Source: a virus. Taken from it: a DNA stretch of 64,000 bases. The stretch lies in the IMG/VR virus record IMGVR_UViG_3300027904_000006; one strand, 5' to 3'. The notes beneath the pieces are model-generated. The model did no database searches and was not told the DNA's origin. It was given only the letters and a program-made list of their open reading frames with translations. The translations under genes were made by a program, and so were the position numbers. Shown in pieces: positions 1 through 64,000 of this stretch; the stretch's first letter is position 1; each line of letters begins with the position of its first letter.

Positions 1-498
1 AAGGACGCGGTCGCCCGGCTGTATCCGGTACATCTTCCTCGGCAGGTTTACGTTGTGGTAATGTTTGCCGTCCGGATCTTCCTCGTGGTCATGCTCGCCC
101 TTACTGTTGTGAATATGGCTCGGCCCGGATATCGGGGGCGATCTGTGCTTCATGTCCCAGTTGGTGTTACCGCTTGGGTTTATCAGTTCGCCCCACCGGT
201 TCCTGCGCTCCGCTGGCTGGCCGTTACGCGTCCAATGCTGGTCTTCCCAGTTGACAGGCTCGCTCTGGCTGTTCCAGCCCTCGTCGTTCCACCTGGTCAT
301 CGTCAGCGGGACAGTCGGGTCATAGCAGACGGAGCGGCATATCACATAGTCGGTGTACGGTATCGAACGCGGGAACTTGTTCGTAACCAGGCTCATGTCG
401 TCCATTATAGTACCGAAATCCAGAATCGGCGGCACGTCGTTATGTGATTTCATGCGCCCGTCAAGTACACGCGCAAGGCGGTTTACGCCCTCACCCAT
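1..498 (-). CDS. XkdR/DUF2577-like baseplate-associated protein (3' end runs off the window)
   Basis: Not in the ORF track. Own translation from ATG at 498 (RBS AAGGGAGG) gives MGEGVNRLARVLDGRMK...LDFGTIMDDMSLVT...IQPGDRVL, open to position 1. Sits directly after the XkdQ-like gene. Confidence 0.65.
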   Translation of the reverse strand, partial: MGEGVNRLARVLDGRMKSHNDVPPILDFGTIMDDMSLVTNKFPRSIPYTDYVICRSVCYDPTVPLTMTRWNDEGWNSQSEPVNWEDQHWTRNGQPAERRNRWGELINPSGNTNWDMKHRSPPISGPSHIHNSKGEHDHEEDPDGKHYHNVNLPRKMYRIQPGDRVL

Positions 499-500
499 GG

Positions 501-1511
501 TTACGCCTCCCTTGCGGCTTGCCTGCTTAATGTCATTTTCATCATGCGGTCCTGGGCGATATGCGTTACGCCCTCCGTGTAGAAAAAGCCTAGCAGGTTG
601 CCCGCCCGCATTTCCACCAGGTCGCCTTTGCGTAAAATAGGCAAGTCCGGCACGTCAACTTGTATGGTTTCCTCCGGCCTGCCGCGCTCCTTAATCAATG
701 TGTTGGCCTCATCCTTGACAGCGGCCAGCTTCTTGTTCGAGTCGCGCCGTATGATTTCCTGCAATACGCCGTACTGCTGGTCGCCCTTGACAATCGCCTC
801 GACCGGCGCCCTGCCGGACTTGTCCTCCTTGCCGATTATCTTTACCTGCGTCACAAGGTTGTTCAGCGTGAATTTGTCGGAGGTCTGGACTGTGTTTTCA
901 AAATCGAACCTGTAGACATCCGTATTCGTGCCGTACCCAGTAATAACAAGGGTGCCGTCCCGGTAGTAGGCGATATACTTCACGCCGGTTCTTATTCTGA
1001 CTTCTTCTAAAAGCGTAAAAATCATATCGCTTATCGTATTCCCGCTGAAAGTCTTTTTCTCGTGGGTCATAGAGAACCCCCATGTATAGCTTACGGATAT
1101 CCCCCATTCGCCGCATATCTTACTGATAATGGCTTTCGTGTCCATCCCTTTCGCGAAATAGAAAAAATCCTTGCTCTGCTGTAAGCGGATAAAGGGGTCG
1201 TAGCACGTCAGGGTAAGCTCTTTCTGTGTGGCGCTTACGTACTGCCATTCCCAGATTGTGCCGTCGAACACTTTTACTTGGTCTGCCGTCCCAAGTTCGG
1301 CAAAAACGTAAACAGGGCAGTTCAGATTCGCAATGTCAATCAACAGCCTGTCGCCTATTTTGCAATTAGCCACGGTTATCGTGGCGCGCTGCGACAGTTC
1401 GCTTATCTGTTCCTCCCATTGCAGGCTGATAAGCACGTTGTCAAGCTGATATAAAGTGCCGTCCGCAGCCATCAAATGGACGTGGTAGTTGACTGACGAC
1501 ATATTAACCAT
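501..1511 (-). CDS. XkdQ/YqbQ-like tail hub (baseplate) protein
   Basis: 336 aa; follows the LysM protein in the canonical Xkd tail order; motifs LNNLVTQVKIIGK, YGVLQEI, GDLVEM. Confidence 0.8.
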   Translation of the reverse strand: MVNMSSVNYHVHLMAADGTLYQLDNVLISLQWEEQISELSQRATITVANCKIGDRLLIDIANLNCPVYVFAELGTADQVKVFDGTIWEWQYVSATQKELTLTCYDPFIRLQQSKDFFYFAKGMDTKAIISKICGEWGISVSYTWGFSMTHEKKTFSGNTISDMIFTLLEEVRIRTGVKYIAYYRDGTLVITGYGTNTDVYRFDFENTVQTSDKFTLNNLVTQVKIIGKEDKSGRAPVEAIVKGDQQYGVLQEIIRRDSNKKLAAVKDEANTLIKERGRPEETIQVDVPDLPILRKGDLVEMRAGNLLGFFYTEGVTHIAQDRMMKMTLSRQAAREA

Positions 1512-1523
1512 ACGCTGCCCCCT

Positions 1524-2384
1524 TTACCTGCGGAACGGATTGTCCGGGCTGATAACCGGCTCTTTGCCTGTGCCGTACAGTGAGCCGCCAGTGCTTGGGC
1601 CTTTCCCGCCTGGGCCGCTTGCCCCGGTTGTCTTGTTGGCCTTTGTCTCGGAGGCGTTCGCCGGAGGTGCGTTCTGCGCCGGGCCGGGGATAACAAAGAC
1701 CTGGCCGGGGTATATCATTTCCCGGTCGGCGCCGGGATAGAACTTGCCGGTCGCCGGGTCGATGTTGGCGGCGTCGATTATGTTTTTGTTGGCCTCGTAT
1801 ATCTCCATGTACCGCTTGCCGTCCCCCAGCATTTTCTGGGCGATAGTCCAGAGGTCGTCACCGGCTTTCACGGTGTACGACTGCGCGCCCGGAGGCGCGG
1901 GCCTTGCCAATCCGGAGGTTTCGTCGCCGCTTTTCTTGATAGTCAAATCAATGGCGTGAAGCAAGGTCAGCGAATACGTATAGTCCCCCATGCCATGCCT
2001 GTACTTCATGTCATAGGTTTCGATATATACGTCGTGGTTTATCGGTGTTTCAGTAACCATAAGCCTCAGCTTTATCCCGTCGCGCTGGTATATGCTCCAC
2101 AGGACTTGCTGCTGTTTCGGGTCTTTCCATTCGCTCCCGTACGGGGCCTCGGTGCTTCTGGTTATGTACGGCTCGAACCTGCGCTTTTCGCCCGGCAGTA
2201 TGCCGTTCCACGCGAACCCTGTAAGGTCGCGCCCGGTCGGTATTTTGATTGTGCCTATCTTGAGGATCGTGTACGTGGCGAATAGCCCGCCGGTCATGAC
2301 AGTTATTTCTTCCGGGAGCATTGGGAACACAAGCCTGTCAGGCGGTGAGGACTGCCCCGGCAGGACTGTCATCTGTATTTCCAT
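1524..2384 (-). CDS. LysM-domain tail tube initiator (XkdP-like)
   Basis: LysM motif YTVKAGDDLWTIAQKMLGDGKRYMEIYEAN...IYPGQVFVIP; N-terminal FPMLPEEITV; directly downstream of the tape measure gene. Confidence 0.88.
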   Translation of the reverse strand: MEIQMTVLPGQSSPPDRLVFPMLPEEITVMTGGLFATYTILKIGTIKIPTGRDLTGFAWNGILPGEKRRFEPYITRSTEAPYGSEWKDPKQQQVLWSIYQRDGIKLRLMVTETPINHDVYIETYDMKYRHGMGDYTYSLTLLHAIDLTIKKSGDETSGLARPAPPGAQSYTVKAGDDLWTIAQKMLGDGKRYMEIYEANKNIIDAANIDPATGKFYPGADREMIYPGQVFVIPGPAQNAPPANASETKANKTTGASGPGGKGPSTGGSLYGTGKEPVISPDNPFRR

Positions 2385-5300
2385 CAGAACACCTCACCTA
2401 CCGTTTTCGGGGTATTCGCGAAAGACTGCTGTATCGACATGGACAGGTCGTATGCTATCTGGTCGGTTAGTTCTTTTATGCCGGACTTGATATTGTTGAT
2501 TACGCTGTCAGGGCTTCCTCCGTCCACCTTTATTTCAAACGAGACGCTTTCAATCGTCACCGGGACGGATGGGCTGGGCGCGGCCGCCATTTCGGTAGAA
2601 ACAGGCGAATACGGCTTTGAGCCAACGCCTAGCATTTCCCCGGCTTTCTGCCATAAGGACAAGCCGCGGCTGCGGTCGGTAAGAGGGATTACCGCTTCCG
2701 CGCCGTCCTCGGCAAACAGCCCTATCTGCGGCCTTGTAAATATGCCGCCTGTGGCAAAGCCTGGCGGCTGGGGCGCCTGGCCACCGATTATCGGAATCCC
2801 GGTACTTGGCATACCTACTGGCCGCTCAAATTCGACTGGGATTTTTACCGGGTTCGCGGTCGCCTCTTTTTGTATCTCGCCCATCAAAGTCCTTAGTTTC
2901 GTAATTGCCACATTTTTGTCGAATTGCAAGCTGTCCACGAAATTCTTCGACATTGCTTCGGCGGCTGGGGTAAGAAGCGTGCCAAGTTGGCCGGCCAGTT
3001 CCGTTTCATTGCCCAAGCCAAGCGCGGTTGCCCAATCTTCCGGCCCCCAAACAGATATATCAATCCCTCCGGCAAACACGGTCGCCAAAAACTGCTGTAT
3101 CCTGCTTTGCAAATCGCCCGTGCCTTCCGGTAGGATTAAGTCTGCGACATCAGGGAATCTCTCAGCTATTTGGCTTGTCACGAATTCAGCCGGCTGCATA
3201 TCTATCTTTTGGACTTTATCTTGGTAAGCCTGAGTCATTTTCGCCACGGCGCCTTCATAATCAAACCCTTCGCCGAATTGCAAACTCATAAGCTTTGCAT
3301 ACTGTAGCCCCGACTTCAACTGCTCATCGGCGGCGGCCCTGGCATCCTCCATCGACCTGGGCAGTTCTTTCATCAAAGCGACAAATGAGGCCGTGTCCAT
3401 CTCGCCGCCGCCAAACTTGGCGGTAATGAACTCCGTCCCGACGTCTTCCGCTTGCTTGAATATCGCCAACTGGTCTTGGTACTCACGATACAGATCGCTA
3501 ATCTGCGTCTGCTTTTCTTCCGGGGTAAGCTTCATGTTTTTAAATACGTCCTGCATTTGCTTTTCAATGGGGCCAAGCTTGTTTGCAATGTTCCAGAACG
3601 CGTTGTCAGTCCATTGACCAAGCTGGCCGCCCAATTCGTCGCCCAATAGCAGCCTGAATGCAAAATCGGCCTCAAAATGCTTGTTCTCAAGCATTTGGCG
3701 CGTGTCCTCGAACAGCTTCGACATGGTATCTTTATAGTTTTCCATTTCGTCGTCAGACCAAGTGAATCCCCTGGTCAGCTTCCAGTTCAGCTTTTCCAGG
3801 CTGTAAGCGGCGCTTTCCATGTCGGACAGGCTTCGCCTGACATCGTTCGTCGCCGTAGCGAACGCTTTCAAGCTTTCTGCGGAATCGCTGAAAGTCAGTT
3901 CCCTAGCCATTGCGGATATTTCGTCCAAGGAGAACGCTATGTCGCCGAAACGGGCGTTTAGGTTGTCCATGACTACCCGTTGGAACATCCTGCCGAATTG
4001 CTCCGCAGACACGTTGACGTCCGCAATCGCCGCCTTTAGCTCATGCGACGAATACTTGGCCTGCTGTTGCGCTATAAGCATGGCGGCCTCAACCGCTTTC
4101 TGCTCTTCCAGGAATTTAGCCCTTTGCTCTTCAAACTTTTTCATAGTCCGTTCAGCCATGAAGTTCCCGAACGCCGCGCCCAGCCCCAGGCCAAGCCCGG
4201 CGCCTACGCCCGCCCCGGCAATGCCGCCTATCACGCCGCCCGCGATAGTCCCGCCCGCGCGCCACGCGGCGGCTTTGCGTAAAGCCCTCTGGTATTCCTC
4301 GTCATTCGTTTTGTTGGACTCTATAAGCTCGTTAATACCTTTGTAAATCGTCGACGCGCCCATGACGGCGCCCGCGGCTGGTATAGCCACCCTTGCCAGG
4401 GGAAGCAAAGCGGAACCCGCCCCGGCCATTGCGCCGCCCGCGCCGAACAACTGCTTCATTGAAGCGGCGGTCTGCAAGCCGCCGCTGATTGCCGGCAATG
4501 CCTTTGAGCCAAGGAACAGCGCGGTTATTATCGGGTGGGCTTTCGCAAAGCCTACCATCGCGTCCCATATGGCTTTCATGACTTTTTCGGCGTCGAACCC
4601 TTCGACGAACCCTTCGGCGAAAGACTTGCCTATTCCGACAGCCTCGTTGGCGGCCTCATTTGTTTCAATGCCAAGCAGGCCCATTATCCCGCTTTTAAGG
4701 CCCGTCCCTATGCCTTTCCCTATGGACTGAGCTTTCTCCGCAAGCCACGCCTTGCCCGTACCCTGCCACCATTTGTCAAACGGCTGCGCTATTATCTCAT
4801 CCCAGAGTATGCCTATCTTACCGAACAGGCTGGCGTCCCTGAAATCCGTCCTGCCCGTTATCTCGGATAGTTTAGCGGAAAGCCGGTCGATATTCTCAAA
4901 CGCCGCGTCAATCATCCTGCTTATCCCAGGTATCGCGTTTTCAAACAGCCTGTTCAGGCTTGACGCGCCGCTTTCAAGCAGCCTGCCAACGGACGGTATT
5001 TTCTCATGCAGCATTTTAAAAAAATTCAAAGTGGCTGGTTCCAGCCTGTTGCCGATAATCGCTAATATGTCAACCCAGTCGTTTTTCAACTGCGCGATTT
5101 TCCCCAGGGGTGTTTCGGTCATTGCCTTGGCAAGCCCTTCCCACGACTGCCCTATTACTTCCTGCAATACCGCTACTTTTTGCAAATCGGTCGTTTTAAT
5201 CGACTTGAGTATTTTTTCCTGTTCGTCAGTGAACCCAAAGCCTTTTTTCTTCAGTCCGTCGAAAGCGGCGTCCTCGGCGTTTAGGGCTTTGCCTAGCTGG

Positions 5301-5959
5301 GTAGCCAGGTCGGTCATTTGGGACTCGGTAACTTCAAGCCCCCCGGTCATGCCTGCCGCGTAATCGGCCATGACCCCCATCATTTGCTTTATCGCGTCCA
5401 CGTCCGATATGTACGTGGCGAACTCGGCGGCCGCGGCGGTCATTGCCGTACCGCTGTACATAGTCTGCGCCTGCATATTTGCCGCGTGCCTTAAAACGGC
5501 GGCGTTGCCCGCCGCGCCCACGCCCTGGTTGTTCAAGACAGTCCTCAGCTGCGTTTCATAACGCGCCTGGGTGGCGTTGGTATCCAGCGCGTTTTTTATC
5601 GTCAGGCCGCCCAAGACAGCCGACGCTATCCCCGTAATGCCTATCAGATCGCCTATCCTTGAAATCATGCCCCGTATCGGGGCCGTCACCCGGTCTATTA
5701 CTGAAATGGTAACGTTCCAGGCCTTGCCTATCAGCTTCCTGCCGGTACTCATAATGCCGTTTATTATCTTGCTGGCCTTGTCTATTGCGGTTATCGCTAT
5801 TTCAAGCTTGCTTTTTTTCTTCATCCGGTTCATTGAATCTTCGGCGCGCCTGATGTTTTGCTCAAGCCTGCTTATATTCAGAATCGCGCTCTGGGAGCCT
5901 GCCTGTGTCTGGTCTACGGCGTTGATTATGACGTCTATTACAGTCGTGGTGTCGGCCAT
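2384..5959 (-). CDS. Tape measure protein
   Basis: 1191 aa, Ala/Gly-rich and helical; C-terminal FATGGIFTRPQIGLFAEDGAEAVIPL motif; lies after the tail chaperones. Confidence 0.92.
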   Translation of the reverse strand: MADTTTVIDVIINAVDQTQAGSQSAILNISRLEQNIRRAEDSMNRMKKKSKLEIAITAIDKASKIINGIMSTGRKLIGKAWNVTISVIDRVTAPIRGMISRIGDLIGITGIASAVLGGLTIKNALDTNATQARYETQLRTVLNNQGVGAAGNAAVLRHAANMQAQTMYSGTAMTAAAAEFATYISDVDAIKQMMGVMADYAAGMTGGLEVTESQMTDLATQLGKALNAEDAAFDGLKKKGFGFTDEQEKILKSIKTTDLQKVAVLQEVIGQSWEGLAKAMTETPLGKIAQLKNDWVDILAIIGNRLEPATLNFFKMLHEKIPSVGRLLESGASSLNRLFENAIPGISRMIDAAFENIDRLSAKLSEITGRTDFRDASLFGKIGILWDEIIAQPFDKWWQGTGKAWLAEKAQSIGKGIGTGLKSGIMGLLGIETNEAANEAVGIGKSFAEGFVEGFDAEKVMKAIWDAMVGFAKAHPIITALFLGSKALPAISGGLQTAASMKQLFGAGGAMAGAGSALLPLARVAIPAAGAVMGASTIYKGINELIESNKTNDEEYQRALRKAAAWRAGGTIAGGVIGGIAGAGVGAGLGLGLGAAFGNFMAERTMKKFEEQRAKFLEEQKAVEAAMLIAQQQAKYSSHELKAAIADVNVSAEQFGRMFQRVVMDNLNARFGDIAFSLDEISAMARELTFSDSAESLKAFATATNDVRRSLSDMESAAYSLEKLNWKLTRGFTWSDDEMENYKDTMSKLFEDTRQMLENKHFEADFAFRLLLGDELGGQLGQWTDNAFWNIANKLGPIEKQMQDVFKNMKLTPEEKQTQISDLYREYQDQLAIFKQAEDVGTEFITAKFGGGEMDTASFVALMKELPRSMEDARAAADEQLKSGLQYAKLMSLQFGEGFDYEGAVAKMTQAYQDKVQKIDMQPAEFVTSQIAERFPDVADLILPEGTGDLQSRIQQFLATVFAGGIDISVWGPEDWATALGLGNETELAGQLGTLLTPAAEAMSKNFVDSLQFDKNVAITKLRTLMGEIQKEATANPVKIPVEFERPVGMPSTGIPIIGGQAPQPPGFATGGIFTRPQIGLFAEDGAEAVIPLTDRSRGLSLWQKAGEMLGVGSKPYSPVSTEMAAAPSPSVPVTIESVSFEIKVDGGSPDSVINNIKSGIKELTDQIAYDLSMSIQQSFANTPKTVGEVF

Positions 5960-5979
5960 GTTTTACCCCTTTACATAAA

Positions 5980-6005
5980 CGGCACGTTGGGTTTCCAACG
6001 TGCCG
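5980..6005 (-). terminator. 11-bp stem hairpin between the chaperone extension and the tape measure gene
   Basis: CGGCACGTTGG-GTTT-CCAACGTGCCG; only a short U-run follows on the minus strand. Confidence 0.4.
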
Positions 6006-6012
6006 AACACGA

Positions 6013-6204
6013 TTATTTTTTCTTTATGCCGAAATTCAAAGCCGGGGGCAGCTTGTTTTCCCGTTCAATGCCCCACAATGCCGCCGCCATGCACAATGCG
6101 CGTTCGCCTGGCGGGAGGGATATTATTTCGGACGGAAGCTTGCCCGTATGAATGAATATCCATGCAAGCAGCGTCGTCCTCCCGCCCGCGCGAATCAGTT
6201 TCCC
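6013..6204 (-). CDS. -1 frameshift extension of the tail assembly chaperone (GT-type product)
   Basis: Slippery heptamer G GGA AAC (plus-strand 6198-6204) immediately before the chaperone stop. The -1 frame reads GKLIRAGGRTTLLAWIFIHTGKLPSEIISLPPGERALCMAAALWGIERENK...KKK* to TAA at 6013. Confidence 0.8.
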   Translation of the reverse strand, partial: GKLIRAGGRTTLLAWIFIHTGKLPSEIISLPPGERALCMAAALWGIERENKLPPALNFGIKKK

Positions 6205-6689
6205 GCGCTCTCGTTCAGGTCGTCGTCGAACCCGCTTATCTCGTCTATAACGTCAATCAGGCGGCTCTTTTCGCCGGCAAGCAGGACGCGGTCTATCATA
6301 TCCACGCCCTGGAATATCTGGAACGCGGTCTGGGCCTGCCTGTTGTCCCATATTTTCAGCCTGTCTTCTTCGACCGTGGCCGTGTATATGAGGTGCGAGC
6401 GGAACAGGGAGGTATTGGTTTCGATAGCCTTCCTCGGCTGCCCCGGCTTGTAAGGGGCAAACTTCGTGGCCTTGCGCCAGCATTCCTGCGACTCGTCCTC
6501 AGAGATTGGCCGCAAGCGGAACTCAAGCCGCAATTCGCCCCCGCGTTTGATTTGGATCTTGCGGCTGCCCTCGTTGGCGTCCTTGTCCTTGCCAAGCTGT
6601 AGCAGGCCGTTAAGCAGTTGGTTTTCGTTAAGCAGAATTTCTTCCTGCTCCTGTTCGCGTTCTTCTATCGGGTTGATATATTCGTCCAT
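6195..6689 (-). CDS. Tail assembly chaperone (XkdN-like)
   Basis: 164 aa between tube and tape measure genes; VLLAGEKSRLIDVIDEISGF motif. Confidence 0.85.
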   Translation of the reverse strand: MDEYINPIEEREQEQEEILLNENQLLNGLLQLGKDKDANEGSRKIQIKRGGELRLEFRLRPISEDESQECWRKATKFAPYKPGQPRKAIETNTSLFRSHLIYTATVEEDRLKIWDNRQAQTAFQIFQGVDMIDRVLLAGEKSRLIDVIDEISGFDDDLNESAGN

Positions 6690-7204
6690 TACGCGCCCCC
6701 ATACAAGTCGGACGCCAGGCCGCTTATGCCGGTAAACCGCTTAATCATGTCCGGGGAGGCGTTGCAGCGGAAGCTCCATGCGCGTTTGACAAGTTCGCCC
6801 GGCGACAGGTTTTGAATGTCAACCGTACCGTCCGGCACGCACCAATTATAGACTATCCGTTCGCTTTGCCCGTCGCGCCGCCTCAATACCCCGACAAAAT
6901 TATATCCAGGGAAATAGCCCTGCTTAATATCGTCTATCAGTTCGCCAAGCATAACGTCGTCGCGTACTACCACTTCGCTGAGGGTCAGGGCAATGCTGTA
7001 TCCGGTGTTGACCGAGTATATCAACGCGCTCCCTACGGGCTGGTAGTCCTGGTTCACAGGGGAAAGCTGCGCCTGGAACGTGTCGCACTCAGCCAGGAAG
7101 ATATTCTGCCCGGTCGTGCGCGTCGTTACAAATAGCTGGCCGTCCTTGCCTGATATAATCTGACGGACATCAAGTATGCTTTGGTCGTTTAATCCATTTA
7201 ACAT
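6689..7204 (-). CDS. Tail tube protein (XkdM-like)
   Basis: 171 aa after the sheath gene; ISGKDGQLFV, VPDGTVDIQNLSPGELVKRAWSF. Confidence 0.85.
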   Translation of the reverse strand: MLNGLNDQSILDVRQIISGKDGQLFVTTRTTGQNIFLAECDTFQAQLSPVNQDYQPVGSALIYSVNTGYSIALTLSEVVVRDDVMLGELIDDIKQGYFPGYNFVGVLRRRDGQSERIVYNWCVPDGTVDIQNLSPGELVKRAWSFRCNASPDMIKRFTGISGLASDLYGGA

Positions 7205-7218
7205 CTACGTTACCTCCT

Positions 7219-8664
7219 TTACGACGCGTCCGGGCTAAAGCGGAAGCGGAATGTAAAGTACAATTTCTCCAGGGAATCAATATCGTCGGCGTACACGACG
7301 AACCACGCGGAATCGCCTTCCGGGGTAAAGTCGGGGTCAACTATGCAATGGGCGCCGGGCAGGAGTTTCCGTTCAGCGACCATGACGTTGCAGACGTTGT
7401 TCGACGCCTGCACGACGTTCATGCGCCCGTCGTCGTCGTTGTTTATGCGCCCGACAAGCAGTTCCACCGTGTCGGTAATACGTTGCATAAGCTCGAACCG
7501 CACCTTGACGCGCTTGATTTTCTTCCAGCCCGCGTCGTCGTTCGTGCCGGGGTTGGCAAGCGAGTTTATGCCCTGTTCGACCCACACCAGGTCAGACGCG
7601 CTCTTTGAAAACGTCAGCATACCCGCCATAATCGCGCGTTCGTACTGGTTGTTCGTAAAAGCTTCCGTCAAGCCTATCGCGCCTGTAACCGGCAGGTGGG
7701 TAATGCTTTCGCTGGACGGCGTGCCCGCAATCATGCCGGATATGCGCGCCGCCGACAGGTAGCCCTCATTGTCGTTGCCAAGCATGTCGGTATAGCCGTG
7801 GCCCACATACACAACCTGGTAATCGTTGAACGCGGAGGCTTGCGCCAGCCGGGTATCAAAGTCCACACTTCTGCCCTGCCCGATAACGCCCATGACGAAC
7901 TTGCCGCCGCTGTACGCGCGGTTAAGGTACATCTGCACCATAAGCTGTACAGCCTTGTCGGTCGTGTCAATCGCCAGCACGTTCCAGCGGTAAGGCTCCA
8001 GGGCCTCAAGCGCGTTCGTATAGTCGGCGACAATCGGGGCTGGCGGGTTTGTGCCTGGCGGGATGGTTACCTGGTCGATGGCGGGTATCGGGTCAGTTGA
8101 CGCCGTGGCCGCGGTCAGCGTGAAAAACGCGCTCCTACGCGCCGCCGCCGCGTCAAGCAGCGCCTGGACCATGTTATAGCCGGCAGGCGGGGTAGCCGGG
8201 GTGAAGAACGTCAGCCGCTCCAGAAGCGTCGTCCCGTCAAGCAGCAACAGCTCGCTCACATCCGGGTTTTCCAGCGTCGGCCTGATGGTTAGGCTGAACT
8301 GGCGGTTTCCGGGGTACAGCATTCTAAGCGTGATTACGGCCACGCTTTGGTCGTCGCGGATTTGATATACGCCGGCTGTGCCGCCCGTGCCAATCCGCAC
8401 GGCATAAACAGACCTTGCCCCGCCCCTGAATTGCTCCAAGAGAACGTTGGTCGTCCCGTTAGGGCCGCCGTTGCCGAACATCCTTGTTATATCCATGAAC
8501 GATTCAAGCAGTACGGCTTCGCCAACCGGCCCCCAGTTTGACCTAAACACCGCCGCGCACCTGCCGTCATCCGCGCCGGCAACTGGGGGGGTCCCGATAT
8601 TTTCATAGCGGAAATATACGCCGGGGCGTATCTTCCGTTCTCCGATGGTAAAAAAAGCAGCCAA
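7219..8664 (-). CDS. Tail sheath protein (XkdK-like)
   Basis: 481 aa; KIRPGVYFRYEN, NWGPVGE, GWKKIKRVK, DSLEKLYFTF motifs typical of contractile sheaths. Confidence 0.93.
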   Translation of the reverse strand: MAAFFTIGERKIRPGVYFRYENIGTPPVAGADDGRCAAVFRSNWGPVGEAVLLESFMDITRMFGNGGPNGTTNVLLEQFRGGARSVYAVRIGTGGTAGVYQIRDDQSVAVITLRMLYPGNRQFSLTIRPTLENPDVSELLLLDGTTLLERLTFFTPATPPAGYNMVQALLDAAAARRSAFFTLTAATASTDPIPAIDQVTIPPGTNPPAPIVADYTNALEALEPYRWNVLAIDTTDKAVQLMVQMYLNRAYSGGKFVMGVIGQGRSVDFDTRLAQASAFNDYQVVYVGHGYTDMLGNDNEGYLSAARISGMIAGTPSSESITHLPVTGAIGLTEAFTNNQYERAIMAGMLTFSKSASDLVWVEQGINSLANPGTNDDAGWKKIKRVKVRFELMQRITDTVELLVGRINNDDDGRMNVVQASNNVCNVMVAERKLLPGAHCIVDPDFTPEGDSAWFVVYADDIDSLEKLYFTFRFRFSPDAS

Positions 8665-8892
8665 TTATCTAACCTCCCGGTTCTTAAACTTCTCCACAAG
8701 CTTTTGCGTTTCTGTCACGGTCGCCTTTGACATCCCGTAATACTTGAGCGCCGCCCCAACGACTTCCGGCATGCAGCCGAACTTAACCCGCGCGGCTTTC
8801 ATAAGCTCGTTGGCGCTATAGGCAGCCTCCGGACTATCTGGCGTTGCCGTGGGGACGCTAGGCTTCTTTTGGACGGTTGTATCTTCGGTCAT
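8665..8892 (-). CDS. Small conserved tail-module protein
   Basis: 75 aa abutting the sheath start; FGCMPEVVGAAL...VEKFKNREV. Confidence 0.6.
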   Translation of the reverse strand: MTEDTTVQKKPSVPTATPDSPEAAYSANELMKAARVKFGCMPEVVGAALKYYGMSKATVTETQKLVEKFKNREVR

Positions 8893-9844
8893 ACCTAACC
8901 TCCATATTCAAATTTGGGTATATTGCGTTATTTAGCGGTATTTGCGCCGTTTCCTTCCTGTGCTGCGCAAGCACCCCGAACCGCCCCGTAAGCACAATCT
9001 GGCCCTCGCGTTCCGGGTCGGCGCTGTGCCGGATGACAATCCTTTGCGCCAGCATGGGGGAGCCGTCAGGCAAGATGACCTCACCGGCAAGCTGAACCTT
9101 TTCCACAATCGCCTTAATCCAGCGGTTGCGCTCCAAAACGGTTTCCGCAATCACATGCGCGGCAAACTGGCCGTTATACCAGTTGACGGCGTAAGTCTGC
9201 CTGTTATCCGCTTCCATGCCGATGTAGCGCCAGTACAGGGCCGGGTGTTCGTCCGTTGGCCTCCATATGTCGGGTAGCTGATATCTTCCGGCTATGACCG
9301 TGACATCCGGGAAATACCTGTACGTCCACGTATTCAAGCCCTCAACCGGGTCTGGGTCAGTCGTTATTTGCGGCGGGAATTCGGTCAGGTCAAACGTGAC
9401 CGTTACCCCGAACACCTCCGGCTCCCCGGACATGGTAGGCACACTTGTGGCGAACGCGTCCGAACGGTTCCAGACAGCGCATGTCGTCAACTGATATCCG
9501 ACTGGTTCGCCAGGTACGCTGTAATACGGGACGCTGTAAAACGTGCCGTTCATAAGCGCCAGGAGGCGTTTTTCTATGTCTTCCGGCATGTATTTACTTT
9601 CGCTCGTACACCAGACGTTTACCGTCAGCGTACCGCTCGTCCTATGCTCCGGGTCGTAGCGCATGTCCAGGTTGTAGTCTATGCGCGGGAAGCAGGGCTT
9701 CACCCAGCCTATGTCCGTGTCGGGCGGCGCTTTCTGGTAGAATACCGCTGGATGCGCGGGCGACTTTCCGGGATCATAAACTGCCAACATCCCCGACATA
9801 AGCGTGTCATGGCGCAACTGCTCTTTTAATAGCCCGTCAAGCAC
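8858..9844 (-). CDS. Tail completion/terminator-like protein
   Basis: 328 aa in the neck region; HPAVFYQKAP, FPRIDY, TLTVNVWC; assignment mainly by synteny. Confidence 0.6.
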   Translation of the reverse strand: MLDGLLKEQLRHDTLMSGMLAVYDPGKSPAHPAVFYQKAPPDTDIGWVKPCFPRIDYNLDMRYDPEHRTSGTLTVNVWCTSESKYMPEDIEKRLLALMNGTFYSVPYYSVPGEPVGYQLTTCAVWNRSDAFATSVPTMSGEPEVFGVTVTFDLTEFPPQITTDPDPVEGLNTWTYRYFPDVTVIAGRYQLPDIWRPTDEHPALYWRYIGMEADNRQTYAVNWYNGQFAAHVIAETVLERNRWIKAIVEKVQLAGEVILPDGSPMLAQRIVIRHSADPEREGQIVLTGRFGVLAQHRKETAQIPLNNAIYPNLNMEVRYDRRYNRPKEA

Positions 9845-10118
9845 TGAACCCAGCGCCGGGCTCGACGTTGATTGTCACCAGGTCAGACGACCACCTGATT
9901 TCCCAGACCCCGACCGCTACGTCAACCGCCATGATTTGCAGAAAGCTCGTGGCGTTGTTCTGCACGTTGGCGAATAATATCTCTATCATTGGCTCCGTCA
10001 CCCTTGTAACGAACCCGTTTCTGAACACGGTATCACCAGCACGCCTGACGCGGACTAAATCGCCGCGCTTGATGGACGTCTGGTCAAATACCTGTATATT
10101 CCTGTCTGCTATAAGCAT
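9837..10118 (-). CDS. Hypothetical protein
   Basis: 93 aa, stop overlaps the next start; RBS GGAGATGG. Confidence 0.6.
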   Translation of the reverse strand: MLIADRNIQVFDQTSIKRGDLVRVRRAGDTVFRNGFVTRVTEPMIEILFANVQNNATSFLQIMAVDVAVGVWEIRWSSDLVTINVEPGAGFSA

Positions 10119-10259
10119 ATTTCCATCTCCTCCGAATAACTGGACAATCGTCCAGGCCGGTCAAGTTGCCGGCAAATTAAAAAACGGCTTAAATAAGCCA
10201 TTTATATTCATAAAGAAGCCTTTCAGTCAAATAACCGGCAAATTAAAATTCATCCTTTC

Positions 10260-10496
10260 CTAAACGATAAGCCAGTTTACTATACTAATGTCAGGATTTG
10301 TTTTAAGCCGAAGAAGGTCGTCGTATGCGGAATCGTAATAGTCAATCTTTGTTTTTATGTTTTGCGAGTTCGTAATAATCTCTATTACACCGTTTGGCAA
10401 TTTTACCGCAACAACAAGCCATCGGATGTTTGACGCCCCAACCGCGCCTACGTTTTCAAGAAATCTGTCTTTAAGCATCTTTTCTCCTTCTGGCAA
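10260..10496 (-). CDS. Hypothetical phage protein, low-GC insertion in the neck module
   Basis: 78 aa; VKLPNGVIEIITN...KIDYYDSAYD; AT-richer than its neighbours. Confidence 0.6.
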   Translation of the reverse strand: MPEGEKMLKDRFLENVGAVGASNIRWLVVAVKLPNGVIEIITNSQNIKTKIDYYDSAYDDLLRLKTNPDISIVNWLIV

Positions 10497-10502
10497 ATTA
10501 GA

Positions 10503-10931
10503 TTATCTGTACGGACGGCTGTAAATCGCCTTAATGTTAGGCATAGCCCGTTCGATTACCCGTTCCTTGTATGGCCTTGGGGCCATCTTGCTCGTGCCGC
10601 CCTCAAGCAGTTCGCCAAGGTTGTACCTGCCAACCATGACGTCGCTTTCAATCATAGCGACAACGCTGTCCCCGTCTGTACTAACGCGTGGCGTCCATGA
10701 CATCCTGAAGATACCTGTCCGGACGGCGGGCGGCTCGCCAGGCGCGGACGCGGTGTATGTACGGCCAGTGCCCGGTACCCGGTATGTCCTGCCGGTACGT
10801 GTGCCGCGCAGTACATACAAAGCGGATGTGCGCAGTTCGTTCGCGGCCTGGTAAGCGCGGGCCTGTATTTCATGCCGGACGGCTTCCACCGTTACGTTTA
10901 CCGCATTCGCGACAATTCTGGTGGCACTCAT
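10503..10931 (-). CDS. HK97 gp10-like tail-component/neck protein
   Basis: SAPGEPPAVRTG, LEGGTSKMAPRPY motifs. Confidence 0.8.
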   Translation of the reverse strand: MSATRIVANAVNVTVEAVRHEIQARAYQAANELRTSALYVLRGTRTGRTYRVPGTGRTYTASAPGEPPAVRTGIFRMSWTPRVSTDGDSVVAMIESDVMVGRYNLGELLEGGTSKMAPRPYKERVIERAMPNIKAIYSRPYR

Positions 10932-11338
10932 TCCAAGCTCGTCCTTTCCTCGCAGTAAAAGATATTCCAGTGGCCTATGTCGCCAACGTTGTAGGGTAGG
11001 GCTTGGTTGTAGAAACGCCTTACACGCTGTTCATATTGGGCCGCGGCTTGTGAACCAAATACGGGTTGCAGTTCATATTCGAACACGTCGCCGGACAGTA
11101 TTTTGAACGGCGGGATATATTGCATGATTATCTTATGGGTAATCGGATGTTCAAGCTGTTTCCAGCGTTCTTTTTCCTCCGGCTTGGCCTCCGCCAGTAT
11201 CGCCGTTATCTGCCCTATCCTTGTTTCGCTGTCCCGGAGGACGCGCCCCAACTCCGTACCGCGCCGCAAGGGGCGGTACACGGTGAACACGCGCTGCTCC
11301 ATGCCTGGCAGTAACATTACATTGCCGGTGAACATCAC
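10928..11338 (-). CDS. Head closure / head-tail joining protein
   Basis: 136 aa; EKERWKQLEHPITHKII; overlaps both neighbours by 4 nt. Confidence 0.65.
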   Translation of the reverse strand: MMFTGNVMLLPGMEQRVFTVYRPLRRGTELGRVLRDSETRIGQITAILAEAKPEEKERWKQLEHPITHKIIMQYIPPFKILSGDVFEYELQPVFGSQAAAQYEQRVRRFYNQALPYNVGDIGHWNIFYCEERTSLE

Positions 11339-11802
11339 GTCACCATCTTCCTGAACGGGCCTGGCGAATTTAGGTTAGCCACATACGGGTTGTAGTTGAT
11401 TTTCGCCCTGATATTCTCCTGCATCCCCGTATGGAAATACGGCGGCTTTTCCATTGCCCGCGCGTTCATGGTAGGCAGGCCGACGCTTGCCAATATCTGC
11501 TTGCGTATCATTTCGTACAGGTCTTTCCAGTGCTTTGCCCGTTCGCCCAAAGCGTAGCTTAACACGTCGACCTTGGTGTCCACCTGGTACGAAAGCTTGA
11601 AAAGGATAGCCTCAAGCACATAAAGTTTAGCGAATAGCCACGCCTTTCTCTCCGGTTTCAGGCCATACAGGATGCTTTCGTATTCCTCGTCCGCGAGGGC
11701 GCTGGTCGTAGCGCCCCCGTCGACATATGTATCGCCCAATTCAAAGCGCATTTGGTCTTTGCCACGTTCCTTAATCTTTTCAGGATCGTAGGTATAGGTC
11801 AC
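11335..11802 (-). CDS. Head-tail adaptor protein
   Basis: TYTYDP...KDQMRFELGDT...LADEEY motif, located after the capsid gene. Confidence 0.7.
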   Translation of the reverse strand: MTYTYDPEKIKERGKDQMRFELGDTYVDGGATTSALADEEYESILYGLKPERKAWLFAKLYVLEAILFKLSYQVDTKVDVLSYALGERAKHWKDLYEMIRKQILASVGLPTMNARAMEKPPYFHTGMQENIRAKINYNPYVANLNSPGPFRKMVT

Positions 11803-11824
11803 AGCCTTACCTCCAATCTATCGT

Positions 11825-12034
11825 TTATGGCCCCGTCGCTGGCGGGGCAGTAGGCGCCGGTTGTGGCAACGTATCAGGGTCAATACGCGCAACCCTCCCA
11901 AATGTTATCATCCGGCCGATGGTCGCCAGGTTGATGACTTCGTTCGGTATTATTTCCCCGACTTCATAGTCCCTGTCGAACCTGACCGGCTTTGCGGCAA
12001 CATAGTAATAATCCACATTAACCCCTCCGAACAC
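11825..12034 (-). CDS. Small post-capsid protein
   Basis: 69 aa; YVAAKPVRFDRDYEVGEIIP. Confidence 0.55.
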   Translation of the reverse strand: MFGGVNVDYYYVAAKPVRFDRDYEVGEIIPNEVINLATIGRMITFGRVARIDPDTLPQPAPTAPPATGP

Positions 12035-12046
12035 GATCGTGTTTGT

Positions 12047-13093
12047 TTATACTACGAAATCAGGGCTAACGGCGTTTTCAAGGAACACCCCAAGGTCTTT
12101 GCACGTAACCTGCGGGTCTGTGCAGACAAGGCCCTCGATAAACTCCGTATGAGTCGGCGGCTCGCCAAGGTACTGCTGAACGGCTGTGTACATGCCGTTG
12201 CCAAGCATATCCCAGGTGAACGTGTAGCCAGCGCTCGGCTCCTCGATGGACGGGGCGTTAGTCGTATAGGTCAGAAGCAGCGAATTCGGGTCGCATATGA
12301 ACCTAAGCTGTTCCGGCAGGCCCACAGGCGCGTCGTTGACTATGCTTTCGGCCACGATGATTTCGTCCATCTTGAAAAGCTGCGCAAGCACGTTCGCGGT
12401 CACGTCAGCCGGGTTGGCCTCGCTGCCCTGGTACTTGATACGCTCAAGGATGGAGGCGTTTGTTTGAAGCGCCGCGAACACGTTGACGCCCATTGCCATC
12501 TTGTTCGGGCGGCGCATCCCGGAAATCAGCATTTTGATGGACAGCGCGTTGAAGAAGCGGACGGGGTCGGAATTCTCGTTGTCAAAGAAATAGAACTCGT
12601 TCGCGGCAGGCACGGCGCTTGTCCCTGTTAGCACGTTAGTCCACGCGGCCGGCCTGAAGTACATGTCGGCCCACATGACGTCCTGATGGATCAGCATTTG
12701 TTCCGCGATAAAGCGGGCCTTGGAACGGCGCGGGTCGATGACCGCCGGCGCGCCCGCGCGCTGGAAGTCAAGCGTGGAAATCTGGTCGATTCCGGTTATG
12801 ACCTGGTATACTTCACAGTGGTAGAAGTGGTCGCGCTTGCCGTAAATCGCGGGCGCTACATGGCCGTACTCCGGCTTGCGCCTCACGTTGTCGCGGGCAA
12901 GGTCGCCGCGGTCAAACTCGTAAAACCTGGATGAAGACAGAACGACCGGCACAAGCGGGAACATGCGGGTCGCGACAAAGCCCGCCGAGTTCTGGAAATA
13001 CGCCAGGCAGAGGTTTGTCAGGTAAATATGCGGCTGGAAAACGGCTTTCTTGATGTTTACCGCCACTTGTTCAGGCGTTAAATTATTAGACAT
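12047..13093 (-). CDS. Major capsid protein
   Basis: 348 aa; YLTNLCLAYFQN, FVATRMFPLVPV, NASILERIKY, EEPSAGYTFTW; follows scaffold and decoration genes. Confidence 0.88.
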   Translation of the reverse strand: MSNNLTPEQVAVNIKKAVFQPHIYLTNLCLAYFQNSAGFVATRMFPLVPVVLSSSRFYEFDRGDLARDNVRRKPEYGHVAPAIYGKRDHFYHCEVYQVITGIDQISTLDFQRAGAPAVIDPRRSKARFIAEQMLIHQDVMWADMYFRPAAWTNVLTGTSAVPAANEFYFFDNENSDPVRFFNALSIKMLISGMRRPNKMAMGVNVFAALQTNASILERIKYQGSEANPADVTANVLAQLFKMDEIIVAESIVNDAPVGLPEQLRFICDPNSLLLTYTTNAPSIEEPSAGYTFTWDMLGNGMYTAVQQYLGEPPTHTEFIEGLVCTDPQVTCKDLGVFLENAVSPDFVV

Positions 13094-13131
13094 TGTTTAT
13101 CCTCCTGTTCACACTTGGGATGATTATCCCC

Positions 13132-13554
13132 TTAAAGCCCAAAGCCGGTTCTGGTTATCTGGCAATGTACGCATTCGCCAGGCATGGAATGGGTAAAGGC
13201 CCAGCCAAAAATAAAATCATCGGCAATGGCTTTCCTTCCTAAACCACCCGCGGTGATTGTGATTGGGTCGCCTTTAAGCAATTCCTCGCTTGTCAGAAGC
13301 AGCCCGATGTATTTGATTAATATTTCCACCCGTTCCCCGGCGTAAATGGGGTCGAGTGACGGGCTTAAAATCAGCCCGATAGCCGTTTCGCCGGTTTCGG
13401 CCAGTACAATGTTTCCGTCCGCGTCATAGGCTACCGCCTTATGCGCGGGTTCTGCGATGTCGGCTGCGGCGTTCTCCGTAATGGTTGCGCTTTCGTTGAT
13501 GAAAGCGTTAAGGAATACGTGTTCGCCGATAGCGGGGCGTCCTCCGATTGCCAT
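13132..13554 (-). CDS. Capsid decoration/cement protein
   Basis: 140 aa, small beta-rich protein between scaffold and capsid genes (GETAIGLIL, LLKGDPITITAGG). Confidence 0.7.
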   Translation of the reverse strand: MAIGGRPAIGEHVFLNAFINESATITENAAADIAEPAHKAVAYDADGNIVLAETGETAIGLILSPSLDPIYAGERVEILIKYIGLLLTSEELLKGDPITITAGGLGRKAIADDFIFGWAFTHSMPGECVHCQITRTGFGL

Positions 13555-13556
13555 AA

Positions 13557-14789
13557 TTATTTGCCTCCCATGTATTCTTTATCGTATTGCGCGGCCAGTT
13601 CGGGGTTGTCCTCGAAAGCCTTGATAAGCGCCTGGGCCGTGGTCATCGCCGCGTTGTTCTTCTTAACGTCGGCTACAGCCATATTGACTCTGTCGTTGAT
13701 GTCACCGCTGCCGCTTGTGTTCTTGCCGAATTCCTTAAACAGCCCGCTTTTCTCGACCGTTGCCAAATGCTCGTCAAGCAGCGCCACATAGTCGTCGTAA
13801 GCCGTGCCTCCGGCTTTCTTGAGGTCATACAGCTTCGCGGCCAGCTCGTCGGATTTCTTGCCGATAATCTCGTATTTCTTCGCGAACCCGGTAAGCTGCT
13901 CCATTTCGACGCGCTTCCTGAGCGTTTCCAGTTCGTCTTTTTGCTTCGCGATTTCAGCCGCCTGCGCCTTTTTGATTTCCTCGAATTCGGCCAGGGCTTT
14001 CTTCACGTCCGGATGGATATCCGGCACGGCGGCGGGAGCAGGCGCGAACCCAATCGGGTTGGCAGGATCGTTTTTCAGGCCGTACCTCTTTTCAAAGTCG
14101 GCCAACTGCGCCTGTTCTTCCGGTGTCATCTTGCTTTTGTCAAACTTCATATCCATTTCCTCCTTTGGCGGGATATCAATCCCCTTATCAACGGGCTTGG
14201 ACACGACCGTATCACCGGTCGGGTTCGGCCCGGTTGTATCGTTCTTAGGAATACCGCTGTCGTTCGCCGAATTAGCGGGATTATCTGCCGGATTAGCAGA
14301 ATCGAACCCGATCGGGTTCACGATCGTGTCGGCGGTTAGTCCCTTCCAGAACGCTTCAAACGCTGTCTGGGTCTTGGCGTTCGGCCCCTTGGGGACAATC
14401 GTCCCCTTCTTGCTGATGTCTTTTTCAAGGCATTTGCCGACGCACCAGCCCGGCACGGAGGCCCTAATCGTTTCCGCAAACTCGTCGAACGATTTAAACA
14501 TCATGTCGCGCTTTGCCGTTTCGTCTAAATCCTCGTCAAAAAGGATTGACGCCAGGCTATCCGAGAACATGTAGGTGAAGTCGAACATTTCACGCGCGAC
14601 TTTATGAAGTATCTCCATTTGAACGCCGTCATTGAACGTCATGGCGTCCTTTGCCACGCCGCCATTATCCTTTTTGTCCCGCTTAAACAGCCGGACATGA
14701 GCCAGCGGGTTGGCCCCGTTGTCTACCAGGTCTACGCTGGTCAGTTTCAGGTTTTTAAGCTTGTTCGCCAGATTTGTCACCCCTTTCAT
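13557..14789 (-). CDS. Scaffold / prohead maturation protein
   Basis: N-terminal LKNLKLTSVDLVDNGANP..VRLFK; charged coiled-coil C-terminus ending FKEFGK. Confidence 0.7.
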   Translation of the reverse strand: MKGVTNLANKLKNLKLTSVDLVDNGANPLAHVRLFKRDKKDNGGVAKDAMTFNDGVQMEILHKVAREMFDFTYMFSDSLASILFDEDLDETAKRDMMFKSFDEFAETIRASVPGWCVGKCLEKDISKKGTIVPKGPNAKTQTAFEAFWKGLTADTIVNPIGFDSANPADNPANSANDSGIPKNDTTGPNPTGDTVVSKPVDKGIDIPPKEEMDMKFDKSKMTPEEQAQLADFEKRYGLKNDPANPIGFAPAPAAVPDIHPDVKKALAEFEEIKKAQAAEIAKQKDELETLRKRVEMEQLTGFAKKYEIIGKKSDELAAKLYDLKKAGGTAYDDYVALLDEHLATVEKSGLFKEFGKNTSGSGDINDRVNMAVADVKKNNAAMTTAQALIKAFEDNPELAAQYDKEYMGGK

Positions 14790-14795
14790 AGTGCG

Positions 14796-15011
14796 TTACG
14801 GCGCGGTAATCGTGACGGTCTTCTCGCCAGATACCCCACTGCCGTCGTTAGCGGTAGCGACAACCTTTACAGAACCTACAGCGACCGACGTAACTAGGCC
14901 GGTATCGTCAACCGTCGCGTCGCCGTCGATTTGCACGATAGACCACGTTACGCTGGGGTCTGTCGCGTCAGACGGCGCTACATCCGCCGTGTATTGGGCT
15001 TGGTTTGCCAT
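14796..15011 (-). CDS. Ig-like (Big_2) domain lacking its first beta-strand
   Basis: QYTADVAPSDATDPSVTWSI...ATVDDTGLVTSVAVGSVKVVATANDGSGVSGEKTVTIT; own RBS TAAGGATG. Confidence 0.8.
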   Translation of the reverse strand: MANQAQYTADVAPSDATDPSVTWSIVQIDGDATVDDTGLVTSVAVGSVKVVATANDGSGVSGEKTVTITAP

Positions 15012-15026
15012 ACGGACACATCCTTA

Positions 15027-15242
15027 TCAGTTTTTGTATATTTCATTGGCGCCATTAACCGAAATCGACTGGACTGGGTTTGGTTTCTTTTCTTGAATAA
15101 TAAGCAGGCTGGTATACCATAAGCCTGATATCTTCACACGTTTGACTGATACATTTTCAATCAATGTTTCCCAATATTTAGCAAGCACTCTATCCCCCCA
15201 CAGTATAAAAAACCTTAAATCAGGTGTTATTGTCATCATCAA
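15027..15242 (-). CDS. Small protein ending in an Ig first strand (PVQSISVNG)
   Basis: 71 aa; in frame with the 14796-15011 ORF but separated from it by TGA TAA. Confidence 0.55.
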   Translation of the reverse strand: MMMTITPDLRFFILWGDRVLAKYWETLIENVSVKRVKISGLWYTSLLIIQEKKPNPVQSISVNGANEIYKN

Positions 15243-15504
15243 TGCCGTCGCCTATTTCCATGAGCGCCCTCGCCGCGCCGTCTGGGCTTGCGGACAGGCC
15301 GCCGTCATAGCGTTTCAACATGGCCTGCAAAACAAGCATGTGGTTTGCCTCGTCCTGCTGGATTTCCTGAATGGCGTAGATATCGGCTGAGGAAAGGTCT
15401 TCGCATACATAAAGCATTTCTTCATAGTCCTGCCGCGCTTTGGCCTCGCCTTTAAGCTGCTTCAGGATAGCGGAAGCCGTCCCATGGCTTATTTTACCGT
15501 TCAT
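15220..15504 (-). CDS. Small helical protein, possibly ferritin-like (ExxH)
   Basis: GEAKARQDYEE...EIQQDEANHMLVL; ATG at 15504. Confidence 0.5.
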   Translation of the reverse strand: MNGKISHGTASAILKQLKGEAKARQDYEEMLYVCEDLSSADIYAIQEIQQDEANHMLVLQAMLKRYDGGLSASPDGAARALMEIGDGIDDDNNT

Positions 15505-15537
15505 AAAATGCCCTCGATTCAAAATAAAAACACCTCA

Positions 15538-15606
15538 ACACAATCGTGTTCACAACCGCGTCCACATGGAACGCGATTGTGGACACGATTGTGAACACGA
15601 TTGTGT
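15538..15606. repeat. Cluster of five 12-bp ACACGATTGTG-type motifs in inverted arrangement
   Basis: Copies at 15538 and 15550 (reverse strand) and at 15571, 15583, 15595 (forward); intergenic. Confidence 0.85.
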
Positions 15607-15644
15607 TGTCAGGTGCCTTTTTGTGGTTTACGCTGGCCCGGGTA

Positions 15645-15920
15645 TTATGTTGTCAGACTGTCAGCGCCGTTAACTGTGATTGACTGTACGGGAGTAGGCG
15701 GTACGGTGATCGTGATTGTTTTTTCGCCGGATACCCCGCTGCCGTCGTTAGCCGTCGCGACAACTTTTACTGAGCCTACAGCGACCGCGGTAACTAAACC
15801 GGATTGGTCAACTGTCGCGTCGCCGTCGATTTTTACGATTGACCATGTTACGCTGGGGTCTGTCGCGTTTGACGGCTGTACATCCACTGTGTATTGGGCT
15901 TGGTTTGCCAATATAAGCAC
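15645..15920 (-). CDS. Ig-like (Big_2) domain lacking strand A, with a C-terminal extra strand A (PVQSITVNG)
   Basis: Close paralog of 14796-15011 plus the tail PPTPVQSITVNGADSLTT. Confidence 0.8.
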   Translation of the reverse strand: MLILANQAQYTVDVQPSNATDPSVTWSIVKIDGDATVDQSGLVTAVAVGSVKVVATANDGSGVSGEKTITITVPPTPVQSITVNGADSLTT

Positions 15921-15936
15921 ATCCTTATATAAAATT

Positions 15937-15956
15937 TAAAGCCCTTGCGGGCTTTA
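15937..15956 (-). terminator. Hairpin overlapping the stop of the collagen-like gene
   Basis: Minus-strand AAAGCCC-GCAA-GGGCTTT followed by an A/U-rich tract. Confidence 0.55.
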
Positions 15957-16403
15957 TTGCAAATTAATTACATCCGGGCCGCTAACTGTAATTGAGTTTA
16001 CGGTAGTAAATTGCGCCGGGGATGGGTTAGGCCAGAAGTAGATATTATTCTCGTTTCCCGGCAATAGGCTCCAGGCTATCGCGGTGGCTTTGTCGGGCGC
16101 CTCAACCAGAAGCACGGATTGGCCGTTCTGTCCAGGGGGGCCTTGTATTCCGGGCGCGCCATCCTGGCCGGGCGTACCGGGCGCGCCGTCTTTGCCGGGT
16201 TGGCCGTCTTGACCCGGAGGCCCTTGTATCCCAGGTTGTCCGTTCTGCCCGTTCTGCCCCGGAGGGCCTTGCTGGCCGGGAGGCCCCTGCTGGCCGGGAG
16301 GCCCTGGTTGTCCTGGCGGCCCGGGCGGCCCTTGTATCGCGCCCTGGCCCAAGGCTACGCTGTTCGTGTAGCTTTTCGCAAGGGCAAGCGTTATAACGTC
16401 CAT
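15954..16403 (-). CDS. Collagen-like (Gly-X-Y) head fibre protein ending in an Ig first strand
   Basis: [14 protein letters not shown]-terminus; GPPGQ/GQNG/GAPG triplets; C-terminus [17 protein letters not shown]. Confidence 0.8.
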
Positions 16404-16416
16404 CTAATCATCCCTT

Positions 16417-16911
16417 TCATAGCTGCGGTATGCCAAGGGCCGCCAGGCTTATCCACGGCTTTAACGTCCCGTTTGCGAACATGGTCTGATAATCGGCGAA
16501 CGTCAGCGCGGTTGTGGTGTTATCGAAAATGCTTATCCCCAAATACCCAGTACCGGCAGGGAAATTCGATATATAGCCATTTGGTATTTCGCCGATATTA
16601 TGAAAAAAGACCTGGCTGTTATTGAATGTCCGCAAGATGAACCTAAAACTGTCCCTTGGCCCGTTTGCGTTAAAATATAAGCGCATATCTGGGATTTTCC
16701 AAAGGTTTATCAGCCTTATCCTCGAAACGAATACGCCTTTGTCGCCGCCAGTGCCGTAATGCCCGCTTTCCCAGTCGTTTATGTTGGTGGATATCAGATT
16801 GGACGGCGGCGTCTCGTATACTATTTTCCCCCTGATAGCCGCGCCGCCTAATTCTTTCCCCCGCGCGACCGCGCCCTGGTTTTCCAGTACAGCCCCGTTT
16901 TGAACCATCAT
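16417..16911 (-). CDS. Hypothetical beta-rich virion/fibre-associated protein
   Basis: 164 aa; NLISTNINDWESG, RIRLINL, YLGISI. Confidence 0.55.
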   Translation of the reverse strand: MMVQNGAVLENQGAVARGKELGGAAIRGKIVYETPPSNLISTNINDWESGHYGTGGDKGVFVSRIRLINLWKIPDMRLYFNANGPRDSFRFILRTFNNSQVFFHNIGEIPNGYISNFPAGTGYLGISIFDNTTTALTFADYQTMFANGTLKPWISLAALGIPQL

Positions 16912-16928
16912 ATGGTTGGTTGGCCCCC

Positions 16929-17120
16929 TTACTGCAAGATCCAGGTCTGCGTTTCGCCGTCAAACATGTACAAAGCTTTCGTGTCCATCTCGTAAAAGAT
17001 AGAGCCGTTCCTGTTGGGTGGCAGTATAGGCTTAATATCGCTTGACTTGCCCATGTATTCTTCAACTACGGTAGTGAACACGCCAAACCTGCGCCAATCG
17101 GCTTTAATCAAACTAAACAC
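16929..17120 (-). CDS. Small conserved phage protein
   Basis: 63 aa; KP...NGSIFYEMDTKALYMFDGETQTW. Confidence 0.65.
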   Translation of the reverse strand: MFSLIKADWRRFGVFTTVVEEYMGKSSDIKPILPPNRNGSIFYEMDTKALYMFDGETQTWILQ

Positions 17121-17131
17121 CCTATCACCCC

Positions 17132-17527
17132 TTAACCGGATTCGGCCGGTATACGGTCGCCCGTGCCTTCAATGGAGAACATCGTATAATCCCCGTCCTT
17201 TATTTTCTGCCAGACATCGTCGTCTGTTATCTGGAAGCCAAGCCACCAGCCTTCCGGCAATATCCCGTCCGGTATGCCCATTGCGGCGGCCTTTTCCTTG
17301 GTAAAGACCGCGCTTTCGATTAACTCCCCGACGCCGCCGCGCTCGTGCATTTCGCCAGCAATGGCGTAATCCTTTGCGAAAGCGTATGCGGCTTTTTCGA
17401 GTTCGTCTATTTCGATAATGTCCTCCTGCCAATCAACAACTGTCCCACCGTCAACCCGCGCGGCCACGGAGGCCCAGCCGAACACCTGGCGTTTGTCGTC
17501 GTCGGACTTAATCACTTTGAAACTCAA
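17132..17527 (-). CDS. XkdF-like putative prohead protease domain protein
   Basis: KSDDDKRQVFGWASV, DWQEDII, GEMHE, ESAVFT, WWLGFQITDDDVWQKIKDGDYTMFSIEG. Confidence 0.85.
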   Translation of the reverse strand: MSFKVIKSDDDKRQVFGWASVAARVDGGTVVDWQEDIIEIDELEKAAYAFAKDYAIAGEMHERGGVGELIESAVFTKEKAAAMGIPDGILPEGWWLGFQITDDDVWQKIKDGDYTMFSIEGTGDRIPAESG

Positions 17528-17537
17528 TCAATCACCT

Positions 17538-17738
17538 TCATTTCGGAAAACTCAGCCATTCCTCGTATTCCTTATGAACCCATTGCGGGGCGTCAAGCTT
17601 AATGCCGATAAAATCAAAATCCCCGTAGTAGGGGATAGGCTTGCCAGTTTTCTCGTCAATCATGACCTCATCAGTACGCGGGTCTAATTCGTACTTTCGC
17701 GCGAATACGGCATATCCTTCCTTAACGAACCGTGGCAA
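17538..17738 (-). CDS. Small protein directly downstream of the MuF gene (possible immunity partner)
   Basis: 66 aa, starts 5 nt after the MuF stop; role inferred from position only. Confidence 0.5.
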   Translation of the reverse strand: MPRFVKEGYAVFARKYELDPRTDEVMIDEKTGKPIPYYGDFDFIGIKLDAPQWVHKEYEEWLSFPK

Positions 17739-17743
17739 TGCGG

Positions 17744-19360
17744 CTATTGTCTTAATCGTGTCATGACCTCCTCAACTATTTTGAGGCTTGATACATCGGC
17801 ATTATCCCTGTTTCTTTTTACATCGCTAAAAGCCTCGGCTATAGTTTCGCTTGAATTGTTTTTCGCGTATTTGGATATCCCGCTTAACTTCAATTCCATC
17901 AAGCGTTCTTCGGATTTATTCCTGTTGTAGTACCCAAGAAGTTCCTCATCGGTATCGCTGTCCCCGTCAGGGCCAAGATATTTCCTGAACGCCTTAATCC
18001 TTTCCGCGTCAGTATACCTCGACTCGTCCAAAGCGGCTTTAACTAACTGGTCAGCGTAAGTATCGTTATTGAATACTTCGTGCGCCACGCGCAAATCCGG
18101 GTATTCCCGCCTAATCAGTTCAGCGGTCAGGACGTGGCCCGCTTCATGTGAGCCGATATCCCGCCAGGTAGTACCTTCGGCAAAGCTTGACTGGTTATAG
18201 GTGTACCAAGAATTGAGCCTGTCGACGTCCTCAAAATCCGAACCTAAGAGTAAGGATATCCCCCTTTCGTCAAGCTCGACCCCTGCCGGGGTACCCATCC
18301 CGGTGTATTCTATGTTGTCAATAATCCCCCTTAATTCCGGACTGCTGTCAAATACTTTATCCATTTCCTCAAGTATCCCTCTAACCGCGGTTTCATCCGT
18401 TCCGGCCAGTTGAATGTTGTCGACGCCCCAACCTTCAAGGTATTCGGGGGTAGGTTCAGGCGTTTCTTCCGTCGCCAGGTCTTGAATATCCGGGCCTTGC
18501 GGTATTACAGGCTCGGCTACTTGATTATACGCAACCGCGCACCGGCAGCTTGGGTGCGCCGGGGGCAACAACACGCCGATGGAGAACATGGCGTCCATAT
18601 TGACCGTTTCGCCTTCTATACTTCCGCAGGTAGGGCAAACCCTTTCATCGTCGGCGGTCAACCAGGTTTTGGCGCAATCGCCGATAAAGCCCTGCAACCG
18701 CGCGTCCCTTGTCCCGCCGTATGAACCCTGGTTGTAGGCGTACGCAAGCTCTGTCCGCGCTATATTCTGGGCGCGGTATCTATGCTGCCGTCCAGCGTAT
18801 TTCGCCGCGGCTTCACGCGCCCTGGACTCCGCGCGGGCCTGGGTCATCCCCGCTTCCAAGAACGCGTCCAACTGCCCGGCGTAATAATTCAAGTTGGCCG
18901 TAGCTTGCGGCCTGGTCAGCCCGATAACCGGGCGTATCGCCCTTGCCAGGCTGTCGACGCTTAGGTTGTTATGATATGCGGCATGATATGTCATCGCCCG
19001 GATAGCGTTACGCTGTTCAGCCGTCATGTTCGTGACAAGCTCCGCCCCGCGCCGCTGGATGAACTCGCCCATCGCGCTCGTGAAAGGGTTATATATCGCC
19101 GTATCGGTATTGGCCGCGCCAGCCGTGAACGCCCTAGCCCATGCCGGCGCAAGCCTCTCGTTTACGAATTTCGCGTAATCCCGCTGCCATTTCTCAAGCT
19201 GCTGTACGGTTAACTGGCCGGACAGGATTGCTTCGCGTAGCTCGGCGTATGTTATTGAATTCTGTTGCCGGTTCCATACGGAAACCAGCCAATTCATAAG
19301 CTGCGGTTCCTCGGCGTCAAGGAATGAGCGCAGCCTAATCAGAATATCGGAATCAGCCAT
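17744..19360 (-). CDS. MuF (SPP1 gp7-like) minor head protein with C-terminal HExxH domain
   Basis: RYRAQNIARTE, KTWLTADDERVCPTCG, PPAHPSCRC; C-terminal DIGSHEAGH...SKYAK...ETIAEAF. Start moved to ATG 19360 to avoid overlap with the portal gene. Confidence 0.85.
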   Translation of the reverse strand: MADSDILIRLRSFLDAEEPQLMNWLVSVWNRQQNSITYAELREAILSGQLTVQQLEKWQRDYAKFVNERLAPAWARAFTAGAANTDTAIYNPFTSAMGEFIQRRGAELVTNMTAEQRNAIRAMTYHAAYHNNLSVDSLARAIRPVIGLTRPQATANLNYYAGQLDAFLEAGMTQARAESRAREAAAKYAGRQHRYRAQNIARTELAYAYNQGSYGGTRDARLQGFIGDCAKTWLTADDERVCPTCGSIEGETVNMDAMFSIGVLLPPAHPSCRCAVAYNQVAEPVIPQGPDIQDLATEETPEPTPEYLEGWGVDNIQLAGTDETAVRGILEEMDKVFDSSPELRGIIDNIEYTGMGTPAGVELDERGISLLLGSDFEDVDRLNSWYTYNQSSFAEGTTWRDIGSHEAGHVLTAELIRREYPDLRVAHEVFNNDTYADQLVKAALDESRYTDAERIKAFRKYLGPDGDSDTDEELLGYYNRNKSEERLMELKLSGISKYAKNNSSETIAEAFSDVKRNRDNADVSSLKIVEEVMTRLRQ

Positions 19361-19364
19361 GACT

Positions 19365-20738
19365 TTACGTGCCCGGTACGAAGCCGCTTCCATACGTCCC
19401 TTGCCTATCGTCTGGCGGGCGGTCCGTTGCCGACCCTCCAATTGCGGGTTCAGGCTCGTGTTCCGGGTTCCTGCTTAACGCGCCCATGTAGGTAGTATTC
19501 GGGTCGCGGTCAGGCAAATCCGCGGCCATCCGCAGATAATCTTCCATATCTTCATCCGGGGTTATCGCGCCTATGCCAACCAGGTCTTTGACGAACCTGG
19601 CAAGGTCTATCAAGTTCGGCTTTTCGATATCACTATGTATGAGTTCGGGGTATCCGGTCATGCCTTGGAAAGCGTCGCCGTTAATGTCAAGCAGCCTTGG
19701 GATTGCCTGATTGTTGAACATTTCGCATATGAGGTCTAAATACGCGCCTAGGGCTACGCCGAAAAGCTCCGTCTTGTCGCTGGACAGGGCGAAACTTCCG
19801 ACCTTCTGGTGGCCGAGAAGCACAAAGTCCGCAAGCACGGTCATTGCTATCCGGTTGTCGTAACGCTCGATAATAGCGTTGGTGTCAAACTGCCTGCGGC
19901 CGCCAGTGGTCAAAAGCGTCAGCTTCCAGCCGTTGCCGATGACAATGCCTTCTTTTTCGTCGCGGCGTATCCTCTGGACAAGCCGCTCCGCGCGCGCCAG
20001 GTCAGCCGCCGCCTCGTCGCTCCATATGTCCGCGCCTTCCGGGGCTTCCAGCATTGGCAGGCCCGCCAGGTCGCGTTCTATGCCTATTCCCTCGATTTCC
20101 TGTATCCGGCGCTTAAACCACCACGGCCTGTAGGCGTTGCGCAATATAGACCGCCCCTCCGGGTTGGCTTTGCGGCTTTTCGTCCGGATATGCAACGCTT
20201 TTTCAATGGGCAGGAACACCTGCTCAAACGTCGGCGGGGCGCATTGGATCATGCCCTTTATATTTTCGTGGTCGTCATATACCCATTGCCATAACGTATC
20301 CTGGCTGCGGATGGGAAGCTTGCGCCAGCCGATAAGCCCGTCGTCGAATTTGCTCCTGGTATCCGGGTTCCTTGTTTTGCCCATCCTCCGTTTATAAATG
20401 ATCTCATGCCAGCTCCATCCGAACGTTAAAAAGGACAAAACTTCGCTGATAAAGTCAGACCAAGTTTCGTCCATGTCGTGCATACATGAGAAGATAAATT
20501 CGGTTGCGCGTATGTCGGCTTCGGAATTGCCCGCTTCCTTGATGTTCCAGACAGTCTGCCGCATGAGCATTTCGATTGCGAAAAGGATAGCGCCTACGAT
20601 ATCGTCGTTGTCGCTCATTTCCTTGAATATTTCAATCCCTTTGCGCCCGCGCAATTCGCGGAGGAATTCTTCGTAAATCCAGCCGCTCCAGCGTTGCAGG
20701 CCGCTTCGGCCGATTTCGGTAAACGCGTTGCCTGCCAC
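19365..20738 (-). CDS. Portal protein (Mu gp29/DUF935-like)
   Basis: EIGRSGL, GRSILRNAYRPW, GIERDLAGLP, GHQKVGSFALS; GTG start with AGGAGGTG RBS. Confidence 0.9.
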   Translation of the reverse strand: MAGNAFTEIGRSGLQRWSGWIYEEFLRELRGRKGIEIFKEMSDNDDIVGAILFAIEMLMRQTVWNIKEAGNSEADIRATEFIFSCMHDMDETWSDFISEVLSFLTFGWSWHEIIYKRRMGKTRNPDTRSKFDDGLIGWRKLPIRSQDTLWQWVYDDHENIKGMIQCAPPTFEQVFLPIEKALHIRTKSRKANPEGRSILRNAYRPWWFKRRIQEIEGIGIERDLAGLPMLEAPEGADIWSDEAAADLARAERLVQRIRRDEKEGIVIGNGWKLTLLTTGGRRQFDTNAIIERYDNRIAMTVLADFVLLGHQKVGSFALSSDKTELFGVALGAYLDLICEMFNNQAIPRLLDINGDAFQGMTGYPELIHSDIEKPNLIDLARFVKDLVGIGAITPDEDMEDYLRMAADLPDRDPNTTYMGALSRNPEHEPEPAIGGSATDRPPDDRQGTYGSGFVPGT

Positions 20739-20761
20739 GTTTCACCTCCTAGAGTTAAATA

Positions 20762-20800
20762 AGCCCGCTGTGGGAAAGGAGATAGAAAACACAGCGGGCT
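20762..20800 (-). promoter_or_regulatory. 11-bp stem-loop with an anti-Shine-Dalgarno-like loop just upstream of the portal RBS
   Basis: Minus-strand AGCCCGCTGTG-TTTTCTATCTCCTTTCC-CACAGCGGGCT; RBS AGGAGGTG at 20743-20750. Confidence 0.45.
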
Positions 20801-20975
20801 ATATGCAAAATAGGGCTACACAGCGTCCGGTCAGTACGGTAAATCGTCCAGGGACGCCCCTCCATCCAAATACGGTTGGGACAATCGTCCCCCCCGCCTC
20901 GCCCAGAGTGATAATCGAATGATAATTGATACAATGCTTACTACAAGCAACGACAACTCTATAATAACTTGTTTC

Positions 20976-22412
20976 TTATATTCTCTCATTTTGTGCCCGC
21001 CTCCAATAAGATTCTTTGTTCAGCCCATCGCCGTCGTCGCCGAACTTGGCGCTCGGCTTGCCCATGAGGTAAAGGATTCCCTGGACTGTGGCGTCTGTAG
21101 TATCCAAATACTTGGCGTTAGGGAACTTGACCAAATCGTCTATCAGATCGAATACCCACTTGTTCCTGCCGGTAGGCTTTGGGAAAAGGATGTTTCCCGC
21201 CTCAAAATACGGCGCGACTGACAGCGCCCTGTCCTCTTTGCTCCCCTTGGGTTCAAAGCTAATCATGCCTGGTATCTCTTTTCGCAGGAAGCTGATAATC
21301 GCGGGGCCGTTGGCCTTGTCCTCGACTACCTTTGCCCGCGCTTCCGGATGTTTCGCGGATAGCTGCCGGACTGCGGCCACGCTCTCGGTAAACTCCATCT
21401 GCTCGTTTATCATGTCGATGATATAGATATCCGCGCCTTTGCGCCCCATGACAATCCCGGCGCATTTGGAGCTTCCCTCGGATTTCTTGAACGGCAAATC
21501 CCAGGACTGGATTACAGTACAGCCATAGGGCAAAACAGAGTAGTAGTTCGTCATCCACGTACGCTTGAAGATATTCCCGTCCTGCACGGTGGGGTGCTGC
21601 TGGTACAGCGATTCCCAAACGCGGCTGCCGACTGTGTTTTTCGTCCTTTCCGCCCATTCCGCGTCAAAGCCCCTTGCCGGCCAAAGCGGGTCGCCAATCT
21701 GCCGCCCTAGCAGATCGTATTCCGTTTCGCACACGGCGGGCAGGCTGACCACTTCCCAGGTTTCGTCATGCGAATCAAGCAGCCGCCCAGCCAGGTCGTC
21801 TTCATGCCAGCGGGTCTGAATCAGTATGATACTGCCGCCGCTGTGCAGGCGCGTCCGGAAAGACGCCGTGTATTCCTCGAAAAGCCTGTCCCTGTATGTC
21901 TGGCTGCATGCCGTCATTGCCGACTTTATCGGGTCGTCGATTATTAATAAGTCGGCGCCGTGGCCGGTAACGCCGCCCTCAATGGTCGTGGAGTACATGC
22001 CGCCCGCATGGCCCTCGATTTCCCATAGGGTGGTAGCCGAATTGTGGCCGGCCAGCTTCAGGCCGAACAAATCCCTGCCGAACCAGACTATCTTCTTGCG
22101 GTTCTCGCGCCCGAACCGCTTCGCCAGCGCGTCGCCGTACGCCAGGCATATGACCCGCTTGTCTGGGTTTTTGAGCAAAAAATAAGACGGAAATGATTCC
22201 GTCACTGTGTAGCTTTTGGAATGCCTGGGCGGCATGAATATCATCAGCCGCTTATTCCCGTGTTCCAGAACTTCTTTCAGCTTTGAGCAGATAAGGCGCG
22301 TATGCCTCGCGTGCTGATACATGCCTTGGTATACATAGGTCAAATAATCCTCGTAGCTCTGCCTTGCCAGTTTCATAGCCGCTTTCTGGCTTACGCTAGT
22401 TGGTACCGTCAT
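20976..22412 (-). CDS. terL: Terminase large subunit
   Basis: Walker A-like FMPPRHSKS, Walker B LLIIDDP, IQTRWHEDDLAGRL, nuclease motifs QSWD and VEDKANG. Confidence 0.95.
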   Translation of the reverse strand: MTVPTSVSQKAAMKLARQSYEDYLTYVYQGMYQHARHTRLICSKLKEVLEHGNKRLMIFMPPRHSKSYTVTESFPSYFLLKNPDKRVICLAYGDALAKRFGRENRKKIVWFGRDLFGLKLAGHNSATTLWEIEGHAGGMYSTTIEGGVTGHGADLLIIDDPIKSAMTACSQTYRDRLFEEYTASFRTRLHSGGSIILIQTRWHEDDLAGRLLDSHDETWEVVSLPAVCETEYDLLGRQIGDPLWPARGFDAEWAERTKNTVGSRVWESLYQQHPTVQDGNIFKRTWMTNYYSVLPYGCTVIQSWDLPFKKSEGSSKCAGIVMGRKGADIYIIDMINEQMEFTESVAAVRQLSAKHPEARAKVVEDKANGPAIISFLRKEIPGMISFEPKGSKEDRALSVAPYFEAGNILFPKPTGRNKWVFDLIDDLVKFPNAKYLDTTDATVQGILYLMGKPSAKFGDDGDGLNKESYWRRAQNERI

Positions 22413-23205
22413 TCAAGTAATCGCCCCCTGCCAGCCTGCGCAACTCCGTTACTGATAAGCTATCGTACGGGTCTGAACTGTCTGTCGCGCCGGACGATCG
22501 TCCGGACGCGTCAGACAGCAAATCCATGCTTATCCTGTGGAAAGCCTCGATTGCTTTCTGCTTCTGGGCCGAAACCCGGCTCAGTACATCCTCAAACTTG
22601 GCTATGCGGAAACTCACGTCGCTAACCGTATGGCTGGAATCCTCTGTTTCCGTAACCGTGTCCGTAACTACGTCGCCGTTTGCGCCGTGGTACGTCACGG
22701 TCGTGTTCTGGGTCTTCTTGTCTTTCCTGATGGAATCGACAAGCAGCTTGTTTTCCGATTTCCTCAGCGCCTTTAGTTCGCCGATAATCTGTTTTTCGCG
22801 CAATGTATACAGCTTAATCAGGTTGCGCTGCTGGTAAAGCGGGTCTGAAAAGTATTTGTCGTTGGAGATAAACCCTTTTTCGTCATCGTCAAAATCGGAA
22901 AAAAAGAAGCCTTCATACTCATGCGTTTTGACCGAATTCTTATTGCGCGGCGGCGCCCCGTTGCCGCCTTTTGAGCCAACGGCATGTTGGTTGTTCTTCG
23001 GGCCGCCACGCGTTTTTGTTTTTGCTATTTTTTCCTGTTTTTCCGCAGTCAGTTCCAAATCCCATTTATCCCTGTTTTTCCAGCTTCGGACAGTCCCGTC
23101 CGATACGCCCAGCAACGTTGCGATTTCAAGCAGCGGTATTTCTCCGTTGCGTTGCAGGTAGATTTCCTTGGCTTTATCGCGTTCCGCGCTTCGTTCTGTA
23201 CCCAA
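22396..23205 (-). CDS. terS: Terminase small subunit
   Basis: N-terminal HTH (EIATLLGVSDGTVRSWKNRDKW), GGPKNNQHAVG, GAPPRNKNS..H; overlaps the terL start. Confidence 0.85.
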   Translation of the reverse strand: MGTERSAERDKAKEIYLQRNGEIPLLEIATLLGVSDGTVRSWKNRDKWDLELTAEKQEKIAKTKTRGGPKNNQHAVGSKGGNGAPPRNKNSVKTHEYEGFFFSDFDDDEKGFISNDKYFSDPLYQQRNLIKLYTLREKQIIGELKALRKSENKLLVDSIRKDKKTQNTTVTYHGANGDVVTDTVTETEDSSHTVSDVSFRIAKFEDVLSRVSAQKQKAIEAFHRISMDLLSDASGRSSGATDSSDPYDSLSVTELRRLAGGDYLNDGTN

Positions 23206-23231
23206 TCACCCCACCGCCAATAAATAGCCCG

Positions 23232-23810
23232 CTAATACTTCATAATGATTTTGGCCTTGTTATACTCGTTGCTGGATACAATCATCCGGAGAAAATCCTC
23301 GCGCGTAAAATCGGACAGCCTGAATATTTCCTCAGCCCGCATACCCAACTGGATACCTATTTCCTCAACCGACTTCCCTTTATCAAGCAAGTTCTTAATA
23401 ATTCTTTTCATCGGCTCAAGCAAATGCTGGCCCCGGGCGCGGTTATGCGTAATCGTGCCGTAGACGTAGTTGTCCTCGTCGGCCTGGTCGACGATAACAC
23501 GCGGCACTTTCCCACCCAGTATTTCATAAAGCGTTTTGCCGCGGTACTCCGGCTTCAGGTCGAACTCCTTGGTAAATGTGGGTATGTAGTCCCAATCAGG
23601 CCCCGATATGAACCACCTGTTGAACCCGTCGATAATCCGGTTATCCGGGCGGGCCACAAGCGGCATGGTAAAGCCGTTGACTATAATGCTGATTGTAAGC
23701 AGTATGAGGTTATCGCGCAATACCTTGTTCGGGTTATAGTCGTTCGGGATAAGCGTATCCCTGTCGACCCATGCAAGCGTACTTAGCGGGCCGCAAACAT
23801 CAATGCTCAT
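23232..23810 (-). CDS. ParB-N-domain protein (IbrB-like)
   Basis: PNDYNPNKV, GFTMPLV, IIDGFNR, TITHNRARGQH, IGIQLGM..EE. Confidence 0.85.
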   Translation of the reverse strand: MSIDVCGPLSTLAWVDRDTLIPNDYNPNKVLRDNLILLTISIIVNGFTMPLVARPDNRIIDGFNRWFISGPDWDYIPTFTKEFDLKPEYRGKTLYEILGGKVPRVIVDQADEDNYVYGTITHNRARGQHLLEPMKRIIKNLLDKGKSVEEIGIQLGMRAEEIFRLSDFTREDFLRMIVSSNEYNKAKIIMKY

Positions 23811-25012
23811 AAAACGCCCGCGCTCCCTTGCGTTGTCCTTAGCCGCATATTAAATTCGGCCTCCGCTTCCTTGACGTAATTAATCCTCATTTGCGCCTTC
23901 GCCGCCCTGAGCGTCCGCAGTTTCGGGTCGCCCGCGACAAGCCCTTCGTAAAGCCTCTTGAACCCGGCAGAATCAGCGTACGGCCCCATTTGCAGGAATG
24001 TGTTTCTGTACCTGCCGGCGACCCATTTTGAATGCTCGGTCGGGAAATACTTGTCGGGGTTCGCGAACATTTCACAAAGTTTGGCCTTGTAATCTATCTG
24101 CTCGACCGGGCCTTGGTTATCCTTTTTCTCCAGCGCCTTGCGCTTCGCGGTCGAACGCCTGAACATTTCGGTATCCCAGTAAAGGGCCGCCAAGTAAGCG
24201 TTCGGCTCGCGCCTGATAACGCGTTCCAGCAAGTCGGGGTAATACTCGTTCATCTTGATTAGGTTCGCCGCGGAGTCAATCGAAAAATACTGCGAAACTC
24301 GGAGGTGGTTCTTATAAATGCCCGCCTGCCACATGTACAGATATATTTCGGGGATCTCGACCTTGTTATTAAGCAGGTACAGCCATACGTCGTTATCTTT
24401 CCAGTCGTAAATCGGATGTACCCGGTGGTCGGAGGTCATATCGTTCTTAGCCATTGTCATTGCCGCCATATACGATATCCGCTGATACGATTCATAGGCG
24501 CGGACGCCGACAATCGTCAGGTAATGGCAGAACGCGCGGTGGCAAAACTCCTGGTATGTATCCTGCCTGGCCCTCAACAATGGGTGGGAACGGATTGCGA
24601 ACGGGGGAGGCCGCCTGACCCAGACGTCTTCTTTCCGCGAATCAAAGCAGATGAAGCTTTCGTCGCTCGCCAGCATATTGAAGCAGTTAAAATGCCTGAC
24701 CTCAATGCAGTACCAGTCGAACCGGGCGCCGGCCAGCATGAACTTCCTGCGCCAGTCCAATACAATTTTTTCGACGCACGGGAATATGGCTTCCTCGTCG
24801 ATAAACTGGACGGTCAACAGCCTGGGGTCGATTTCCCCGGCGCGGATTAAATCGTAGATCAGGTTAGCGGCGCATAGGCTGTCTTTACCGCCTGAAAAGG
24901 CAAACTTGACAGGCACGCCGTTACTGAAAATATTCTTTATCCTGATTTTTGCCGCCTCGACTACGTTTATGGATGCCTCCTTGATTCTTACAGCCATATC
25001 TTTTGATTGCAA
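23807..25012 (-). CDS. PAPS-reductase/PP-loop family protein (IbrA-like, DUF3440-type)
   Basis: PP-loop FAFSGGKDS, FIDEE, IVGVRAYES..R, PIYDWKDNDVW, LRVSQ. Confidence 0.88.
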   Translation of the reverse strand: MQSKDMAVRIKEASINVVEAAKIRIKNIFSNGVPVKFAFSGGKDSLCAANLIYDLIRAGEIDPRLLTVQFIDEEAIFPCVEKIVLDWRRKFMLAGARFDWYCIEVRHFNCFNMLASDESFICFDSRKEDVWVRRPPPFAIRSHPLLRARQDTYQEFCHRAFCHYLTIVGVRAYESYQRISYMAAMTMAKNDMTSDHRVHPIYDWKDNDVWLYLLNNKVEIPEIYLYMWQAGIYKNHLRVSQYFSIDSAANLIKMNEYYPDLLERVIRREPNAYLAALYWDTEMFRRSTAKRKALEKKDNQGPVEQIDYKAKLCEMFANPDKYFPTEHSKWVAGRYRNTFLQMGPYADSAGFKRLYEGLVAGDPKLRTLRAAKAQMRINYVKEAEAEFNMRLRTTQGSAGVL

Positions 25013-25629
25013 TGCGGGCAGATGATAAACTCGCTGTTATGGACAACGGCCTCGGCCAAATGCGCTTCGTGAGGGGGCGACTGCCCCGGCGACTGTTCCG
25101 GCGATAGCCCAGATTGGACAGGAGCCTGCGCGGGCAGGCTTGCCGCTTCCGCTTCCGCCCTTTCGCGCCTAGCGTTCATATCCTGCGCCTTATTGCTGTC
25201 CATGAGGCCAAATTGATTTATCCCCTGCGTCACTTCCTCAGCGGACGCTATCATCTGCTTGAGCATTTCCTCGTCATAGCCTGGGATATCGAGGTCGTTC
25301 CCAAGCTCGTTCAGGTAAGTTTCGATAACTTTGTAGTTATCGACGCCCATGTCAAATATCTTATTGTCGCTCATAACGATTTTCTTCTTTTCAGCCGGGG
25401 TCAAGTCCGGCCTGACAATAGCAAAGATACTTTCCCAGCCCAACTCCCGCGCTGCCATGACCAGCCCGTTCCCGATAAGGATCGTATTGGTTTCGTCGAT
25501 TACCGCGTTCTTTGTCTGGCCGAACATCTGCAAGCTCCGCTTATATTCCTCAATCTGCTTGCGCGGATGGCTCCGCACGTTTTCAGCCAATATATTTAAC
25601 TCGTTAAGGTTTACGCTAATTACGTTCAT
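24988..25629 (-). CDS. ParB-N-domain protein
   Basis: NVRSHPRKQI...SLQMFGQTKNAVIDE...ILIGNG, SDNK; C-terminal CPHC zinc knuckle. Confidence 0.8.
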   Translation of the reverse strand: MNVISVNLNELNILAENVRSHPRKQIEEYKRSLQMFGQTKNAVIDETNTILIGNGLVMAARELGWESIFAIVRPDLTPAEKKKIVMSDNKIFDMGVDNYKVIETYLNELGNDLDIPGYDEEMLKQMIASAEEVTQGINQFGLMDSNKAQDMNARRERAEAEAASLPAQAPVQSGLSPEQSPGQSPPHEAHLAEAVVHNSEFIICPHCNQKIWL

Positions 25630-26405
25630 ATGCGCCCTCCATCTAAAAAAACGTTTGCGCTTTCGATATATTCCGCCGCCCCCATTACTATATATGGGTC
25701 TATGTCAAAAACTTCCTTCCAGCCGTTTTCGATACTCCCCGTCCATTGCCTGGCCGGCCACGGGTGTGTGCCGCACAGATAGCCGTTATGCCAGCCATAG
25801 ATAGGCGGCAGCTTAACGTCGTAATAATGGATAAAAGCCAGCACGTCTTCATGCCGCCAGTAGGCAATCGGGGAATGCCGCGTTACGCCCGACGCGGTTG
25901 TATATGTGTTGCCGCCCGCCCCTATGTAGTTGCCCTCCGCACGCCTGCGCCCAAGCAGGAGCATGTCAAGCTTGTGGCTTTTGAAATACTTCGCCTGGCC
26001 GCGATGCTGGACTATGTGGAACCACTTGCCCGCAGCCGCGCTGTCCTGCGGGAAAAGGATTCCCTGGTTTTTTGAAAGCCAGTACAAATCCTGGCCCGTA
26101 TTGACTATTTCAAGCCGGCTAGGCTTATGAAACGTCACCCAATCCATAAAAGCCGGGTATTCCAGGTCGCACCTAACCAGGACGCAATCTTCAATCCCGG
26201 CCATCGCGCATAGGCGTTCCAGCACAAGGCTGTCTTTGCCCCCGCTCCATGAATACGCCGCTTTCCTGCCTTTGGTAGCTTGCATAATCTCCGTGACGGT
26301 CTTTTCAACCAAGAGGTCAAGCTCTTTGCGGGGCACGGCCTGCCAGATATTCTGCAATGCCGCTATCCACGCTTCGTTTTTCATAGTCTGTTTTTTCTGT
26401 AGCAT
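25626..26405 (-). CDS. Second PAPS-reductase/PP-loop family protein
   Basis: YSWSGGKDS, LLGRRRAEGN, PIAYWRHEDV. Confidence 0.8.
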   Translation of the reverse strand: MLQKKQTMKNEAWIAALQNIWQAVPRKELDLLVEKTVTEIMQATKGRKAAYSWSGGKDSLVLERLCAMAGIEDCVLVRCDLEYPAFMDWVTFHKPSRLEIVNTGQDLYWLSKNQGILFPQDSAAAGKWFHIVQHRGQAKYFKSHKLDMLLLGRRRAEGNYIGAGGNTYTTASGVTRHSPIAYWRHEDVLAFIHYYDVKLPPIYGWHNGYLCGTHPWPARQWTGSIENGWKEVFDIDPYIVMGAAEYIESANVFLDGGRI

Positions 26406-26409
26406 ACGC

Positions 26410-27393
26410 CTAATTTCCCACTTTTAGGTTAAATCGGTTTGTCGCGAAATCGGAAACACTTAGCCAATCGTTGGCTAAATCTCCGTTCCCGCGCATGTAA
26501 TCCAGCCAATACTGCGCGTCGCCCATGATAACCGCGCAATTTTCCTGATAGTAATAATCCTCAATGTATTTAACGTCCACTCCGGTATATTTCGATATGA
26601 CCTGCTTCGCCTCGGCCTGGTTGTTTTCAATCCACGCGGCGGCTTCCGCAATGGCCGTAACGAACCCCTCAGCCTGCGCTTTATTATTATCTGCCCATAC
26701 GCTATTGACGACATGCATGGAAAACTGCTTCTCGCCGAATATATCCAGCGCGTCAAACAACAGCCTGACGTTCGGCTGCTCTTTCGCGTGGAGTATGTAC
26801 GGCTGCATGAGGCCGATGGCGTCCACTTGCCCATTTATCAAGGCTAATTCCTGTTGGTCGAATGGCAGTATGACAAATTCCACATCTTCCCCGCTTAGGC
26901 CAGCTTTATCCAAGGCCATGAGCCAGGTGTAGTGAAATGAGGACTTGACAAGGTTTATGGCTATCTTCTTGCCCCTCAGATCCGCGACAGAAGTAATCGG
27001 ACGATTGTCCGCGGAGTCATCCAGTACAAAGAACTCCTCAAGCGCCTGAACCTTTATGGCCGATTGGAGGTCTGACACGCCGATGACGGGAAGCCCTTGC
27101 GCCCGCGCGTTAATAATCGCCATGACGGACGATACGCACGATTCAGCGTTGCCGCCGCCTACAGCCTGTAGCGCCGTTGGCCCGCCCGCGACGGTATCAG
27201 TTATTTCCACGGATACGCCCCGTTTCTCAAAAAAGCCTTTGTCCTTAGCGACATAAACAGGGTCATACACTTTCAGCCCAATATAGCGTACGCTGCCTTT
27301 GGCCTCTTTCCCGCCAGACAAATTAGAGAGCGTCACTATCAATACGCCGGCAATAAAAATTAGCGCCCCAATAAAAATCCGCTTCAAATCCAT
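26410..27393 (-). CDS. ABC transporter substrate-binding protein, SsuA/TauA/NMT1-like
   Basis: N-terminal TM (MDLKRIFIGALIFIAGVLIV); YVAKDKGFFEKRG, ITSVADLRGKKIA, LINGQVDA. Start moved to ATG 27393. Confidence 0.85.
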   Translation of the reverse strand: MDLKRIFIGALIFIAGVLIVTLSNLSGGKEAKGSVRYIGLKVYDPVYVAKDKGFFEKRGVSVEITDTVAGGPTALQAVGGGNAESCVSSVMAIINARAQGLPVIGVSDLQSAIKVQALEEFFVLDDSADNRPITSVADLRGKKIAINLVKSSFHYTWLMALDKAGLSGEDVEFVILPFDQQELALINGQVDAIGLMQPYILHAKEQPNVRLLFDALDIFGEKQFSMHVVNSVWADNNKAQAEGFVTAIAEAAAWIENNQAEAKQVISKYTGVDVKYIEDYYYQENCAVIMGDAQYWLDYMRGNGDLANDWLSVSDFATNRFNLKVGN

Positions 27394-27496
27394 CCCCCTA
27401 TAATAAAATAGCCGCCATACGAGGGCGGATTCGTACAGCAGCCATATTCGAAAAGAGGCGTGACACACGCCTCAGAAGCCTAGCATAGTGTAATGC

Positions 27497-28312
27497 CTAA
27501 TATGTTTCATCCACCCCCAGTAACCCTTTTCTAACTTTGCCCTGTAAAGCCGCCATGCTCCAATTCATGCCGCCTCCTATTAGGGCAATCATCAAAATAG
27601 TGGCGTAAACCTTGCTGAACTCAAACGATTGTGCGCTCCAAAGCAGATAGTACCCCAGGCCGCGCGACGCGCCCAACATCTCGGACGCCATAAGGCTAAT
27701 CCAGCCCCCGCCAATGCCCAGCCGCAAGCCGGTCAATATTGAAGGCGCCGCAAGCGGGACACGGATTTTTGAAAGTACCTGCCATTCGCCCGCGCCCTCT
27801 GTCCTCGCCGCCTCCACAATGGACTGCGGGGCGTCCAGGCTTTCCAGCGTGGAAACCAATACTGCGGGCCAGCTCGTCCAGAAGATGACGAACACCCGCG
27901 CGCCGCCGCCCAGGCCCATGAGTACAATCAAAAGCGGGAACAGGGTCAGCGCGGAAATGCCGCGTAAGCATTCCAGTACCGGCATGAGTGCAAATTTTAA
28001 GCGTTGGCACTGTGACAACACAATACCAACGCTCAGCCCCGCAATCATGGCAATCCCTATGCCTGACACTACAATCTGTAAACTGGCCGCTATGTTGGGC
28101 CAGAACGCCTTATCGCAAACAAGCCCCCAAAATGTCCGTGCAACCTGAATGAAAGACGGCATAGCCGGGCTTCGTACGCCCGCCGATGTAACCTGCCACA
28201 TCAACAGGGCGCCAATCATGCCTGCTATGCCGAACCTTAACCTGGCTGTTGTCCGCCATCGGGCATTTAGTTTTGCCCGCAACCGCCAGATTGCTTTGTG
28301 TGATTTTGTCAT
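27497..28312 (-). CDS. ABC transporter permease, SsuC/TauC-like
   Basis: Multiple TMs; EAA-like loop VEAARTEGAGEWQVL, PSILTGLR, MASEMLGASRGLGY. Confidence 0.9.
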   Translation of the reverse strand: MTKSHKAIWRLRAKLNARWRTTARLRFGIAGMIGALLMWQVTSAGVRSPAMPSFIQVARTFWGLVCDKAFWPNIAASLQIVVSGIGIAMIAGLSVGIVLSQCQRLKFALMPVLECLRGISALTLFPLLIVLMGLGGGARVFVIFWTSWPAVLVSTLESLDAPQSIVEAARTEGAGEWQVLSKIRVPLAAPSILTGLRLGIGGGWISLMASEMLGASRGLGYYLLWSAQSFEFSKVYATILMIALIGGGMNWSMAALQGKVRKGLLGVDETY

Positions 28313-28368
28313 GCTACCACAATATCATATAAATTAGTCTCAAAGTGTGTCAACCTCTCGACACGTTT

Positions 28369-28983
28369 CTACTCTTTAGCATACCAATACCTAAAATACT
28401 CTTTTTGCAGGTTGTTTTTCGCCAGCCAGTCCATGAACGGGACGACATATGCGGCGACAGGCGGCGTTTCTTCCCTCGGGTATGTTTCCGTCCAGACTTG
28501 CCTGCCGTCGCTTATCAAATACTCAAACTGCCGTGCGTACGGGATAAGCTCTAAGTACATCGAATGCTGCGGGTATGTCTTGAATTTGCCGGGCTTGTAA
28601 TTGTGCCCGAACTTAATGTCGTATATCAGGTCCTCTTTGAGTACGTCCAGCCGTCCGTTCAGCAAAAACGGTATGTCGCCAATGGTCACCTTTTTGGAGG
28701 CCACATACTGCCATACGCCTCCGCGTATGATTTTCGCTATCGCAGCCGCGCCCGGCTCCCAATCCCGATAGTTCGGGTAGTTACTGCAATCCAGCCCGTC
28801 AGCCATATCGCAGGCCATCTGCTCAAAGTCCAGGCCGTTCTGCATAGCCTGGTTCTTCGGGATAGGCTCGCGCCGCAGGGCCGTCATGAACTGCTCCGTA
28901 GCCTGTTCATCGCTGATATCGAAATACTTGATAAACTGGAATTGCCATGCGGACAAAAGTGAGGCCGTCATTAGATACCGCAT
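28369..28983 (-). CDS. PD-(D/E)XK nuclease family protein (Cas4-like exonuclease)
   Basis: LNGRLDVLKEDLIYDIKF, YPQHSMY. Confidence 0.7.
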   Translation of the reverse strand: MRYLMTASLLSAWQFQFIKYFDISDEQATEQFMTALRREPIPKNQAMQNGLDFEQMACDMADGLDCSNYPNYRDWEPGAAAIAKIIRGGVWQYVASKKVTIGDIPFLLNGRLDVLKEDLIYDIKFGHNYKPGKFKTYPQHSMYLELIPYARQFEYLISDGRQVWTETYPREETPPVAAYVVPFMDWLAKNNLQKEYFRYWYAKE

Positions 28984-29068
28984 AAAAAATCACCTCCGGG
29001 ATATATGCCTATAATACCACATGGGACGCGAACGGCCAAAGGAAAGGCTTCCCCATGACAGGGAAGCC

Positions 29069-29344
29069 TCAATCCAGGTCAGTTAAGTTTAGCTTAATGT
29101 AATGGTCTATGAAAGGGTCAAATTCTAAATGTTCGATATTTTCAATATCTAAGCCCAGCGATTCAAGTAAACCCCAAACATCCTCACACGATTTATAGTC
29201 ATTGATGGGAATACGCCTTTCGGAATCTCCAACTGTTATTTTAACATATGCAGACTCCAAACTCTCTCCATCGTGTGTATACAAGCCCTCATTTAACTTC
29301 ACTAAATTTAAATATGCGATATTTTCCATTTTGCTTCCTCCCAT
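29069..29344 (-). CDS. Hypothetical acidic protein (low GC)
   Basis: 91-aa ORF with GGGAGG RBS; followed by a hairpin at about 29044-29069. Confidence 0.55.
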   Translation of the reverse strand: MGGSKMENIAYLNLVKLNEGLYTHDGESLESAYVKITVGDSERRIPINDYKSCEDVWGLLESLGLDIENIEHLEFDPFIDHYIKLNLTDLD

Positions 29345-29377
29345 ATAGTTTGTAACATGATAACAGGTTTTGCAGCC

Positions 29378-29581
29378 TCAATCCAAGATAATTGCGTCCT
29401 CAGTCGTCGCAATGCCTTTTATATATTCCTCGCACTCCTTATATGTCCCCCGGTAGACAATACTGTCAAACACCCATCCGACGCCGTAATCGCTGACCCG
29501 CAGTTTCTCTATTGCGTAATCCATCCCCAGGTAAGGGTCGGTGCGGCATATGAGCCTGTAAGCAAATTCGCGCTCCATCAT
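29378..29581 (-). CDS. Hypothetical protein
   Basis: 67 aa; YRGTYKECEEYI. Confidence 0.55.
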   Translation of the reverse strand: MMEREFAYRLICRTDPYLGMDYAIEKLRVSDYGVGWVFDSIVYRGTYKECEEYIKGIATTEDAIILD

Positions 29582-29583
29582 AG

Positions 29584-29862
29584 CTATATCACCTCCGAAA
29601 TATTCGTTTCGACGTGGATTATATGTCCGTTGCCTGGGGCGTTGCAGAAATCTACATACTCCCCGGGGTGACCTTTGCCTGAACAGAGGTATTTGCAGAA
29701 CTCCCCGCAGTTAGCGACCGGGTTTGGATCTTCCTCGCCGGGGTCATACATACAAGCTTCCATATCGCGTAAATCCTGTTCCGGTATGCTCGCCGCCCAA
29801 GCTTCGTGTTCGGCTTTCGCGTCTAAGTCTATCTCATAAAACTTGCATTTGCATTCTGCCAT
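29584..29862 (-). CDS. Cys-rich hypothetical protein
   Basis: 92 aa with CKC, CGEFCKYLC and FC motifs; AGGGGG RBS within the conserved leader. Confidence 0.6.
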   Translation of the reverse strand: MAECKCKFYEIDLDAKAEHEAWAASIPEQDLRDMEACMYDPGEEDPNPVANCGEFCKYLCSGKGHPGEYVDFCNAPGNGHIIHVETNISEVI

Positions 29863-29919
29863 CTGAAATCCCCCTTAGAATTTAGCGGCGGGGCTTGTGA
29901 CCCGCTCTTGCCGCATTAC
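29863..29919 (-). repeat. Conserved leader element, copy 1
   Basis: GTAATGCGG...GGTCACAAGCCCCGCCGCTAAATTCTAAGGGGG upstream of ATG 29862. Confidence 0.75.
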
Positions 29920-29935
29920 GCTGGCGTTAACCAGC

Positions 29936-30136
29936 TCACTCTGCGATTACAATTAACTCATATCCAATCCCTACACCAAGTACGTCATGACATGGCTTAC
30001 ACATATAAGACCAAGGGCCAAATATGGTTTTATCATCAAATTTTGCCAGCCTCCCACAAATATCACAAGCAACTTCCTCACTGATAAGTTTTTTTGTTAT
30101 TACTGGCCCCTCATTCAGTTTCTTTGCTTTCATCAT
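29936..30136 (-). CDS. Small zinc-finger protein
   Basis: CDICG...DDKTIFGPWSYMCKPCH...GIGY. Confidence 0.65.
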   Translation of the reverse strand: MMKAKKLNEGPVITKKLISEEVACDICGRLAKFDDKTIFGPWSYMCKPCHDVLGVGIGYELIVIAE

Positions 30137-30200
30137 TTTGAAACCCCCTCAGAATTTAGCGGCGGGCTTGTGACCGCACCGGTTTCCCGGGCCGCATTAC
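30137..30200 (-). repeat. Conserved leader element, copy 2
   Basis: GTAATGCGG...GGTCACAAGCCCGCCGCTAAATTCTGAGGGGG upstream of ATG 30136. Confidence 0.75.
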
Positions 30201-30228
30201 TGGGAGCGTGGCCCCCATCACTCTGCGT

Positions 30229-30387
30229 TTAGATGCCTGTTGTGGAATCAAGCCTTATGAAATTCTCTTTCTCCTGGACTTTTTCAATGAATTTCTTCAA
30301 TGCTTTTTCTGTCTGGAAAAACTTCTGCTTCATAACTACCTCGTCTTTCTTATTAACCTCAACCCAACGCAATCCGTAGTCGTTCAT
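30229..30387 (-). CDS. Small hypothetical protein (52 aa, below the ORF-track cutoff)
   Basis: MNDYGLRWVEVNKKDEVVMKQKFFQTEKALKKFIEKVQEKENFIRLDSTTGI*; RBS AAGGGGGA. Confidence 0.65.
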   Translation of the reverse strand: MNDYGLRWVEVNKKDEVVMKQKFFQTEKALKKFIEKVQEKENFIRLDSTTGI

Positions 30388-30460
30388 TTCGTATCCCCCT
30401 TGTCATCATTATAACATTTTTCGACTTGTTAGTCAATAACTATTTATTTACTGTTACTGT

Positions 30461-30491
30461 ATTGTTCTTTCCTTTCATAATATATATCGAC
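30461..30491 (-). promoter_or_regulatory. Conserved early promoter/operator motif
   Basis: Minus-strand GTCGATATATATTATGAAAGGAAAGAACAAT. Confidence 0.65.
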
Positions 30492-30690
30492 CGCCTACGG
30501 AAAATATTAATAGTCTTAGGCGGTTTTTCCATGCCAATTTTCCCCGAACGTGTTTCTTCTATATAAGTAATAGTTATTGACAATACCTATACAGTATTGT
30601 ATAATATATTTACTATAAAGAACAATTCTGTATTTTCCATAAATTGGATTGGCGAAAAAGCCCTCGCCTGTTAAACTTTTACAGGGAAGG

Positions 30691-30720
30691 GTCGATATAT
30701 ATATTGCAAGGGTAAATAAA
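30691..30720 (+). promoter_or_regulatory. Conserved early promoter/operator motif
   Basis: GTCGATATATATATTGCAAGGGTAAATAAA, with GTAAAGAACAA again at about 30733. Confidence 0.6.
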
Positions 30721-30768
30721 ATATCATGTACAGTAAAGAACAAATATGACAACGGGGGGAAGCTGACA

Positions 30769-30888
30769 ATGACACATCCAGATATCGAAAGAATGGAACG
30801 GACTGGTTTAAAACCTTGGGAAAAAGACTGGTACAGCCCGGAGGAATACGACCCCTGGCTGGTAGATAGGGAAGACGAGGACGAGTAA
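30769..30888 (+). CDS. Small acidic peptide
   Basis: MTHPDIERMERTG...; RBS GGGGGGA (the ORF track starts it at 30649). Confidence 0.45.
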   Translation: MTHPDIERMERTGLKPWEKDWYSPEEYDPWLVDREDEDE

Positions 30889-30935
30889 AAGCCGGGGGAA
30901 AACCCCCCGGCGACACTAAAAGGGAGGGTTCGTAC

Positions 30936-31301
30936 ATGAAACATCAAGAAGCTATCGCAAGGGGATTTTCAGCTACAGGGTTCTCGGATTTGTCCGATAT
31001 CGCAGCATTCAACAAAGCAAGGGAAGGCTTCAAGAAAGCCGGGTACAAAACGTTAATCGTAAATGAGCGGACGTCAAAGTATTCACGCGGCAACCCCGGA
31101 TGCGCTTACCGCACCCTATATGTCGAGCAGCGGTACCGTGACGACGAGGCGCTTAAAAGATACGAACAGGAGCTTGACGGGCTGGCGGGTCGCGGCAAGG
31201 CCGCAGAGGAAGCCTTCAAAGCCGAATTGCAAAAAATCTCCGAACGCGGCGTGGAGCTTGAAGCAATGATCGCCGAATTGAAAGCGAAAAACGCAGAGTG
31301 A
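30936..31301 (+). CDS. Hypothetical coiled-coil protein
   Basis: 121 aa; RBS GGGAGG. Confidence 0.65.
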   Translation: MKHQEAIARGFSATGFSDLSDIAAFNKAREGFKKAGYKTLIVNERTSKYSRGNPGCAYRTLYVEQRYRDDEALKRYEQELDGLAGRGKAAEEAFKAELQKISERGVELEAMIAELKAKNAE

Positions 31302-31318
31302 CGGCCCGTTTCGGGCTG

Positions 31319-31378
31319 GTAATGCGGGAAAGCCGGTCATAACCCCGGCGCCGCTAATTTATGAAGGGGGAATTAGGA
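31319..31378 (+). repeat. Conserved leader element, copy 3 (diverged)
   Basis: GTAATGCGGG...GGTCATAACCCCGGCGCCGCTAATTTATGAAGGGGG upstream of ATG 31379. Confidence 0.65.
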
Positions 31379-32458
31379 ATGATGTATGGCAGGTCTTTAC
31401 AGGATTTGGCCTTGGAGATTGAACGGCAGAAAAACGCCAAGGCAGACTATCTGGCCGACACGCGCCAGTTAAGCATGACGGTGTTCCCGAACATTGCGAC
31501 GACGGAGTATGAGCCGCGCCTCAGCCTGGGCACGAACGGGGATACGATTGAACTGGCCGTAAACGAGATAGCGCACGGCCAGATAGCTTCACATACCGGC
31601 ATCCCGTACAGGTACTACAACCGCATGCAGAAATCCGACCCGGAACTGCTCGCGCACAACGTCAATACATGGTTCAACAGGGAGCCGCAGACGCGGATGG
31701 TTCGGACACTGGACGGGACGGCGCGGGCGTTTTTGTCCGATAGGTACAGGCGCATAGACCACGCGGAAATAGCTGAGGCCGTATTGCCGATGATAGGCGA
31801 CATGCCCGGCGCCACGGTGGAAAGCTGCCAGCTTACGGACAAAAAAATGTACATCAAGGTGCTTAACCCGCGCATCCAGACCGAGATTGTTCCCGGCGAT
31901 GTAGTCCAAAGCGGCCTGTTAATCTCCAACAGCGAGGTCGGGCTAGGAAGCGTGGCGGTCCTGCCGCTAGTCTACCGGCTGGTATGCAGTAACGGCATGA
32001 TCGCGGCCGACAACGGCCAGCGCAAATTCCACGTAGGACGCGCTAATGAAGCCGACGACAACTACGAGATTTTCCGCTCCGTAACAATCGAGGCCGAGGA
32101 CAAGGCGTTCGTCCTGAAGCTTCAGGACATCGTTCGGGCGACAGCGGATTCCGTCCAGTTTGAACGCATCGTAAACGTCATGAGGACAGCCGCCGACGCG
32201 CGGATGACCAGCCCCGACATACCCAAGGTAGTCCAGCTTGCCTCCAGGGCGTTCGGTATTACGGAAAACGAGGGCAAGGGCGTACTTGACCACCTGATAC
32301 GGGGTAGCGACTTGTCGCTGTACGGGCTGGCGAATGCCGTAACCAGGACGGCTCAGGACGTAGGCAACTACGACCGCTCTACTGAGCTTGAGATGACCGG
32401 CTGGGATCTTATGAATATGTCCCGTGCCGAATGGAACCGAATTAACAATACAGACTAA
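31379..32458 (+). CDS. DUF932-family protein
   Basis: RAFLSDRYRRIDH, GLLISNSEVGLGS, YRLVCSNGMI, SLYGLANAVTR. Confidence 0.8.
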   Translation: MMYGRSLQDLALEIERQKNAKADYLADTRQLSMTVFPNIATTEYEPRLSLGTNGDTIELAVNEIAHGQIASHTGIPYRYYNRMQKSDPELLAHNVNTWFNREPQTRMVRTLDGTARAFLSDRYRRIDHAEIAEAVLPMIGDMPGATVESCQLTDKKMYIKVLNPRIQTEIVPGDVVQSGLLISNSEVGLGSVAVLPLVYRLVCSNGMIAADNGQRKFHVGRANEADDNYEIFRSVTIEAEDKAFVLKLQDIVRATADSVQFERIVNVMRTAADARMTSPDIPKVVQLASRAFGITENEGKGVLDHLIRGSDLSLYGLANAVTRTAQDVGNYDRSTELEMTGWDLMNMSRAEWNRINNTD

Positions 32459-32530
32459 CCGGAGCCTAACCCCCTCCGGCTTTTTTCAATTAATTGGCAC
32501 CTCCGGACTGTTAATTTTTCTCAGGTATAT

Positions 32531-32563
32531 GTCGATATATATAATAGAAAGGTAAAGAACAAT
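32531..32563 (+). promoter_or_regulatory. Conserved early promoter/operator motif
   Basis: GTCGATATATATAATAGAAAGGTAAAGAACAAT upstream of the amidoligase gene. Confidence 0.7.
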
Positions 32564-32640
32564 AAGTTAAATGTTCTTGACTTTCGACAAAAAATCTGTT
32601 AAAATGAATTAACATCACGAAAACAGCGGAGGTAGACACC

Positions 32641-33528
32641 ATGAAAAACCAAAATTTCGGAATTGAAATCGAATTGACCGGAATCTCCCGCGAAACAGCG
32701 GCGGACACGATTGCCAAATACTTCGGGACCACTGCAAGATACGTGGGCGGGGCATACAAAACATGGGAAATCACCGATACGCGGGACGGTTTCGGGAAGG
32801 TCTGGAAAGTCGTGCGGGACAGCAGCATATCCCCGTCCGGGACGCGCTCCAACGATGCAGATGAGTACCGCGTCGAAATTGTCAGCCCGATTCTTGGATA
32901 CTCCGAAATTGAAAAGCTTCAGGAGATTGTCCGCGAAATACGGCGGGCGGGCGGGAAAGTCAACGATAGCTGCGGAATCCACGTCCACGTCGGGGCGGAA
33001 AACCACACCGCCAACTCCTTGAGGAACATGATGACCATGATGTATGCTAGGGAAGACATCATCTTCAAGGCGTTACAGGTCGAATCATTCAGGCAATACT
33101 CCTACTGCAAGAAAACGTCCCTGACAACCCTGGAAAACGCCCGCAAAACCAAAAACCTCACGATGGACAGCCTGCGGGACATATGGTACGAGCAAAAAGA
33201 TAGCTGGCATTGCGCAAACAACCACTATCACAATAGCCGCTACCACGCCCTCAACCTGCACGCAACGTTCTCCAAGGGCACGGTCGAATTCAGGATGTTC
33301 AACTCAACCCTCCACGCGGGGGAAGTCAAGGCTTACATCAACCTGGCGCTGGCAATGAGCGACGCTTGCGTCAAAGCCAAGTCAATAGTCATGAAGAAGA
33401 CCGACGAGGCTGAAACCAAAATCTTCGGCGAATGGCTGAAAAGAATCGGCCTGGCCGGGGAAGAATTCAAAAACACCCGCGGACACTTGCTAAAGCACCT
33501 GTCCGCGGGCAACACCGCCACAGCATAA
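32641..33528 (+). CDS. Putative amidoligase (COOH-NH2 ligase family)
   Basis: FGIEIE, VRDSSI, EIVSP, SCGIHVHVG, RYHALNL, GTVEFRMFNSTLH. Confidence 0.9.
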   Translation: MKNQNFGIEIELTGISRETAADTIAKYFGTTARYVGGAYKTWEITDTRDGFGKVWKVVRDSSISPSGTRSNDADEYRVEIVSPILGYSEIEKLQEIVREIRRAGGKVNDSCGIHVHVGAENHTANSLRNMMTMMYAREDIIFKALQVESFRQYSYCKKTSLTTLENARKTKNLTMDSLRDIWYEQKDSWHCANNHYHNSRYHALNLHATFSKGTVEFRMFNSTLHAGEVKAYINLALAMSDACVKAKSIVMKKTDEAETKIFGEWLKRIGLAGEEFKNTRGHLLKHLSAGNTATA

Positions 33529-33548
33529 TTGATAAGGGAGGCTATGAC

Positions 33549-33833
33549 ATGAAAGTAACAATCGACGGGGCAGTATACGAGGCCGCTACGGCGGTCGCGC
33601 TCATTGAGGAAATCAAGGGCCTGCATTGGAAAGTAGACAGCACGACAGATGCGGAGGGGTATATCCGGATACAGTCCGAGATGTATTGCCGCATGGTAGG
33701 GCGCCAGATGGAATTGCCCGGACAATCGTCCGAAAAGGACACGGAAGCGCGGGCGATAGCCATGTTCAAAGCGGTTGCGGATACCGGCGCGTGGGAGTTC
33801 GAGGAGGAGGAGGGGGATACGATTGAAGGCTAG
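33549..33833 (+). CDS. Hypothetical protein in the amidoligase module
   Basis: 94 aa; RBS GGGAGG; lies between amidoligase and GGCT genes. Confidence 0.6.
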   Translation: MKVTIDGAVYEAATAVALIEEIKGLHWKVDSTTDAEGYIRIQSEMYCRMVGRQMELPGQSSEKDTEARAIAMFKAVADTGAWEFEEEEGDTIEG

Positions 33834-34293
33834 ATATTATTTCGCGTACGGCTCTAACTGCAACTTGCGCCAAATGGCGCAACGTTGCCCCAAGGCCGTC
33901 AGGGTCGGGCCGGTTACGCTTCGCAATTACATCCTTACGTTCAATGGGAAATCCAACGGGTGGGGCGTTGCGAACATCCAGCGTCAGGAGGGGGAGCAGG
34001 TCGACGGGCTGCTATGGAAAATCACCCCGGGATGTGAGGATAGCCTTGACATATATGAGGGCTTCCCGCACCTGTACACCAAACAGGACATCACGGTTTA
34101 CGGCTCGAACGGGAAAAAATACAAGGCCATGGCCTACGTGATGACCCCCGAGTACAATACTCCGGCTGTCCCAAGCCAGTATTACTATAACGGGATCGCC
34201 ACGGGGTTCCTGCAAAACGGGATACCGATAAATTCGCTCGTGAAAGCGCTGCGCCAAACAATCTTGACGGTAAATAGGCTGAGCGTTGTCTAA
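33823..34293 (+). CDS. Gamma-glutamylcyclotransferase (AIG2-like) family protein
   Basis: YFAYGSN, MAQRCP, LDIYEGFP, YVM; TTG start after the poly-purine RBS. Confidence 0.9.
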   Translation: MKARYYFAYGSNCNLRQMAQRCPKAVRVGPVTLRNYILTFNGKSNGWGVANIQRQEGEQVDGLLWKITPGCEDSLDIYEGFPHLYTKQDITVYGSNGKKYKAMAYVMTPEYNTPAVPSQYYYNGIATGFLQNGIPINSLVKALRQTILTVNRLSVV

Positions 34294-34405
34294 ATACTGA
34301 AAGGGCTTTGACTGGACAACCCTCCATCAAAGCCCTTTCGTATTGGCGTTGGCCTATAACGCCTTGGATATATCATAACGTATCGTCCTCAGCCCGGCAA
34401 CTGGT

Positions 34406-34594
34406 TTACTCGGAGAGCTTCAGTATTTTTTTGGCCGCGTTTACGTCGTTCCGATAATACTCCTGGATTATCATAAGCATTTGCTGGGAGCGGGATCTAT
34501 ATCCTGCCTCCGCGTCCCTGTCCAGCAGGTCCATGAGATACTTCGGGAGTGTCAGCGTGGCCTGTTGGTTGTTGTCTCCGACTGTTTTTCTCAT
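34406..34594 (-). CDS. Ribbon-helix-helix (CopG/Arc-like) protein, paralog A
   Basis: QATLTLPKYLMDLLDRDAEAGYRSRSQQMLMIIQEYY. Confidence 0.7.
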   Translation of the reverse strand: MRKTVGDNNQQATLTLPKYLMDLLDRDAEAGYRSRSQQMLMIIQEYYRNDVNAAKKILKLSE

Positions 34595-34660
34595 ATGTAA
34601 TCACCTCGTTTTATACTATCATTTAAATTTTTTACTGTAAATTAAAATAAAACTGTCTTT

Positions 34661-34879
34661 TTAGACAGTTTTATTATTCCTTAACTTAATTACAAGTGTT
34701 AAAGCGTCAATCATGAATAAATTATATTCGCTTGCTATTTCATGTATAAAAAGGTTATCTATAGCCCAATACAACATTTTATTGTCTATACTTGTACCCT
34801 TGCCGTTAATGATGTTTTCTAAGTTATTTACTGTTTTCCCTTGTATGTATTGCGTAAATGCATTAAATTCATTATTCAT
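34661..34879 (-). CDS. Hypothetical protein, AT-rich
   Basis: 72-aa ORF with GGGG RBS in a low-GC island. Confidence 0.45.
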   Translation of the reverse strand: MNNEFNAFTQYIQGKTVNNLENIINGKGTSIDNKMLYWAIDNLFIHEIASEYNLFMIDALTLVIKLRNNKTV

Positions 34880-35041
34880 GCTAAAACCCCTTTATGTCTG
34901 TTTTTATTGTACTTTAATTTTATCATGTTAATATAATTCTGTCAATGACTTAATAGATGGTAAAATTTTCTTATTGTTTTAATTATAAATACATGATATA
35001 ATTAATATGTAAAATTAAATAGTGAGAGGGGGGATAAATGA

Positions 35042-35368
35042 ATGAATATTGATTTTGACATTTTTGATAAGTATATCATTGCCGAAACGTCCGATACTGA
35101 AAAGGGAATAGATCCATGGGCTTTTAATAGTGAAACAGTAAAACTAGCATTTAATTTAGTTTTTGGTTGTTCATTTGATGAGGCAGAAAAAAATAATATT
35201 TCAGAACAGGACATGGTAATGGGATTTTTTGGTTTTAATGAGGATATAAACATTTTCATTATGGATAATAAGGAATTGATTGAAAATAACAGTAAATACA
35301 ACGAATACAGAGAAAAGCAATGGGGAAATGATTGGGGCTGTTGGGTACTTGGTTCTGGTGACAAATAG
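35042..35368 (+). CDS. Hypothetical acidic protein, AT-rich
   Basis: 108 aa; GAGAGGGGG RBS; followed by a hairpin at about 35376-35405. Confidence 0.55.
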   Translation: MNIDFDIFDKYIIAETSDTEKGIDPWAFNSETVKLAFNLVFGCSFDEAEKNNISEQDMVMGFFGFNEDINIFIMDNKELIENNSKYNEYREKQWGNDWGCWVLGSGDK

Positions 35369-35459
35369 TTTAAAATAATCCATCAGTAAGTTTACTGATG
35401 GATTTTACTTGACTTTATACCCCTCCGGTAAAGAGGGGTTACTACAAGGAGGTAGAAGA

Positions 35460-35648
35460 ATGGGAACATTGAAAAAGGAGAATTATCAAATCACGGCTAC
35501 GCTTCCAAGAAGAATCGTAGAATTTCTTGACATGGACGCCGAGGCTGGATACCGAACGCGCTCGCAGCAGCTTTCGATGATCGTCAAAGAGTATTACAAG
35601 GAGAGGCTGGCTAAAGAGCCAACCGATGAGGCGGAGCCAAATAAATAA
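35460..35648 (+). CDS. Ribbon-helix-helix protein, paralog B
   Basis: QITATLPRRIVEFLDMDAEAGYRTRSQQLSMIVKEYY; shares DAEAGYRxRSQQ with paralog A. Confidence 0.7.
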   Translation: MGTLKKENYQITATLPRRIVEFLDMDAEAGYRTRSQQLSMIVKEYYKERLAKEPTDEAEPNK

Positions 35649-35669
35649 GCCTCCCGGAAGATGGAAGGC

Positions 35670-36128
35670 TTATGTGCCAATGGGTTGCGGCTGTCGCGTA
35701 TCAAAAGACAAATCCCTGACAGTCAGATTAATTAGCGCCCTTTTCAATTCGGGCCGCAGGCGATAGATGAACTTGCTGTGGTTTTCATCAGCGTACATCC
35801 CAGTATACAGGACGGGCCAGAAGCGTTCGTCTTCCGTGGCGTTCCCGCCCCTAATCAATTCGCACTTAGTCTTAATATGGACGCGCTTCGCAAGTTGGCT
35901 TGACATCAGATTATAAAAGTCTTTCGTTCGGCCATACTTTTCAGCTAATTCTATACACGCCGCGCCGCCATCGATTCTTTTATCATAGTCAAGCATACAT
36001 TTCATGACAATGAGCGAATTGTCTTCAAAGACGTCACTGTCTTTGAGTAGGCCCATCCAGGTATCTTCACTTATCCCTGGACTGTACTCGTCACCAGGCC
36101 ACCAGCTTAGATGATTTGGTTGATCCAT
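35670..36128 (-). CDS. Stand-alone domain resembling the N-terminus of Firmicutes McrB-like/HNH restriction proteins
   Basis: YSPGISEDTWMGLL.D.DVF, GGAACIELAEKYG, LAKRV...T.C, WPVLYTG, YRLRPELKRAL; recognised from memory of the family, not searched. Confidence 0.5.
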   Translation of the reverse strand: MDQPNHLSWWPGDEYSPGISEDTWMGLLKDSDVFEDNSLIVMKCMLDYDKRIDGGAACIELAEKYGRTKDFYNLMSSQLAKRVHIKTKCELIRGGNATEDERFWPVLYTGMYADENHSKFIYRLRPELKRALINLTVRDLSFDTRQPQPIGT

Positions 36129-36203
36129 CGTATTTCACCCCGGCCTTAGTTTGGCCGGGATGGGCATAAAAAAACCTCCCGTTGGTTTGGAAGGTTTTAT
36201 CAG

Positions 36204-36446
36204 TTACGCGCTTTTTTGAATACAGGGGTTGCGTCTGTCGTCAGTACGTCCATAAAGATAGTCGAGTGATACATCGAAAAAATCAGCTAAAAGTATTATA
36301 TAATCAGGATTAGTTGCACCGCGGCCGCGTTCGATATTATTTATAAGATAGAAATTACCCCCAATAGCCTCACCTAACTCCGCTTGGGTCAGTTTCATTT
36401 CTTTGCGCAATTCAACTAATCTATCTACAAAAACTTTTTTCCCCAT
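36204..36446 (-). CDS. XRE-family HTH repressor
   Basis: RLVELRKEMKLTQAELGEAIG...INNIERG...LADFFDVSLDYLYGRTD. Confidence 0.92.
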   Translation of the reverse strand: MGKKVFVDRLVELRKEMKLTQAELGEAIGGNFYLINNIERGRGATNPDYIILLADFFDVSLDYLYGRTDDRRNPCIQKSA

Positions 36447-36740
36447 TTTACTCCCACCTATTGCTTTATACGCATATATGACGTATAATATATATTAGGA
36501 CATACCTTTGGCTAAAGGCATTATACAATATAAAACTAAAAAATGCAAATAACACAAAAAACGCCAATTTTCCGCAGCCACAACGCTATCCAGGCAATGA
36601 ACGCTACGAGAAAAGAGGCGACGACAAATAATGTTATGAACCGTCAATATGCACAAATCCGCTACTATATTCGTTGCATTCAATCTGTTGTCATTATACG
36701 ACAACAAAAAACGCTTGTTTTTCAAGCATTACAAGACATA

Positions 36741-36773
36741 GACTACATGTGAAAGAAGTCAGCGTGTAGTCAA
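36741..36773. promoter_or_regulatory. Integrase arm-type-like sites
   Basis: GACTACA at 36741-36747 and TGTAGTCAA at 36765-36773; the same 9-mer occurs twice behind the integrase gene. Confidence 0.6.
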
Positions 36774-36842
36774 CCATTGTTCTTTCATCCGACGTATCAT
36801 TTATTCTATATGGTTGCCTCCCGATTTAAACGTTTTCTGAAC

Positions 36843-36890
36843 AGGCACCAGGCGGATTCGAACCGCCGGATAAAGGTTTTGCAGACCTTT
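36843..36890 (-). other. attP core candidate: 3' two-thirds of tRNA-Cys(GCA)
   Basis: Minus strand AAAGGT-CTGCAAA-ACCTTT ATCC GGCGG-TTCGAAT-CCGCC TGGTGCC T. Anticodon arm, T arm, 3' acceptor strand and U73 are present; 5' acceptor strand and D arm are absent. Confidence 0.8.
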
Positions 36891-36920
36891 ACCCACATAG
36901 AACAAATTTACAGGTCTTGC

Positions 36921-36970
36921 CAAGACAGATGAAAGAATAAACAAAGTTTATTCTCTTATCTGTCTTTTTT
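36921..36970 (+). terminator. Long imperfect hairpin with T-tract
   Basis: AAGACAGAT..AGAATAAAC-AAA-GTTTATTCT..ATCTGTCTT TTTT; outer stem shared with the hairpin at 52516. Confidence 0.6.
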
Positions 36971-37036
36971 TGTCTACCCCTTAGAATCGTTGCCATATAT
37001 TTACCTGGCTAAAATATTCATTTTTACCAGGATAAT

Positions 37037-37067
37037 GTCGATATATATTATAGAAGTAAAGAACAAT
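37037..37067 (+). promoter_or_regulatory. Conserved early promoter/operator motif
   Basis: GTCGATATATATTATAGAAGTAAAGAACAAT upstream of the replication/recombination operon. Confidence 0.7.
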
Positions 37068-37101
37068 AACCCAAAAAAAATTGACAACAGGAGGAGCTGA
37101 C

Positions 37102-37455
37102 ATGAAACTGACACAAAGCGTTGAGTACCTGATTCCCAATTTCCCCGCTCACTTAGGTGAGATGGACGTAGATTGCATAACGCAAGACCTAGAAACACTG
37201 ACCAATCACAAGGCTGACAAAATCCAAGCTAAAGTCAAGGCAAGGGAAAACATCCGCAACCTGGCGGCAAACCTGGACTATACTGAAATCTATCACGTCT
37301 TTAGCGAGGACTACATGCTTGACGTGATGAAGTTTGAGATAAACGAGTTAAAGGAGATAAACGCTACCCTGGCCGACATTGAGGAATTTGAGGAATCGCT
37401 ACATGACGACGCAGATTACCAGGAATACACTGAGATACAATCCAAGACCGCTTAA
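37102..37455 (+). CDS. Hypothetical acidic protein
   Basis: 117 aa; RBS AGGAGGAG. Confidence 0.65.
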   Translation: MKLTQSVEYLIPNFPAHLGEMDVDCITQDLETLTNHKADKIQAKVKARENIRNLAANLDYTEIYHVFSEDYMLDVMKFEINELKEINATLADIEEFEESLHDDADYQEYTEIQSKTA

Positions 37456-37516
37456 CAGGCCTGCCGCCCCCTTCACCGGGGGGCGGGGGCAGGAAATTTA
37501 TAAAAGGACTGCTAGA

Positions 37517-37657
37517 ATGATTGACATTTTCATCATAGTTTATGCAGACGGGTTCGGGATATACCACGACTTGACTACGGCGCCGCAAAAATCCTTTATA
37601 AGTGTTTATTGGATACGGGTAAAGGACAGAACAATCAGGCTGAAACTTGCGGCCTAG
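37517..37657 (+). CDS. Small hypothetical protein
   Basis: 46 aa; AAAGGA RBS. Confidence 0.35.
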   Translation: MIDIFIIVYADGFGIYHDLTTAPQKSFISVYWIRVKDRTIRLKLAA

Positions 37658-37675
37658 AATAAGGGAGGCATAGCA

Positions 37676-38386
37676 ATGGAACTGAAATTCGTTGACGACG
37701 CTCACCGTGATTTTTATTACGACTGCATTACTAAAACCAACAGCGAGGGCGACAGCTACAGGGAGGCCCTGTTTTACGCCCTTGGGATAAATGAGGATAT
37801 ACGCAGGAACATCCACGACGTTTACGACTTCTACTTGAACTCGTTCAAGACGGATACCGCGCTCCGTAAGCCATGGCAGACCGGCACAAGCGTAATGATA
37901 ACCCGGTTGGCGATAAACCTGTACAACGGCTACTGCGGGAGTGCGGAGGAAGCACATCTGTTTTCGCCGTATGAGTTGTTCTGCAACCCGTACATCGAAT
38001 ATTGCCTGGAGGCCGTAAGGATTCGTTACAAGCGGTACATCAATTCGCCGCTGACTAACGACGATATCCTGCAATGCATAATCACAACGGCGCTGAACAG
38101 TAAATCCGATTACATTTATACGGTCGAGCAAGGCGTTTTATGCATAGTGGACTTGGACAAGGGCGGCCGTTCCGTAACAAACGACATAGAAAACGTTTTG
38201 GAAAGCATTAACGCGCTTGAGGGCAACGTTGAGGATATGCCTATCATCTACCGGGACAGCGAGGGCATATGGGACGCGGTTGTCGGCTGGCCGGGCAAGA
38301 TTCAATTCGCGTCGGTAGACGTCCGCGACAAGGCCCACGCCATTGCGATAATCAAAAAGCATGTCCGCGACATGAGGCTCCACTGA
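37676..38386 (+). CDS. Two-domain protein: DUF6075-like N-terminus plus an unrelated phage domain
   Basis: F.DDAHRDFY, ALFYALGI, WQTGTS..ITRLAINLYNG, EAVRIRY; then IVDLDKGGRSVTND...IIYRDSEGIWD. Confidence 0.65.
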   Translation: MELKFVDDAHRDFYYDCITKTNSEGDSYREALFYALGINEDIRRNIHDVYDFYLNSFKTDTALRKPWQTGTSVMITRLAINLYNGYCGSAEEAHLFSPYELFCNPYIEYCLEAVRIRYKRYINSPLTNDDILQCIITTALNSKSDYIYTVEQGVLCIVDLDKGGRSVTNDIENVLESINALEGNVEDMPIIYRDSEGIWDAVVGWPGKIQFASVDVRDKAHAIAIIKKHVRDMRLH

Positions 38387-38509
38387 GACGCGGCCCGTTG
38401 TAGCAACAGGCCGCCGGAGAGAAGCCCCATCCGCTGCCAGAATATTGCTTCTACAGCGTTATTTTATCAATAAATATATTATTTTGCAAGCCAAACAGGA
38501 GGAATTTAT

Positions 38510-39478
38510 ATGAGCGAGGCTTTACTGCCGGTCGATGGCGCCATCGAGGTTGAACAGTTGCCGGTCATACGCGAAAGACTACAGGTTATCAGCGACCAGA
38601 TTAAAGAGCGGGTGTCGGACGCATTGGCGCTGGAATGCACAGAGGACACGGTCAAGGTGGTAAAGGCCGCGCGGGCGGCGCTGAACAGGGACTTTGGGGT
38701 ACTGGAAGCTAAACGCATGGAAGTCAAAGCCGCGATCATGTCGCCGTACAACACGTTCGAGCAGATATACAAAACCTTAATCATGGATGTCTTCAACGAG
38801 GGTATCAATACCTTGGGCGCGCGTATCAACGCCGTGCAGGACGAACTCAGGAAGCAGAAAGAGCGGGAGGTAAATGAGTATTTCAAAGAATACAAGTCCT
38901 GCCGCGCCTTGCAGTCGGGTTATGATATGGACTTCATATCGTTTGAGAAAGCGGGCCTCAACATAAACCTGAGCGCCAGCCTGAAAAGCCTGAAGGAGCA
39001 AGTCAAGGCGTATATAGACCGCACATGTTCTGACCTGGAGGCCATTGAAACCAACCCGGCCCACGTCGAGATACTTTGCGAGTATAAGCGCACGATGGAT
39101 TTGGGCCTGTCCATCTCTACGGTCGAACGCCGGCGCCGTGAAATCGAGGAACAGAAGGAGCGCGCGGAGAAAGCCAAGCAGGAACGCGCGGCACGGAAGA
39201 AGGCCCAAGCGGAGCGTGAAAAGTACCTGGCCTCACAGATACCGGCAGACACGATTGTGGACACGATTGTGGACACGATTGTGTCCGAACCTGAGCCGCT
39301 GCCCCCTCCGGTCATTACAAACCCGGAGCCTGAGCAGGTTGCGGCCCCGGAAGACGTTGAGGCAAACGGCCAGGATGACCCAATCAAAACGCTGACGTTC
39401 AGCGTGACCGCGCCCATATCCAAGCTAAGGGCGCTCAAAAAATTCTTAATAGACGGAGGTTATACAATCAATGGCTAA
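38510..39478 (+). CDS. DUF1351-family protein
   Basis: QLPVIRERL, CTEDTVK, RAALN, INLSASLKSLK; located upstream of recT. Confidence 0.8.
   Translation: MSEALLPVDGAIEVEQLPVIRERLQVISDQIKERVSDALALECTEDTVKVVKAARAALNRDFGVLEAKRMEVKAAIMSPYNTFEQIYKTLIMDVFNEGINTLGARINAVQDELRKQKEREVNEYFKEYKSCRALQSGYDMDFISFEKAGLNINLSASLKSLKEQVKAYIDRTCSDLEAIETNPAHVEILCEYKRTMDLGLSISTVERRRREIEEQKERAEKAKQERAARKKAQAEREKYLASQIPADTIVDTIVDTIVSEPEPLPPPVITNPEPEQVAAPEDVEANGQDDPIKTLTFSVTAPISKLRALKKFLIDGGYTING
39249..39284 (+). repeat. Three tandem 12-bp ACACGATTGTGG motifs inside a CDS (DTIV x3)
   Basis: Copies at 39249, 39261 and 39273. Confidence 0.9.
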
Positions 39479-40427
39479 TTCAGTCGCTCAAAAGCCGCGT
39501 TTCAGCGTGGCAATTCAGACAGACGCATACCAAAGACTGATTAATAACACGCTTCAAGACCCGAAGCGCCGGTCAAGGTTCCTGGCGGCCATATCGTCCG
39601 CTGTCGCAACGAACCCCGACTTGCAGGAATGCGACGCGGGGACGATACTGTCCTGCGGGTTCCTGGGGGAAAGCATGAACCTGTCCCCCAGCCCCCAGCT
39701 TGGGCATTACTACATGGTACCGTTTAACGATACCAAGAACAACCGCAAGGCGGCCACGTTCATACTTGGCTACAAAGGCTACATCCAGCTTGCGGCGCGG
39801 TCGGGGATGTACAAGGACATAACAGTTAACCCCATCAAGCGCGGGGAGCTTATCAAATACGACCGCATAACGGGCCAAATCAGCCTGAACCCCATTGAGG
39901 ATGAAGTCCAGTGGGAGCTGACCGAAACCATTGGCTACTACGCGTCGTTCGAGTACCTGAACGGCTTCAAGAAGTCGCTGTATTGGAGCAAGGCCAAAAT
40001 GATACAGCACGCCGACCGGTACAGCAAGGCGTTCAGCGTCGGGCCGGCCACGATAAATACGAGGAACGGCCCGGTAACCAAGGTATCGTATGAGGATTAC
40101 GCCGCAGGGAAAGTGCAGAAAGGCACTGAATGGCTGTACTCAAGCTTCTGGTATCAGGATTTTGACGGTATGGCGCAAAAAACCCTGATTCGGCAACTGC
40201 TAGGCAAATGGGGCATCCTCTCAATCGAAATGCAGACTGCGTTTGAGAGCGACAACTCGGTCATTAACGCGGACTTGACCCCTGAGTATGTTGTTACCCA
40301 AGATACGGAGGTCGAGCCGATAAACGGTAACGGTAACGGCAACGGGGCCGAACCCGCCCACGAGGAGGCCGCGCCCGCCGCGCCTGCGCCGAACGGCGGC
40401 GATAATATCTCAATGAGCGAGCTATGA
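39471..40427 (+). CDS. recT: RecT-family single-strand annealing protein
   Basis: LSPSPQLGHYYMVPF, ATFILGYKGYIQLAARSG, WY.DFDGMAQKTLIRQLLGKWGILSIEMQ. Confidence 0.92.
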   Translation: MANSVAQKPRFSVAIQTDAYQRLINNTLQDPKRRSRFLAAISSAVATNPDLQECDAGTILSCGFLGESMNLSPSPQLGHYYMVPFNDTKNNRKAATFILGYKGYIQLAARSGMYKDITVNPIKRGELIKYDRITGQISLNPIEDEVQWELTETIGYYASFEYLNGFKKSLYWSKAKMIQHADRYSKAFSVGPATINTRNGPVTKVSYEDYAAGKVQKGTEWLYSSFWYQDFDGMAQKTLIRQLLGKWGILSIEMQTAFESDNSVINADLTPEYVVTQDTEVEPINGNGNGNGAEPAHEEAAPAAPAPNGGDNISMSEL

Positions 40428-41113
40428 TTGAATACGACATCTTGTCGTCGGGCAGTAAGGGCAACGCCACAGTCATAAACGGGGAAATCCTGATTGACTG
40501 TGGCGTTCCCGCCAGGTCATTGAGCAGATACATTAAAACGTTACGGCTTGTTTTACTCACGCACCAACACGGCGACCACCTCAACCCGGCGGCAATCAGA
40601 TACCTGGCGCTGGAACGCCCAAGCCTGCGGTTCATATGCGGCCCATGGCTTTATGACAGGACGCTGAAAGCCGGGGCCCTCAAGCTACAGGTTGACCGGA
40701 TGCTGCCGGGCGAAACGGCGGTATATAACGCCGGCCGGATCTCAACTAAGCCCGGCTATGAAATAACTATGGCGCCGGCAAAGCATGACGTCCCGAACTG
40801 CGGGTACAAGGTCATCCTCCCCTCCGGCGAAAAGCTGTTTTACATGACCGACACGAATACGCTGGACAGCATTGTCGCTAAAGGCTTTGACCTGTACATG
40901 CTTGAGGCGAACTGGGAAGAAGCGGGTATGCGCGAACGCATAACCGCCGCAATGGAGTCAGGCCAATATCAATACGAATGGCGGGCCATCGAGAACCACC
41001 TGTCTAAAGAAAAGGCTGATAATTGGCTGTATCAAAACATGGGGCCAAACAGCCAGTACATCTATCTGCATTGTCATGAAGATATTGATTCCGGAGGTGT
41101 ATCGAATGAGTAA
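40424..41113 (+). CDS. Metallo-beta-lactamase-fold hydrolase (exonuclease partner of RecT)
   Basis: SSGSKGN, IDCG, LTHQHGDH, HDVPNCGY, TDT, LEAN, NHLS. Confidence 0.9.
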   Translation: MIEYDILSSGSKGNATVINGEILIDCGVPARSLSRYIKTLRLVLLTHQHGDHLNPAAIRYLALERPSLRFICGPWLYDRTLKAGALKLQVDRMLPGETAVYNAGRISTKPGYEITMAPAKHDVPNCGYKVILPSGEKLFYMTDTNTLDSIVAKGFDLYMLEANWEEAGMRERITAAMESGQYQYEWRAIENHLSKEKADNWLYQNMGPNSQYIYLHCHEDIDSGGVSNE

Positions 41114-41414
41114 GATAAAGGTCTTGAAGGTCGAACCAGGGCATAAGCCTTACGTAACGGAAATCGGCAACGATTTAAAATCCATGCAGGCCGTTGTAGG
41201 CGGATACATCCAGGCTGTACCGCTGGCCGGCGACGCCGTTTTAATCTGCAACGAGGAAGGGAAGCTTGACGGGCTTCCGTTCAACAGGAGATTCGGCAAT
41301 GACATACTTGTCGGGACGTTTTTCATAGCTTCAAGTGACGACCTCGGAGAGTTTATTTCACTTCCGGATTCGGACATAGAGAAATACACGAAAATGTTCC
41401 GCTTGCCAGTCTGA
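41106..41414 (+). CDS. DUF3846-family protein
   Basis: KVEPG.KP, LKSMQAVVGGYI, CNEEGKLDGLPFNR. Confidence 0.8.
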   Translation: MSKIKVLKVEPGHKPYVTEIGNDLKSMQAVVGGYIQAVPLAGDAVLICNEEGKLDGLPFNRRFGNDILVGTFFIASSDDLGEFISLPDSDIEKYTKMFRLPV

Positions 41415-41427
41415 CGGAGGTGTCGAA

Positions 41428-41787
41428 ATGGAAAGCAGGTATTTGTTCCGGGGCAAGCGATTCGGCGGCGGCTGGATAGTAGGTTCACTCGTCGATTCAG
41501 AAACAATAAGCAAGAATAGTGACCGTACAGACTTATATGCCGTTAATCCTGATACCATCGGCCAATGCACCGGCTTTAAGGATAAGAACGGTTCACTGAT
41601 TTTTGAGGATGACATTGTCCTTATTCCAAAATTGGGCGCGTTCAAAATAATTTGGGGGATTTTCTCATACTGGGCATTGCAAAGCAACGCCGGTAAAGAA
41701 TGCTTTTCCTTGTACACATATGCCAGTAAATCAGATTGTGAAGTTATTGGTAATATTTATGATAGTCCTGACCTTATAACAGAATAA
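41428..41787 (+). CDS. YopX-family protein
   Basis: FRGKR..GGWIVGSL, TIGQCTGFKDKNG..IFEDDI, EVIGNIYD. Confidence 0.9.
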   Translation: MESRYLFRGKRFGGGWIVGSLVDSETISKNSDRTDLYAVNPDTIGQCTGFKDKNGSLIFEDDIVLIPKLGAFKIIWGIFSYWALQSNAGKECFSLYTYASKSDCEVIGNIYDSPDLITE

Positions 41788-41791
41788 GATT

Positions 41792-41897
41792 CATGCCGTG
41801 GCGGAATAGGTAGACGCTAGACGGCGCGAGATAGCCTGTGATCGCGTCCAAGGGGCAGGGTCAATCCCATGCGGGGCGCAAATCCCCGCCGGCATGG
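41792..41897 (+). ncRNA. tRNA-like structured RNA with a non-canonical anticodon arm
   Basis: Acceptor CATGCCG/CGGCATG; D arm GCG-GAATAGGTAGA-CGC; T-like arm GCGGGG-CGCAAAT-CCCCGC; 106 nt; no 7-nt anticodon loop, no CCA. Confidence 0.6.
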
Positions 41898-42029
41898 TTG
41901 GCTTTAAATACACATAACAGTATGCGCATATCTGTATACACATACAGGAATGGCTTAAACGCGCCGTTTCTGAGGCTATACATATATCCGCATACATATA
42001 AACGCATACACATATCAGGAGCAACAATC

Positions 42030-42371
42030 ATGCTTTACTCGAAAAAAAACAAGTACCACAACCAGAAGATTGTCTTAAACGGCATCCAATTCGATTCCAA
42101 AAAGGAGGCGGCCAGATACCAGGAGCTTGTCTTGCTACAGCGGGCCGGTGAAATATCAGACCTGCGGCGCCAGGTCAAGTTCGTCCTGATACCCCGCTTT
42201 GGCGATGAGCGGGCAGTAGTTTATTACGCGGATTTTTGCTACACCGAGGGCGGGGCAAATATCGTCGAGGACGTAAAAAGCGCGGCTACCAAGAAGGACA
42301 AGGCGTACATCCTCAAGCGGAAGCTGCTCAAGTATTTATTCCGCAATATCGTGTTCAGGGAGATTGACTAG
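42030..42371 (+). CDS. DUF1064-family protein (putative Holliday-junction nuclease)
   Basis: KYHNQK...FDSKKEAARY..L, YYADFCY, VEDVKS. Confidence 0.88.
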   Translation: MLYSKKNKYHNQKIVLNGIQFDSKKEAARYQELVLLQRAGEISDLRRQVKFVLIPRFGDERAVVYYADFCYTEGGANIVEDVKSAATKKDKAYILKRKLLKYLFRNIVFREID

Positions 42372-42546
42372 GCAGTAGCTTAATTTCCCCGTGTTCGCGC
42401 TCGTATTTCTCTATGTCTCTTTTACAAATGCGGTCAATATAGTTTGCTAATGAGCGCCCATCCATGCCAGATAATATTTTCAGTTTCTCGTATGTGCTTT
42501 CTTCAAATCTGCATGAATATACAATCAGCTTATTTGATTGACGCAC
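42355..42546 (-). CDS. Ribbon-helix-helix (Arc-like) regulator
   Basis: YSCRFEESTYEKLKILSGMDGRSLANYIDRI. Confidence 0.7.
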   Translation of the reverse strand: MRQSNKLIVYSCRFEESTYEKLKILSGMDGRSLANYIDRICKRDIEKYEREHGEIKLLPSQSP

Positions 42547-42692
42547 TGCATGTCACCACCTGTATTCACTTGTAGTTGATAGCTAACAGTATATCAGGTC
42601 AAATATATATTGACAAGCCTTTATGCTTATGGTAAATTGTAGTTATTAAGATTACATATAACTACAATAGTAGAATAATACTAAGGCGGAAG

Positions 42693-43004
42693 ATGATCAT
42701 GCAAAAAGAAATCGGATATTCATATATCCCCAATACTCTTATCGAACGTATTGCGAAAGTACGAATGAGTGATTTGCAGGCGAGCATTGTCTGTATCTTA
42801 TTTCTTTATCAATATGGCGTTTTCCCCAAAGAATGTCAGATACAAAGAACCCATGCTTTTTTATCAAAAACAATAGGTATAAGTCTTTCTTGTTTTTGTA
42901 AAGAGGTACAGCCGTTGATAGAGAAACACATACTGAACGTTATACAAGGGACAACAGCCGATATTATTTCATTCAACGAAAACTACGATGAATGGATATC
43001 ATAG
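42693..43004 (+). CDS. Stand-alone lambda O-like replication-protein N-terminal domain
   Basis: GYSYIPNTLIE, LYQYG, FLSKTIGI, LIEKHI, FNENYDEW; no C-terminal domain. Confidence 0.6.
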   Translation: MIMQKEIGYSYIPNTLIERIAKVRMSDLQASIVCILFLYQYGVFPKECQIQRTHAFLSKTIGISLSCFCKEVQPLIEKHILNVIQGTTADIISFNENYDEWIS

Positions 43005-43024
43005 GTTGTTTAAAGCGTTAGCTT

Positions 43025-43114
43025 GTAACGCGTTACATGAGCGTTACATGAGCGTTACATAACGCGTTACAGAATGTTACACCTTAGCATGTTAGTTTTA
43101 CATGTTAGTTTTAC
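43025..43114. repeat. Iteron-like repeats upstream of the rep gene
   Basis: TGTAACGCGTTACA palindrome; GCGTTAC x4 (43030-43070); GTTAGTTTTAC at 43091 and 43104, the reverse complement of the rep iteron. Confidence 0.75.
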
Positions 43115-43144
43115 ACGTTTTACACACAGGAAGAGGAATACAGA

Positions 43145-44059
43145 ATGAGTGACGTCAAATGGATAAAAATCGTTACTGGTATCTTTGACGATGAAAAGAT
43201 TTTACTAATCGAAAGCATGCCGGCTGCTGACGCTATTATTGTCATTTGGTTCAAGCTTTTATGCCTTGCAGGAAAGCAGAATAATTCAGGCGTTATAACT
43301 ATGTCCAATGGTATCCCCTATACCGAAAAAATGCTTTCCGTCGTATTCCGCAGAGATGAAAGTGTAATTGCGTTAGCTTTACAGGTTTTTCAACAATTCA
43401 AAATGGTTGAAATTATTGATGATGCAATCACTATTCCGAACTGGGGAAAGCACCAAACGTTAGATAAATTAGAGCAAAAAACTGAGTACATGAAAGGTTA
43501 CATGAGGGACTATAGGGCCAAACAACGGCTTAAAATAGCGGCTTCTAAGGACGAAACAAGTAAAACTAACAGTAAAACTAACAGTAAAAATAGTAAAACT
43601 AACAGTAAGGCTAATGTTAGCTCGGCAGAAGAAGATGTAGATGTAGATAAAGAAGATAAAAAAGACTCAGATGGTAAAGAAAAAGATGATGAAGAAAAAG
43701 CCCCAAAAAGGTCAAAAACCCGTGCCACAGCAGCAGCGAAACCTTTTGTCCCGCCTACGCTTGATGAGGTGATCGCTTATGCCAATGGCCGTGAAAGCAT
43801 ATCAGACCCGCGTCATTTCTGGGAGCACTACGACCTCTCAAATTGGACGGACGCCGGTGGCAACTCTATTATCAACTGGAAACAAAAATTCATTCAATGG
43901 GAATCACGCGATAGAAAGAATGGAGTTGCACCGAAAAAATCTGGCGCTATCAACCCTTTTTTAAAAGATATGTTTGTAGACGAAGGCGAAAACATTATCG
44001 AGGGGGATTGTTTCGAGTATGACGGTGACGGAAGCTCAAAAACTAATGGCAATGATTAA
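43145..44059 (+). CDS. Replication initiator (replisome-organiser N-terminal domain)
   Basis: VKWIKI.TGIFDDEKI, IWFKLLCLAGK, IPYTEKML, ITIPNWGKHQ, FVPPTLDEV, FWEHYDLSNW. Confidence 0.9.
   Translation: MSDVKWIKIVTGIFDDEKILLIESMPAADAIIVIWFKLLCLAGKQNNSGVITMSNGIPYTEKMLSVVFRRDESVIALALQVFQQFKMVEIIDDAITIPNWGKHQTLDKLEQKTEYMKGYMRDYRAKQRLKIAASKDETSKTNSKTNSKNSKTNSKANVSSAEEDVDVDKEDKKDSDGKEKDDEEKAPKRSKTRATAAAKPFVPPTLDEVIAYANGRESISDPRHFWEHYDLSNWTDAGGNSIINWKQKFIQWESRDRKNGVAPKKSGAINPFLKDMFVDEGENIIEGDCFEYDGDGSSKTNGND
43559..43607 (+). repeat. Origin iterons inside the rep gene
   Basis: GTAAAACTAAC at 43560, 43572 and 43593, plus one variant. Confidence 0.8.
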
Positions 44060-44396
44060 GGCTAATTATCCCATGTATCATGCAAAGACAGATGAGGTCA
44101 CGCAGAAAATGGCAGTAAAAATCATGGCGAAAGTTTTGAGCGATCTCTGTCCAGAGGACTGCGAAATGGCGTTATTGCAATACATATCCGAACCGCACGA
44201 ATTCCCGCCGAATGCGGGGCAAATTCGCCAGATTGCCTTGAATTTACGTTCGCCATTTGCCAACTCCTTGATACGAAATATGATTCCTTCCGTGCGGAGT
44301 TATCACGAAAAAATAGAAAAAGGGTATCAGGATGATAGCTACACGAGATTCTTGCTAACAGATACAAGCCTGGAGGATGCATTTTCCGATGACTGA
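44019..44396 (+). CDS. Helicase loader/inhibitor (G39P-like) protein
   Basis: MT..EAQKLMAMIKANYP, FPPNAGQI; follows rep. Confidence 0.65.
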   Translation: MTVTEAQKLMAMIKANYPMYHAKTDEVTQKMAVKIMAKVLSDLCPEDCEMALLQYISEPHEFPPNAGQIRQIALNLRSPFANSLIRNMIPSVRSYHEKIEKGYQDDSYTRFLLTDTSLEDAFSDD

Positions 44397-45045
44397 ATAC
44401 GAATTTGAGCGCATTATCAACTTCATGGGAGGCATCTGGGGCGCTCAGTTCGATCAAGACAAAACGCAAATTTGGTTTTCAATTCTAGGCAAGCTGAAAC
44501 CAGAGGGGTTATTAAAGTCGTTGCAGGAGCTGGCGCTTGAAAAGACTTTCCCGCCGTCAATCAGCGAGATTGCCAAAAAGTACGACGAACTCAAGAAACG
44601 GGCCGAAGCCGAGAAGCGCCAGCAGGAACAAGAGGCGTATGATAAGCATATAAAAATGCTGACTGACGGCCAGCACTACTGCTATATTTGCGGAAATATC
44701 GGCCTCATTTTTTTCGACAGGGATGGGTATGAGTATGTATGCCGCTGTTCGTGCGCAAGAGGGAAAAGCGGCTGGAGCAGGTATCAGATAACCCCGGGGA
44801 TGATGTGGAAAGACCCAAATACTGGGAAAGAGGAAGACATATACATGCCCGAAATTAACGACCTTTTCACGGAGGAAGAAATTGAGATAATCAAACTCAA
44901 GAATTCTGGCGACAAGATGGAAAGGGCCGGGGCAGCCGCCATATCTAGGGGCGAGTTGTTGAGGCAGGCGACAAAGACCTTAGTCGAACAGGTTTCATTA
45001 GGCTGGGAGGATTATCACGGGGATACCCCGTTCAAAAACAAATAA
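44389..45045 (+). CDS. Second loader-like protein with a zinc finger
   Basis: W..IL, FPPSISEI, CYICGNIG, CRCSC. Confidence 0.55.
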   Translation: MTEYEFERIINFMGGIWGAQFDQDKTQIWFSILGKLKPEGLLKSLQELALEKTFPPSISEIAKKYDELKKRAEAEKRQQEQEAYDKHIKMLTDGQHYCYICGNIGLIFFDRDGYEYVCRCSCARGKSGWSRYQITPGMMWKDPNTGKEEDIYMPEINDLFTEEEIEIIKLKNSGDKMERAGAAAISRGELLRQATKTLVEQVSLGWEDYHGDTPFKNK

Positions 45046-45063
45046 AGTACCGGGAGGGGCTTA

Positions 45064-45348
45064 ATGCAGAATCCAGATTGCTACAAGTGCAGGTACAGGC
45101 GCAACGTGCCGGGCGACAAGCATAGCAAATGCGTATACCCAGGGAACGTCGAGACGATATTTGCCTTAGTTGGGATTCCTGAAACGAGCAACATGGAGAA
45201 CGCGAATAAGTTAAACATCATGGCCGACAGGCATGGGTTCGAGAAGGGCTGGTTCAACTGGCCAGTCAACTTTGACCCGACTTGGCTAAGGAACTGTGAC
45301 GGGTTCAAACCCAGTCAGGTTGAGGATAGAGGGGGGAGCAATGCGTAG
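45064..45348 (+). CDS. Cys-rich phage protein
   Basis: CYKCRYRRNVPGDKHSKC, GWFNWPVNFDPTWLRNCDGF. Confidence 0.7.
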   Translation: MQNPDCYKCRYRRNVPGDKHSKCVYPGNVETIFALVGIPETSNMENANKLNIMADRHGFEKGWFNWPVNFDPTWLRNCDGFKPSQVEDRGGSNA

Positions 45349-45718
45349 TTTCGTGGACGTAATGAAGTCGCCGCGGCTGACTGTCATCGACAGCGGGCTA
45401 GGCGGTATTGCGGGTAGGACTGGTATGAGGTGGCTGCGGGCGTACCTGTCACACCCGGAATACAAGCCGAACGAGGTCGTTATTATCGCCGGATGGGACG
45501 AGTTTACCAAAAGCGGCAAGCCGCTGGAGCATGTCAGCGTGTCGCTGAGGCGGCGATGCCCAACATGGGACGAAATGGTCATGATAAAAGACATATTCTG
45601 GAAAGATGAAGAAATGGTCATCCAGTTCCACCCGCCCAAATCGCAATACGTAAACATGCACCCGAACTGCCTGCACCTGTGGCGCCAGCCGGGCTGGGAA
45701 CCGGATATGGAATGGTAG
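45341..45718 (+). CDS. Conserved phage protein
   Basis: EHVSVS...RCPTWDEM..IKDIFW, QFHPPKSQYVNMHPNCLHLW. Confidence 0.75.
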   Translation: MRSFVDVMKSPRLTVIDSGLGGIAGRTGMRWLRAYLSHPEYKPNEVVIIAGWDEFTKSGKPLEHVSVSLRRRCPTWDEMVMIKDIFWKDEEMVIQFHPPKSQYVNMHPNCLHLWRQPGWEPDMEW

Positions 45719-45776
45719 ATTGTTAAAAATTTAACACATACCCTCTAAAACGGCCCTATTTTGAAAAAAATAGCCT

Positions 45777-45976
45777 TGGGAATATAAATATACGCTGAAA
45801 CTATTTCCGTGGATATTTAGGCCCTTAAAATGCGTATTCCGGGCATTTTAAAATCGGGGCCTGTCCCGGCAGAAACAAGGTCAAAAACATACCCCGTTTT
45901 TTTGCGTTTTAAGGCCCGTCAAATTGCTTGGAATATAAATATACGTCCAAACTGTTTCCGGGCGAATCTGAGGCCG
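45777..45976 (+). repeat. Imperfect ~48-bp direct repeat in a 340-bp non-coding gap
   Basis: GGAATATAAATATACG...AAACT.TTTCCG.G...AT.T.AGGCC at about 45777-45824 and 45929-45976. Confidence 0.65.
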
Positions 45977-46066
45977 TAGGACACCGTAGCGGGCGTTTTA
46001 GAATGGCAGGCATACCCGGCAAAAAAACAGACATCAGGAGATAGAAAAACAGGGAGGTAAAGTAAT

Positions 46067-46405
46067 ATGGCTAACCGTGGACAGAACCGGCAAGCCGCCA
46101 GGGAAAAAAAGATAGCGAACAGGCCAAAAACAAGGGTTTGCCTGGGCCCGGATGAACTCAAGCTCAAGCTTTACGAAACTGAGCGCGAAAAAAAGATTGT
46201 AGCCAAGGTAGTGCATGAGCTAAACATTGTCACGCTCATGGTTGCCCGCGACAAGCTGAAGTTCGGCAAGAAACGCCTCATGCGGCTGTACAATTTCCTG
46301 CTTGAAATGTGGGATGCCGTCGAAACCGGGCATGTGTCCGCCGCGGACATGGAGCGGACGTTGATTGAGGAAGTCGGGATTGAGATTTTTCAAGTCAAAT
46401 TATAA
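46067..46405 (+). CDS. Conserved phage protein
   Basis: LMVARDKLKFGKKRL.R...L.EEVGI; RBS GGGAGGT. Confidence 0.7.
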   Translation: MANRGQNRQAAREKKIANRPKTRVCLGPDELKLKLYETEREKKIVAKVVHELNIVTLMVARDKLKFGKKRLMRLYNFLLEMWDAVETGHVSAADMERTLIEEVGIEIFQVKL

Positions 46406-46424
46406 AAGGGGGCGCTTGGCCCAA

Positions 46425-46805
46425 ATGGAGAATATCGTACCGAATATTCATGTCCCTACTGAGCTTCTGCCTGATACGAGAAAGCATATACACATGATTA
46501 AGCCAAAAGCTCAGATTCGCCGGTTTATCGTGGACTGCCATAACGGTATCAAATACTCCAACAATGAATTTAACTATATAACCCTGGAGGATGATGTATC
46601 GACCGACGAGGACGCCATGGTATATCTGCGCAAGGAAACGTACAAGCACATGAAAAGCAAGATATACTCCTGCGTGGAGTTGCTGGGGGAAATAAGGCTG
46701 GTAGACCTGCCGCTTATGAGCAATGAGCAGATGAAAAAGCATACAAAGCTGATTTTTTACAACCCGGCATGGGAGCCTTTGTCGGCGTACTCAAGAATGT
46801 TATAG
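46425..46805 (+). CDS. Hypothetical protein
   Basis: 126 aa; AAAGGGGG RBS. Confidence 0.55.
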   Translation: MENIVPNIHVPTELLPDTRKHIHMIKPKAQIRRFIVDCHNGIKYSNNEFNYITLEDDVSTDEDAMVYLRKETYKHMKSKIYSCVELLGEIRLVDLPLMSNEQMKKHTKLIFYNPAWEPLSAYSRML

Positions 46806-46813
46806 GGGGAGAA

Positions 46814-47158
46814 ATGGCACTAACAAAAGAAAAACGGGAAGAAATAGTGTCGCATTACACCGAATCGGAGTTTGCGCGGGTAATGAGGCTGGTGGATGAC
46901 TATGCGGTTTTCGAGTTCATCTTGAACGTTTACATAGATTTTCCTGTGCTTATAGGATATATAAACCAGCTCGAATCACGGGAATTAATCCTTGTGGCTT
47001 TAGCAGCCGAAAGCCTGCTGGAATTGGAAAAGATAAACAACGATTGTCCCGAAATGAAATGTCACAACTGCGAAAACAAACAGGAATGCTTGGCTCAGTC
47101 AGTCGAAAAAGCTTTGAGTGATTTATTTTCAGGAGATGACCGCAATGGCAAAATGTAA
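46814..47158 (+). CDS. Hypothetical protein with a Cys cluster
   Basis: 114 aa; AGGGGGAG RBS. Confidence 0.55.
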   Translation: MALTKEKREEIVSHYTESEFARVMRLVDDYAVFEFILNVYIDFPVLIGYINQLESRELILVALAAESLLELEKINNDCPEMKCHNCENKQECLAQSVEKALSDLFSGDDRNGKM

Positions 47159-47399
47159 ATCTTGCGGCGCGGATATCATATGGCTCAAGACCAAGGCCGG
47201 GAAGCTAATGCCCTGCGACGCCAAGCCCGTGCCGTACTGGAAAGAAAACGGCGGGCTGAGCAAGATAGTTACCGGGGGCGGCGAGGTCGTTTCGTGTTCG
47301 TTTGAGCAAATGACGATGACCCCGCCTACGGGCAATGGGTATATCCCGCATTGGGGTACGTGTCCGGAGGCCGACAGCCACAGGAGAAAAAGAACATGA
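47145..47399 (+). CDS. Zinc-ribbon phage protein
   Basis: CKSCGADIIW.KT..GK.MPCD, GYIPHWGTCP. Confidence 0.75.
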   Translation: MAKCKSCGADIIWLKTKAGKLMPCDAKPVPYWKENGGLSKIVTGGGEVVSCSFEQMTMTPPTGNGYIPHWGTCPEADSHRRKRT

Positions 47400-47590
47400 C
47401 ATATTCTGTATGTATGCCACGATTGGACAACATAGGTATCCATAGCCCAGTACCGCCTGATTGGAAACTTGTTTTATGCCCAGAATGCGGCGACGAATGT
47501 TTTGAAACGGATCTGTGCCGCATGATAGTAAAAGACCCAGACAATAAAGCCGTATGTACAAAGTGCGCATTGAAAAAAACGCAATTATAA
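47396..47590 (+). CDS. Small zinc-finger protein
   Basis: CMP, WKLVLCPECGDECF, CTKCAL; ATGA overlap with the upstream gene. Confidence 0.6.
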   Translation: MTYSVCMPRLDNIGIHSPVPPDWKLVLCPECGDECFETDLCRMIVKDPDNKAVCTKCALKKTQL

Positions 47591-47608
47591 AAACCAAGGA
47601 GGGCGCAA

Positions 47609-48253
47609 ATGCCGGTAGCAAAAAAGCAAGAAGTGGAAATGTCGTTCCCCGAGATAGAAATCGTGGAGACGGCAATCAGGATAGTGGGGACAAGCCCGCT
47701 GGTAGTACATAAGTTCAGCGAAAAGGCCAAACGTATGATTCTTGAGAAACAGCAAAAGACAGCTAAGTCCGCTGGAAAGGATGCGCGTAACATCTGGGAG
47801 GATGTTATCGGGGCTTGCTATTGGCTGTCGGAGGAACCCAAGGAATTCACGGAGGAAGCTTTCTACAACGCAATCCAGAACGGCGCCAGGTTCGGCTTCC
47901 CCACTGTCGGCGTCAAGGCCAGTATAGTGTCGGCGGCGTACCGCGCCGGCTGGGTCAAGAATAAGGTCAGCATGAACGGCATGTTCCATATCGACGGCGA
48001 GTTCGTCGAAATTGAGGGCGTGAAGCCCATATGCCGCGAGGATACCGTCACGCTACAGACCGGCGTTACCGACCTGCGCTTCCGGCCCATTTTCCCGGCT
48101 GGCTGGCGCTCGACGCTGAATATCAAATACGTGCCTAAGCTTATTAGCGTCCAGCAGCTTGTCAATGCCATTAATTTTGGCGGGTTCTCAGTCGGGCTTG
48201 GCGAGCACCGGATTGAGAAAGGCGGGACGTGGGGCGCGTATAAGGTCGAATAA
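47609..48253 (+). CDS. RAMP/Cas7-like putative RNA-guided effector (Vipr-like)
   Basis: 214 aa; RBS AAGGAGGG; N-terminal strand IRIVGTSPLVVH, FGFPTVGVKASIVSAA helix, DLRFRPIF..W, and a C-terminal Gly-rich loop GGFSVGLGEHRIEKGGTWGAYKV as in RAMP-fold proteins; directly followed by the pentamer array. Confidence 0.72.
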   Translation: MPVAKKQEVEMSFPEIEIVETAIRIVGTSPLVVHKFSEKAKRMILEKQQKTAKSAGKDARNIWEDVIGACYWLSEEPKEFTEEAFYNAIQNGARFGFPTVGVKASIVSAAYRAGWVKNKVSMNGMFHIDGEFVEIEGVKPICREDTVTLQTGVTDLRFRPIFPAGWRSTLNIKYVPKLISVQQLVNAINFGGFSVGLGEHRIEKGGTWGAYKVE

Positions 48254-48257
48254 ATAC

Positions 48258-49190
48258 GGCAGGCTAGGCGAGTTATGATTTGTTCGATAAGGGCGAGGTA
48301 CGGCAGGCTGGGCGAGGTATGGTAAGGCATGATACGATTGAGTGGGGCAAGGCAGGCGAGGTATGGCCTTCAAGGTCTGATTTGGTAAGGCGAGGTTCGG
48401 CAGGCGTGGCGTGTTCGCGTTGGCTAAGGTAATTACGGCGAGGTTTGGCAGGCGAGGCAAGGCAAGGTATGATTTGGTATGTTCAGTTAAGATGTGGCAG
48501 GTATGGCGTGATTGGCAAGATGAGGCAGGGCAGGTTCGGCCAGGCAAGGTGAGGCAGATTGAGGCCAGGTACGGTGATTGGGTTATGGCAGGCATGGCAA
48601 GTTAAGGCGTGATTGGGTTATGGCAGGCATGGCAAGTTAAGGCGAGGAAAACTGGGAAGGGCGAGGAAGGATGAGGCACGGCAGGTTGGTTGGGGCCGAG
48701 TGTGGACGTTAGGATATGGCATGATTGGGGTTCGGCAGTTTAGGCGAGGCGAGTTAAGCTTGAGTAAGTCAGGTTTAGGCATGGCTGGTTTAGGCATGGC
48801 AGGCATGGCGTTATTTGTCGAGGCATGGTCTGGGCTGGTACATCAGGTTAGGTGTGGCTGGATAGGATGCGTTATGACTATGTGAGGCTTGGCAGGCATG
48901 GTGAGGTTTAGGCTTGGTACGGCGCGTTATGTTAATATGAGGTTTGGCAGTTGAGGCCGGGCAAGGCGAGTCCTGGAGAGTTGAGTTCAGTTCTGGCAGG
49001 CATGGATGGCGAGGCGAACCGCGGCCAGGCCAGGCGTGGCAGGCATGGTATAACGAGGCGAGGAGCGGCCAGTCAGGTCAGGGTATGGCAGGCAAGGTAT
49101 AGGTAGGATGTGGAGTGGTTAATATGGCAATCTGTGGTTGAGTCCGGCAGGCAAGGCTTGGCAGGTGACATAAGGCTGAATGTTTGGTAA
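48258..49190 (+). ncRNA. Array of about 19 GGCA-delimited units of GGY-NN pentamers (candidate guide-RNA array)
   Basis: GGCA(G) boundaries at 48258, 48302, 48351, 48399, 48447, 48496, 48529, 48587, 48622, 48680, 48734, 48798, 48891, 48946, 48995, 49038, 49087, 49146, 49160. Many spacings equal 4+5n (44, 49, 54, 59, 64). Strong G-rich strand bias. Confidence 0.85.
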
Positions 49191-49239
49191 TATATAACAA
49201 ATTCAACACGCGTCTGCGACGTTGCTAAGAAGGTGCAGT

Positions 49240-49656
49240 ATGACAGCCAAGGAATTCCTCAAGCAGACATTTAAAATCGACAGGATTATTGCCGCGAAAA
49301 AGGAGCAAATGCAAAGTCTAATCGACCAGCTTGACGGCACGGGGATTCAGTATAAGCACGATAAGATATGCGCTTCCGGCCCCCTTGACAGGGAAGCCGA
49401 AATGCTTGCCTCACTCAATGATTTGCAAGACCTTTTCGTCATCGGCGTTACCCGGCTGTTGCGCCTAAAGTACGACATTACGGTCATGGTTGACCAGATA
49501 GATGACCTTGACTGCCGCTTAGTCCTATTTGAGCGTTACATCAACCTGAAAGACTGGAAAGACGTAGCCCTGGACAACAGCCTTAGCTGGAGTACCGTAC
49601 ATAGGCTTCACGCAAAAGCCCTTAATGAAATCGAAAAAAAACTAGCCCAAGATTAA
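49240..49656 (+). CDS. RinA/ArpU-like late-gene transcriptional activator (DUF1492-like)
   Basis: MTAKEFLKQ, LFERYI..KDW..VA, W..VHRLHAKAL. Confidence 0.85.
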   Translation: MTAKEFLKQTFKIDRIIAAKKEQMQSLIDQLDGTGIQYKHDKICASGPLDREAEMLASLNDLQDLFVIGVTRLLRLKYDITVMVDQIDDLDCRLVLFERYINLKDWKDVALDNSLSWSTVHRLHAKALNEIEKKLAQD

Positions 49657-49841
49657 ATGTACTGGGCTAGTTTTTTTGGCTCCGGCCTGGATTCCATCTC
49701 GTTCACATACCGGATTATCAGTTCGCGCGCCTGCCCGGACATCGTCCGGTTGTCCGCTTTCGACCACTTCTTGAATTTTTCAGCCGTAACCCTGTCAATG
49801 TTGACCGAGATAGTCGTGTCTGTTTCCCTGTTTATAGGCAT
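49653..49841 (-). CDS. Ribbon-helix-helix (Arc-like) regulator
   Basis: TISVNIDRVTAEKFKKWSKADNRTMSGQARELI. Confidence 0.7.
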   Translation of the reverse strand: MPINRETDTTISVNIDRVTAEKFKKWSKADNRTMSGQARELIIRYVNEMESRPEPKKLAQYI

Positions 49842-49873
49842 CCATAGCCCTCCTTTCCTCATGCCTTTCAAAG

Positions 49874-49884
49874 TATATATCGAC
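49874..49884 (-). promoter_or_regulatory. Fifth copy of the GTCGATATATA motif
   Basis: About 33 bp upstream of the 49841 start codon. Confidence 0.55.
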
Positions 49885-50057
49885 ACTTATATATTTATTA
49901 TAAATAACTTTCAGAAAAATATCAATATATTTTTCAAATATGTTCTTTACTGTTAAGTAAATAATTGGTTTGGAATAAAAAGACAGAGATGTTAAGTTTT
50001 TCTTAATAACTGCCGATATAGATAAATAACAGGCCCGTGAAATGGCTTAAAATGGTT

Positions 50058-50115
50058 ATACACACAACTACATACACATAACTGTATACAGTTATGTGTA
50101 TGTAGTTGTGTGTAT
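50058..50115. repeat. Perfect 58-bp palindrome (candidate centromere)
   Basis: ATACACACAACTACATACACATAACTGTA|TACAGTTATGTGTATGTAGTTGTGTGTAT; no loop, no mismatch; abuts the stop of the RHH gene. Confidence 0.95.
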
Positions 50116-50396
50116 CATAAAACGGATTCCAGCACGTCGTTCACAAACTCGTTGACGCTCTTGTTTTCCGCGTCAGCCTTTGCCTTGACCCTCTCGTACA
50201 GGCTTGGCCGCATGAGCAGCTGCAAGCGCCGCGTCTTGCTCTCTATATACAGAGGGTTCAGCTTGTAGCCTTCCGGGGCCTCTAGCCGTTCCGCGTTGAC
50301 AGTTACGATATGTGGGGTTTTCGGGTCGGGCGCGTCTATGAACTGCATGGCAGGGTTTAGGCTGCCGATATCCTGTTTGAAGCTTTTGCTTGCCAT
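50115..50396 (-). CDS. ParG/CopG-like RHH partition protein
   Basis: C-terminal RHH RRLQLLMRPSLYERVKAKADAENKSVNEFVNDVL with a flexible N-terminus; coupled to parA. Confidence 0.75.
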   Translation of the reverse strand: MASKSFKQDIGSLNPAMQFIDAPDPKTPHIVTVNAERLEAPEGYKLNPLYIESKTRRLQLLMRPSLYERVKAKADAENKSVNEFVNDVLESVL

Positions 50397-51160
50397 TACA
50401 TATCCCCTTTTAAGAATTCATCTGTGAACGCGGCGTAGTCGGAGGCCGCGTTGCTCTTTGGGGCATACTCGTATATGTCCTTTTTTACCGCCTGCGCTTC
50501 CCTGATGGCCGCGCATTCCCGTATCTTCACGCCGTACAGCCGCGTGTCGAGCTGTGCGGCCGTGTCCTGAAGCATCTCCGCAATCTCGCGGGCAATGACC
50601 AGGCGCGGGCTAAAGCGCGTTATAATGATTCCCATGACGGCCAGGGCCGGGTTGCAGTATTTCTTCACGGCGCGTATCGTTTCAAAAAGCTGCGCTATGC
50701 CCTGTAAGCTGTACACGTCAGCCTGCGCCGGGATGATACAGCCGGTGGAGGCCGTCAGCGCGTTCACCGTGAGTATGCCAAGCGCGGGCGGGGTATCTAT
50801 TATCACGTAGTCATAAGCCCCGCCAAGCGCACCCAACGCCTCTTTCAAGCGGTATTCCTTGCCGGTCGACGAGATAACTATGTCGGCCCCGGCCATGGCC
50901 GGGGAACCGGCTATTATATCCCCCAGCGGCGCTTTCTGTACCGCTTCGCCGATTCTTGTTTCACCGTACAGCACATGCATGATACTCCATTTTGTTGCAT
51001 TCATCAGGGAAGCGCCCATACTGCTTGACAGGTTGCACTGCGCGTCAAGGTCGATGAAAAGCACCCTGTAGTTTTTGCGGATCAGCCCCGCCCCAAGCGC
51101 AAGCGCCGTTGTGGACTTGCCGACGCCGCCTTTTTGGTTTGTGACCGCGATTATCTTCAT
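50396..51160 (-). CDS. parA: ParA/Soj Walker-type partition ATPase
   Basis: NQKGGVGKST, IDLDAQCNL, IIDTPP, no N-terminal HTH (type Ib-like). Confidence 0.95.
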   Translation of the reverse strand: MKIIAVTNQKGGVGKSTTALALGAGLIRKNYRVLFIDLDAQCNLSSSMGASLMNATKWSIMHVLYGETRIGEAVQKAPLGDIIAGSPAMAGADIVISSTGKEYRLKEALGALGGAYDYVIIDTPPALGILTVNALTASTGCIIPAQADVYSLQGIAQLFETIRAVKKYCNPALAVMGIIITRFSPRLVIAREIAEMLQDTAAQLDTRLYGVKIRECAAIREAQAVKKDIYEYAPKSNAASDYAAFTDEFLKGDM

Positions 51161-51372
51161 CCTGCGCCCTCTTTCATATGCCGCGCCAATCCTTTTGCGT
51201 GTCGTATTTTATTTTATTATATACCATTGTGCTAATCTGTGTATACAACCAAATGAATACCGTTATACACATACACATTAATAAATCCAAATTATAACAT
51301 TGACCTTATGCATATTGTGTCACATAATAGGCGATAATTAGTTATTGTGAAACAAAAAGGGGGGATGTTAAA

Positions 51373-52464
51373 TTGGCAAGGTTAAAAAAACGGAAAGACG
51401 GGCGGTATCAGCGGCTAATAGGCGTAGTCGACGAAAACGGGAAGCCGGTATTGGATGAGGACGGCAAGCGTAAACGCAAGCCGGTATACGGGAAGACGCT
51501 AAAGGAGTTGAACGAAAACGCGGACAAGGCGGTTGAGGAAATGAAAGCAAAAACGATTGCCTCAACCATGAAAATGTCCGAACTGTGTTCGTTGTGGCTG
51601 GACAGCAAATCCTCCAAGGCGTACAATACGTGGCACTCCTACGAATCTACGCTCAACGCGCATATAATACCCGCCCTTGGCGGCCTGTGCGTGTCCCAGG
51701 TAACTGTAGACGATATCGAAAAGCTAATAAACCCTATCATAGCAAAGGGGCAAAACAGGACGGCCCTGAAAGTATTCACCGCGCTGCGCCAGATTTTTAA
51801 GAGGGCGCTGATAAAGGACATCATACTCGTAAGCCCTATGCTGCATGTCGAAAAGCCCGTGTATATGAAGCCCAAACGGCGCGCGTTGAAGCAAAAGGAG
51901 TTAGAGGCGATAAGAGAGGCCGATTTTACACTGAAAGAAAAAGCGTTCGTTTCAATACTGCACCGCACCGGAATCCGCATTGGGGAGCTTTTGGCGCTTC
52001 ATGTCTCAGACCTTGATTTTGACACTGATACGTTTACTGTAAACAAGGATATTTACTATGTCGGGAACAGCCCGCACGTCAAGAATATGCCGAAAACGGA
52101 GGCAGGGGTCAGGACTATCCCTATCGCGGACGATTTGAAAGCCGTATTGTCCGAGTATATCCCGACGCTTGCGGACGGGTCAGATATCCTTTTCCCATAC
52201 CAAGGCTCGTATATGACTTTTTCAGTCCTCCGGCGCTTCTGGGCAAAAATAATCGGCAAGATAAAAAGCAAAGGCGTCGAGGCCAACGAGATAACCGCGC
52301 ACATGTTCCGGCACAACTGGCTTACGGAGTTAATGCGCAAGGGCGCGGATATAAAAACAATCCAGAAATTGGCGGGGCACTCTAAATCGGAGGTGCTTCT
52401 TGACATATATTTGCATGAGGTTGAAGATACCGTCGAAACAGCCCGTAAGTTGTTAAATTCTTAA
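51373..52464 (+). CDS. int: Tyrosine integrase
   Basis: N-terminal arm-binding-like RKDGRY...VYGKT; catalytic TGIRIGE, KT, HMFRH and final Y (LLDIYLH). Confidence 0.93.
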   Translation: MARLKKRKDGRYQRLIGVVDENGKPVLDEDGKRKRKPVYGKTLKELNENADKAVEEMKAKTIASTMKMSELCSLWLDSKSSKAYNTWHSYESTLNAHIIPALGGLCVSQVTVDDIEKLINPIIAKGQNRTALKVFTALRQIFKRALIKDIILVSPMLHVEKPVYMKPKRRALKQKELEAIREADFTLKEKAFVSILHRTGIRIGELLALHVSDLDFDTDTFTVNKDIYYVGNSPHVKNMPKTEAGVRTIPIADDLKAVLSEYIPTLADGSDILFPYQGSYMTFSVLRRFWAKIIGKIKSKGVEANEITAHMFRHNWLTELMRKGADIKTIQKLAGHSKSEVLLDIYLHEVEDTVETARKLLNS

Positions 52465-52466
52465 TG

Positions 52467-52487
52467 TGTAGTCAAAAATGTAGTCAA
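52467..52487 (+). promoter_or_regulatory. Integrase arm-type-like direct repeat
   Basis: TGTAGTCAA at 52467-52475 and 52479-52487, immediately after the int stop. Confidence 0.65.
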
Positions 52488-52515
52488 GGTGGGCTGGAAG
52501 CCCCATACAACCATG

Positions 52516-52547
52516 AAAGACAGAGGTTAAATAAACCTCTGTCTTTT
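52516..52547. terminator. 13-bp inverted repeat between convergent genes (bidirectional terminator or recombination site)
   Basis: AAAGACAGAGGTT-AAATA-AACCTCTGTCTTT. Confidence 0.65.
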
Positions 52548-52953
52548 ATTGCGCTTGGTCGTGCCCGGCGTAATACTCGTCAAGGCTTATCTGGCCTTGG
52601 ATGTGCCGCCTCAAATCCTTGATTACCTTTTTGCTTTTGGCTATGCGCCGGTTTTCCTCCTGAATGAGCAGGTTGAGTTCGGCTATGCTTGCCGTGGTCA
52701 GGTCTACGTAAATATAGCCGCTTCCTATGCGTATACTGCGGATTGCCCTGTGTTCATGCTCATTGTCGCTGTAAACCCCGCTTAGTATCTGGCGTATCCT
52801 CTGTTTCTTGGCGCTTTCCAAGAGCGCCCTCGGGCTGTTGCTGTCAAACAGGCCGACGCGCTCCGCTATCTCAACCGCGTCGTCAATGCTTACCCGACCC
52901 ACTGCCCGGCATTTGGCTATGAACTCTTTTGTCGCTGTCGTTGTATTAATCAT
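52546..52953 (-). CDS. Hypothetical helical protein, possible accessory of the RAMP/array locus
   Basis: 135 aa; GRVSIDDAVEI..LFD, KKQRIRQIL, GYIYVD, GQISL; family recalled from memory only. Confidence 0.55.
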   Translation of the reverse strand: MINTTTATKEFIAKCRAVGRVSIDDAVEIAERVGLFDSNSPRALLESAKKQRIRQILSGVYSDNEHEHRAIRSIRIGSGYIYVDLTTASIAELNLLIQEENRRIAKSKKVIKDLRRHIQGQISLDEYYAGHDQAQ

Positions 52954-53018
52954 GGCCGCCCCCTCAGATTAAACGACATTCTTATTGCATTTTACCACAA
53001 ATCAGGCAAATAAAAAAA

Positions 53019-53059
53019 GGGAGCAGGATAACGGGTTTTTGCCCCGTTACCCTGCTCCC
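53019..53059 (-). terminator. Rho-independent terminator after the lysis region
   Basis: GGGAGCAGG..TAACGGG/CCCGTTA..CCTGCTCCC stem with a 7-nt U-tract on the minus strand. Confidence 0.8.
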
Positions 53060-53551
53060 TCAATATTTCAAGTTGTGCTTGCCTGTCAGCGTGCCGCTCA
53101 TTGTCTCAACCAAATCTATCGGGCTTTTGCAGTTCCGGCATTGCAATTCCGTTAACCCGTTCAAGAGTTTCATGTTATAGAATTTAGTATCGCAGTTGGG
53201 GCAGTCGCCGGAAGCGTTTTTGATATCGCTTATCTGCAATTCATACCCGCATAGGCATGATATGACGTCGCCTATATCGGTTTCCCTGGATACCTTGATA
53301 ACCTTATGCTTGCCGCAACTGCCGCACTTGTAGGCCAGAAGCTTAGTTTCTGGCTGGACACGGCTGTGTTCATGGGCAGGCTCCTTTTCAGGTTTGGCCT
53401 TAGCCGGGGCCTCGTCTACATCCAACTCTTTTTTGGGTACATTCGCGTCCCTAAGCCGCTTGATAAACTCAACCAAAAGCCACATCGCGTCGAACTCGCT
53501 TAACTGGGCAGTTAAGCGGGTACCGTTTTCCAGAATCAGCGCAACTTTCAT
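53060..53551 (-). CDS. Multi-zinc-ribbon protein
   Basis: CGSCG, CLCG, CPNC and CRNC pairs. Confidence 0.65.
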   Translation of the reverse strand: MKVALILENGTRLTAQLSEFDAMWLLVEFIKRLRDANVPKKELDVDEAPAKAKPEKEPAHEHSRVQPETKLLAYKCGSCGKHKVIKVSRETDIGDVISCLCGYELQISDIKNASGDCPNCDTKFYNMKLLNGLTELQCRNCKSPIDLVETMSGTLTGKHNLKY

Positions 53552-53564
53552 AAATCACATCATC

Positions 53565-54617
53565 CTATTCCTTGGCAGCCTTGGCAGCCCTAAGCTGCTT
53601 CATCCTTTCGGCAATCTCATTGCCGTATGTCTTGGACGGCGCCCAGTTCCCGCCAAGCTCCTCCACAGTCGGCGCTTTGCCCTTTATGGAGGCGAAATGC
53701 CGGGGGTCCCTGGTCCGGGCTTTCGGGTAGCCCGCCGCGCCGGCGTACAAGGCCAAGTGATCTACCTGCGCGGATATGCCGTCTTCCCATGTGGCAAACC
53801 GCTGGTGGGCTTCCTTGTCATAATCGCCGCCGCCCTCTTTTGTTTTCATCCCGCATGGGTTACAATAGCTTGCGTCAAGTACGCCCCCGAATTTGCCGTA
53901 CCCGGTTTCCTTTGCCGACTGGCAGTAAGTGACCGCCGGGTCTACGCCCGCATCCACGGACACTTTGTAAAAGGTATCCGCTAGGTCGGCAAAAAACGGG
54001 GCGGCCCCGGAGGCCCTGGCCCAATCTTTCATTTGCGCGGCGGTGGCGGTCGCCTTGCCAATGATTGGGGTTTTATGGGCCTCCGGGGAATCGGACGGGT
54101 CCGGGCCGCTTAATAAAACGGCTATGTCGTTGCGCATTTTTGCCCATTCGCTGGGGTACTTGACATAGTACAAGGGACAGTTTTTGCCGCATACGTCGTA
54201 ATGCCTGAACACGTCCTTGGAAGGGTCCCAGCCGTACTGCTTGCATAGGCTGGCGCATAGTGTTATCAGGGCATTGTACGTTGTCCAGTTAAACTTCCCT
54301 GTCGGGTCGGGATGGCAGGTTTCTATGCCTATATACATGAAGTTGTTTTTGCGGGCCTGCACATCCCACTGCGGCCCGAACGACCTGCCGGCGTGCCAGG
54401 CTACCTCGTTGTCGGGGATTATCCGCAAGACCTCGCCGCTAAGCCCGACTATGTAGTGGCAGCTTGCCACGCCCGTTTGCTCGAAATAGTTGCGGTTGCT
54501 CAACGCGGAGCTTCCCGGGTTGCCTACGTAATGCACCACGATCCCTTTGGGGGACATCTTTGTGCCCGGCCTCCCGTACTGAGCGCCTAGTTTCAATAAA
54601 TTCTCCTGAATTGTCAT
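53565..54617 (-). CDS. Endolysin: Amidase_2 plus glucosaminidase-like domain
   Basis: GIVVHYVGN, SCHY, AWHAG, IGIETC, RHYDVCGKNCP; second domain CQSAKETGYG, FATWEDGI.AQVDHL, LGGNWAPSKTYG. Confidence 0.9.
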   Translation of the reverse strand: MTIQENLLKLGAQYGRPGTKMSPKGIVVHYVGNPGSSALSNRNYFEQTGVASCHYIVGLSGEVLRIIPDNEVAWHAGRSFGPQWDVQARKNNFMYIGIETCHPDPTGKFNWTTYNALITLCASLCKQYGWDPSKDVFRHYDVCGKNCPLYYVKYPSEWAKMRNDIAVLLSGPDPSDSPEAHKTPIIGKATATAAQMKDWARASGAAPFFADLADTFYKVSVDAGVDPAVTYCQSAKETGYGKFGGVLDASYCNPCGMKTKEGGGDYDKEAHQRFATWEDGISAQVDHLALYAGAAGYPKARTRDPRHFASIKGKAPTVEELGGNWAPSKTYGNEIAERMKQLRAAKAAKE

Positions 54618-54970
54618 TTGCTTTCATCCTCCTTGTTTGTTCCTCCCCCTTCGGCAATGCCTCCGGAGGCGTCTTTGCTTGGGTTATAGTCGACCCCAGT
54701 CAGCTTCAGCACAAGCGGCAAAAGCCAGTCCAAAAACTGCGGGCCTATCCATCCGCTAATACCTGACAGCGCGTAAAGTAAATTGTTGCTGATGTTGAGG
54801 TTCTCTGTGACAAAAAAAATAATAACCCCCATAAATGACGCGATAATGCAGCCACTTATGAAATGGATTATCCTGACGCGCGATTCCCCCATAATATGCA
54901 GTTGACGCGCAAGTGCCCCGAAAGCGGCCAATAAAGCGAAAGCTGCCAGTTGAAACGTTTTATCGGTCAT
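54614..54970 (-). CDS. Holin-like membrane protein (LydA-like)
   Basis: Three hydrophobic segments; FGALAR, ISGISGWIG; overlaps the endolysin start. Confidence 0.8.
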   Translation of the reverse strand: MTDKTFQLAAFALLAAFGALARQLHIMGESRVRIIHFISGCIIASFMGVIIFFVTENLNISNNLLYALSGISGWIGPQFLDWLLPLVLKLTGVDYNPSKDASGGIAEGGGTNKEDESK

Positions 54971-55625
54971 CCGTATTCGCCTCTTTAGATTTTATGATAA
55001 TGAACACCATAGTGAAGTTCAGCAAAGTTGTAACCGCTATTAAGGCGACTGAGCCTATCAGGTACCATTCCGCCGTCTGCGTTACAATCGTCTCTTTTGA
55101 GATCCCGACTATTACCAGGAAACGGTTGTCATGGTTCCTTCCTGTAGGTATCCATCTGTAATGCATGAAGATGTTCTGCTTGCCCCCGACCTCCGGGCTG
55201 AATATAATCCTCATATCCCCGGACTCATGATCTCGTATGGCTTGCCTTACGCTTGGGTAAATAAGCGGGTTGAAACCTCCGGTATAGTTTGACTGCTTCG
55301 AAAGCTGGTTCAAGTCCTCGTCAAACACGGCGGCATACGTCATGACGGCGGTATCCAGTATCTCCATATCGAAAATAAGGCTTTGTTTGTAGTATTCGTG
55401 CGAATTCTCCCAGTCGTGGTCAAGCCTGATGAACGAGTCGGTATGGTTTGCCATCGTGGCGACTGCCAGTTTCTTTTCTTCAAATTTTTCGTGCATGAGG
55501 CTGTCATCTATCGCTATAGTCAAATTGTGAAAAAATATTGTAAAAGCAAACATGACCACTATGGGCACTAAATATAACAGCCTGGATACCTTGCCTAACT
55601 CAAACGGGTTTGCGATTTTGTACAC
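54960..55625 (-). CDS. Two-TM membrane protein with an extracytoplasmic Cache/PAS-like domain, no output domain
   Basis: TM at about aa 17-35, a ~140-aa loop (YAAVFD, HYRWIP, FLVIVGI), TM at about aa 188-212, short cytoplasmic tail. Confidence 0.55.
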   Translation of the reverse strand: MYKIANPFELGKVSRLLYLVPIVVMFAFTIFFHNLTIAIDDSLMHEKFEEKKLAVATMANHTDSFIRLDHDWENSHEYYKQSLIFDMEILDTAVMTYAAVFDEDLNQLSKQSNYTGGFNPLIYPSVRQAIRDHESGDMRIIFSPEVGGKQNIFMHYRWIPTGRNHDNRFLVIVGISKETIVTQTAEWYLIGSVALIAVTTLLNFTMVFIIIKSKEANTDDR

Positions 55626-55636
55626 AAGCGCCCCTC

Positions 55637-56431
55637 CTAAATATTGTGTTTCTTTATTAAGCCCGCTATAGTGCCGTCTTTAAGCCATCGCTTGACTAAT
55701 GAGTCGATTTCCCGCGACAAATCCTTATCGTTTAGCCTTGTCGCTATCCCCAGCGGCTGGGCGGCGCACTTATCGGGCAACAATTCCGTCGTTTCGTCCA
55801 GGTATCCGTTCAGTATAGAATTGCCTATTGAAAAGGCGTCAACCGCGCCTATGTCAAGCGCCACCTTTGCTTCAAGCGCCGATATGTACTGCTCAAAATT
55901 GAAGCTGAGGCCGGAAGCGCCCATATAAATCTGCAATTCGCGCTTTGTCGGGGCCAGTTGTACGACACCTACCGTTTTCCCGTCCAGGCCGTCCACGTTT
56001 TTTATCCCCGAATCTTTCTTGACCATAAACCCTATGAAGTCGGTGTAATATGACGACGAAAAACTGTATAGATGCTTCCTTTCTTCCGTAATCGTGAATG
56101 TGGCTATGATAATATCAATCTCGCCATTGTCCAGAAGCGGCCCCCTTGTGCTTGTTGTTACGGGGATGAACTCGACGTTCGGACAATCGTCCGTTTCTTT
56201 CCCTATCAATTTTTCCGCAATCAGTTTAGCCAGGTCTATTTCCATGCCCTCGTAGCAATTGGTTTCAGCATTGAAATAGCCAAAGCCAGGCACGTCGTCT
56301 TTGACCCCGACCCTTAGCGCGCCACGTTCCCTTATGCCGTCCACTGTCGGCCTGCATCCAGCCAACAGGGAGGCTAATCCCGCCAATAGGGAGATTATGC
56401 ATAATACCATTATTGCGGTATATCTTTTCAT
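55637..56431 (-). CDS. Polar amino-acid (Glu/Asp, PEB1/GluB-like) ABC substrate-binding lipoprotein
   Basis: Lipobox LLAGC; LRVGVKDDVPGFG, YEGMEIDLA, TRGPLLDNGEIDIIIATFTITEERK. Start moved to ATG 56431. Confidence 0.9.
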   Translation of the reverse strand: MKRYTAIMVLCIISLLAGLASLLAGCRPTVDGIRERGALRVGVKDDVPGFGYFNAETNCYEGMEIDLAKLIAEKLIGKETDDCPNVEFIPVTTSTRGPLLDNGEIDIIIATFTITEERKHLYSFSSSYYTDFIGFMVKKDSGIKNVDGLDGKTVGVVQLAPTKRELQIYMGASGLSFNFEQYISALEAKVALDIGAVDAFSIGNSILNGYLDETTELLPDKCAAQPLGIATRLNDKDLSREIDSLVKRWLKDGTIAGLIKKHNI

Positions 56432-56460
56432 GATACACACCTCCACTGACAATCAAAAAA

Positions 56461-56497
56461 GGCGGCGTAAGGGCACTTGTGCCTTAACTACGCCGCC
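56461..56497 (-). terminator. Rho-independent terminator after the tail fibre genes
   Basis: GGCGGCGTA..AAGGCAC/GTGCCTT..TACGCCGCC stem with a U6 tract on the minus strand. Confidence 0.8.
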
Positions 56498-56506
56498 CAA
56501 ATTTGT

Positions 56507-58516
56507 TTACTCGAATGCGCCGCCGATTGTGGCTACAAACCCGCCAGTGTTGCTCGGGCCACGGCTGGCTGTTATCCTGAAGCTGAAAGCGAACCCGTTA
56601 ACTGCTGTCGTGTTATTGAATACGTAATTGTAGCCGCTCTTTACGACAAGCGTGACATCCTCCCATACGGGGGTCGGATCATTCGCGTTGTTGGAGGCAA
56701 GCACCGTAAACGGGGCGTCGGCCGGAATGCTGCGCACTATGTTCATGACCATTTTTGAAATCTGGTTGAGGTTCACCGGCGCGGCCATGCTCCTGGACAG
56801 GTTAGCCATCGGCTGCGCAAGCTGAATCGACAGGGCGTACACGCCTTTCGTAAACGTGACGTTGTATTCCGCGCTTTTGCCGCGGTTGTCGGCAGCCATT
56901 ACATTCATGGCGTTGGCGCCGTTAAGCAGGGTCATGAAGGTCATGCCCGTAACGTCGAATGTGTTTAACTGGCCCAATACCGCTGTGTACGTGCGCTTCT
57001 GCACCCCGTTTATGCTTTCGATGACTGTTACCGTGTCGCCGTCCGGGTCGTTAACCGTGTATGTCCACGTAAAGCCGTCGCTTTTCAAACCAAGGTCGCC
57101 TGAATAGTCGCTCGTTATAGTGGGCGGGCGGTTGTTGTCCACCGTCCTGACCGGGCTTGTACTGAAATCAGACTCCGCGTTATACGAATCGAATGCCTTG
57201 ACGCGGTACTGTACGGTCTGCCAGCCCATGGTAATCGAGTCGGTGAAGTTTAGCGCCGTCCCCTCAAATATTTGCGCAAATGCCGCGCCGTTTACGGAAC
57301 GTTCCAGCCTGTAGCCGGAGAGGTTGTTGTCAGGGTCGGTGGACGCGCCCCACGTTACAACGATAAACCCGCCGCCTATGACGTTCAGCGGTACTTGGAT
57401 TGTACCCGGAGTAGTCGGCGGGCGATTATTAATAACGGTTATGTTGCTTCCCGTACGCCAGCCGCTTTGCAGGCCCTCGGTATCGTAAGCCAATACGCGG
57501 AACATGACGCTTACGGTCCCGAACGCCACATTGTTGGTCGTGCTTAACGCCGGCCCTTGGAAGATCTGCGCCCAGTTGCTTCCGCCGTCCGTACTTCTTT
57601 GAAGTATGTACCCCGCAAGGTTGCCCTCAGCGTCTGTCGACGCGCCCCACGAGATAGTAATCGTCGTCCCGCCGTTTATCGGCGTCGGGACAGTGAGGGA
57701 CGGAGGCACCGTAGGCGCGGTGTTCATGGTTATGAGGTTGCTGTCATTGACAAGTATCGTCTTTGGCAGGGCAAACGTCGGCCTGACCCTGCGGCTTTGG
57801 ATAATATTCGCGTCCTGGTTTAGCGTGGTTATGAACGGGTACCGGTACATGTTCCCGGCGTTATCGAAATGCAGCGCGTCCTGGCCCCACGCGAAATCGC
57901 CGCCCGGCCATGTGCTGCTAGTCGTAATCCTGTATATCGTTGAGCGGAGCCAGTATTCGCCACTGGTGGCGACGGCCCTTTTTGCCAAAGCCCCGGCAGC
58001 TTCCCCAAAATCAAAGTAGTCAAACTTCAAGTCGCCTGAAAGCGCCTCAACGTAAATGCTTCTGCTTTGTACGCCCCAGGATTCAAACTGGCTGGAGTAA
58101 TCTGCGTTCCGTATGCCGCATTCCCTGATGGACGGCAAGAATATCCTTGTTGTGTGGCCGGTTGTGCCGGACGTCTGCCCCGTCAACCTTACGGGTATCG
58201 TCACCTGGACTATCTCAGCGCGAACCAGCGCGTCTATCGAGTTGAAATATTCGTTGTTCAGGTATGTGTCTATAAGGCTGCCTGGGTAATAATTGTTGTT
58301 CTGTACCTGCCAGTTGTAGTTACCCCATTGCCTGGGCGCTTCCGTGTCCCTTGCCATTATGATAGTGGCGTTGTCCAGGCTTGCGCTGTAATTAGCGGAC
58401 GCGATCCCGTTTACGAGGGGCCTGCCGTGCTGGACGACGATAAACTCTTTCTCCACGCCGCCGATTCTTACCTTTACAATCGAACCGATTGCTTTGCTAC
58501 CTAACTGCGTAGGCAT
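56507..58516 (-). CDS. Receptor-binding protein: DUF6273/CLec-like head plus Fn3/Ig-like repeats (DGR-target family)
   Basis: IGSIVKV, EFIVVQHG, IFLPSIRE, EYWLRS...VRPTFALP; NTAPTVP/NRPPTTP repeats; C-terminal GFAFSFRITASRG...GGAFE. Confidence 0.8.
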   Translation of the reverse strand: MPTQLGSKAIGSIVKVRIGGVEKEFIVVQHGRPLVNGIASANYSASLDNATIIMARDTEAPRQWGNYNWQVQNNNYYPGSLIDTYLNNEYFNSIDALVRAEIVQVTIPVRLTGQTSGTTGHTTRIFLPSIRECGIRNADYSSQFESWGVQSRSIYVEALSGDLKFDYFDFGEAAGALAKRAVATSGEYWLRSTIYRITTSSTWPGGDFAWGQDALHFDNAGNMYRYPFITTLNQDANIIQSRRVRPTFALPKTILVNDSNLITMNTAPTVPPSLTVPTPINGGTTITISWGASTDAEGNLAGYILQRSTDGGSNWAQIFQGPALSTTNNVAFGTVSVMFRVLAYDTEGLQSGWRTGSNITVINNRPPTTPGTIQVPLNVIGGGFIVVTWGASTDPDNNLSGYRLERSVNGAAFAQIFEGTALNFTDSITMGWQTVQYRVKAFDSYNAESDFSTSPVRTVDNNRPPTITSDYSGDLGLKSDGFTWTYTVNDPDGDTVTVIESINGVQKRTYTAVLGQLNTFDVTGMTFMTLLNGANAMNVMAADNRGKSAEYNVTFTKGVYALSIQLAQPMANLSRSMAAPVNLNQISKMVMNIVRSIPADAPFTVLASNNANDPTPVWEDVTLVVKSGYNYVFNNTTAVNGFAFSFRITASRGPSNTGGFVATIGGAFE

Positions 58517-58531
58517 AACTGTCCCCCTCCC

Positions 58532-59254
58532 TTAGAATTCAATACGCTGCATTGGGACGTTCCAAACCCCCGACACAATGACGTCATTCAGCGTGTCAAA
58601 CGTTATCAGGAACGGGTTGCCCGTTACGTCGTTAAGCAACATGTCCTCAAGCCTGCCTATGCGCCCCAGGACTTCCTTGAGCAGTGCCCGTATATCCGGA
58701 TGGGCGTCCGGGTCCACGTTATGTATCGCGACAAAGTTCTGCAACATGATTAACAGCATATGGTATGCCGTGTTGCGGAAATAATCGTCGACGTCCTGCG
58801 CGGTCATGAACGCTATCGGCGGGTAGTCTACTACCACCTCAATGTCGTCCGAAAGTATGATGGATACCGGGAACCGGCGCACGTCGATTGAGCCGCCCGC
58901 ATATGGGGCCACATACTGCGGGAAATCCCCCAGCGAGCCGTAGTAAAGCAGTATCTCCCCTATGTCCGGGTCGATTGCGAACACGCCGAATTCGTTAATC
59001 CAAAAGCCATGTTCAAGGCCTCCGTTCAAATCGCTGCGGTATTCCGCAATGAACGAGGCCACCTTGCCTTCGGTCGTCGGGATGGTGGACGTACCTGCGG
59101 CCACCGGCTGGATAAGGTCTGTTAAGACCAGCGGGTTTTCGTTCTCCGGGAACCTGCCGCTTCCGAACATGATTCGGGAAAGCCTAAGCTGTTCCCCGGC
59201 TATCAGCTTCGTGAGCAGGTTCCAGCCGAGCGTCGGTATTACAAAGCCATACAA
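58532..59254 (-). CDS. Tail fibre base/collar protein (DUF3751-like)
   Basis: LSRIMFGSG, GFWINEFGVFAIDPDIGEILLYY, HNVDPDAHPDIR, NPFLITF...GVWN...RIEF. Confidence 0.75.
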   Translation of the reverse strand: MYGFVIPTLGWNLLTKLIAGEQLRLSRIMFGSGRFPENENPLVLTDLIQPVAAGTSTIPTTEGKVASFIAEYRSDLNGGLEHGFWINEFGVFAIDPDIGEILLYYGSLGDFPQYVAPYAGGSIDVRRFPVSIILSDDIEVVVDYPPIAFMTAQDVDDYFRNTAYHMLLIMLQNFVAIHNVDPDAHPDIRALLKEVLGRIGRLEDMLLNDVTGNPFLITFDTLNDVIVSGVWNVPMQRIEF

Positions 59255-59274
59255 TTACATCGCCTCTTTTTTAT

Positions 59275-61908
59275 CTATTGCCTGCTATATCGTACATGAA
59301 CCCAATATTCACTTTCCGCTCCCATGCCCGACCTCGCGTAAGGGCTTTTGGTAATGAGTTGAATTCTTGGGCCTCTGTTTTCAGGTATCGGCCCAAAAAA
59401 TCCGGCATCGTAAAAGCGGACATCTCCATATATTTTACTGAAAGCCAGCCACTCCGAACCGCTATAGTCATATCCCAAATTATACCTGGTAAACGTGCCG
59501 CCCGCCATCATCTGCCCGTCTCTAAACCAACCGGAAAAACTCAGTAGTTTTGTAATAGACCCCCGAAACAACTCGACATTGGAATGGGCGTCAGCGGCAG
59601 CCGTAATAAAGCCCTTAAAAACGCGTTCAAATACATTAAAGCCATCATCGTCTTTCATCTGCCGATTCACGCCGTTTTCAAGTATCATCACGGGGCTTTC
59701 GGTTGTGCTGTAATCTGAGCCTAGATTTATGGCGCTGGTCAGTATTGTTACCCAAGGCCCTATGTTTCCAGAACTGACTTTTGCCTGAAAAACTGCGTTG
59801 ACAGATGAATCAAGGTTGGCACAGATTAGCAACCCGCCTATCGGGATAGAGTCGCCTTTTAACCACAATACCCCAAAAGTGAAATTCCCCGTGACAGGCA
59901 AGCCAGAGATAGAGCCGCTCTGCATGATATAATAACCGGACGGCTGGCCTAAAATATCCAGTATGTTAGTAGACCCGGCAGGCAAGCTGGCTTGCCTCAT
60001 GGGACTGGGTAAGTTATGTTCACCCCATAATGCATATTCTTTAGTCCCGAGGACACTGTCGGTTACGCCTAAATGTATAGCTTGGCTGGATTGATCGGGA
60101 GCATTAATCCGTAGGTATCTCAAATTGGCGTTATCATTTTCGTTAAACGCATTAAGACGTAAACCAACACCGCCGCGACCAATAAGGGCTTGCCTGATAG
60201 CAGATGACAGAGTTAAAAAATTAAAATATATACCAGGACTTGAGCCGGGACTGGGAGCTACTTCTGTATCAAATACCAAATCCCCTGACATTGTATCCCC
60301 GGTTTTTTGCACACTAGACTGAGATAACTGGTCGTATACCGTTTTCACTCCGGCTGGCGTGGCGGCTTTTGTTTCGTCGTTATTAATCGTATTGCTCAGT
60401 TGGACGATACCTGGCTGAGTAAGGCTTGCCATTGGCAGCGAATTGTCACCAATGCGCGGCGGGCAGATGGTTACGCGCGACAAAGGCGTAAACAAGTACG
60501 GCGCGGGGGAAACTGTTCCGACGAAATTGTAGCTGAGCCTAATGATGTCCCCTTGGAGTACCGGTATGTCAGGCAGTCCGACGGCAAAAAACCTGGTATA
60601 GCTATCCCTAAGCCTTTCGAAAGCGAAAATAGGTGACCATTCGCCATTGCTTGTCTGCCTGTCCACGAAAACTTCAAGGACCCCGAAACCGTTTCCGTTA
60701 TCAGCTTTAAAAAAGCCATTAAGGAACCCTGTAATCGGGGCCTCAAACTCATGAGAATAACGGCCTGGCAAAGGCGAATATGGCAATATAGGCTGTCCTT
60801 CAGATATGGGAGTCGTAATTTCCTGCATTAAGTCGGAGTCCGGGATTGCAAAGCCCACGCCTTCGCCTGCTGATTTTGGCGGGAATACATAGATTTTAGA
60901 AGACGGCGTGAATAAAATCGACATGCCGCCTGATATTTCCGGATAAAACCCAATGCGTATATTATCCCCTTGTTTAACGTGCAAATAGGGGATTGCTTTC
61001 CTGTGAAGCGCATTCCCTCGCTTATAATAGCCGGATATGGCAACGGTAAACCATTCCCCGGCCGAATTGCTCCGCTGGATCTGCATCTGGGCATTTTGTA
61101 AGATGCCCGTCGAGAATTCATAATAGCCGCCCAAAAAACCGGTAGTGGGCACGGTAAACTCAAAGAACGTCCACGTATACCCCGAGAGCGGCGAAGGGGG
61201 CTGGCCCGCGCTGATAGGCGTCGTAATTTCCTCGCCATTGTCAATGTCCGGCACAATCAGGCCGCTTGGCATATTGTCTTCTATGAATTTCGGGGGGCAA
61301 ATCGTGACAGCGGAATAAGGGGTCGCAGTGCCTGGGTTCCCGGTTTCGGCGCTCAGGCATACCCTGAACAAATCGCCTTGTAACGCTGGTATGTCTTCAA
61401 GCCCGAATCTTTCCAAGTTGAATTCCCGGTGGCTGTAGCCGGATATAGCTGCCCATTCCCCGGCCCTGTTTTTACGCTGTACAAACACCGTGAAATAGCT
61501 GGTTGCAGTTGCGTTGTTCGAAACGCTTATATGTCCGTTTATAAAGCCGGTTATCGGCGCGGAGAATTCAAAATACAACGGGCTGTTACCCGGAGACAAA
61601 GTAAATCCCGGCATACCCACGCTTAACGGCATTTCGATTGTCTGTATCAAATCCACGTCGGGCACGGCGAACGTACTGCCATAAGGCGGTAAAAATTCGC
61701 TTGGTATGCGCCGCTTTTCGTCCAGCGGCACGACCCCGTTCGCCACGCCAATTATATTCGGCTGCAACGCGCTTGAGATAACTTCTTGTGACCTTTCGCC
61801 GGAGTTCATTATTACGTTTTCGGCCCATGCCGGCACAGGGTTGAATTGATCCTGGCTGTCCCTGAACCCATATTCGCCAGGGGGCATTCCGCCCGTAGGG
61901 TCTATCAT
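59275..61908 (-). CDS. Tail fibre protein with three ~140-aa tandem modules and a fibre repeat
   Basis: Start moved to ATG 61908 (GGGGGAGA RBS). NGVVPLDEKRRIPSEFLP; three PD.D..(E/T)I..P.S.G.P...EF..P.TGF modules; ASLTQPGIVQLS...AATPAGVK fibre repeat. Confidence 0.8.
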   Translation of the reverse strand: MIDPTGGMPPGEYGFRDSQDQFNPVPAWAENVIMNSGERSQEVISSALQPNIIGVANGVVPLDEKRRIPSEFLPPYGSTFAVPDVDLIQTIEMPLSVGMPGFTLSPGNSPLYFEFSAPITGFINGHISVSNNATATSYFTVFVQRKNRAGEWAAISGYSHREFNLERFGLEDIPALQGDLFRVCLSAETGNPGTATPYSAVTICPPKFIEDNMPSGLIVPDIDNGEEITTPISAGQPPSPLSGYTWTFFEFTVPTTGFLGGYYEFSTGILQNAQMQIQRSNSAGEWFTVAISGYYKRGNALHRKAIPYLHVKQGDNIRIGFYPEISGGMSILFTPSSKIYVFPPKSAGEGVGFAIPDSDLMQEITTPISEGQPILPYSPLPGRYSHEFEAPITGFLNGFFKADNGNGFGVLEVFVDRQTSNGEWSPIFAFERLRDSYTRFFAVGLPDIPVLQGDIIRLSYNFVGTVSPAPYLFTPLSRVTICPPRIGDNSLPMASLTQPGIVQLSNTINNDETKAATPAGVKTVYDQLSQSSVQKTGDTMSGDLVFDTEVAPSPGSSPGIYFNFLTLSSAIRQALIGRGGVGLRLNAFNENDNANLRYLRINAPDQSSQAIHLGVTDSVLGTKEYALWGEHNLPSPMRQASLPAGSTNILDILGQPSGYYIMQSGSISGLPVTGNFTFGVLWLKGDSIPIGGLLICANLDSSVNAVFQAKVSSGNIGPWVTILTSAINLGSDYSTTESPVMILENGVNRQMKDDDGFNVFERVFKGFITAAADAHSNVELFRGSITKLLSFSGWFRDGQMMAGGTFTRYNLGYDYSGSEWLAFSKIYGDVRFYDAGFFGPIPENRGPRIQLITKSPYARSGMGAESEYWVHVRYSRQ

Positions 61909-61910
61909 GG

Positions 61911-62768
61911 CTATATCTCCCCCCAAAACTGTTCTACACTCGTATCCATTTTTAGGACCATATCGACTATCTCCCCATCCGCAAGCTTGATACTGGCTGG
62001 CTGTAAGCCTGATTCTTCGGTTTGCACGTATGCGGGCAGCGTATGGGTATATGGCCGCAACTCGGTTGATGTTATGGATTCCTGTACCGACATCACATGT
62101 ACTGTCTGTTCGTAATCGACAGGCGGCGCCCACGCGGGCAGTCTGGTTTCCAGTATTGCCCCCCACACAACGCCGGCGATTCTGACGATTATGTCGTCAA
62201 GCACAGTGGTCAGCAATGTGTAGAACTCAAAGGAAAGGTGCGACTGCTTAATAATCCTGAGCGTCCTTACCGCTTCCCTGAAATCCATAAAGCCGTTTTC
62301 TGCCGCGACTGTATCCCCGACCACTTCAACGCGGAACGTGTTTAACGTCACGTTTTCCGTGATATTGACCTCATATCCGGTCAGGGCCGACAGCACGGCC
62401 TCAGTCCGCGCCGGGTTGACAGGCGGCCACATCCAGCGTTTAGCCATCAGCCGCGCGCGCCGTATCTGCAAGGCCAGTTCCTCATCGTCCGGCAGGTCGT
62501 CCGGCTTCTGCAAGTCGCATATGAACTCCCAGATATCTATTGACCATGTGCAGGTCTGCGGGAACGCCTCATAGCGCAAAAGCCGCGACAGTTCCTCTAT
62601 GTCGTCGTACTCGCGGCCTATAACCTCAAACATCCAAAGCCCTATACGCGATTGGTCATAGAAGCCCTTTGTCACCATGTCGCGCATCCGCGCGGCTTCC
62701 GGGCTTTGGATTATGTCGTCAATACTGACACGATCGTGAACACGATCGTGTTTGACTTCAAATGACAT
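61911..62768 (-). CDS. XkdU/YmfQ (DUF2313)-like baseplate wedge protein
   Basis: FPQTCTWSIDIWE, RARL, PVNPAR.E, IKQSHL. Confidence 0.8.
   Translation of the reverse strand: MSFEVKHDRVHDRVSIDDIIQSPEAARMRDMVTKGFYDQSRIGLWMFEVIGREYDDIEELSRLLRYEAFPQTCTWSIDIWEFICDLQKPDDLPDDEELALQIRRARLMAKRWMWPPVNPARTEAVLSALTGYEVNITENVTLNTFRVEVVGDTVAAENGFMDFREAVRTLRIIKQSHLSFEFYTLLTTVLDDIIVRIAGVVWGAILETRLPAWAPPVDYEQTVHVMSVQESITSTELRPYTHTLPAYVQTEESGLQPASIKLADGEIVDMVLKMDTSVEQFWGEI
62728..62751. repeat. Two tandem ACACGATCGTG palindromes inside a CDS (HDRV x2)
   Basis: Copies at 62728 and 62740. Confidence 0.85.
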
Positions 62769-63969
62769 TTAGCGTCACCTCGCCGGTCACTGGAAACGTC
62801 CCGACGCCGATGACGATGTTGTCCGTCGCGCCGTTGACAAGCAGGCTGGCGTGGTCGTAATCCACAATGCCGTCCGTGTCGGCCAGTGCCGCGCCCACGA
62901 ACACGTACCGCACCATGTTCTGGGCAATTCCAGCCTGCACCTGCTGTATGCTGAATTCAGTCGCCGCCGCAAGCCAGTAGCGGCCCAGGTTAGTGATGTA
63001 CCGTTCCGTTACGGTTGCTACATCTACCCCTGCTTGAAGCTTTACCGACGCCACTATGGATATATCTATCGGCTCCGGCGCGGCCACGGTCAGTATCGCA
63101 TTTATCGGGGCAAGCCTCTGCATCCTGTCATCTGGTCTGATAATGTAGTTGTACACATTGTCAAGTATAAGCTGGTTGGCGGGGACGCCGTTCGCGTCTA
63201 CGATAAACAGCCGCACCGTCCCTGTGCCCGGCCCCGCCCATTCCGCTTCCACGACCACGCTCCCGACGCCAGGTATCATCTTTGCCCAACGTACGTAATC
63301 CGCGTCACGGCCCGCATAGCTTACCCCGTAGCGTATAGCCTCAAGGACGCGTTCACGCAGGTCGTCGTCCGATTCCATAGGCACGCCGCCGGTCATTGCG
63401 GTCAGGTTGGTAACAAAGCTTATGTCCGGAGTTGGGTTGACCATCAGCATTATGCTGTCTGGCGGGACGTTGCCTATCGTGCCGCCCTCAAGCGCCTGAA
63501 CCGGCACGTATTTTAGGATGTGGTTGGACGGGATTGTTATATCCGGTATTTCTGGTATGTCATCCGGCACGTCGAATAGGGTGTCGCTGTAAACTTCAAA
63601 AAGGATGGATGGCGCAAGGTTGGCCTGCGTGGCAAACTGGAAGCCCTGCCTGAGCAAACGCCCCTGCCTGCCCGCCACTACCAGGTTCCCATACGCGGGG
63701 TTGGCCGGACGGCGCGTAATCCCCTGCACTTCGGCGTGCCTGTCAAGCCATTCGCCGTAAGCCCAATGCGGGAACATTATCTGGATAGTCTGGTTAAGCT
63801 GGAACTCCACGAACCGCGCCTTTTCTATGGCTGCCGGCCGCGTGTAGTCCCAGGGGATGGAAGCCTCGCTCGTGTCTATGTCGGGCGGCATTGCGTCCAT
63901 CATGCGCCTGTGTATCTCGTCTACGCTTTGGTTCCGCAAGAACTCAGGCGGCGTGTATTCGTATGGCAT
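62758..63969 (-). CDS. Baseplate J-like protein (XkdT-like)
   Basis: IDTSEAS, AYGEWLDRHA, GGTIGNV, MESDDDLRERV, DYVRWA, W.GPGTGTV. Confidence 0.93.
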   Translation of the reverse strand: MPYEYTPPEFLRNQSVDEIHRRMMDAMPPDIDTSEASIPWDYTRPAAIEKARFVEFQLNQTIQIMFPHWAYGEWLDRHAEVQGITRRPANPAYGNLVVAGRQGRLLRQGFQFATQANLAPSILFEVYSDTLFDVPDDIPEIPDITIPSNHILKYVPVQALEGGTIGNVPPDSIMLMVNPTPDISFVTNLTAMTGGVPMESDDDLRERVLEAIRYGVSYAGRDADYVRWAKMIPGVGSVVVEAEWAGPGTGTVRLFIVDANGVPANQLILDNVYNYIIRPDDRMQRLAPINAILTVAAPEPIDISIVASVKLQAGVDVATVTERYITNLGRYWLAAATEFSIQQVQAGIAQNMVRYVFVGAALADTDGIVDYDHASLLVNGATDNIVIGVGTFPVTGEVTLNVI

Positions 63970-64000
63970 TAATCATCCCCCCTATGGCTTGCCATAATCA

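Follow-up and report, generated by a model that had tools for sequence, protein, structure and literature searches.

Split Big_2 domains of a termite-gut phage cassette probably join separate polypeptides into a fibre by fold complementation

In a 64,000-nt stretch of phage DNA (the window), strand A of an immunoglobulin-like (Ig) Big_2 domain closes one open reading frame (ORF), and the remainder of the domain opens the next ORF behind stop codons. This arrangement occurs twice, and it raises the question of whether the pieces are one interrupted gene, independent proteins, or chains that complete each other's fold. The initial annotation proposed them as a candidate head fibre held together by donor strands. 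The cassette, which comes from a termite-gut phage, is inserted between protease and scaffold genes and runs from a collagen-like gene to the second Ig gene, Ig2. All ORFs and junctions lie where they were first placed, and the features, from high to low coordinates, are as follows.

16408..16422, minus strand: 15-nt direct repeat CTATGAAAGGGRTGA, left copy (repeat D4, spacing 1,631 nt); the two copies flank the collagen-to-Ig2 cassette.
15954..16403, minus strand: collagen-like protein, 149 aa; GXY region, non-collagen region of ~37 aa and C-terminal plug at about 15957-16004.
15937..15956, minus strand: hairpin UAAAGCCC-GCAA-GGGCUUUA followed by AAUUUUAU; contains the collagen stop codon.
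15918..15927, minus strand: TAAGGATGTG, Shine-Dalgarno (SD) sequence and spacer of Ig1; the Ig1 ORF follows.
15645..15911, minus strand: Ig1, 88 aa, TTG start; Big_2 domain without strands A/A' (socket), with plug PVQSITVNGADSLTT at 15648-15692.
15536..15608, minus strand: inverted repeat of 31 nt with three 12-nt direct repeats, then a T-run (repeats I1 and D3).
15220..15522, minus strand: 100-aa gene with a weak ferritin-like match (Ferritin_2, E 0.033, below cut-off).
15027..15188, minus strand: orf53, a doubtful, AT-rich 53-aa ORF (71 aa from TTG 15242), with plug PVQSISVNGANEIYKN at 15030-15077.
15017..15026, minus strand: TAAGGATGTG, SD sequence with spacer for Ig2; shares nucleotides with the second stop of the TGA TAA pair.
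14796..15011, minus strand: Ig2, 71 aa, ATG start; Big_2 domain without strands A/A' and without a plug, 87% identical to Ig1.
14777..14791, minus strand: 15-nt direct repeat CTATGAAAGGGRTGA, right copy (D4), at the start of the scaffold-like gene.

Ig1 and Ig2 both open with MANQAQYT, at strand B, and each is preceded by a ribosome-binding site (RBS) of its own. They score 44.4 and 40.0 bits against Big_2 (PF02368), above the gathering cut-off of 22.8, and in both the match covers profile positions 18 to 73 of 79 and falls short of a complete domain. Since the match starts at position 18 in both ORFs, the first strands are really absent from the two proteins. AAGGA lies 9 to 10 nt upstream of each start, and the TTG of Ig1 and the ATG of Ig2 occupy equivalent positions. 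The Ig1 ORF stands as annotated, but its likeliest start is TTG 15911 (MANQAQYT, 10 nt after AAGGA) and not GTG 15920. The Big_2 profile and a strand-A PSSM bear out the original description of Ig1 as an Ig lacking strand A with a new strand A at its end, and of Ig2 as one lacking both strand A and a donor strand; having only a socket, Ig2 is a candidate cap. PHROG matches of the two proteins are to generic Ig-domain families, and neither has a signal peptide (by inspection) or a lipobox.

The strand-A PSSM was trained solely on intact homologues from other loci. Among the 92,963 six-frame positions of the window, it ranked the tails of Ig1, orf53 and the collagen-like protein first, second and fifth, each 6 to 7 residues ahead of a stop. 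The tails are likewise the best strand-A matches in the related loci L002 and L003; across window, L002 and L003 they lie 6 to 8 residues before stops. The tails stop at one common position in the fold, in three of four cases immediately ahead of a socket gene, and a tail and its acceptor together make up the length of a complete domain with no overlap and no gap of more than about 3 residues. The cut falls in the A'-B turn of each Big_2 domain. The reading of the locus as strand A closing one ORF and the remainder opening the next is thus upheld by the PSSM ranks and the profile match, as is that of the collagen-like ORF as ending in a free strand A close to its stop. This last ORF matches Pfam Collagen (PF01391) at residues 24 to 80, its GXY repeats scoring 64 bits against a cut-off of 27.2.

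At junction 1, the collagen stop TAA (15954-15956) is followed by a second in-frame TAA at 15936-15938. The 81-nt junction has a folding z of -2.3, and the hairpin at 15937..15956 looks like a weak terminator or RNA-stability element. At junction 2, the ORF at 15027-15242 ends in PVQSISVNGANEIYKN, the tandem TGA TAA occupies 15024-15029 and the ATG of Ig2 lies at 15011. The common RBS noted at the outset, TAAGGATGTG, is present at both junctions. It is also the exact starting point of a DNA repeat of 85% identity, so the junctions, once counted as independent, are one duplicated unit. At the sequence level, independent support for the cut comes from L002 and L003 and not from the second window junction. 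Both window junctions are in frame, as reported; the shared frame is probably a coincidence, because the homologous L002 junction is out of frame.

L002 and L003 represent a distant metagenomic relative (54-61% identity) in which the cut is kept. In L002, Ig1 reads MANQAQYT...KVTDITIEGDDIVELEP up to its stop; after 25 nt an ATG in a different frame opens MANQSQYT..., and a terminator comes next. From L002 to L003, TAA gives way to TGA, still a stop. The two loci share an identical 25-nt spacer but diverge by ~12% in the coding flanks. We obtained dN/dS values of 0.15 for Ig1 versus Ig2 and 0.11 for L002 versus L003, with 3 synonymous changes and 1 nonsynonymous change in the tail alone. These sequence comparisons support the pieces being separately translated genes under purifying selection rather than products of decay.

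Searches beyond these loci returned little. Among 352 Big_2 matches at 146 loci, only these genes have a strand-B start with a start codon behind stops, and the exact split form occurs in two lineages only; in two proteins from short contigs, P0007 and P0009, the cut may lie one turn earlier, separating A from A'. A tblastn search of a phage collection with Ig1 gave no match at 1e-5, a distant DNA search of the collection gave a single weak match (at the XkdF gene), and a whole-library profile search gave only giant tandem-Ig proteins, none of them a short split form. IMG/VR scans with Ig1, the scaffold protein and a 164-aa protein turned up no close relative, and the last of these showed no clear family in the ESM Atlas; the capsid match, L147, begins inside the capsid gene. 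Homologue searches with the collagen C-terminal region found nothing besides the window's own proteins. No fetched locus contains a GXY-repeat ORF, so no fused collagen-Ig form was found there.

The AlphaFold2 model of a single-chain readthrough product docked the collagen tail SITVS as strand A of Ig1 at a pLDDT of about 90, a docking partly built in, as the fusion alignment is made of intact domains; the same model used the noncoding linker YKDVLIL as strand A'. Modelled alone, Ig1 forms strands B to G at pLDDT 93, with its own tail extended, unstructured and not folded back. Since the domain lacking strand A reaches this pLDDT by itself, the model is silent on whether the socket needs filling. 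The best PDB match of the Ig model is T5 pb6 (5ngj; E 1e-7, 33% identity), and others are a DT57C baseplate chain, phi29 and lambda gpV. The C-terminal domains of T5 pb6 and lambda gpV and the BIG2 domain of the phi29 capsid share the fold, but there it is intact and covalent.

We judge it probable, with moderate confidence, that the cassette encodes a fibre of separate polypeptides joined by fold complementation into two-chain composite Ig domains. The Ig1 and Ig2 acceptors would be made from their own start codons without strands A/A', and removal of Met would leave ANQAQYT as the acceptor N terminus. Each acceptor would take the absent strands in trans from the C-terminal tail of the product of the gene immediately upstream: the trimer of the collagen-like protein would plug into Ig1, the Ig1 tail into Ig2 or another Ig1, and tail-less Ig2 would terminate the chain. 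The outcome would be geometrically equivalent to a covalent collagen-Ig-Ig fibre nicked inside each domain. We infer the binding in trans, the subunit order, the stoichiometry and the position of the fibre on the virion; what the analysis shows is how the genes are built, that they are conserved under purifying selection, that the tails are strand-A peptides and that the structures are compatible.

Two elements of the cassette complicate this picture. The inverted repeat at 15536..15608 (-65.7 kcal/mol, z -9.2 by RNA folding) marks the point at which an accessory gene (moron), inserted between Ig1 and Ig2, begins. The 100-aa gene at 15220..15522 interrupts the Ig pair and is no part of the fibre; a strong hairpin and an insertion of 0.6 kb lie between the Ig1 plug and Ig2. 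One gene caller shortens the 71-aa ORF ahead of Ig2 to 53 aa, with GTG 15188 as the start; the ORF has a GC content of 0.35. Only its last ~18 residues are Ig-like, leaving the C-terminal plug as its one recognisable part, and a homologue search with it returned nothing besides the window's own proteins. Its proposed role as a second anchor is not supported, the gene being doubtful and without homologues in that search, though its tail differs from that of Ig1 by 7 synonymous and 2 nonsynonymous changes.

The strongest competing explanation is that the Igs lacking strand A are stable, independent decoration or adhesion proteins whose tails are leftover linkers with another role or none, and that nothing is complemented in trans. 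The pLDDT of Ig1 alone fits such proteins, as does L002, where the first socket (Ig1) has no dedicated plug upstream, and the doubtful orf53 suggests that some tails are recombination debris. We nevertheless consider independence rather unlikely, given the purifying selection on the tails, their rank as top strand-A matches of their genomes, their common end point before socket genes and the restoration of full domain length by tail plus acceptor.

Decay of a formerly continuous collagen-Ig-Ig gene would account for fragments that sum to intact domains, for the foreign gene between Ig1 and Ig2 and for a 63-nt in-frame deletion in Ig2 of L003. It is nonetheless very unlikely: dN/dS is low, starts, stops and spacer are kept across lineages, and frameshifts and internal stops are absent. 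Several assemblies have the same gene structure; identical Ig1, Ig2 and small-ORF products are recorded on several contigs of 64,788 to 64,834 nt (JGI, ENA, Logan). The initial annotation had already argued against decay, and the dN/dS values and the cut kept in the relative bear this out.

The least probable of these readings, and one that we regard as extremely unlikely, is a fused product arising through stop-codon readthrough or through T4 gene 60-type translational bypassing (hopping). Besides being in frame, the window junctions have matching take-off and landing codons (CAA/TAA...CAA at junction 1, AAC/TGA...AAC at junction 2; chance about 1%, a rough post hoc figure), and junction 1 adds a hairpin that begins with the stop codon and, ahead of the landing site, an SD-like element. 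However, two stops would have to be passed per junction, in tandem at junction 2, which has no hairpin (z +0.6). The out-of-frame L002/L003 junction offers no matching in-frame landing codon, so the signals are not conserved, and each of the four genes retains an SD and a start codon to itself. Hopping would also remove ANQ and shorten the A'-B turn further. A recoded genetic code was rejected since long ORFs are open under table 11, a frameshift fusion since Ig1 and Ig2 each come with an SD and a start, and circular permutation in cis since the AlphaFold2 tail is extended and L002 lacks a linker. Fraser and colleagues are said to have described, in 2006, phage Ig-like domains that are sometimes added by programmed frameshift.

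Within the composite-domain reading, Ig1 may be a self-polymerising subunit, giving not a defined three-part fibre but a pilus-like, open-ended filament for which the collagen trimer is the nucleus and Ig2 the cap. This sub-case remains doubtful. Ig1 has both socket and plug in both lineages, and the sole plug available to the L002 Ig1 socket is that of Ig1 itself. A short or absent G-to-A linker should, from Ig-fold geometry, block self-filling, in line with the lack of fold-back in AlphaFold2, and a socket-only Ig2 suits the role of cap. Against this, strands B and G, the lining of the socket, hold 4 of the 9 differences between Ig1 and Ig2, which could mean one cognate socket per plug. It is likewise doubtful that such a filament would form spontaneously in the infected cell, nucleated by three collagen tails, with its length set by the Ig1:Ig2 ratio.

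Composite domains of this kind can be compared with known strand-exchange systems. Chaperone-usher pili (Fim, Pap, Caf1), the analogy first drawn, have subunits that lack the C-terminal G strand, receive an N-terminal donor extension and depend on a periplasmic chaperone and an usher. The cassette would share with them the completion of an incomplete Ig-like fold by the next subunit's strand and the logic of a cap or terminator. The strand-completion part of the analogy would hold, but the analogy is loose, because the cassette acceptors lack the N-terminal A/A' strands and the putative donor is C-terminal; type V pili and Tuc2009 BppU-BppA are closer. In type V pili of Bacteroidia (FimA, Mfa1), strand exchange is protease mediated, C-terminal donor strands of the adjacent subunit occupy the place vacated by an N-terminal strand, and tip subunits have no donor strands (PMC13655056). 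Sequence logic and the AlphaFold2 model are compatible with a similar filling in the cassette. The type V vacancy arises by gingipain cleavage of a lipoprotein precursor at the cell surface, whereas that of the cassette is encoded in the gene, and the type V domains are transthyretin-like, whereas the cassette fold is Big_2. Removal of a strand by a protease was rejected for the cassette, as each acceptor has its own start codon, placed at strand B, and no lipobox.

In the baseplate of the Lactococcus phage Tuc2009, a C-terminal hairpin of BppU completes the beta-sheet of BppA domain 2 in a titin-like composite (crystal structure, PMC4742702). At the sequence level the cassette has the same arrangement, a C-terminal extension carrying strand(s) that the partner beta-sandwich lacks; the likeness is one of domain architecture, the cassette joint being predicted from sequence and a biased single-chain model. 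The Tuc2009 plug is a 25-residue beta-hairpin and its socket the C-terminal domain of a 286-aa carbohydrate-binding protein, whereas the cassette plug consists of strands A/A' of Big_2, its socket is nearly the whole 71- to 88-aa protein, and one subunit, Ig1, bears both. In Aeromonas phage Aeh1 (PMC3045599), nrdA is reported to be split into adjacent ORFs whose products reassemble noncovalently; there a homing endonuclease gene reportedly caused the split, in an enzyme, while no endonuclease is seen in the cassette and the split recurs as a module.

The placing of the fibre on the head is unsupported. The term head fibre was drawn from gene position only; the block is missing from the nearest relative of the head module, and the L002 homologues adjoin tail-fibre-like genes.

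A search of the available literature library found no paper setting out a split-Ig joining principle for phage fibres; Tuc2009 offers a solved phage example of such a joint. Polymerisation of Ig1, if it occurs, would place on a virus particle a donor-strand polymer that needs neither chaperone nor protease. Should the joints prove real, phages would be able to build and reshuffle fibres from tiny, separately encoded Ig beads, exchanging surface domains in modular fashion without recombination inside genes. At 71 to 88 residues, the subunits would then rank as roughly the smallest plug-and-socket system known from nature, which would make them simple to test and a potential source of protein connectors.

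Both Ig ORFs match the Pfam Big_2 profile only over positions 18 to 73 of 79, and the strand A missing from them is present in the C-terminal tails of upstream ORFs, as the initial annotation had recognized. They lie in a phage morphogenesis module on the minus strand of the window, which begins with a portal-sized ORF:

Minus strand, between the portal-sized ORF and the XkdF-type gene: 565-aa ORF, in the position of the 319-aa ORF of the phage MT835491.1
17132-17527, minus: XkdF-type protease
16417-17120, minus: 63-aa ORF, then 164-aa ORF, between the XkdF-type and collagen-like genes
15954-16403, minus: collagen-like protein, 149 aa, after the 164-aa ORF
15645-15911, minus: Ig1, 88 aa
15536-15608, minus: inverted repeat, 31 nt, 94% complementary, of three tandem 12-nt units ACRCGATTGTGN
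15220-15522, minus: 100-aa gene, sub-threshold Ferritin_2 match only
15027-15242, minus: small ORF, 71 aa
14796-15011, minus: Ig2, 71 aa
Minus strand, after Ig2: 410-aa scaffold-like protein, 140-aa protein, and capsid-sized ORF (348 aa)

The collagen-like protein ends in a 17-residue tail, Ig1 in ...PTPVQSITVNGADSLTT, and the small ORF in ...PNPVQSISVNGANEIYKN. A nine-column strand-A scoring matrix, built from 39 intact Big_2 domains of loci other than the window, placed these three tails at ranks 1, 2, and 5 of 92,963 positions in a six-frame scan of the window; each lies 6 to 7 residues ahead of a stop. Together, tail and acceptor match a whole domain in the alignment with intact tandem domains: 13 residues of collagen tail plus ANQ-AQYTVDV align with SITVTG-AANATAITTHDGT-LQMSADV, about three residues shorter, which places the cut in the A′-B turn.

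The stops, the common reading frame, and the Shine-Dalgarno motif with spacer shared by both junctions (TAAGGATGTG) are as originally described, while two other points need revision. The most likely start of Ig1 is TTG 15911 rather than 15920: it yields MANQAQYT, matching Ig2 and the relatives, and has AAGGA 10 nt before it, and this phage often uses TTG starts and similar Shine-Dalgarno motifs. The junctions had been taken as independent, but a 212-nt repeat (85% identical) starts exactly at TAAGGATGTG, indicating that junction and domain were duplicated together. As for the proposed 71-aa protein ending in strand A, its tail ranks in the matrix scan, but the gene itself is doubtful: its GC content is 0.35, compared to about 0.53 in neighbors, no homologues of the ORF were found, and one gene caller accepts only 53 aa, from GTG 15188.

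A metagenome scan yielded related split genes on a 121-kb contig, L002, and its 1.2-kb relative, L003. In L002 the first Ig gene (MANQAQYTAVV...SIVIKVTDITIEGDDIVELEP) ends in a stop, and the second (MANQSQYTATV...TIVEAL) begins at an ATG 25 nt past it in another frame and is followed by a terminator; their products are 61% and 54% identical to Ig1. Homologs keep the split; L003 retains the cut, a stop (TAA becomes TGA), and an identical 25-nt spacer between coding flanks that differ by ~12%. The 146 fetched loci gave 352 Big_2 matches, and a start codon at strand B, preceded by stops, is confined to the window and L002/L003 genes; the other matches are intact tandem arrays or clear frame errors. 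Two lineages only carry the exact split form. The second Ig gene of L003 (about 890-900; L002 6318-6380) has a 63-nt in-frame deletion removing strands B-C, which reflects either genuine variation or the assembly of the 1.2-kb contig. Two ~85-aa metagenomic proteins, P0007 and P0009, with MA(T/A)I(T/A)TNKGTYQVK... at the N terminus and ...NQKI(P/L)V(T/M)(G/S)IILT at the C terminus, may represent a second kind of split, in which the cut separates strand A from strand A′.

Fusion of the ORFs by readthrough or hopping, listed as an alternative in the initial annotation, is highly improbable. The last sense codon does recur just past the downstream start at both junctions (CAA|TAA...CAA, 57 nt apart, at 15900-15959, and AAC|TGA...AAC, 27 nt apart, at 15003-15032, both minus strand), and at junction 1, between the collagen-like ORF and Ig1, a hairpin begins at the stop codon, resembling the bypass signals of T4 gene 60. 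However, each junction has two stops (in tandem at junction 2, between the small ORF and Ig2), the reading frame changes across the L002 junction, and all four genes retain a ribosome-binding site and start codon. There is also no hairpin at junction 2 (z +0.6), a usable landing codon is missing from L002 and L003, as is the recurring-codon signal, and a hop would remove ANQ from an already short turn. Decay of the Ig genes was rejected because dN/dS is low, at 0.15 (dS 0.53) for Ig1 versus Ig2 and 0.11 for L002 versus L003 Ig1, in agreement with the earlier argument against random decay; the acceptors are kept as coding sequence. Counts for the tails are small but point the same way (3 synonymous and 1 nonsynonymous for L002 versus L003; 7 and 2 in ten codons for the Ig1 versus small-ORF tails).

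Identical copies of the Ig1, Ig2, and small-ORF proteins have been recorded from several contigs measuring 64,788 to 64,834 nt (JGI, ENA, and Logan), so the gene structure is unlikely to be a single-assembly artifact. The capsid-sized ORF is 75% identical to an IMG/VR contig. The nearest head-module relative in the phage collection is MT835491.1, from human gut (L148, 16400-24584), with the order portal, MuF, XkdF, 178 nt, scaffold, decoration protein, and capsid protein; none of the genes of 14796-17120 is present there. Since only 178 nt separate XkdF from scaffold in that phage, the 2.3-kb block of 63-aa, 164-aa, collagen, and Ig genes is accessory. A 15-nt direct repeat, CTATGAAAGGGRTGA, brackets the collagen-to-Ig2 part at 16408-16422 and 14777-14791 (spacing, 1,631 nt), with the 164-aa gene's stop in its left copy and the scaffold gene's ATG in its right, which suggests that this part entered as a cassette at an ATGA-overlapping (coupled) gene junction.

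The 15536-15608 hairpin between Ig1 and Ig2 (−65.7 kcal/mol; z −9.2) may act as a strong terminator downstream of Ig1 or as a multisite operator; next come a T-run and the 100-aa gene's ribosome-binding site. Hairpin, 100-aa gene, and AT-rich DNA form a later insertion, and the gene looks like a moron that parted the Ig1 tail from Ig2.

The L002 Ig pair follows tail-fiber-like genes (Phage_fiber_2 and Phage_tail_C), so of the proposed "head fiber," "fiber" is reasonable and "head" is unsupported, the block being absent from MT835491.1. At least three L002 fiber-like genes (1200-5885 and 6614-9353) surround the Ig pair, and a ParA/ParB-like pair on the opposite strand breaks up the group. The fiber-like genes share an N-terminal ...FKR(F/Y)A...(A/T)DY/F... 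motif (722-, 310-, and, more loosely, 170-aa ORFs), and ...Y(D/N)LI..M.T..H(Y/F) is the common C-terminal end of the 170- and 310-aa ORFs. L002 extends over at least 121 kb, and a contig of 201 kb encodes a near-identical protein. In the window, neither the 63-aa nor the 164-aa ORF matched a family. The former ends in ...LYMFDGETQTW, loosely similar to a motif (e.g., ...HYIYDGFAAIDL) ~90 residues into the N-terminal regions of L002 fiber-like proteins; a low-confidence Atlas model of the latter weakly resembles PKD- or FN3-type beta-sandwich domains.

A readthrough chain (collagen C terminus, 16-residue linker, and Ig1) was modeled with a 40-row alignment. SITVS formed a strand (pLDDT about 90) beside the B-G sandwich (95-98); the linker scored 63 and the Ig1 tail was unstructured. 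The alignment rows were intact domains and noncoding YKDVLIL served as strand A′; the collagen tail is compatible with the strand-A place in Ig1, nothing beyond. Modeled alone (pLDDT 93), Ig1 had an extended tail without fold-back, and strand B was no longer assigned. The best PDB matches were Ig-like domains of T5 pb6, the DT57C baseplate, phi29 capsid protein, and lambda gpV. In the Ig fold, the end of strand G and the start of strand A should lie at opposite ends of the domain, so a 0-5-residue linker would not let a tail fill its own socket (the strand-A-less acceptor); the Ig1 tail would reach only a neighbor, in the head-to-tail order of a covalent tandem array.

Two-chain composite Ig domains are our best reading, held with moderate confidence. 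They would join a collagen trimer to Ig1 and Ig1 to Ig2. Ig1 might also polymerize, a possibility favored by the gene content of L002, where no other plug (strand-A-like tail) is available for the Ig1 socket. A solved phage precedent is Tuc2009, in which a C-terminal hairpin of BppU completes the sheet of BppA domain 2 to give a titin-like domain (PMC4742702); here the composite is predicted from genes. Of the pili, type V come closest in logic, with C-terminal donor strands taking the place of a removed N-terminal strand (PMC13655056); there the vacancy is cut by a protease, whereas here it is written in the gene. Particular to this cassette are the cut after strands A/A′, minimal single-domain subunits, and what would be one subunit with plug and socket, a plug-less cap, and a collagen-like anchor.

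Follow-up and report, generated by a model that had tools for sequence, protein, structure and literature searches.

We identified a six-gene cassette that opens the packaging operon of a termite gut phage, and we tentatively interpret it as the ABC-importer form of a widespread, uncharacterized phage late-gene cassette that would mark virion DNA by way of an imported precursor. Cassettes of this kind consist of an importer, one or two PP-loop ATP pyrophosphatases, and two ParB-like proteins, and they lie just before the terminase genes. Here, the genes occupy positions 23232 to 28312 of a 64,000-nucleotide viral sequence (the window), which is nearly all of its contig, judging by the longest record with its binding protein (64,822 bases). 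The features are as follows.

28324 to 28353, minus strand: sigma-70-like promoter match (TTGACA-18-TATGAT) just 5' of the permease start; weak, a consensus match only
27497 to 28312, minus strand: ABC importer permease, NitT/TauT type (Pfam BPD_transp_1, E = 8e-23)
27408 to 27445, minus strand: hairpin in the gap that separates the permease gene from the binding-protein gene; a GGGGGA ribosome-binding site and an ATG at 27393 come next
26410 to 27393, minus strand: extracytoplasmic substrate-binding protein, NMT1/SsuA/ThiY fold (Pfam NMT1, E = 2e-25)
25626 to 26405, minus strand: PP-loop ATP pyrophosphatase 1, phrog_424 type (PAPS_reduct, E = 6e-8; phrog_424, E = 5e-31)
24988 to 25629, minus strand: ParB-N-like protein 1 (phrog_620 ParB-like, E = 1e-33; no Pfam match)
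23807 to 25012, minus strand: PP-loop ATP pyrophosphatase 2, IbrA-like (PAPS_reduct, E = 6e-10; phrog_2302, E = 6e-80)
23232 to 23810, minus strand: ParB-N-like protein 2, IbrB-like (phrog_2159, E = 3e-50)
19365 to 23205, minus strand: terS, terL, and portal genes, directly 3' of the cassette and equally positioned in related loci
22396 to 23205, minus strand: terS (context gene)
20976 to 22412, minus strand: terL (context gene)
19365 to 20738, minus strand: Mu-type portal (context gene)

The initial annotation had described six same-strand genes over this interval, with overlapping stop and start codons among the last four, and both observations were borne out. Read 5' to 3', the permease is followed by the NMT1/SsuA-type binding protein, PP-loop enzyme 1, ParB-like protein 1, the IbrA-like enzyme, and the IbrB-like protein, with the packaging genes immediately downstream. 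The overlaps span 25626 to 25629 (PP-loop 1/ParB-like 1), 24988 to 25012 (ParB-like 1/PP-loop 2; 24988 to 24997 with ATG as the start), and 23807 to 23810 (PP-loop 2/ParB-like 2; 4 nt). Only 4 nt separate the binding-protein gene from PP-loop gene 1, and the gap of ∼100 nt between the permease and the binding protein holds the hairpin. The binding-protein frame can also be read from a GTG at 27468 (26410 to 27468), and the true start is likely the ATG at 27393 behind the ribosome-binding site. The promoter motif scan returned 15 sites, compared to 11.6 expected in shuffles. The arrangement recurred in dozens of independent contigs, so it is not a product of chance.

The permease carries the conserved EAA coupling loop (EAARTEGAGEWQVLSKIRVPLA), with the pattern EAAxxxGxxxxxxxxxIxxP and with its A, G, I, and P positions kept across 39 homologues. 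Its nearest NCBIfam models are SaoP, TauC, NtrB, and SsuC, every one scoring far under its cutoff (114 versus 342 for TauC and 64.5 versus 347 for SsuC). The AlphaFold model of the binding protein (pLDDT, 91) includes an N-terminal helix at residues 2 to 23, a predicted membrane anchor, and the consensus of the family (343 homologues at E ≤ 1e-10) has a lipoprotein-like N terminus. Top Foldseek matches were SsuA, TauA, Thi5, ThiY, and a thiamin-binding protein, and the sequence scored 116 bits against a cutoff of 163.5 for SsuA_fam and 37 against 304 for TauA. The binding-protein core and the EAA loop are both strongly conserved, and the pair thus has the EAA-bearing permease and extracytoplasmic binding protein of a type I ABC importer and lacks the cognate ATPase. 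The original labels of SsuC-like permease and SsuA/TauA-like binding protein hold at the level of family and fold neighbors, but no NCBIfam equivalog or subfamily cutoff for the sulfonate and taurine transporters (SsuA, SsuC, TauA, and TauC) was reached. The accompanying suggestion of a sulfur or sulfonate ligand found no backing beyond family names, given the missed cutoffs, the PanF/PutP-like symporters that serve the same enzymes elsewhere, and the lack of a PAPS-reductase-type cysteine (see below). Neither the window nor 10 related loci showed an FMN, TPP, or other riboswitch upstream, and no other regulatory element hinted at the ligand.

A six-frame scan of the window for Walker A plus LSGGQ-type motifs revealed no ABC ATPase, and tblastn with a true ABC ATPase query gave no match there at E ≤ 0.01, confirming its reported absence from the window. 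Apart from two distant cellular loci (L019 and L020) where an ATPase adjoins the pair, searches of viral, genome, and metagenome loci found none beside it, and no related phage locus has one there; the only further ABC ATPase, at locus L024, is part of a divergent ABC-2 exporter. The missing ATPase is a trait of the whole family. The ATPase-less RibXY of Chloroflexus, in which the permease (COG0600) is RibX and the binding protein (COG0715) is RibY, imports riboflavin in E. coli (PMC4418817). Because RibXY restores riboflavin uptake in E. coli without an ATPase of its own, borrowing from the host has a precedent, and with the retained EAA loop and the ATPase-free related phage loci, this makes the borrowing proposed in the initial annotation plausible. 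In two Bacteroidota genome bins with the cassette (2.1 to 2.6 Mb; completeness not given), the phage copy was the sole NitT/TauT-type permease found, so a cognate host ATPase is not evident there.

Both enzymes fall within the PP-loop ATP pyrophosphatase superfamily, based on an SGGxDS loop and Rossmann-like fold matches. Enzyme 1 has WSGGKDS, LGRRxxxGN, and HE motifs and no conserved cysteine, the cysteine of YLCGTH being replaced in most of 10 aligned homologues. The IbrA-like enzyme has FSGGKDS, GxRxxESxxR, and C-x4-H-x2-C motifs and a C-terminal helical domain with REPNAY, and the folds nearest to its model (pLDDT, 80) are PAPS reductase, NcsA/TtuA, TilS, LarE, and the FAD-synthase PAPS domain. 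Within the SGGKDS loop, the G-K-D core is invariant in both enzymes, as are both serines in the IbrA-like one. PAPS_reduct was found in all 28 aligned IbrA-like members, and C-terminal residues R263, P265, A267, Y273, G356, D357, K359, and R361 are invariant in all of them, including the distant L017 and L018; Pfam DUF3440 was found only in these two and was not detected in the protein from the window. We rejected assignment to PAPS/APS reductase (CysH), as neither enzyme has the ECGLH-type C-terminal catalytic cysteine (PRK02090, 16.7 bits versus 154), and to DndC (TIGR03183, 22.7 bits versus a cutoff of 290). Scores to CysH and CysD models were far under cutoff. With the catalytic cysteine absent, the role in sulfate assimilation that the initial annotation had named as an alternative is largely refuted.

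ParB-like protein 1 contains NxRxHPxxQ, a C-terminal CPxC, and GNG in place of GxxR, and without that arginine it may fall outside the canonical nucleotide-binding ParB proteins. Its residues 1 to 134 match phrog_498, “DNA methyltransferase” (6e-24), and by sequence the domain is predicted to be of the type fused to phage DNA methyltransferases. ParB-like protein 2 keeps NPN, DGxxRW, and NRARGxH in 29 homologues, and its conserved C-terminal segment appears helix-turn-helix-like. For the ParB/Srx box, PHROG ParB-like matches were strong, Pfam ParB_N gave none at E ≤ 0.01, and protein 2 retains DGxxR. Catalytic-type motifs are invariant across 18 to 29 homologues of each PP-loop enzyme and ParB-like protein.

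The synteny survey ties the importer to these genes. Across viral, genome, and metagenome scans, the permease/binding-protein pair adjoined ParB/PP-loop genes (≤3.5 kb) in 41 of 46 informative, nonredundant loci, contrary to the unlinked transporter genes that the initial annotation had named as grounds for doubt; the 5 other related loci had the pair without them. All of the first 6 viral contigs found via the binding protein encode the permease, binding protein, ParB-like 1, IbrA-like enzyme, and ParB-like 2 in order, and only the cassette of their loci matches the 64-kb window. At least 5 gene orders occur, one of them interleaved (L018: ParB, permease, PP-loop 1, binding protein, IbrA-like, x, ParB, terS, terL). 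Elsewhere, the pair's partners include AsnB-like PP-loop amidotransferases with a weakly Toprim-like protein (three Chloroflexi loci), HisRS-like and ATP-grasp amino acid ligases (L024), and a type IIG methylase (L062), so that ATP-dependent ligases or DNA enzymes also accompany it.

Relatives of PP-loop enzyme 1 occur in 392 viral contigs. The best 80 (58 to 65% identity) have all four enzyme genes and no ABC genes, most have terS, and 22 encode portal relatives (58 to 62%). Upstream sequence sufficed for 62 of these, and in 61 the gene abutting on that side encodes 460 to 520 amino acids with 8 to 12 predicted membrane segments; all nine sampled proteins are sodium:solute symporters nearest to PanF/PutP. 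The cultured Faecalibacterium phage FP_Taranis has an unrelated 333-amino-acid protein with at least 7 membrane segments in the importer slot. Cassette genes in relatives overlap by 1 to 11 nt. In a quick IbrA-like tree without bootstrap, the importer label changes at least 2 times by parsimony; well-supported branches alone force one change of the ABC label only, and the window branches next to the symporter clade in a placement that is not well supported. Sampling for this comparison is biased, as ABC loci were found via the binding protein and symporter loci via PP-loop enzyme 1. Linkage through several gene orders together with the exchange of importer type supports the prediction that the transporter and PP-loop/ParB genes form one functional unit. 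Because the enzymes persist in related phages while unrelated importers are swapped, they probably work with a compound acquired from the surroundings.

We suggest that the membrane-anchored binding protein would capture a small polar organic molecule outside the cell and that the phage permease would move it inward, powered by a host ABC ATPase docked on the EAA loop. The IbrA-like enzyme, with the second PP-loop enzyme where present, would use ATP to adenylate a substrate, to which the imported molecule would be joined. The ParB-like partners, one of them helix-turn-helix-like, would bring the reaction to phage DNA at packaging, yielding a mark that needs the imported precursor and that could protect against restriction. 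Points in favor of a DNA link are the domain type of ParB-like protein 1, the ParB-family precedents in Dnd and Dpd, and the constant position before terS. Points against a DNA mark are that IbrA/IbrB are described in E. coli as activators of prophage expression, not DNA modifiers, and that ParB-like protein 1 lacks the GxxR-box arginine.

The target may instead be a small molecule, a possibility that we consider real if rather unlikely. PP-loop enzymes would then adenylylate or convert the imported compound, as FAD synthase does FMN or CysD does sulfate, and the ParB/Srx-like proteins would be nucleotide-using enzymes; the product, a cofactor, nucleotide analogue, or signal, would aid late infection or counter host defense. 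The fold neighbors of the IbrA-like protein include small-molecule enzymes (LarE and the human FAD-synthase PAPS domain), other loci link the pair to AsnB-like, ATP-grasp, and HisRS-like ligases of small carboxylates or amino acids, and vitamins and cofactor precursors are the typical cargo of the NMT1/RibY/ThiY family (PMC4418817), all of which, with the noncanonical box of ParB-like protein 1, fit such a pathway. However, it does not account well for two ParB-like proteins, one with a helix-turn-helix-like segment and the other with a methyltransferase-associated domain, and the fixed site by terS/terL suggests a DNA-linked step. A regulatory module, in which late (packaging) gene expression is switched on by the IbrA/IbrB-like proteins and adjusted by an environmental cue that enters through the importer, is improbable. 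The only experimental record known for the family is of transcriptional activation, that of prophage eib gene expression by IbrAB in E. coli ECOR-9 (cited in PMC10434257), and this role is echoed in the FP_Taranis annotation, in the position at the head of the late operon, and in the helix-turn-helix-like segment. Yet PP-loop catalytic motifs that stay invariant despite wide divergence would not be expected of proteins that only regulate, three unrelated kinds of dedicated importer would be a high price for a mere cue, and many phages with similar terminases have no cassette.

It is also quite unlikely that the importer pair is an unrelated passenger, either an independent lysogenic-conversion set or a nontransporting remnant that landed beside the IbrA/IbrB genes. 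The promoter-like site, the missing ATPase, and the 5 loci with the pair alone are compatible with this origin, but the linkage persists despite rearrangements that include interleaving, the spacing is tight in the window and in relatives, the slot is filled by other importers elsewhere, and the pair is well conserved. The usual database reading, sulfonate/taurine import plus PAPS reductases that boost host sulfate assimilation, is largely refuted. Phage “PAPS reductase” genes are routinely listed as sulfur metabolism genes (PMC12323421, PMC11318856), and PAPS_reduct, SsuA_fam, and TauC are among the best matches here; these family names are what speaks for it. Against it stand the missing catalytic cysteine, the CysH, CysD, SsuA, TauA, and TauC scores far under cutoff, the lack of a desulfonating enzyme among the genes annotated around the cassette, and the service of the same enzymes by a PanF/PutP-like symporter or an unrelated membrane protein. 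Nor would sulfur assimilation give any reason for obligatory ParB partners or for linkage to the terminase.

Few viral sulfur metabolism genes are cited as often as phage “PAPS reductase” genes, and many phage genome annotations include IbrA/IbrB pairs, yet to our knowledge no biochemical role has been established for either. Comparison across relatives argues that this family has been misread as sulfur genes and that its enzymes depend on an imported molecule. With somewhat more reserve than for the window itself, we propose that phages infecting many gut and environmental bacteria may mark their DNA at or before packaging with an imported compound, their importers, whether ABC pair, sodium symporter, or third membrane protein, feeding ParB-guided PP-loop adenylators. 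If true, this would be DNA modification with a precursor scavenged from the environment and would give these long-unexplained genes a function; a DNA mark would constitute a new class of phage DNA modification, with bearing on restriction evasion and sequencing-based virome work. Experimentally, the ABC form offers the most, since its soluble, well-folded binding-protein domain lends itself to purification and ligand screening, and a ligand found in this way would name the substrate of the symporter forms too. The ABC form further provides a clean natural example in which a phage encodes just the specificity components of such an importer, apparently leaving the ATPase to the host.

No relative with a solved structure or an assay was found. 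SsuABC/TauABC plus CysH share the fold and family of the binding protein and permease and the Pfam family of the enzymes, whereas the window lacks their ATPase, catalytic cysteine, and desulfonating genes, and its importer is exchangeable with a symporter. Dnd and Dpd likewise partner a ParB-superfamily protein with a DNA-modifying enzyme: DndB and DpdB are ParB-family proteins serving DNA modification, and DndC is a PAPS-reductase-like PP-loop ATP pyrophosphatase (PMC10853773, PMC12839542). Neither system has an importer, and no DndA, DndD, DndE, or TGT-like DpdA was present among the window genes scanned, which are those outside the structural half. RibXY of Chloroflexus aurantiacus and ThiXYZ share the NMT1/ThiY-type binding protein and BPD-type permease, RibXY also as a two-gene unit without an ATPase; unlike RibXY, the pair in the window is phage-borne, joined to PP-loop/ParB genes, and without an upstream FMN/TPP riboswitch. 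The closest likeness of the enzymes is to IbrA/IbrB, a PAPS-reductase-family PP-loop protein next to a ParB-like protein, for which the literature searched reports no transport link. In FP_Taranis, gp37 (annotated as IbrA) is 44% identical to the IbrA-like protein of the window, its neighbor gp38 is annotated as IbrB, and gp36 to gp38 hold the same position before terS/terL, with a membrane “transporter” gene directly upstream. By comparison, the window has an ABC permease and binding protein in place of the single membrane protein, plus a second PP-loop/ParB pair.

The cassette lies on a nearly complete phage contig (the contig recorded with the window's own binding protein is 64,822 bases long) and comprises six genes, given here from 5' to 3'.

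27497-28312, minus strand: ABC permease, first of the six genes
26410-27393, minus strand: NMT1/SsuA-type binding protein, with an alternative GTG start at 27468
25626-26405, minus strand: PP-loop 1, PAPS-reductase family, SGGKDS present
24988-25629, minus strand: ParB1, ParB-like protein (PHROG ParB-like family match, 1e-33; missed by Pfam)
23807-25012, minus strand: PP-loop 2 (IbrA-like), the larger second PP-loop enzyme, SGGKDS present
23232-23810, minus strand: ParB2, ParB-like protein (PHROG ParB-like family match, 3e-50; missed by Pfam)

Stop-to-start overlaps join the last four genes, the binding protein and PP-loop 1 genes are separated by 4 nt, and the stretch separating the permease gene from the binding-protein gene contains a hairpin and a strong ribosome-binding site. 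Directly 3' of the six genes are terS, terL, and a Mu-type portal. No ABC ATPase was detected in the window by motif scan or by tblastn with a real ABC ATPase query. Gene calls, overlaps, and ATPase searches thus agree with the initial annotation, whose description of six same-strand genes, the last four overlapping, without an ATPase was correct in all points checked.

Directly upstream of the permease is a gene for a 204-aa protein (28369-28983, minus strand) with no Pfam match; by eye, its D-x-K pattern (LIYDIKF) resembles a PD-(D/E)XK nuclease motif, and a weak homologue occupies the same place in the related locus L046. Farther upstream, three type-P5 twister ribozymes (RF02684; 29889-29945 and 30162-30227 on the minus strand and 31292-31348 on the plus strand), scoring 55 to 57 bits against a gathering score of 37.6, flank a divergent control region directly upstream of the late operon and a DUF932 gene. 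This gene (31361-32458) precedes Amidoligase_2 (32641-33528; E=3e-66) and gamma-glutamyl cyclotransferase (GGACT; 33775-34293) genes, all on the plus strand. A link of these three genes to the cassette was rejected, as none of the cassette-bearing related loci contains any of them.

Searches with the binding protein recovered six IMG/VR contigs, all of which encode the permease, binding protein, ParB1, IbrA-like protein, and ParB2 in an identical order, with identities of 35 to 65%. Since no further gene in these six loci matched anything in the 64-kb window, the cassette is, judged by gene content, a module that travels among otherwise unrelated phages. A further ∼65 loci came from scanning genome and metagenome collections. 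The initial annotation had staked its proposal on the transporter genes remaining linked in relatives, and synteny bore this out: ParB/PP-loop genes lie within 3.5 kb of the permease/binding-protein pair in 41 of 46 informative, nonredundant loci with a binding protein of at least 40% identity. The commonest order is permease, binding protein, ParB1, IbrA-like, ParB2, into which PP-loop 1 is inserted in the window. Other loci have IbrA-like, ParB2, PP-loop 1, permease, binding protein, or IbrA-like, ParB2, permease, binding protein, PP-loop 1, and one (L018) is interleaved, with ParB, permease, PP-loop 1, binding protein, IbrA-like, an additional gene, ParB, terS, and terL. This persistence of adjacency through gene-order shuffling, interleaving included, is strong evidence from comparative genomics that the pair and the ParB/PP-loop genes share a function. 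In one ABC-type viral locus (L006, 2467-3522), an extra PAPS_reduct gene (351 aa, E=1.5e-23) lies directly upstream of the permease; it was missed by tblastn with either window PP-loop enzyme. Among deposited phages, a nucleotide search with the cassette returned no matches and a protein search with the binding protein returned only distant ones (<32% identity), so none of the isolated phages on deposit has the form of the cassette with the ABC pair.

The pair is not the only importer found with these enzymes. A scan with PP-loop 1 as a single-sequence query gave no matches, and an alignment query gave 392 viral contigs. The best 80 of these, at 58 to 65% identity, are nearer to the window than most ABC-type loci; all keep PP-loop 1, ParB1, the IbrA-like gene, and ParB2, most keep terS, 22 keep a portal 58 to 62% identical to the window's, and none has an ABC gene. 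Upstream sequence was long enough in 62 of them, and in 61 of these PP-loop 1 is abutted by a gene for a protein of 460 to 520 aa with 8 to 12 predicted membrane segments; all nine sampled were sodium:solute symporters, nearest to PanF and PutP at scores far below cutoffs. We found no locus holding both importer types. The cultured Faecalibacterium phage FP_Taranis fills this slot with a third kind of importer, a protein of 333 aa that belongs to no Pfam family, has at least 7 membrane segments, and is annotated as a "transporter membrane protein"; next come genes for ParB-like, IbrA, and IbrB proteins and then the terminase. A maximum-likelihood tree of the IbrA-like protein, built quickly and without bootstrap, shows the ABC forms as a deep, paraphyletic set and places the window next to the symporter clade, a placement that is not strongly supported. 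Parsimony on this tree gives at least two importer changes, of which only one is forced by well-supported branches. Unrelated importers alternating in one slot is the pattern expected of enzymes that require some extracellular compound.

In ∼725 kb of sequence, made up of the window plus the related loci collected up to that point, the pair has an ABC ATPase beside it only in L019 and L020, which are distant cellular transporters; absence of the ATPase is thus, on this survey, a family trait and not a gap in the window. One further ABC ATPase, in L024, is part of a divergent ABC-2 exporter. The permease conserves the EAA coupling loop, the surface on which a permease docks an ATPase. A cognate host system was not evident in two small cassette-bearing Bacteroidota genome bins (completeness not given), neither of which shows another permease of the pair's family.

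The binding protein was modeled with high confidence (pLDDT 91) in the SsuA/TauA/Thi5/ThiY fold class, with only ∼25% sequence identity to SsuA. Neither Arg nor Lys occurs among the columns invariant in 32 homologues, which abound in Tyr, Trp, Phe, His, Gln, Asn, and Asp/Glu, so an organic ligand of polar or aromatic character may fit somewhat better than a simple anion. No riboswitch, whether for FMN, TPP, or another ligand, turned up around the cassette in the window or in 10 related loci to indicate what is bound. Querying the Protein Atlas with the binding protein returned only generic NMT1 clusters. Other partners of the pair point to ATP-dependent joining reactions or to DNA. Three loci in Chloroflexaceae genomes, with two gene orders (L010, 71-7543; L012, 3051-9968; L056, about 7189-13977), link the pair (∼50% identity) with one or two AsnB-like PP-loop amidotransferases, a ∼410- to 450-aa protein, weakly Toprim-like in L010 or zinc-ribbon-like in L012, and a conserved ∼190-aa protein of no assigned family; this arrangement may be a separate, uncharacterised cellular system. 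In L024 (6153-14072) and its near-duplicate L025, two HisRS-like genes and one gene resembling ATP-grasp L-amino-acid ligases lie downstream of a permease and a binding protein, the latter with 63% identity to that of the window; this may hint at an amino acid-like ligand. In L062 (4645-8163), the binding-protein gene is followed after 16 nt by a gene for a type IIG (Eco57I-type) restriction-modification methylase.

Motif and cutoff tests indicated what the enzymes are not. The cysteine of the YLCGTH motif in PP-loop 1 is not conserved and the IbrA-like protein has no ECGLH-type motif, ruling out both as sulfate-assimilation enzymes; models for CysH, CysD, SsuA, TauA, and TauC all scored far below cutoff, and DndC was ruled out at 22.7 bits against a cutoff of 290. 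The IbrA-like protein has an invariant PP-loop and GxRxxESxxR motif, a C-x4-H-x2-C element conserved inside its own subfamily, and a helical C-terminal domain that has its key residues in common with DUF3440-bearing relatives, although Pfam DUF3440 is not called in the window protein. Its model (pLDDT 80) has as neighbours PAPS reductase, the iron-sulfur tRNA thiolases NcsA and TtuA, TilS, LarE, and the PAPS domain of FAD synthase; because these are generic PP-loop folds at low TM-scores, the fold gives no clue to chemistry. A sequence search of solved structures with the IbrA-like protein returned no matches. We can safely describe the protein as a predicted ATP pyrophosphatase that adenylates something.

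Our best reading, tentative and held at somewhat less than even confidence, is that the phage permease and binding protein would import a compound, powered by a borrowed ATPase; adenylation by the PP-loop enzymes would allow its attachment to phage DNA; and the ParB-like proteins would guide this attachment at packaging time. It draws on the fixed location of the cassette ahead of terS, the similarity of ParB1 to the ParB domain that phages carry fused to DNA methyltransferases, a helix-turn-helix-like segment read from the ParB2 sequence, and, by analogy, the Dnd and Dpd systems, in which ParB-family proteins serve in DNA modification (PMC10853773, PMC12839542). An imported compound could instead be turned into a small-molecule product (a cofactor, nucleotide analogue, or signal), a somewhat less probable alternative. 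IbrA/IbrB-type pairs are known and widely annotated, also under a co-activator label, and late-gene regulation of the IbrAB kind is improbable here. Given the conserved linkage, we consider it very improbable that the transporter is an unrelated passenger. Least probable of all is sulfur metabolism, to which phage "PAPS reductases" are usually annotated (PMC12323421, PMC11318856); a sulfate-assimilation role for the PP-loop enzymes, which the initial annotation had set against its own proposal, was contradicted by the motif and cutoff tests.

Our literature search found no paper noting linkage of IbrA/IbrB or phage "PAPS reductase" genes to importers. That the cassette as a whole represents import-fed DNA modification is possible, at rather lower confidence than even, and would, if true, be new in kind. 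The IbrA/IbrB and phage "PAPS reductase" genes were known, though unexplained; their importer linkage and the ABC form are, by this search, new. For import by the pair, the ribXY operon of Chloroflexus aurantiacus, which encodes a COG0600 permease and a COG0715 binding protein and has no ATPase gene, restored riboflavin uptake in an Escherichia coli auxotroph (PMC4418817). Like the window pair, RibXY lacks an ATPase gene of its own, and its function in E. coli (PMC4418817) makes it, by analogy, a direct precedent for an ATPase-less pair in a foreign host.
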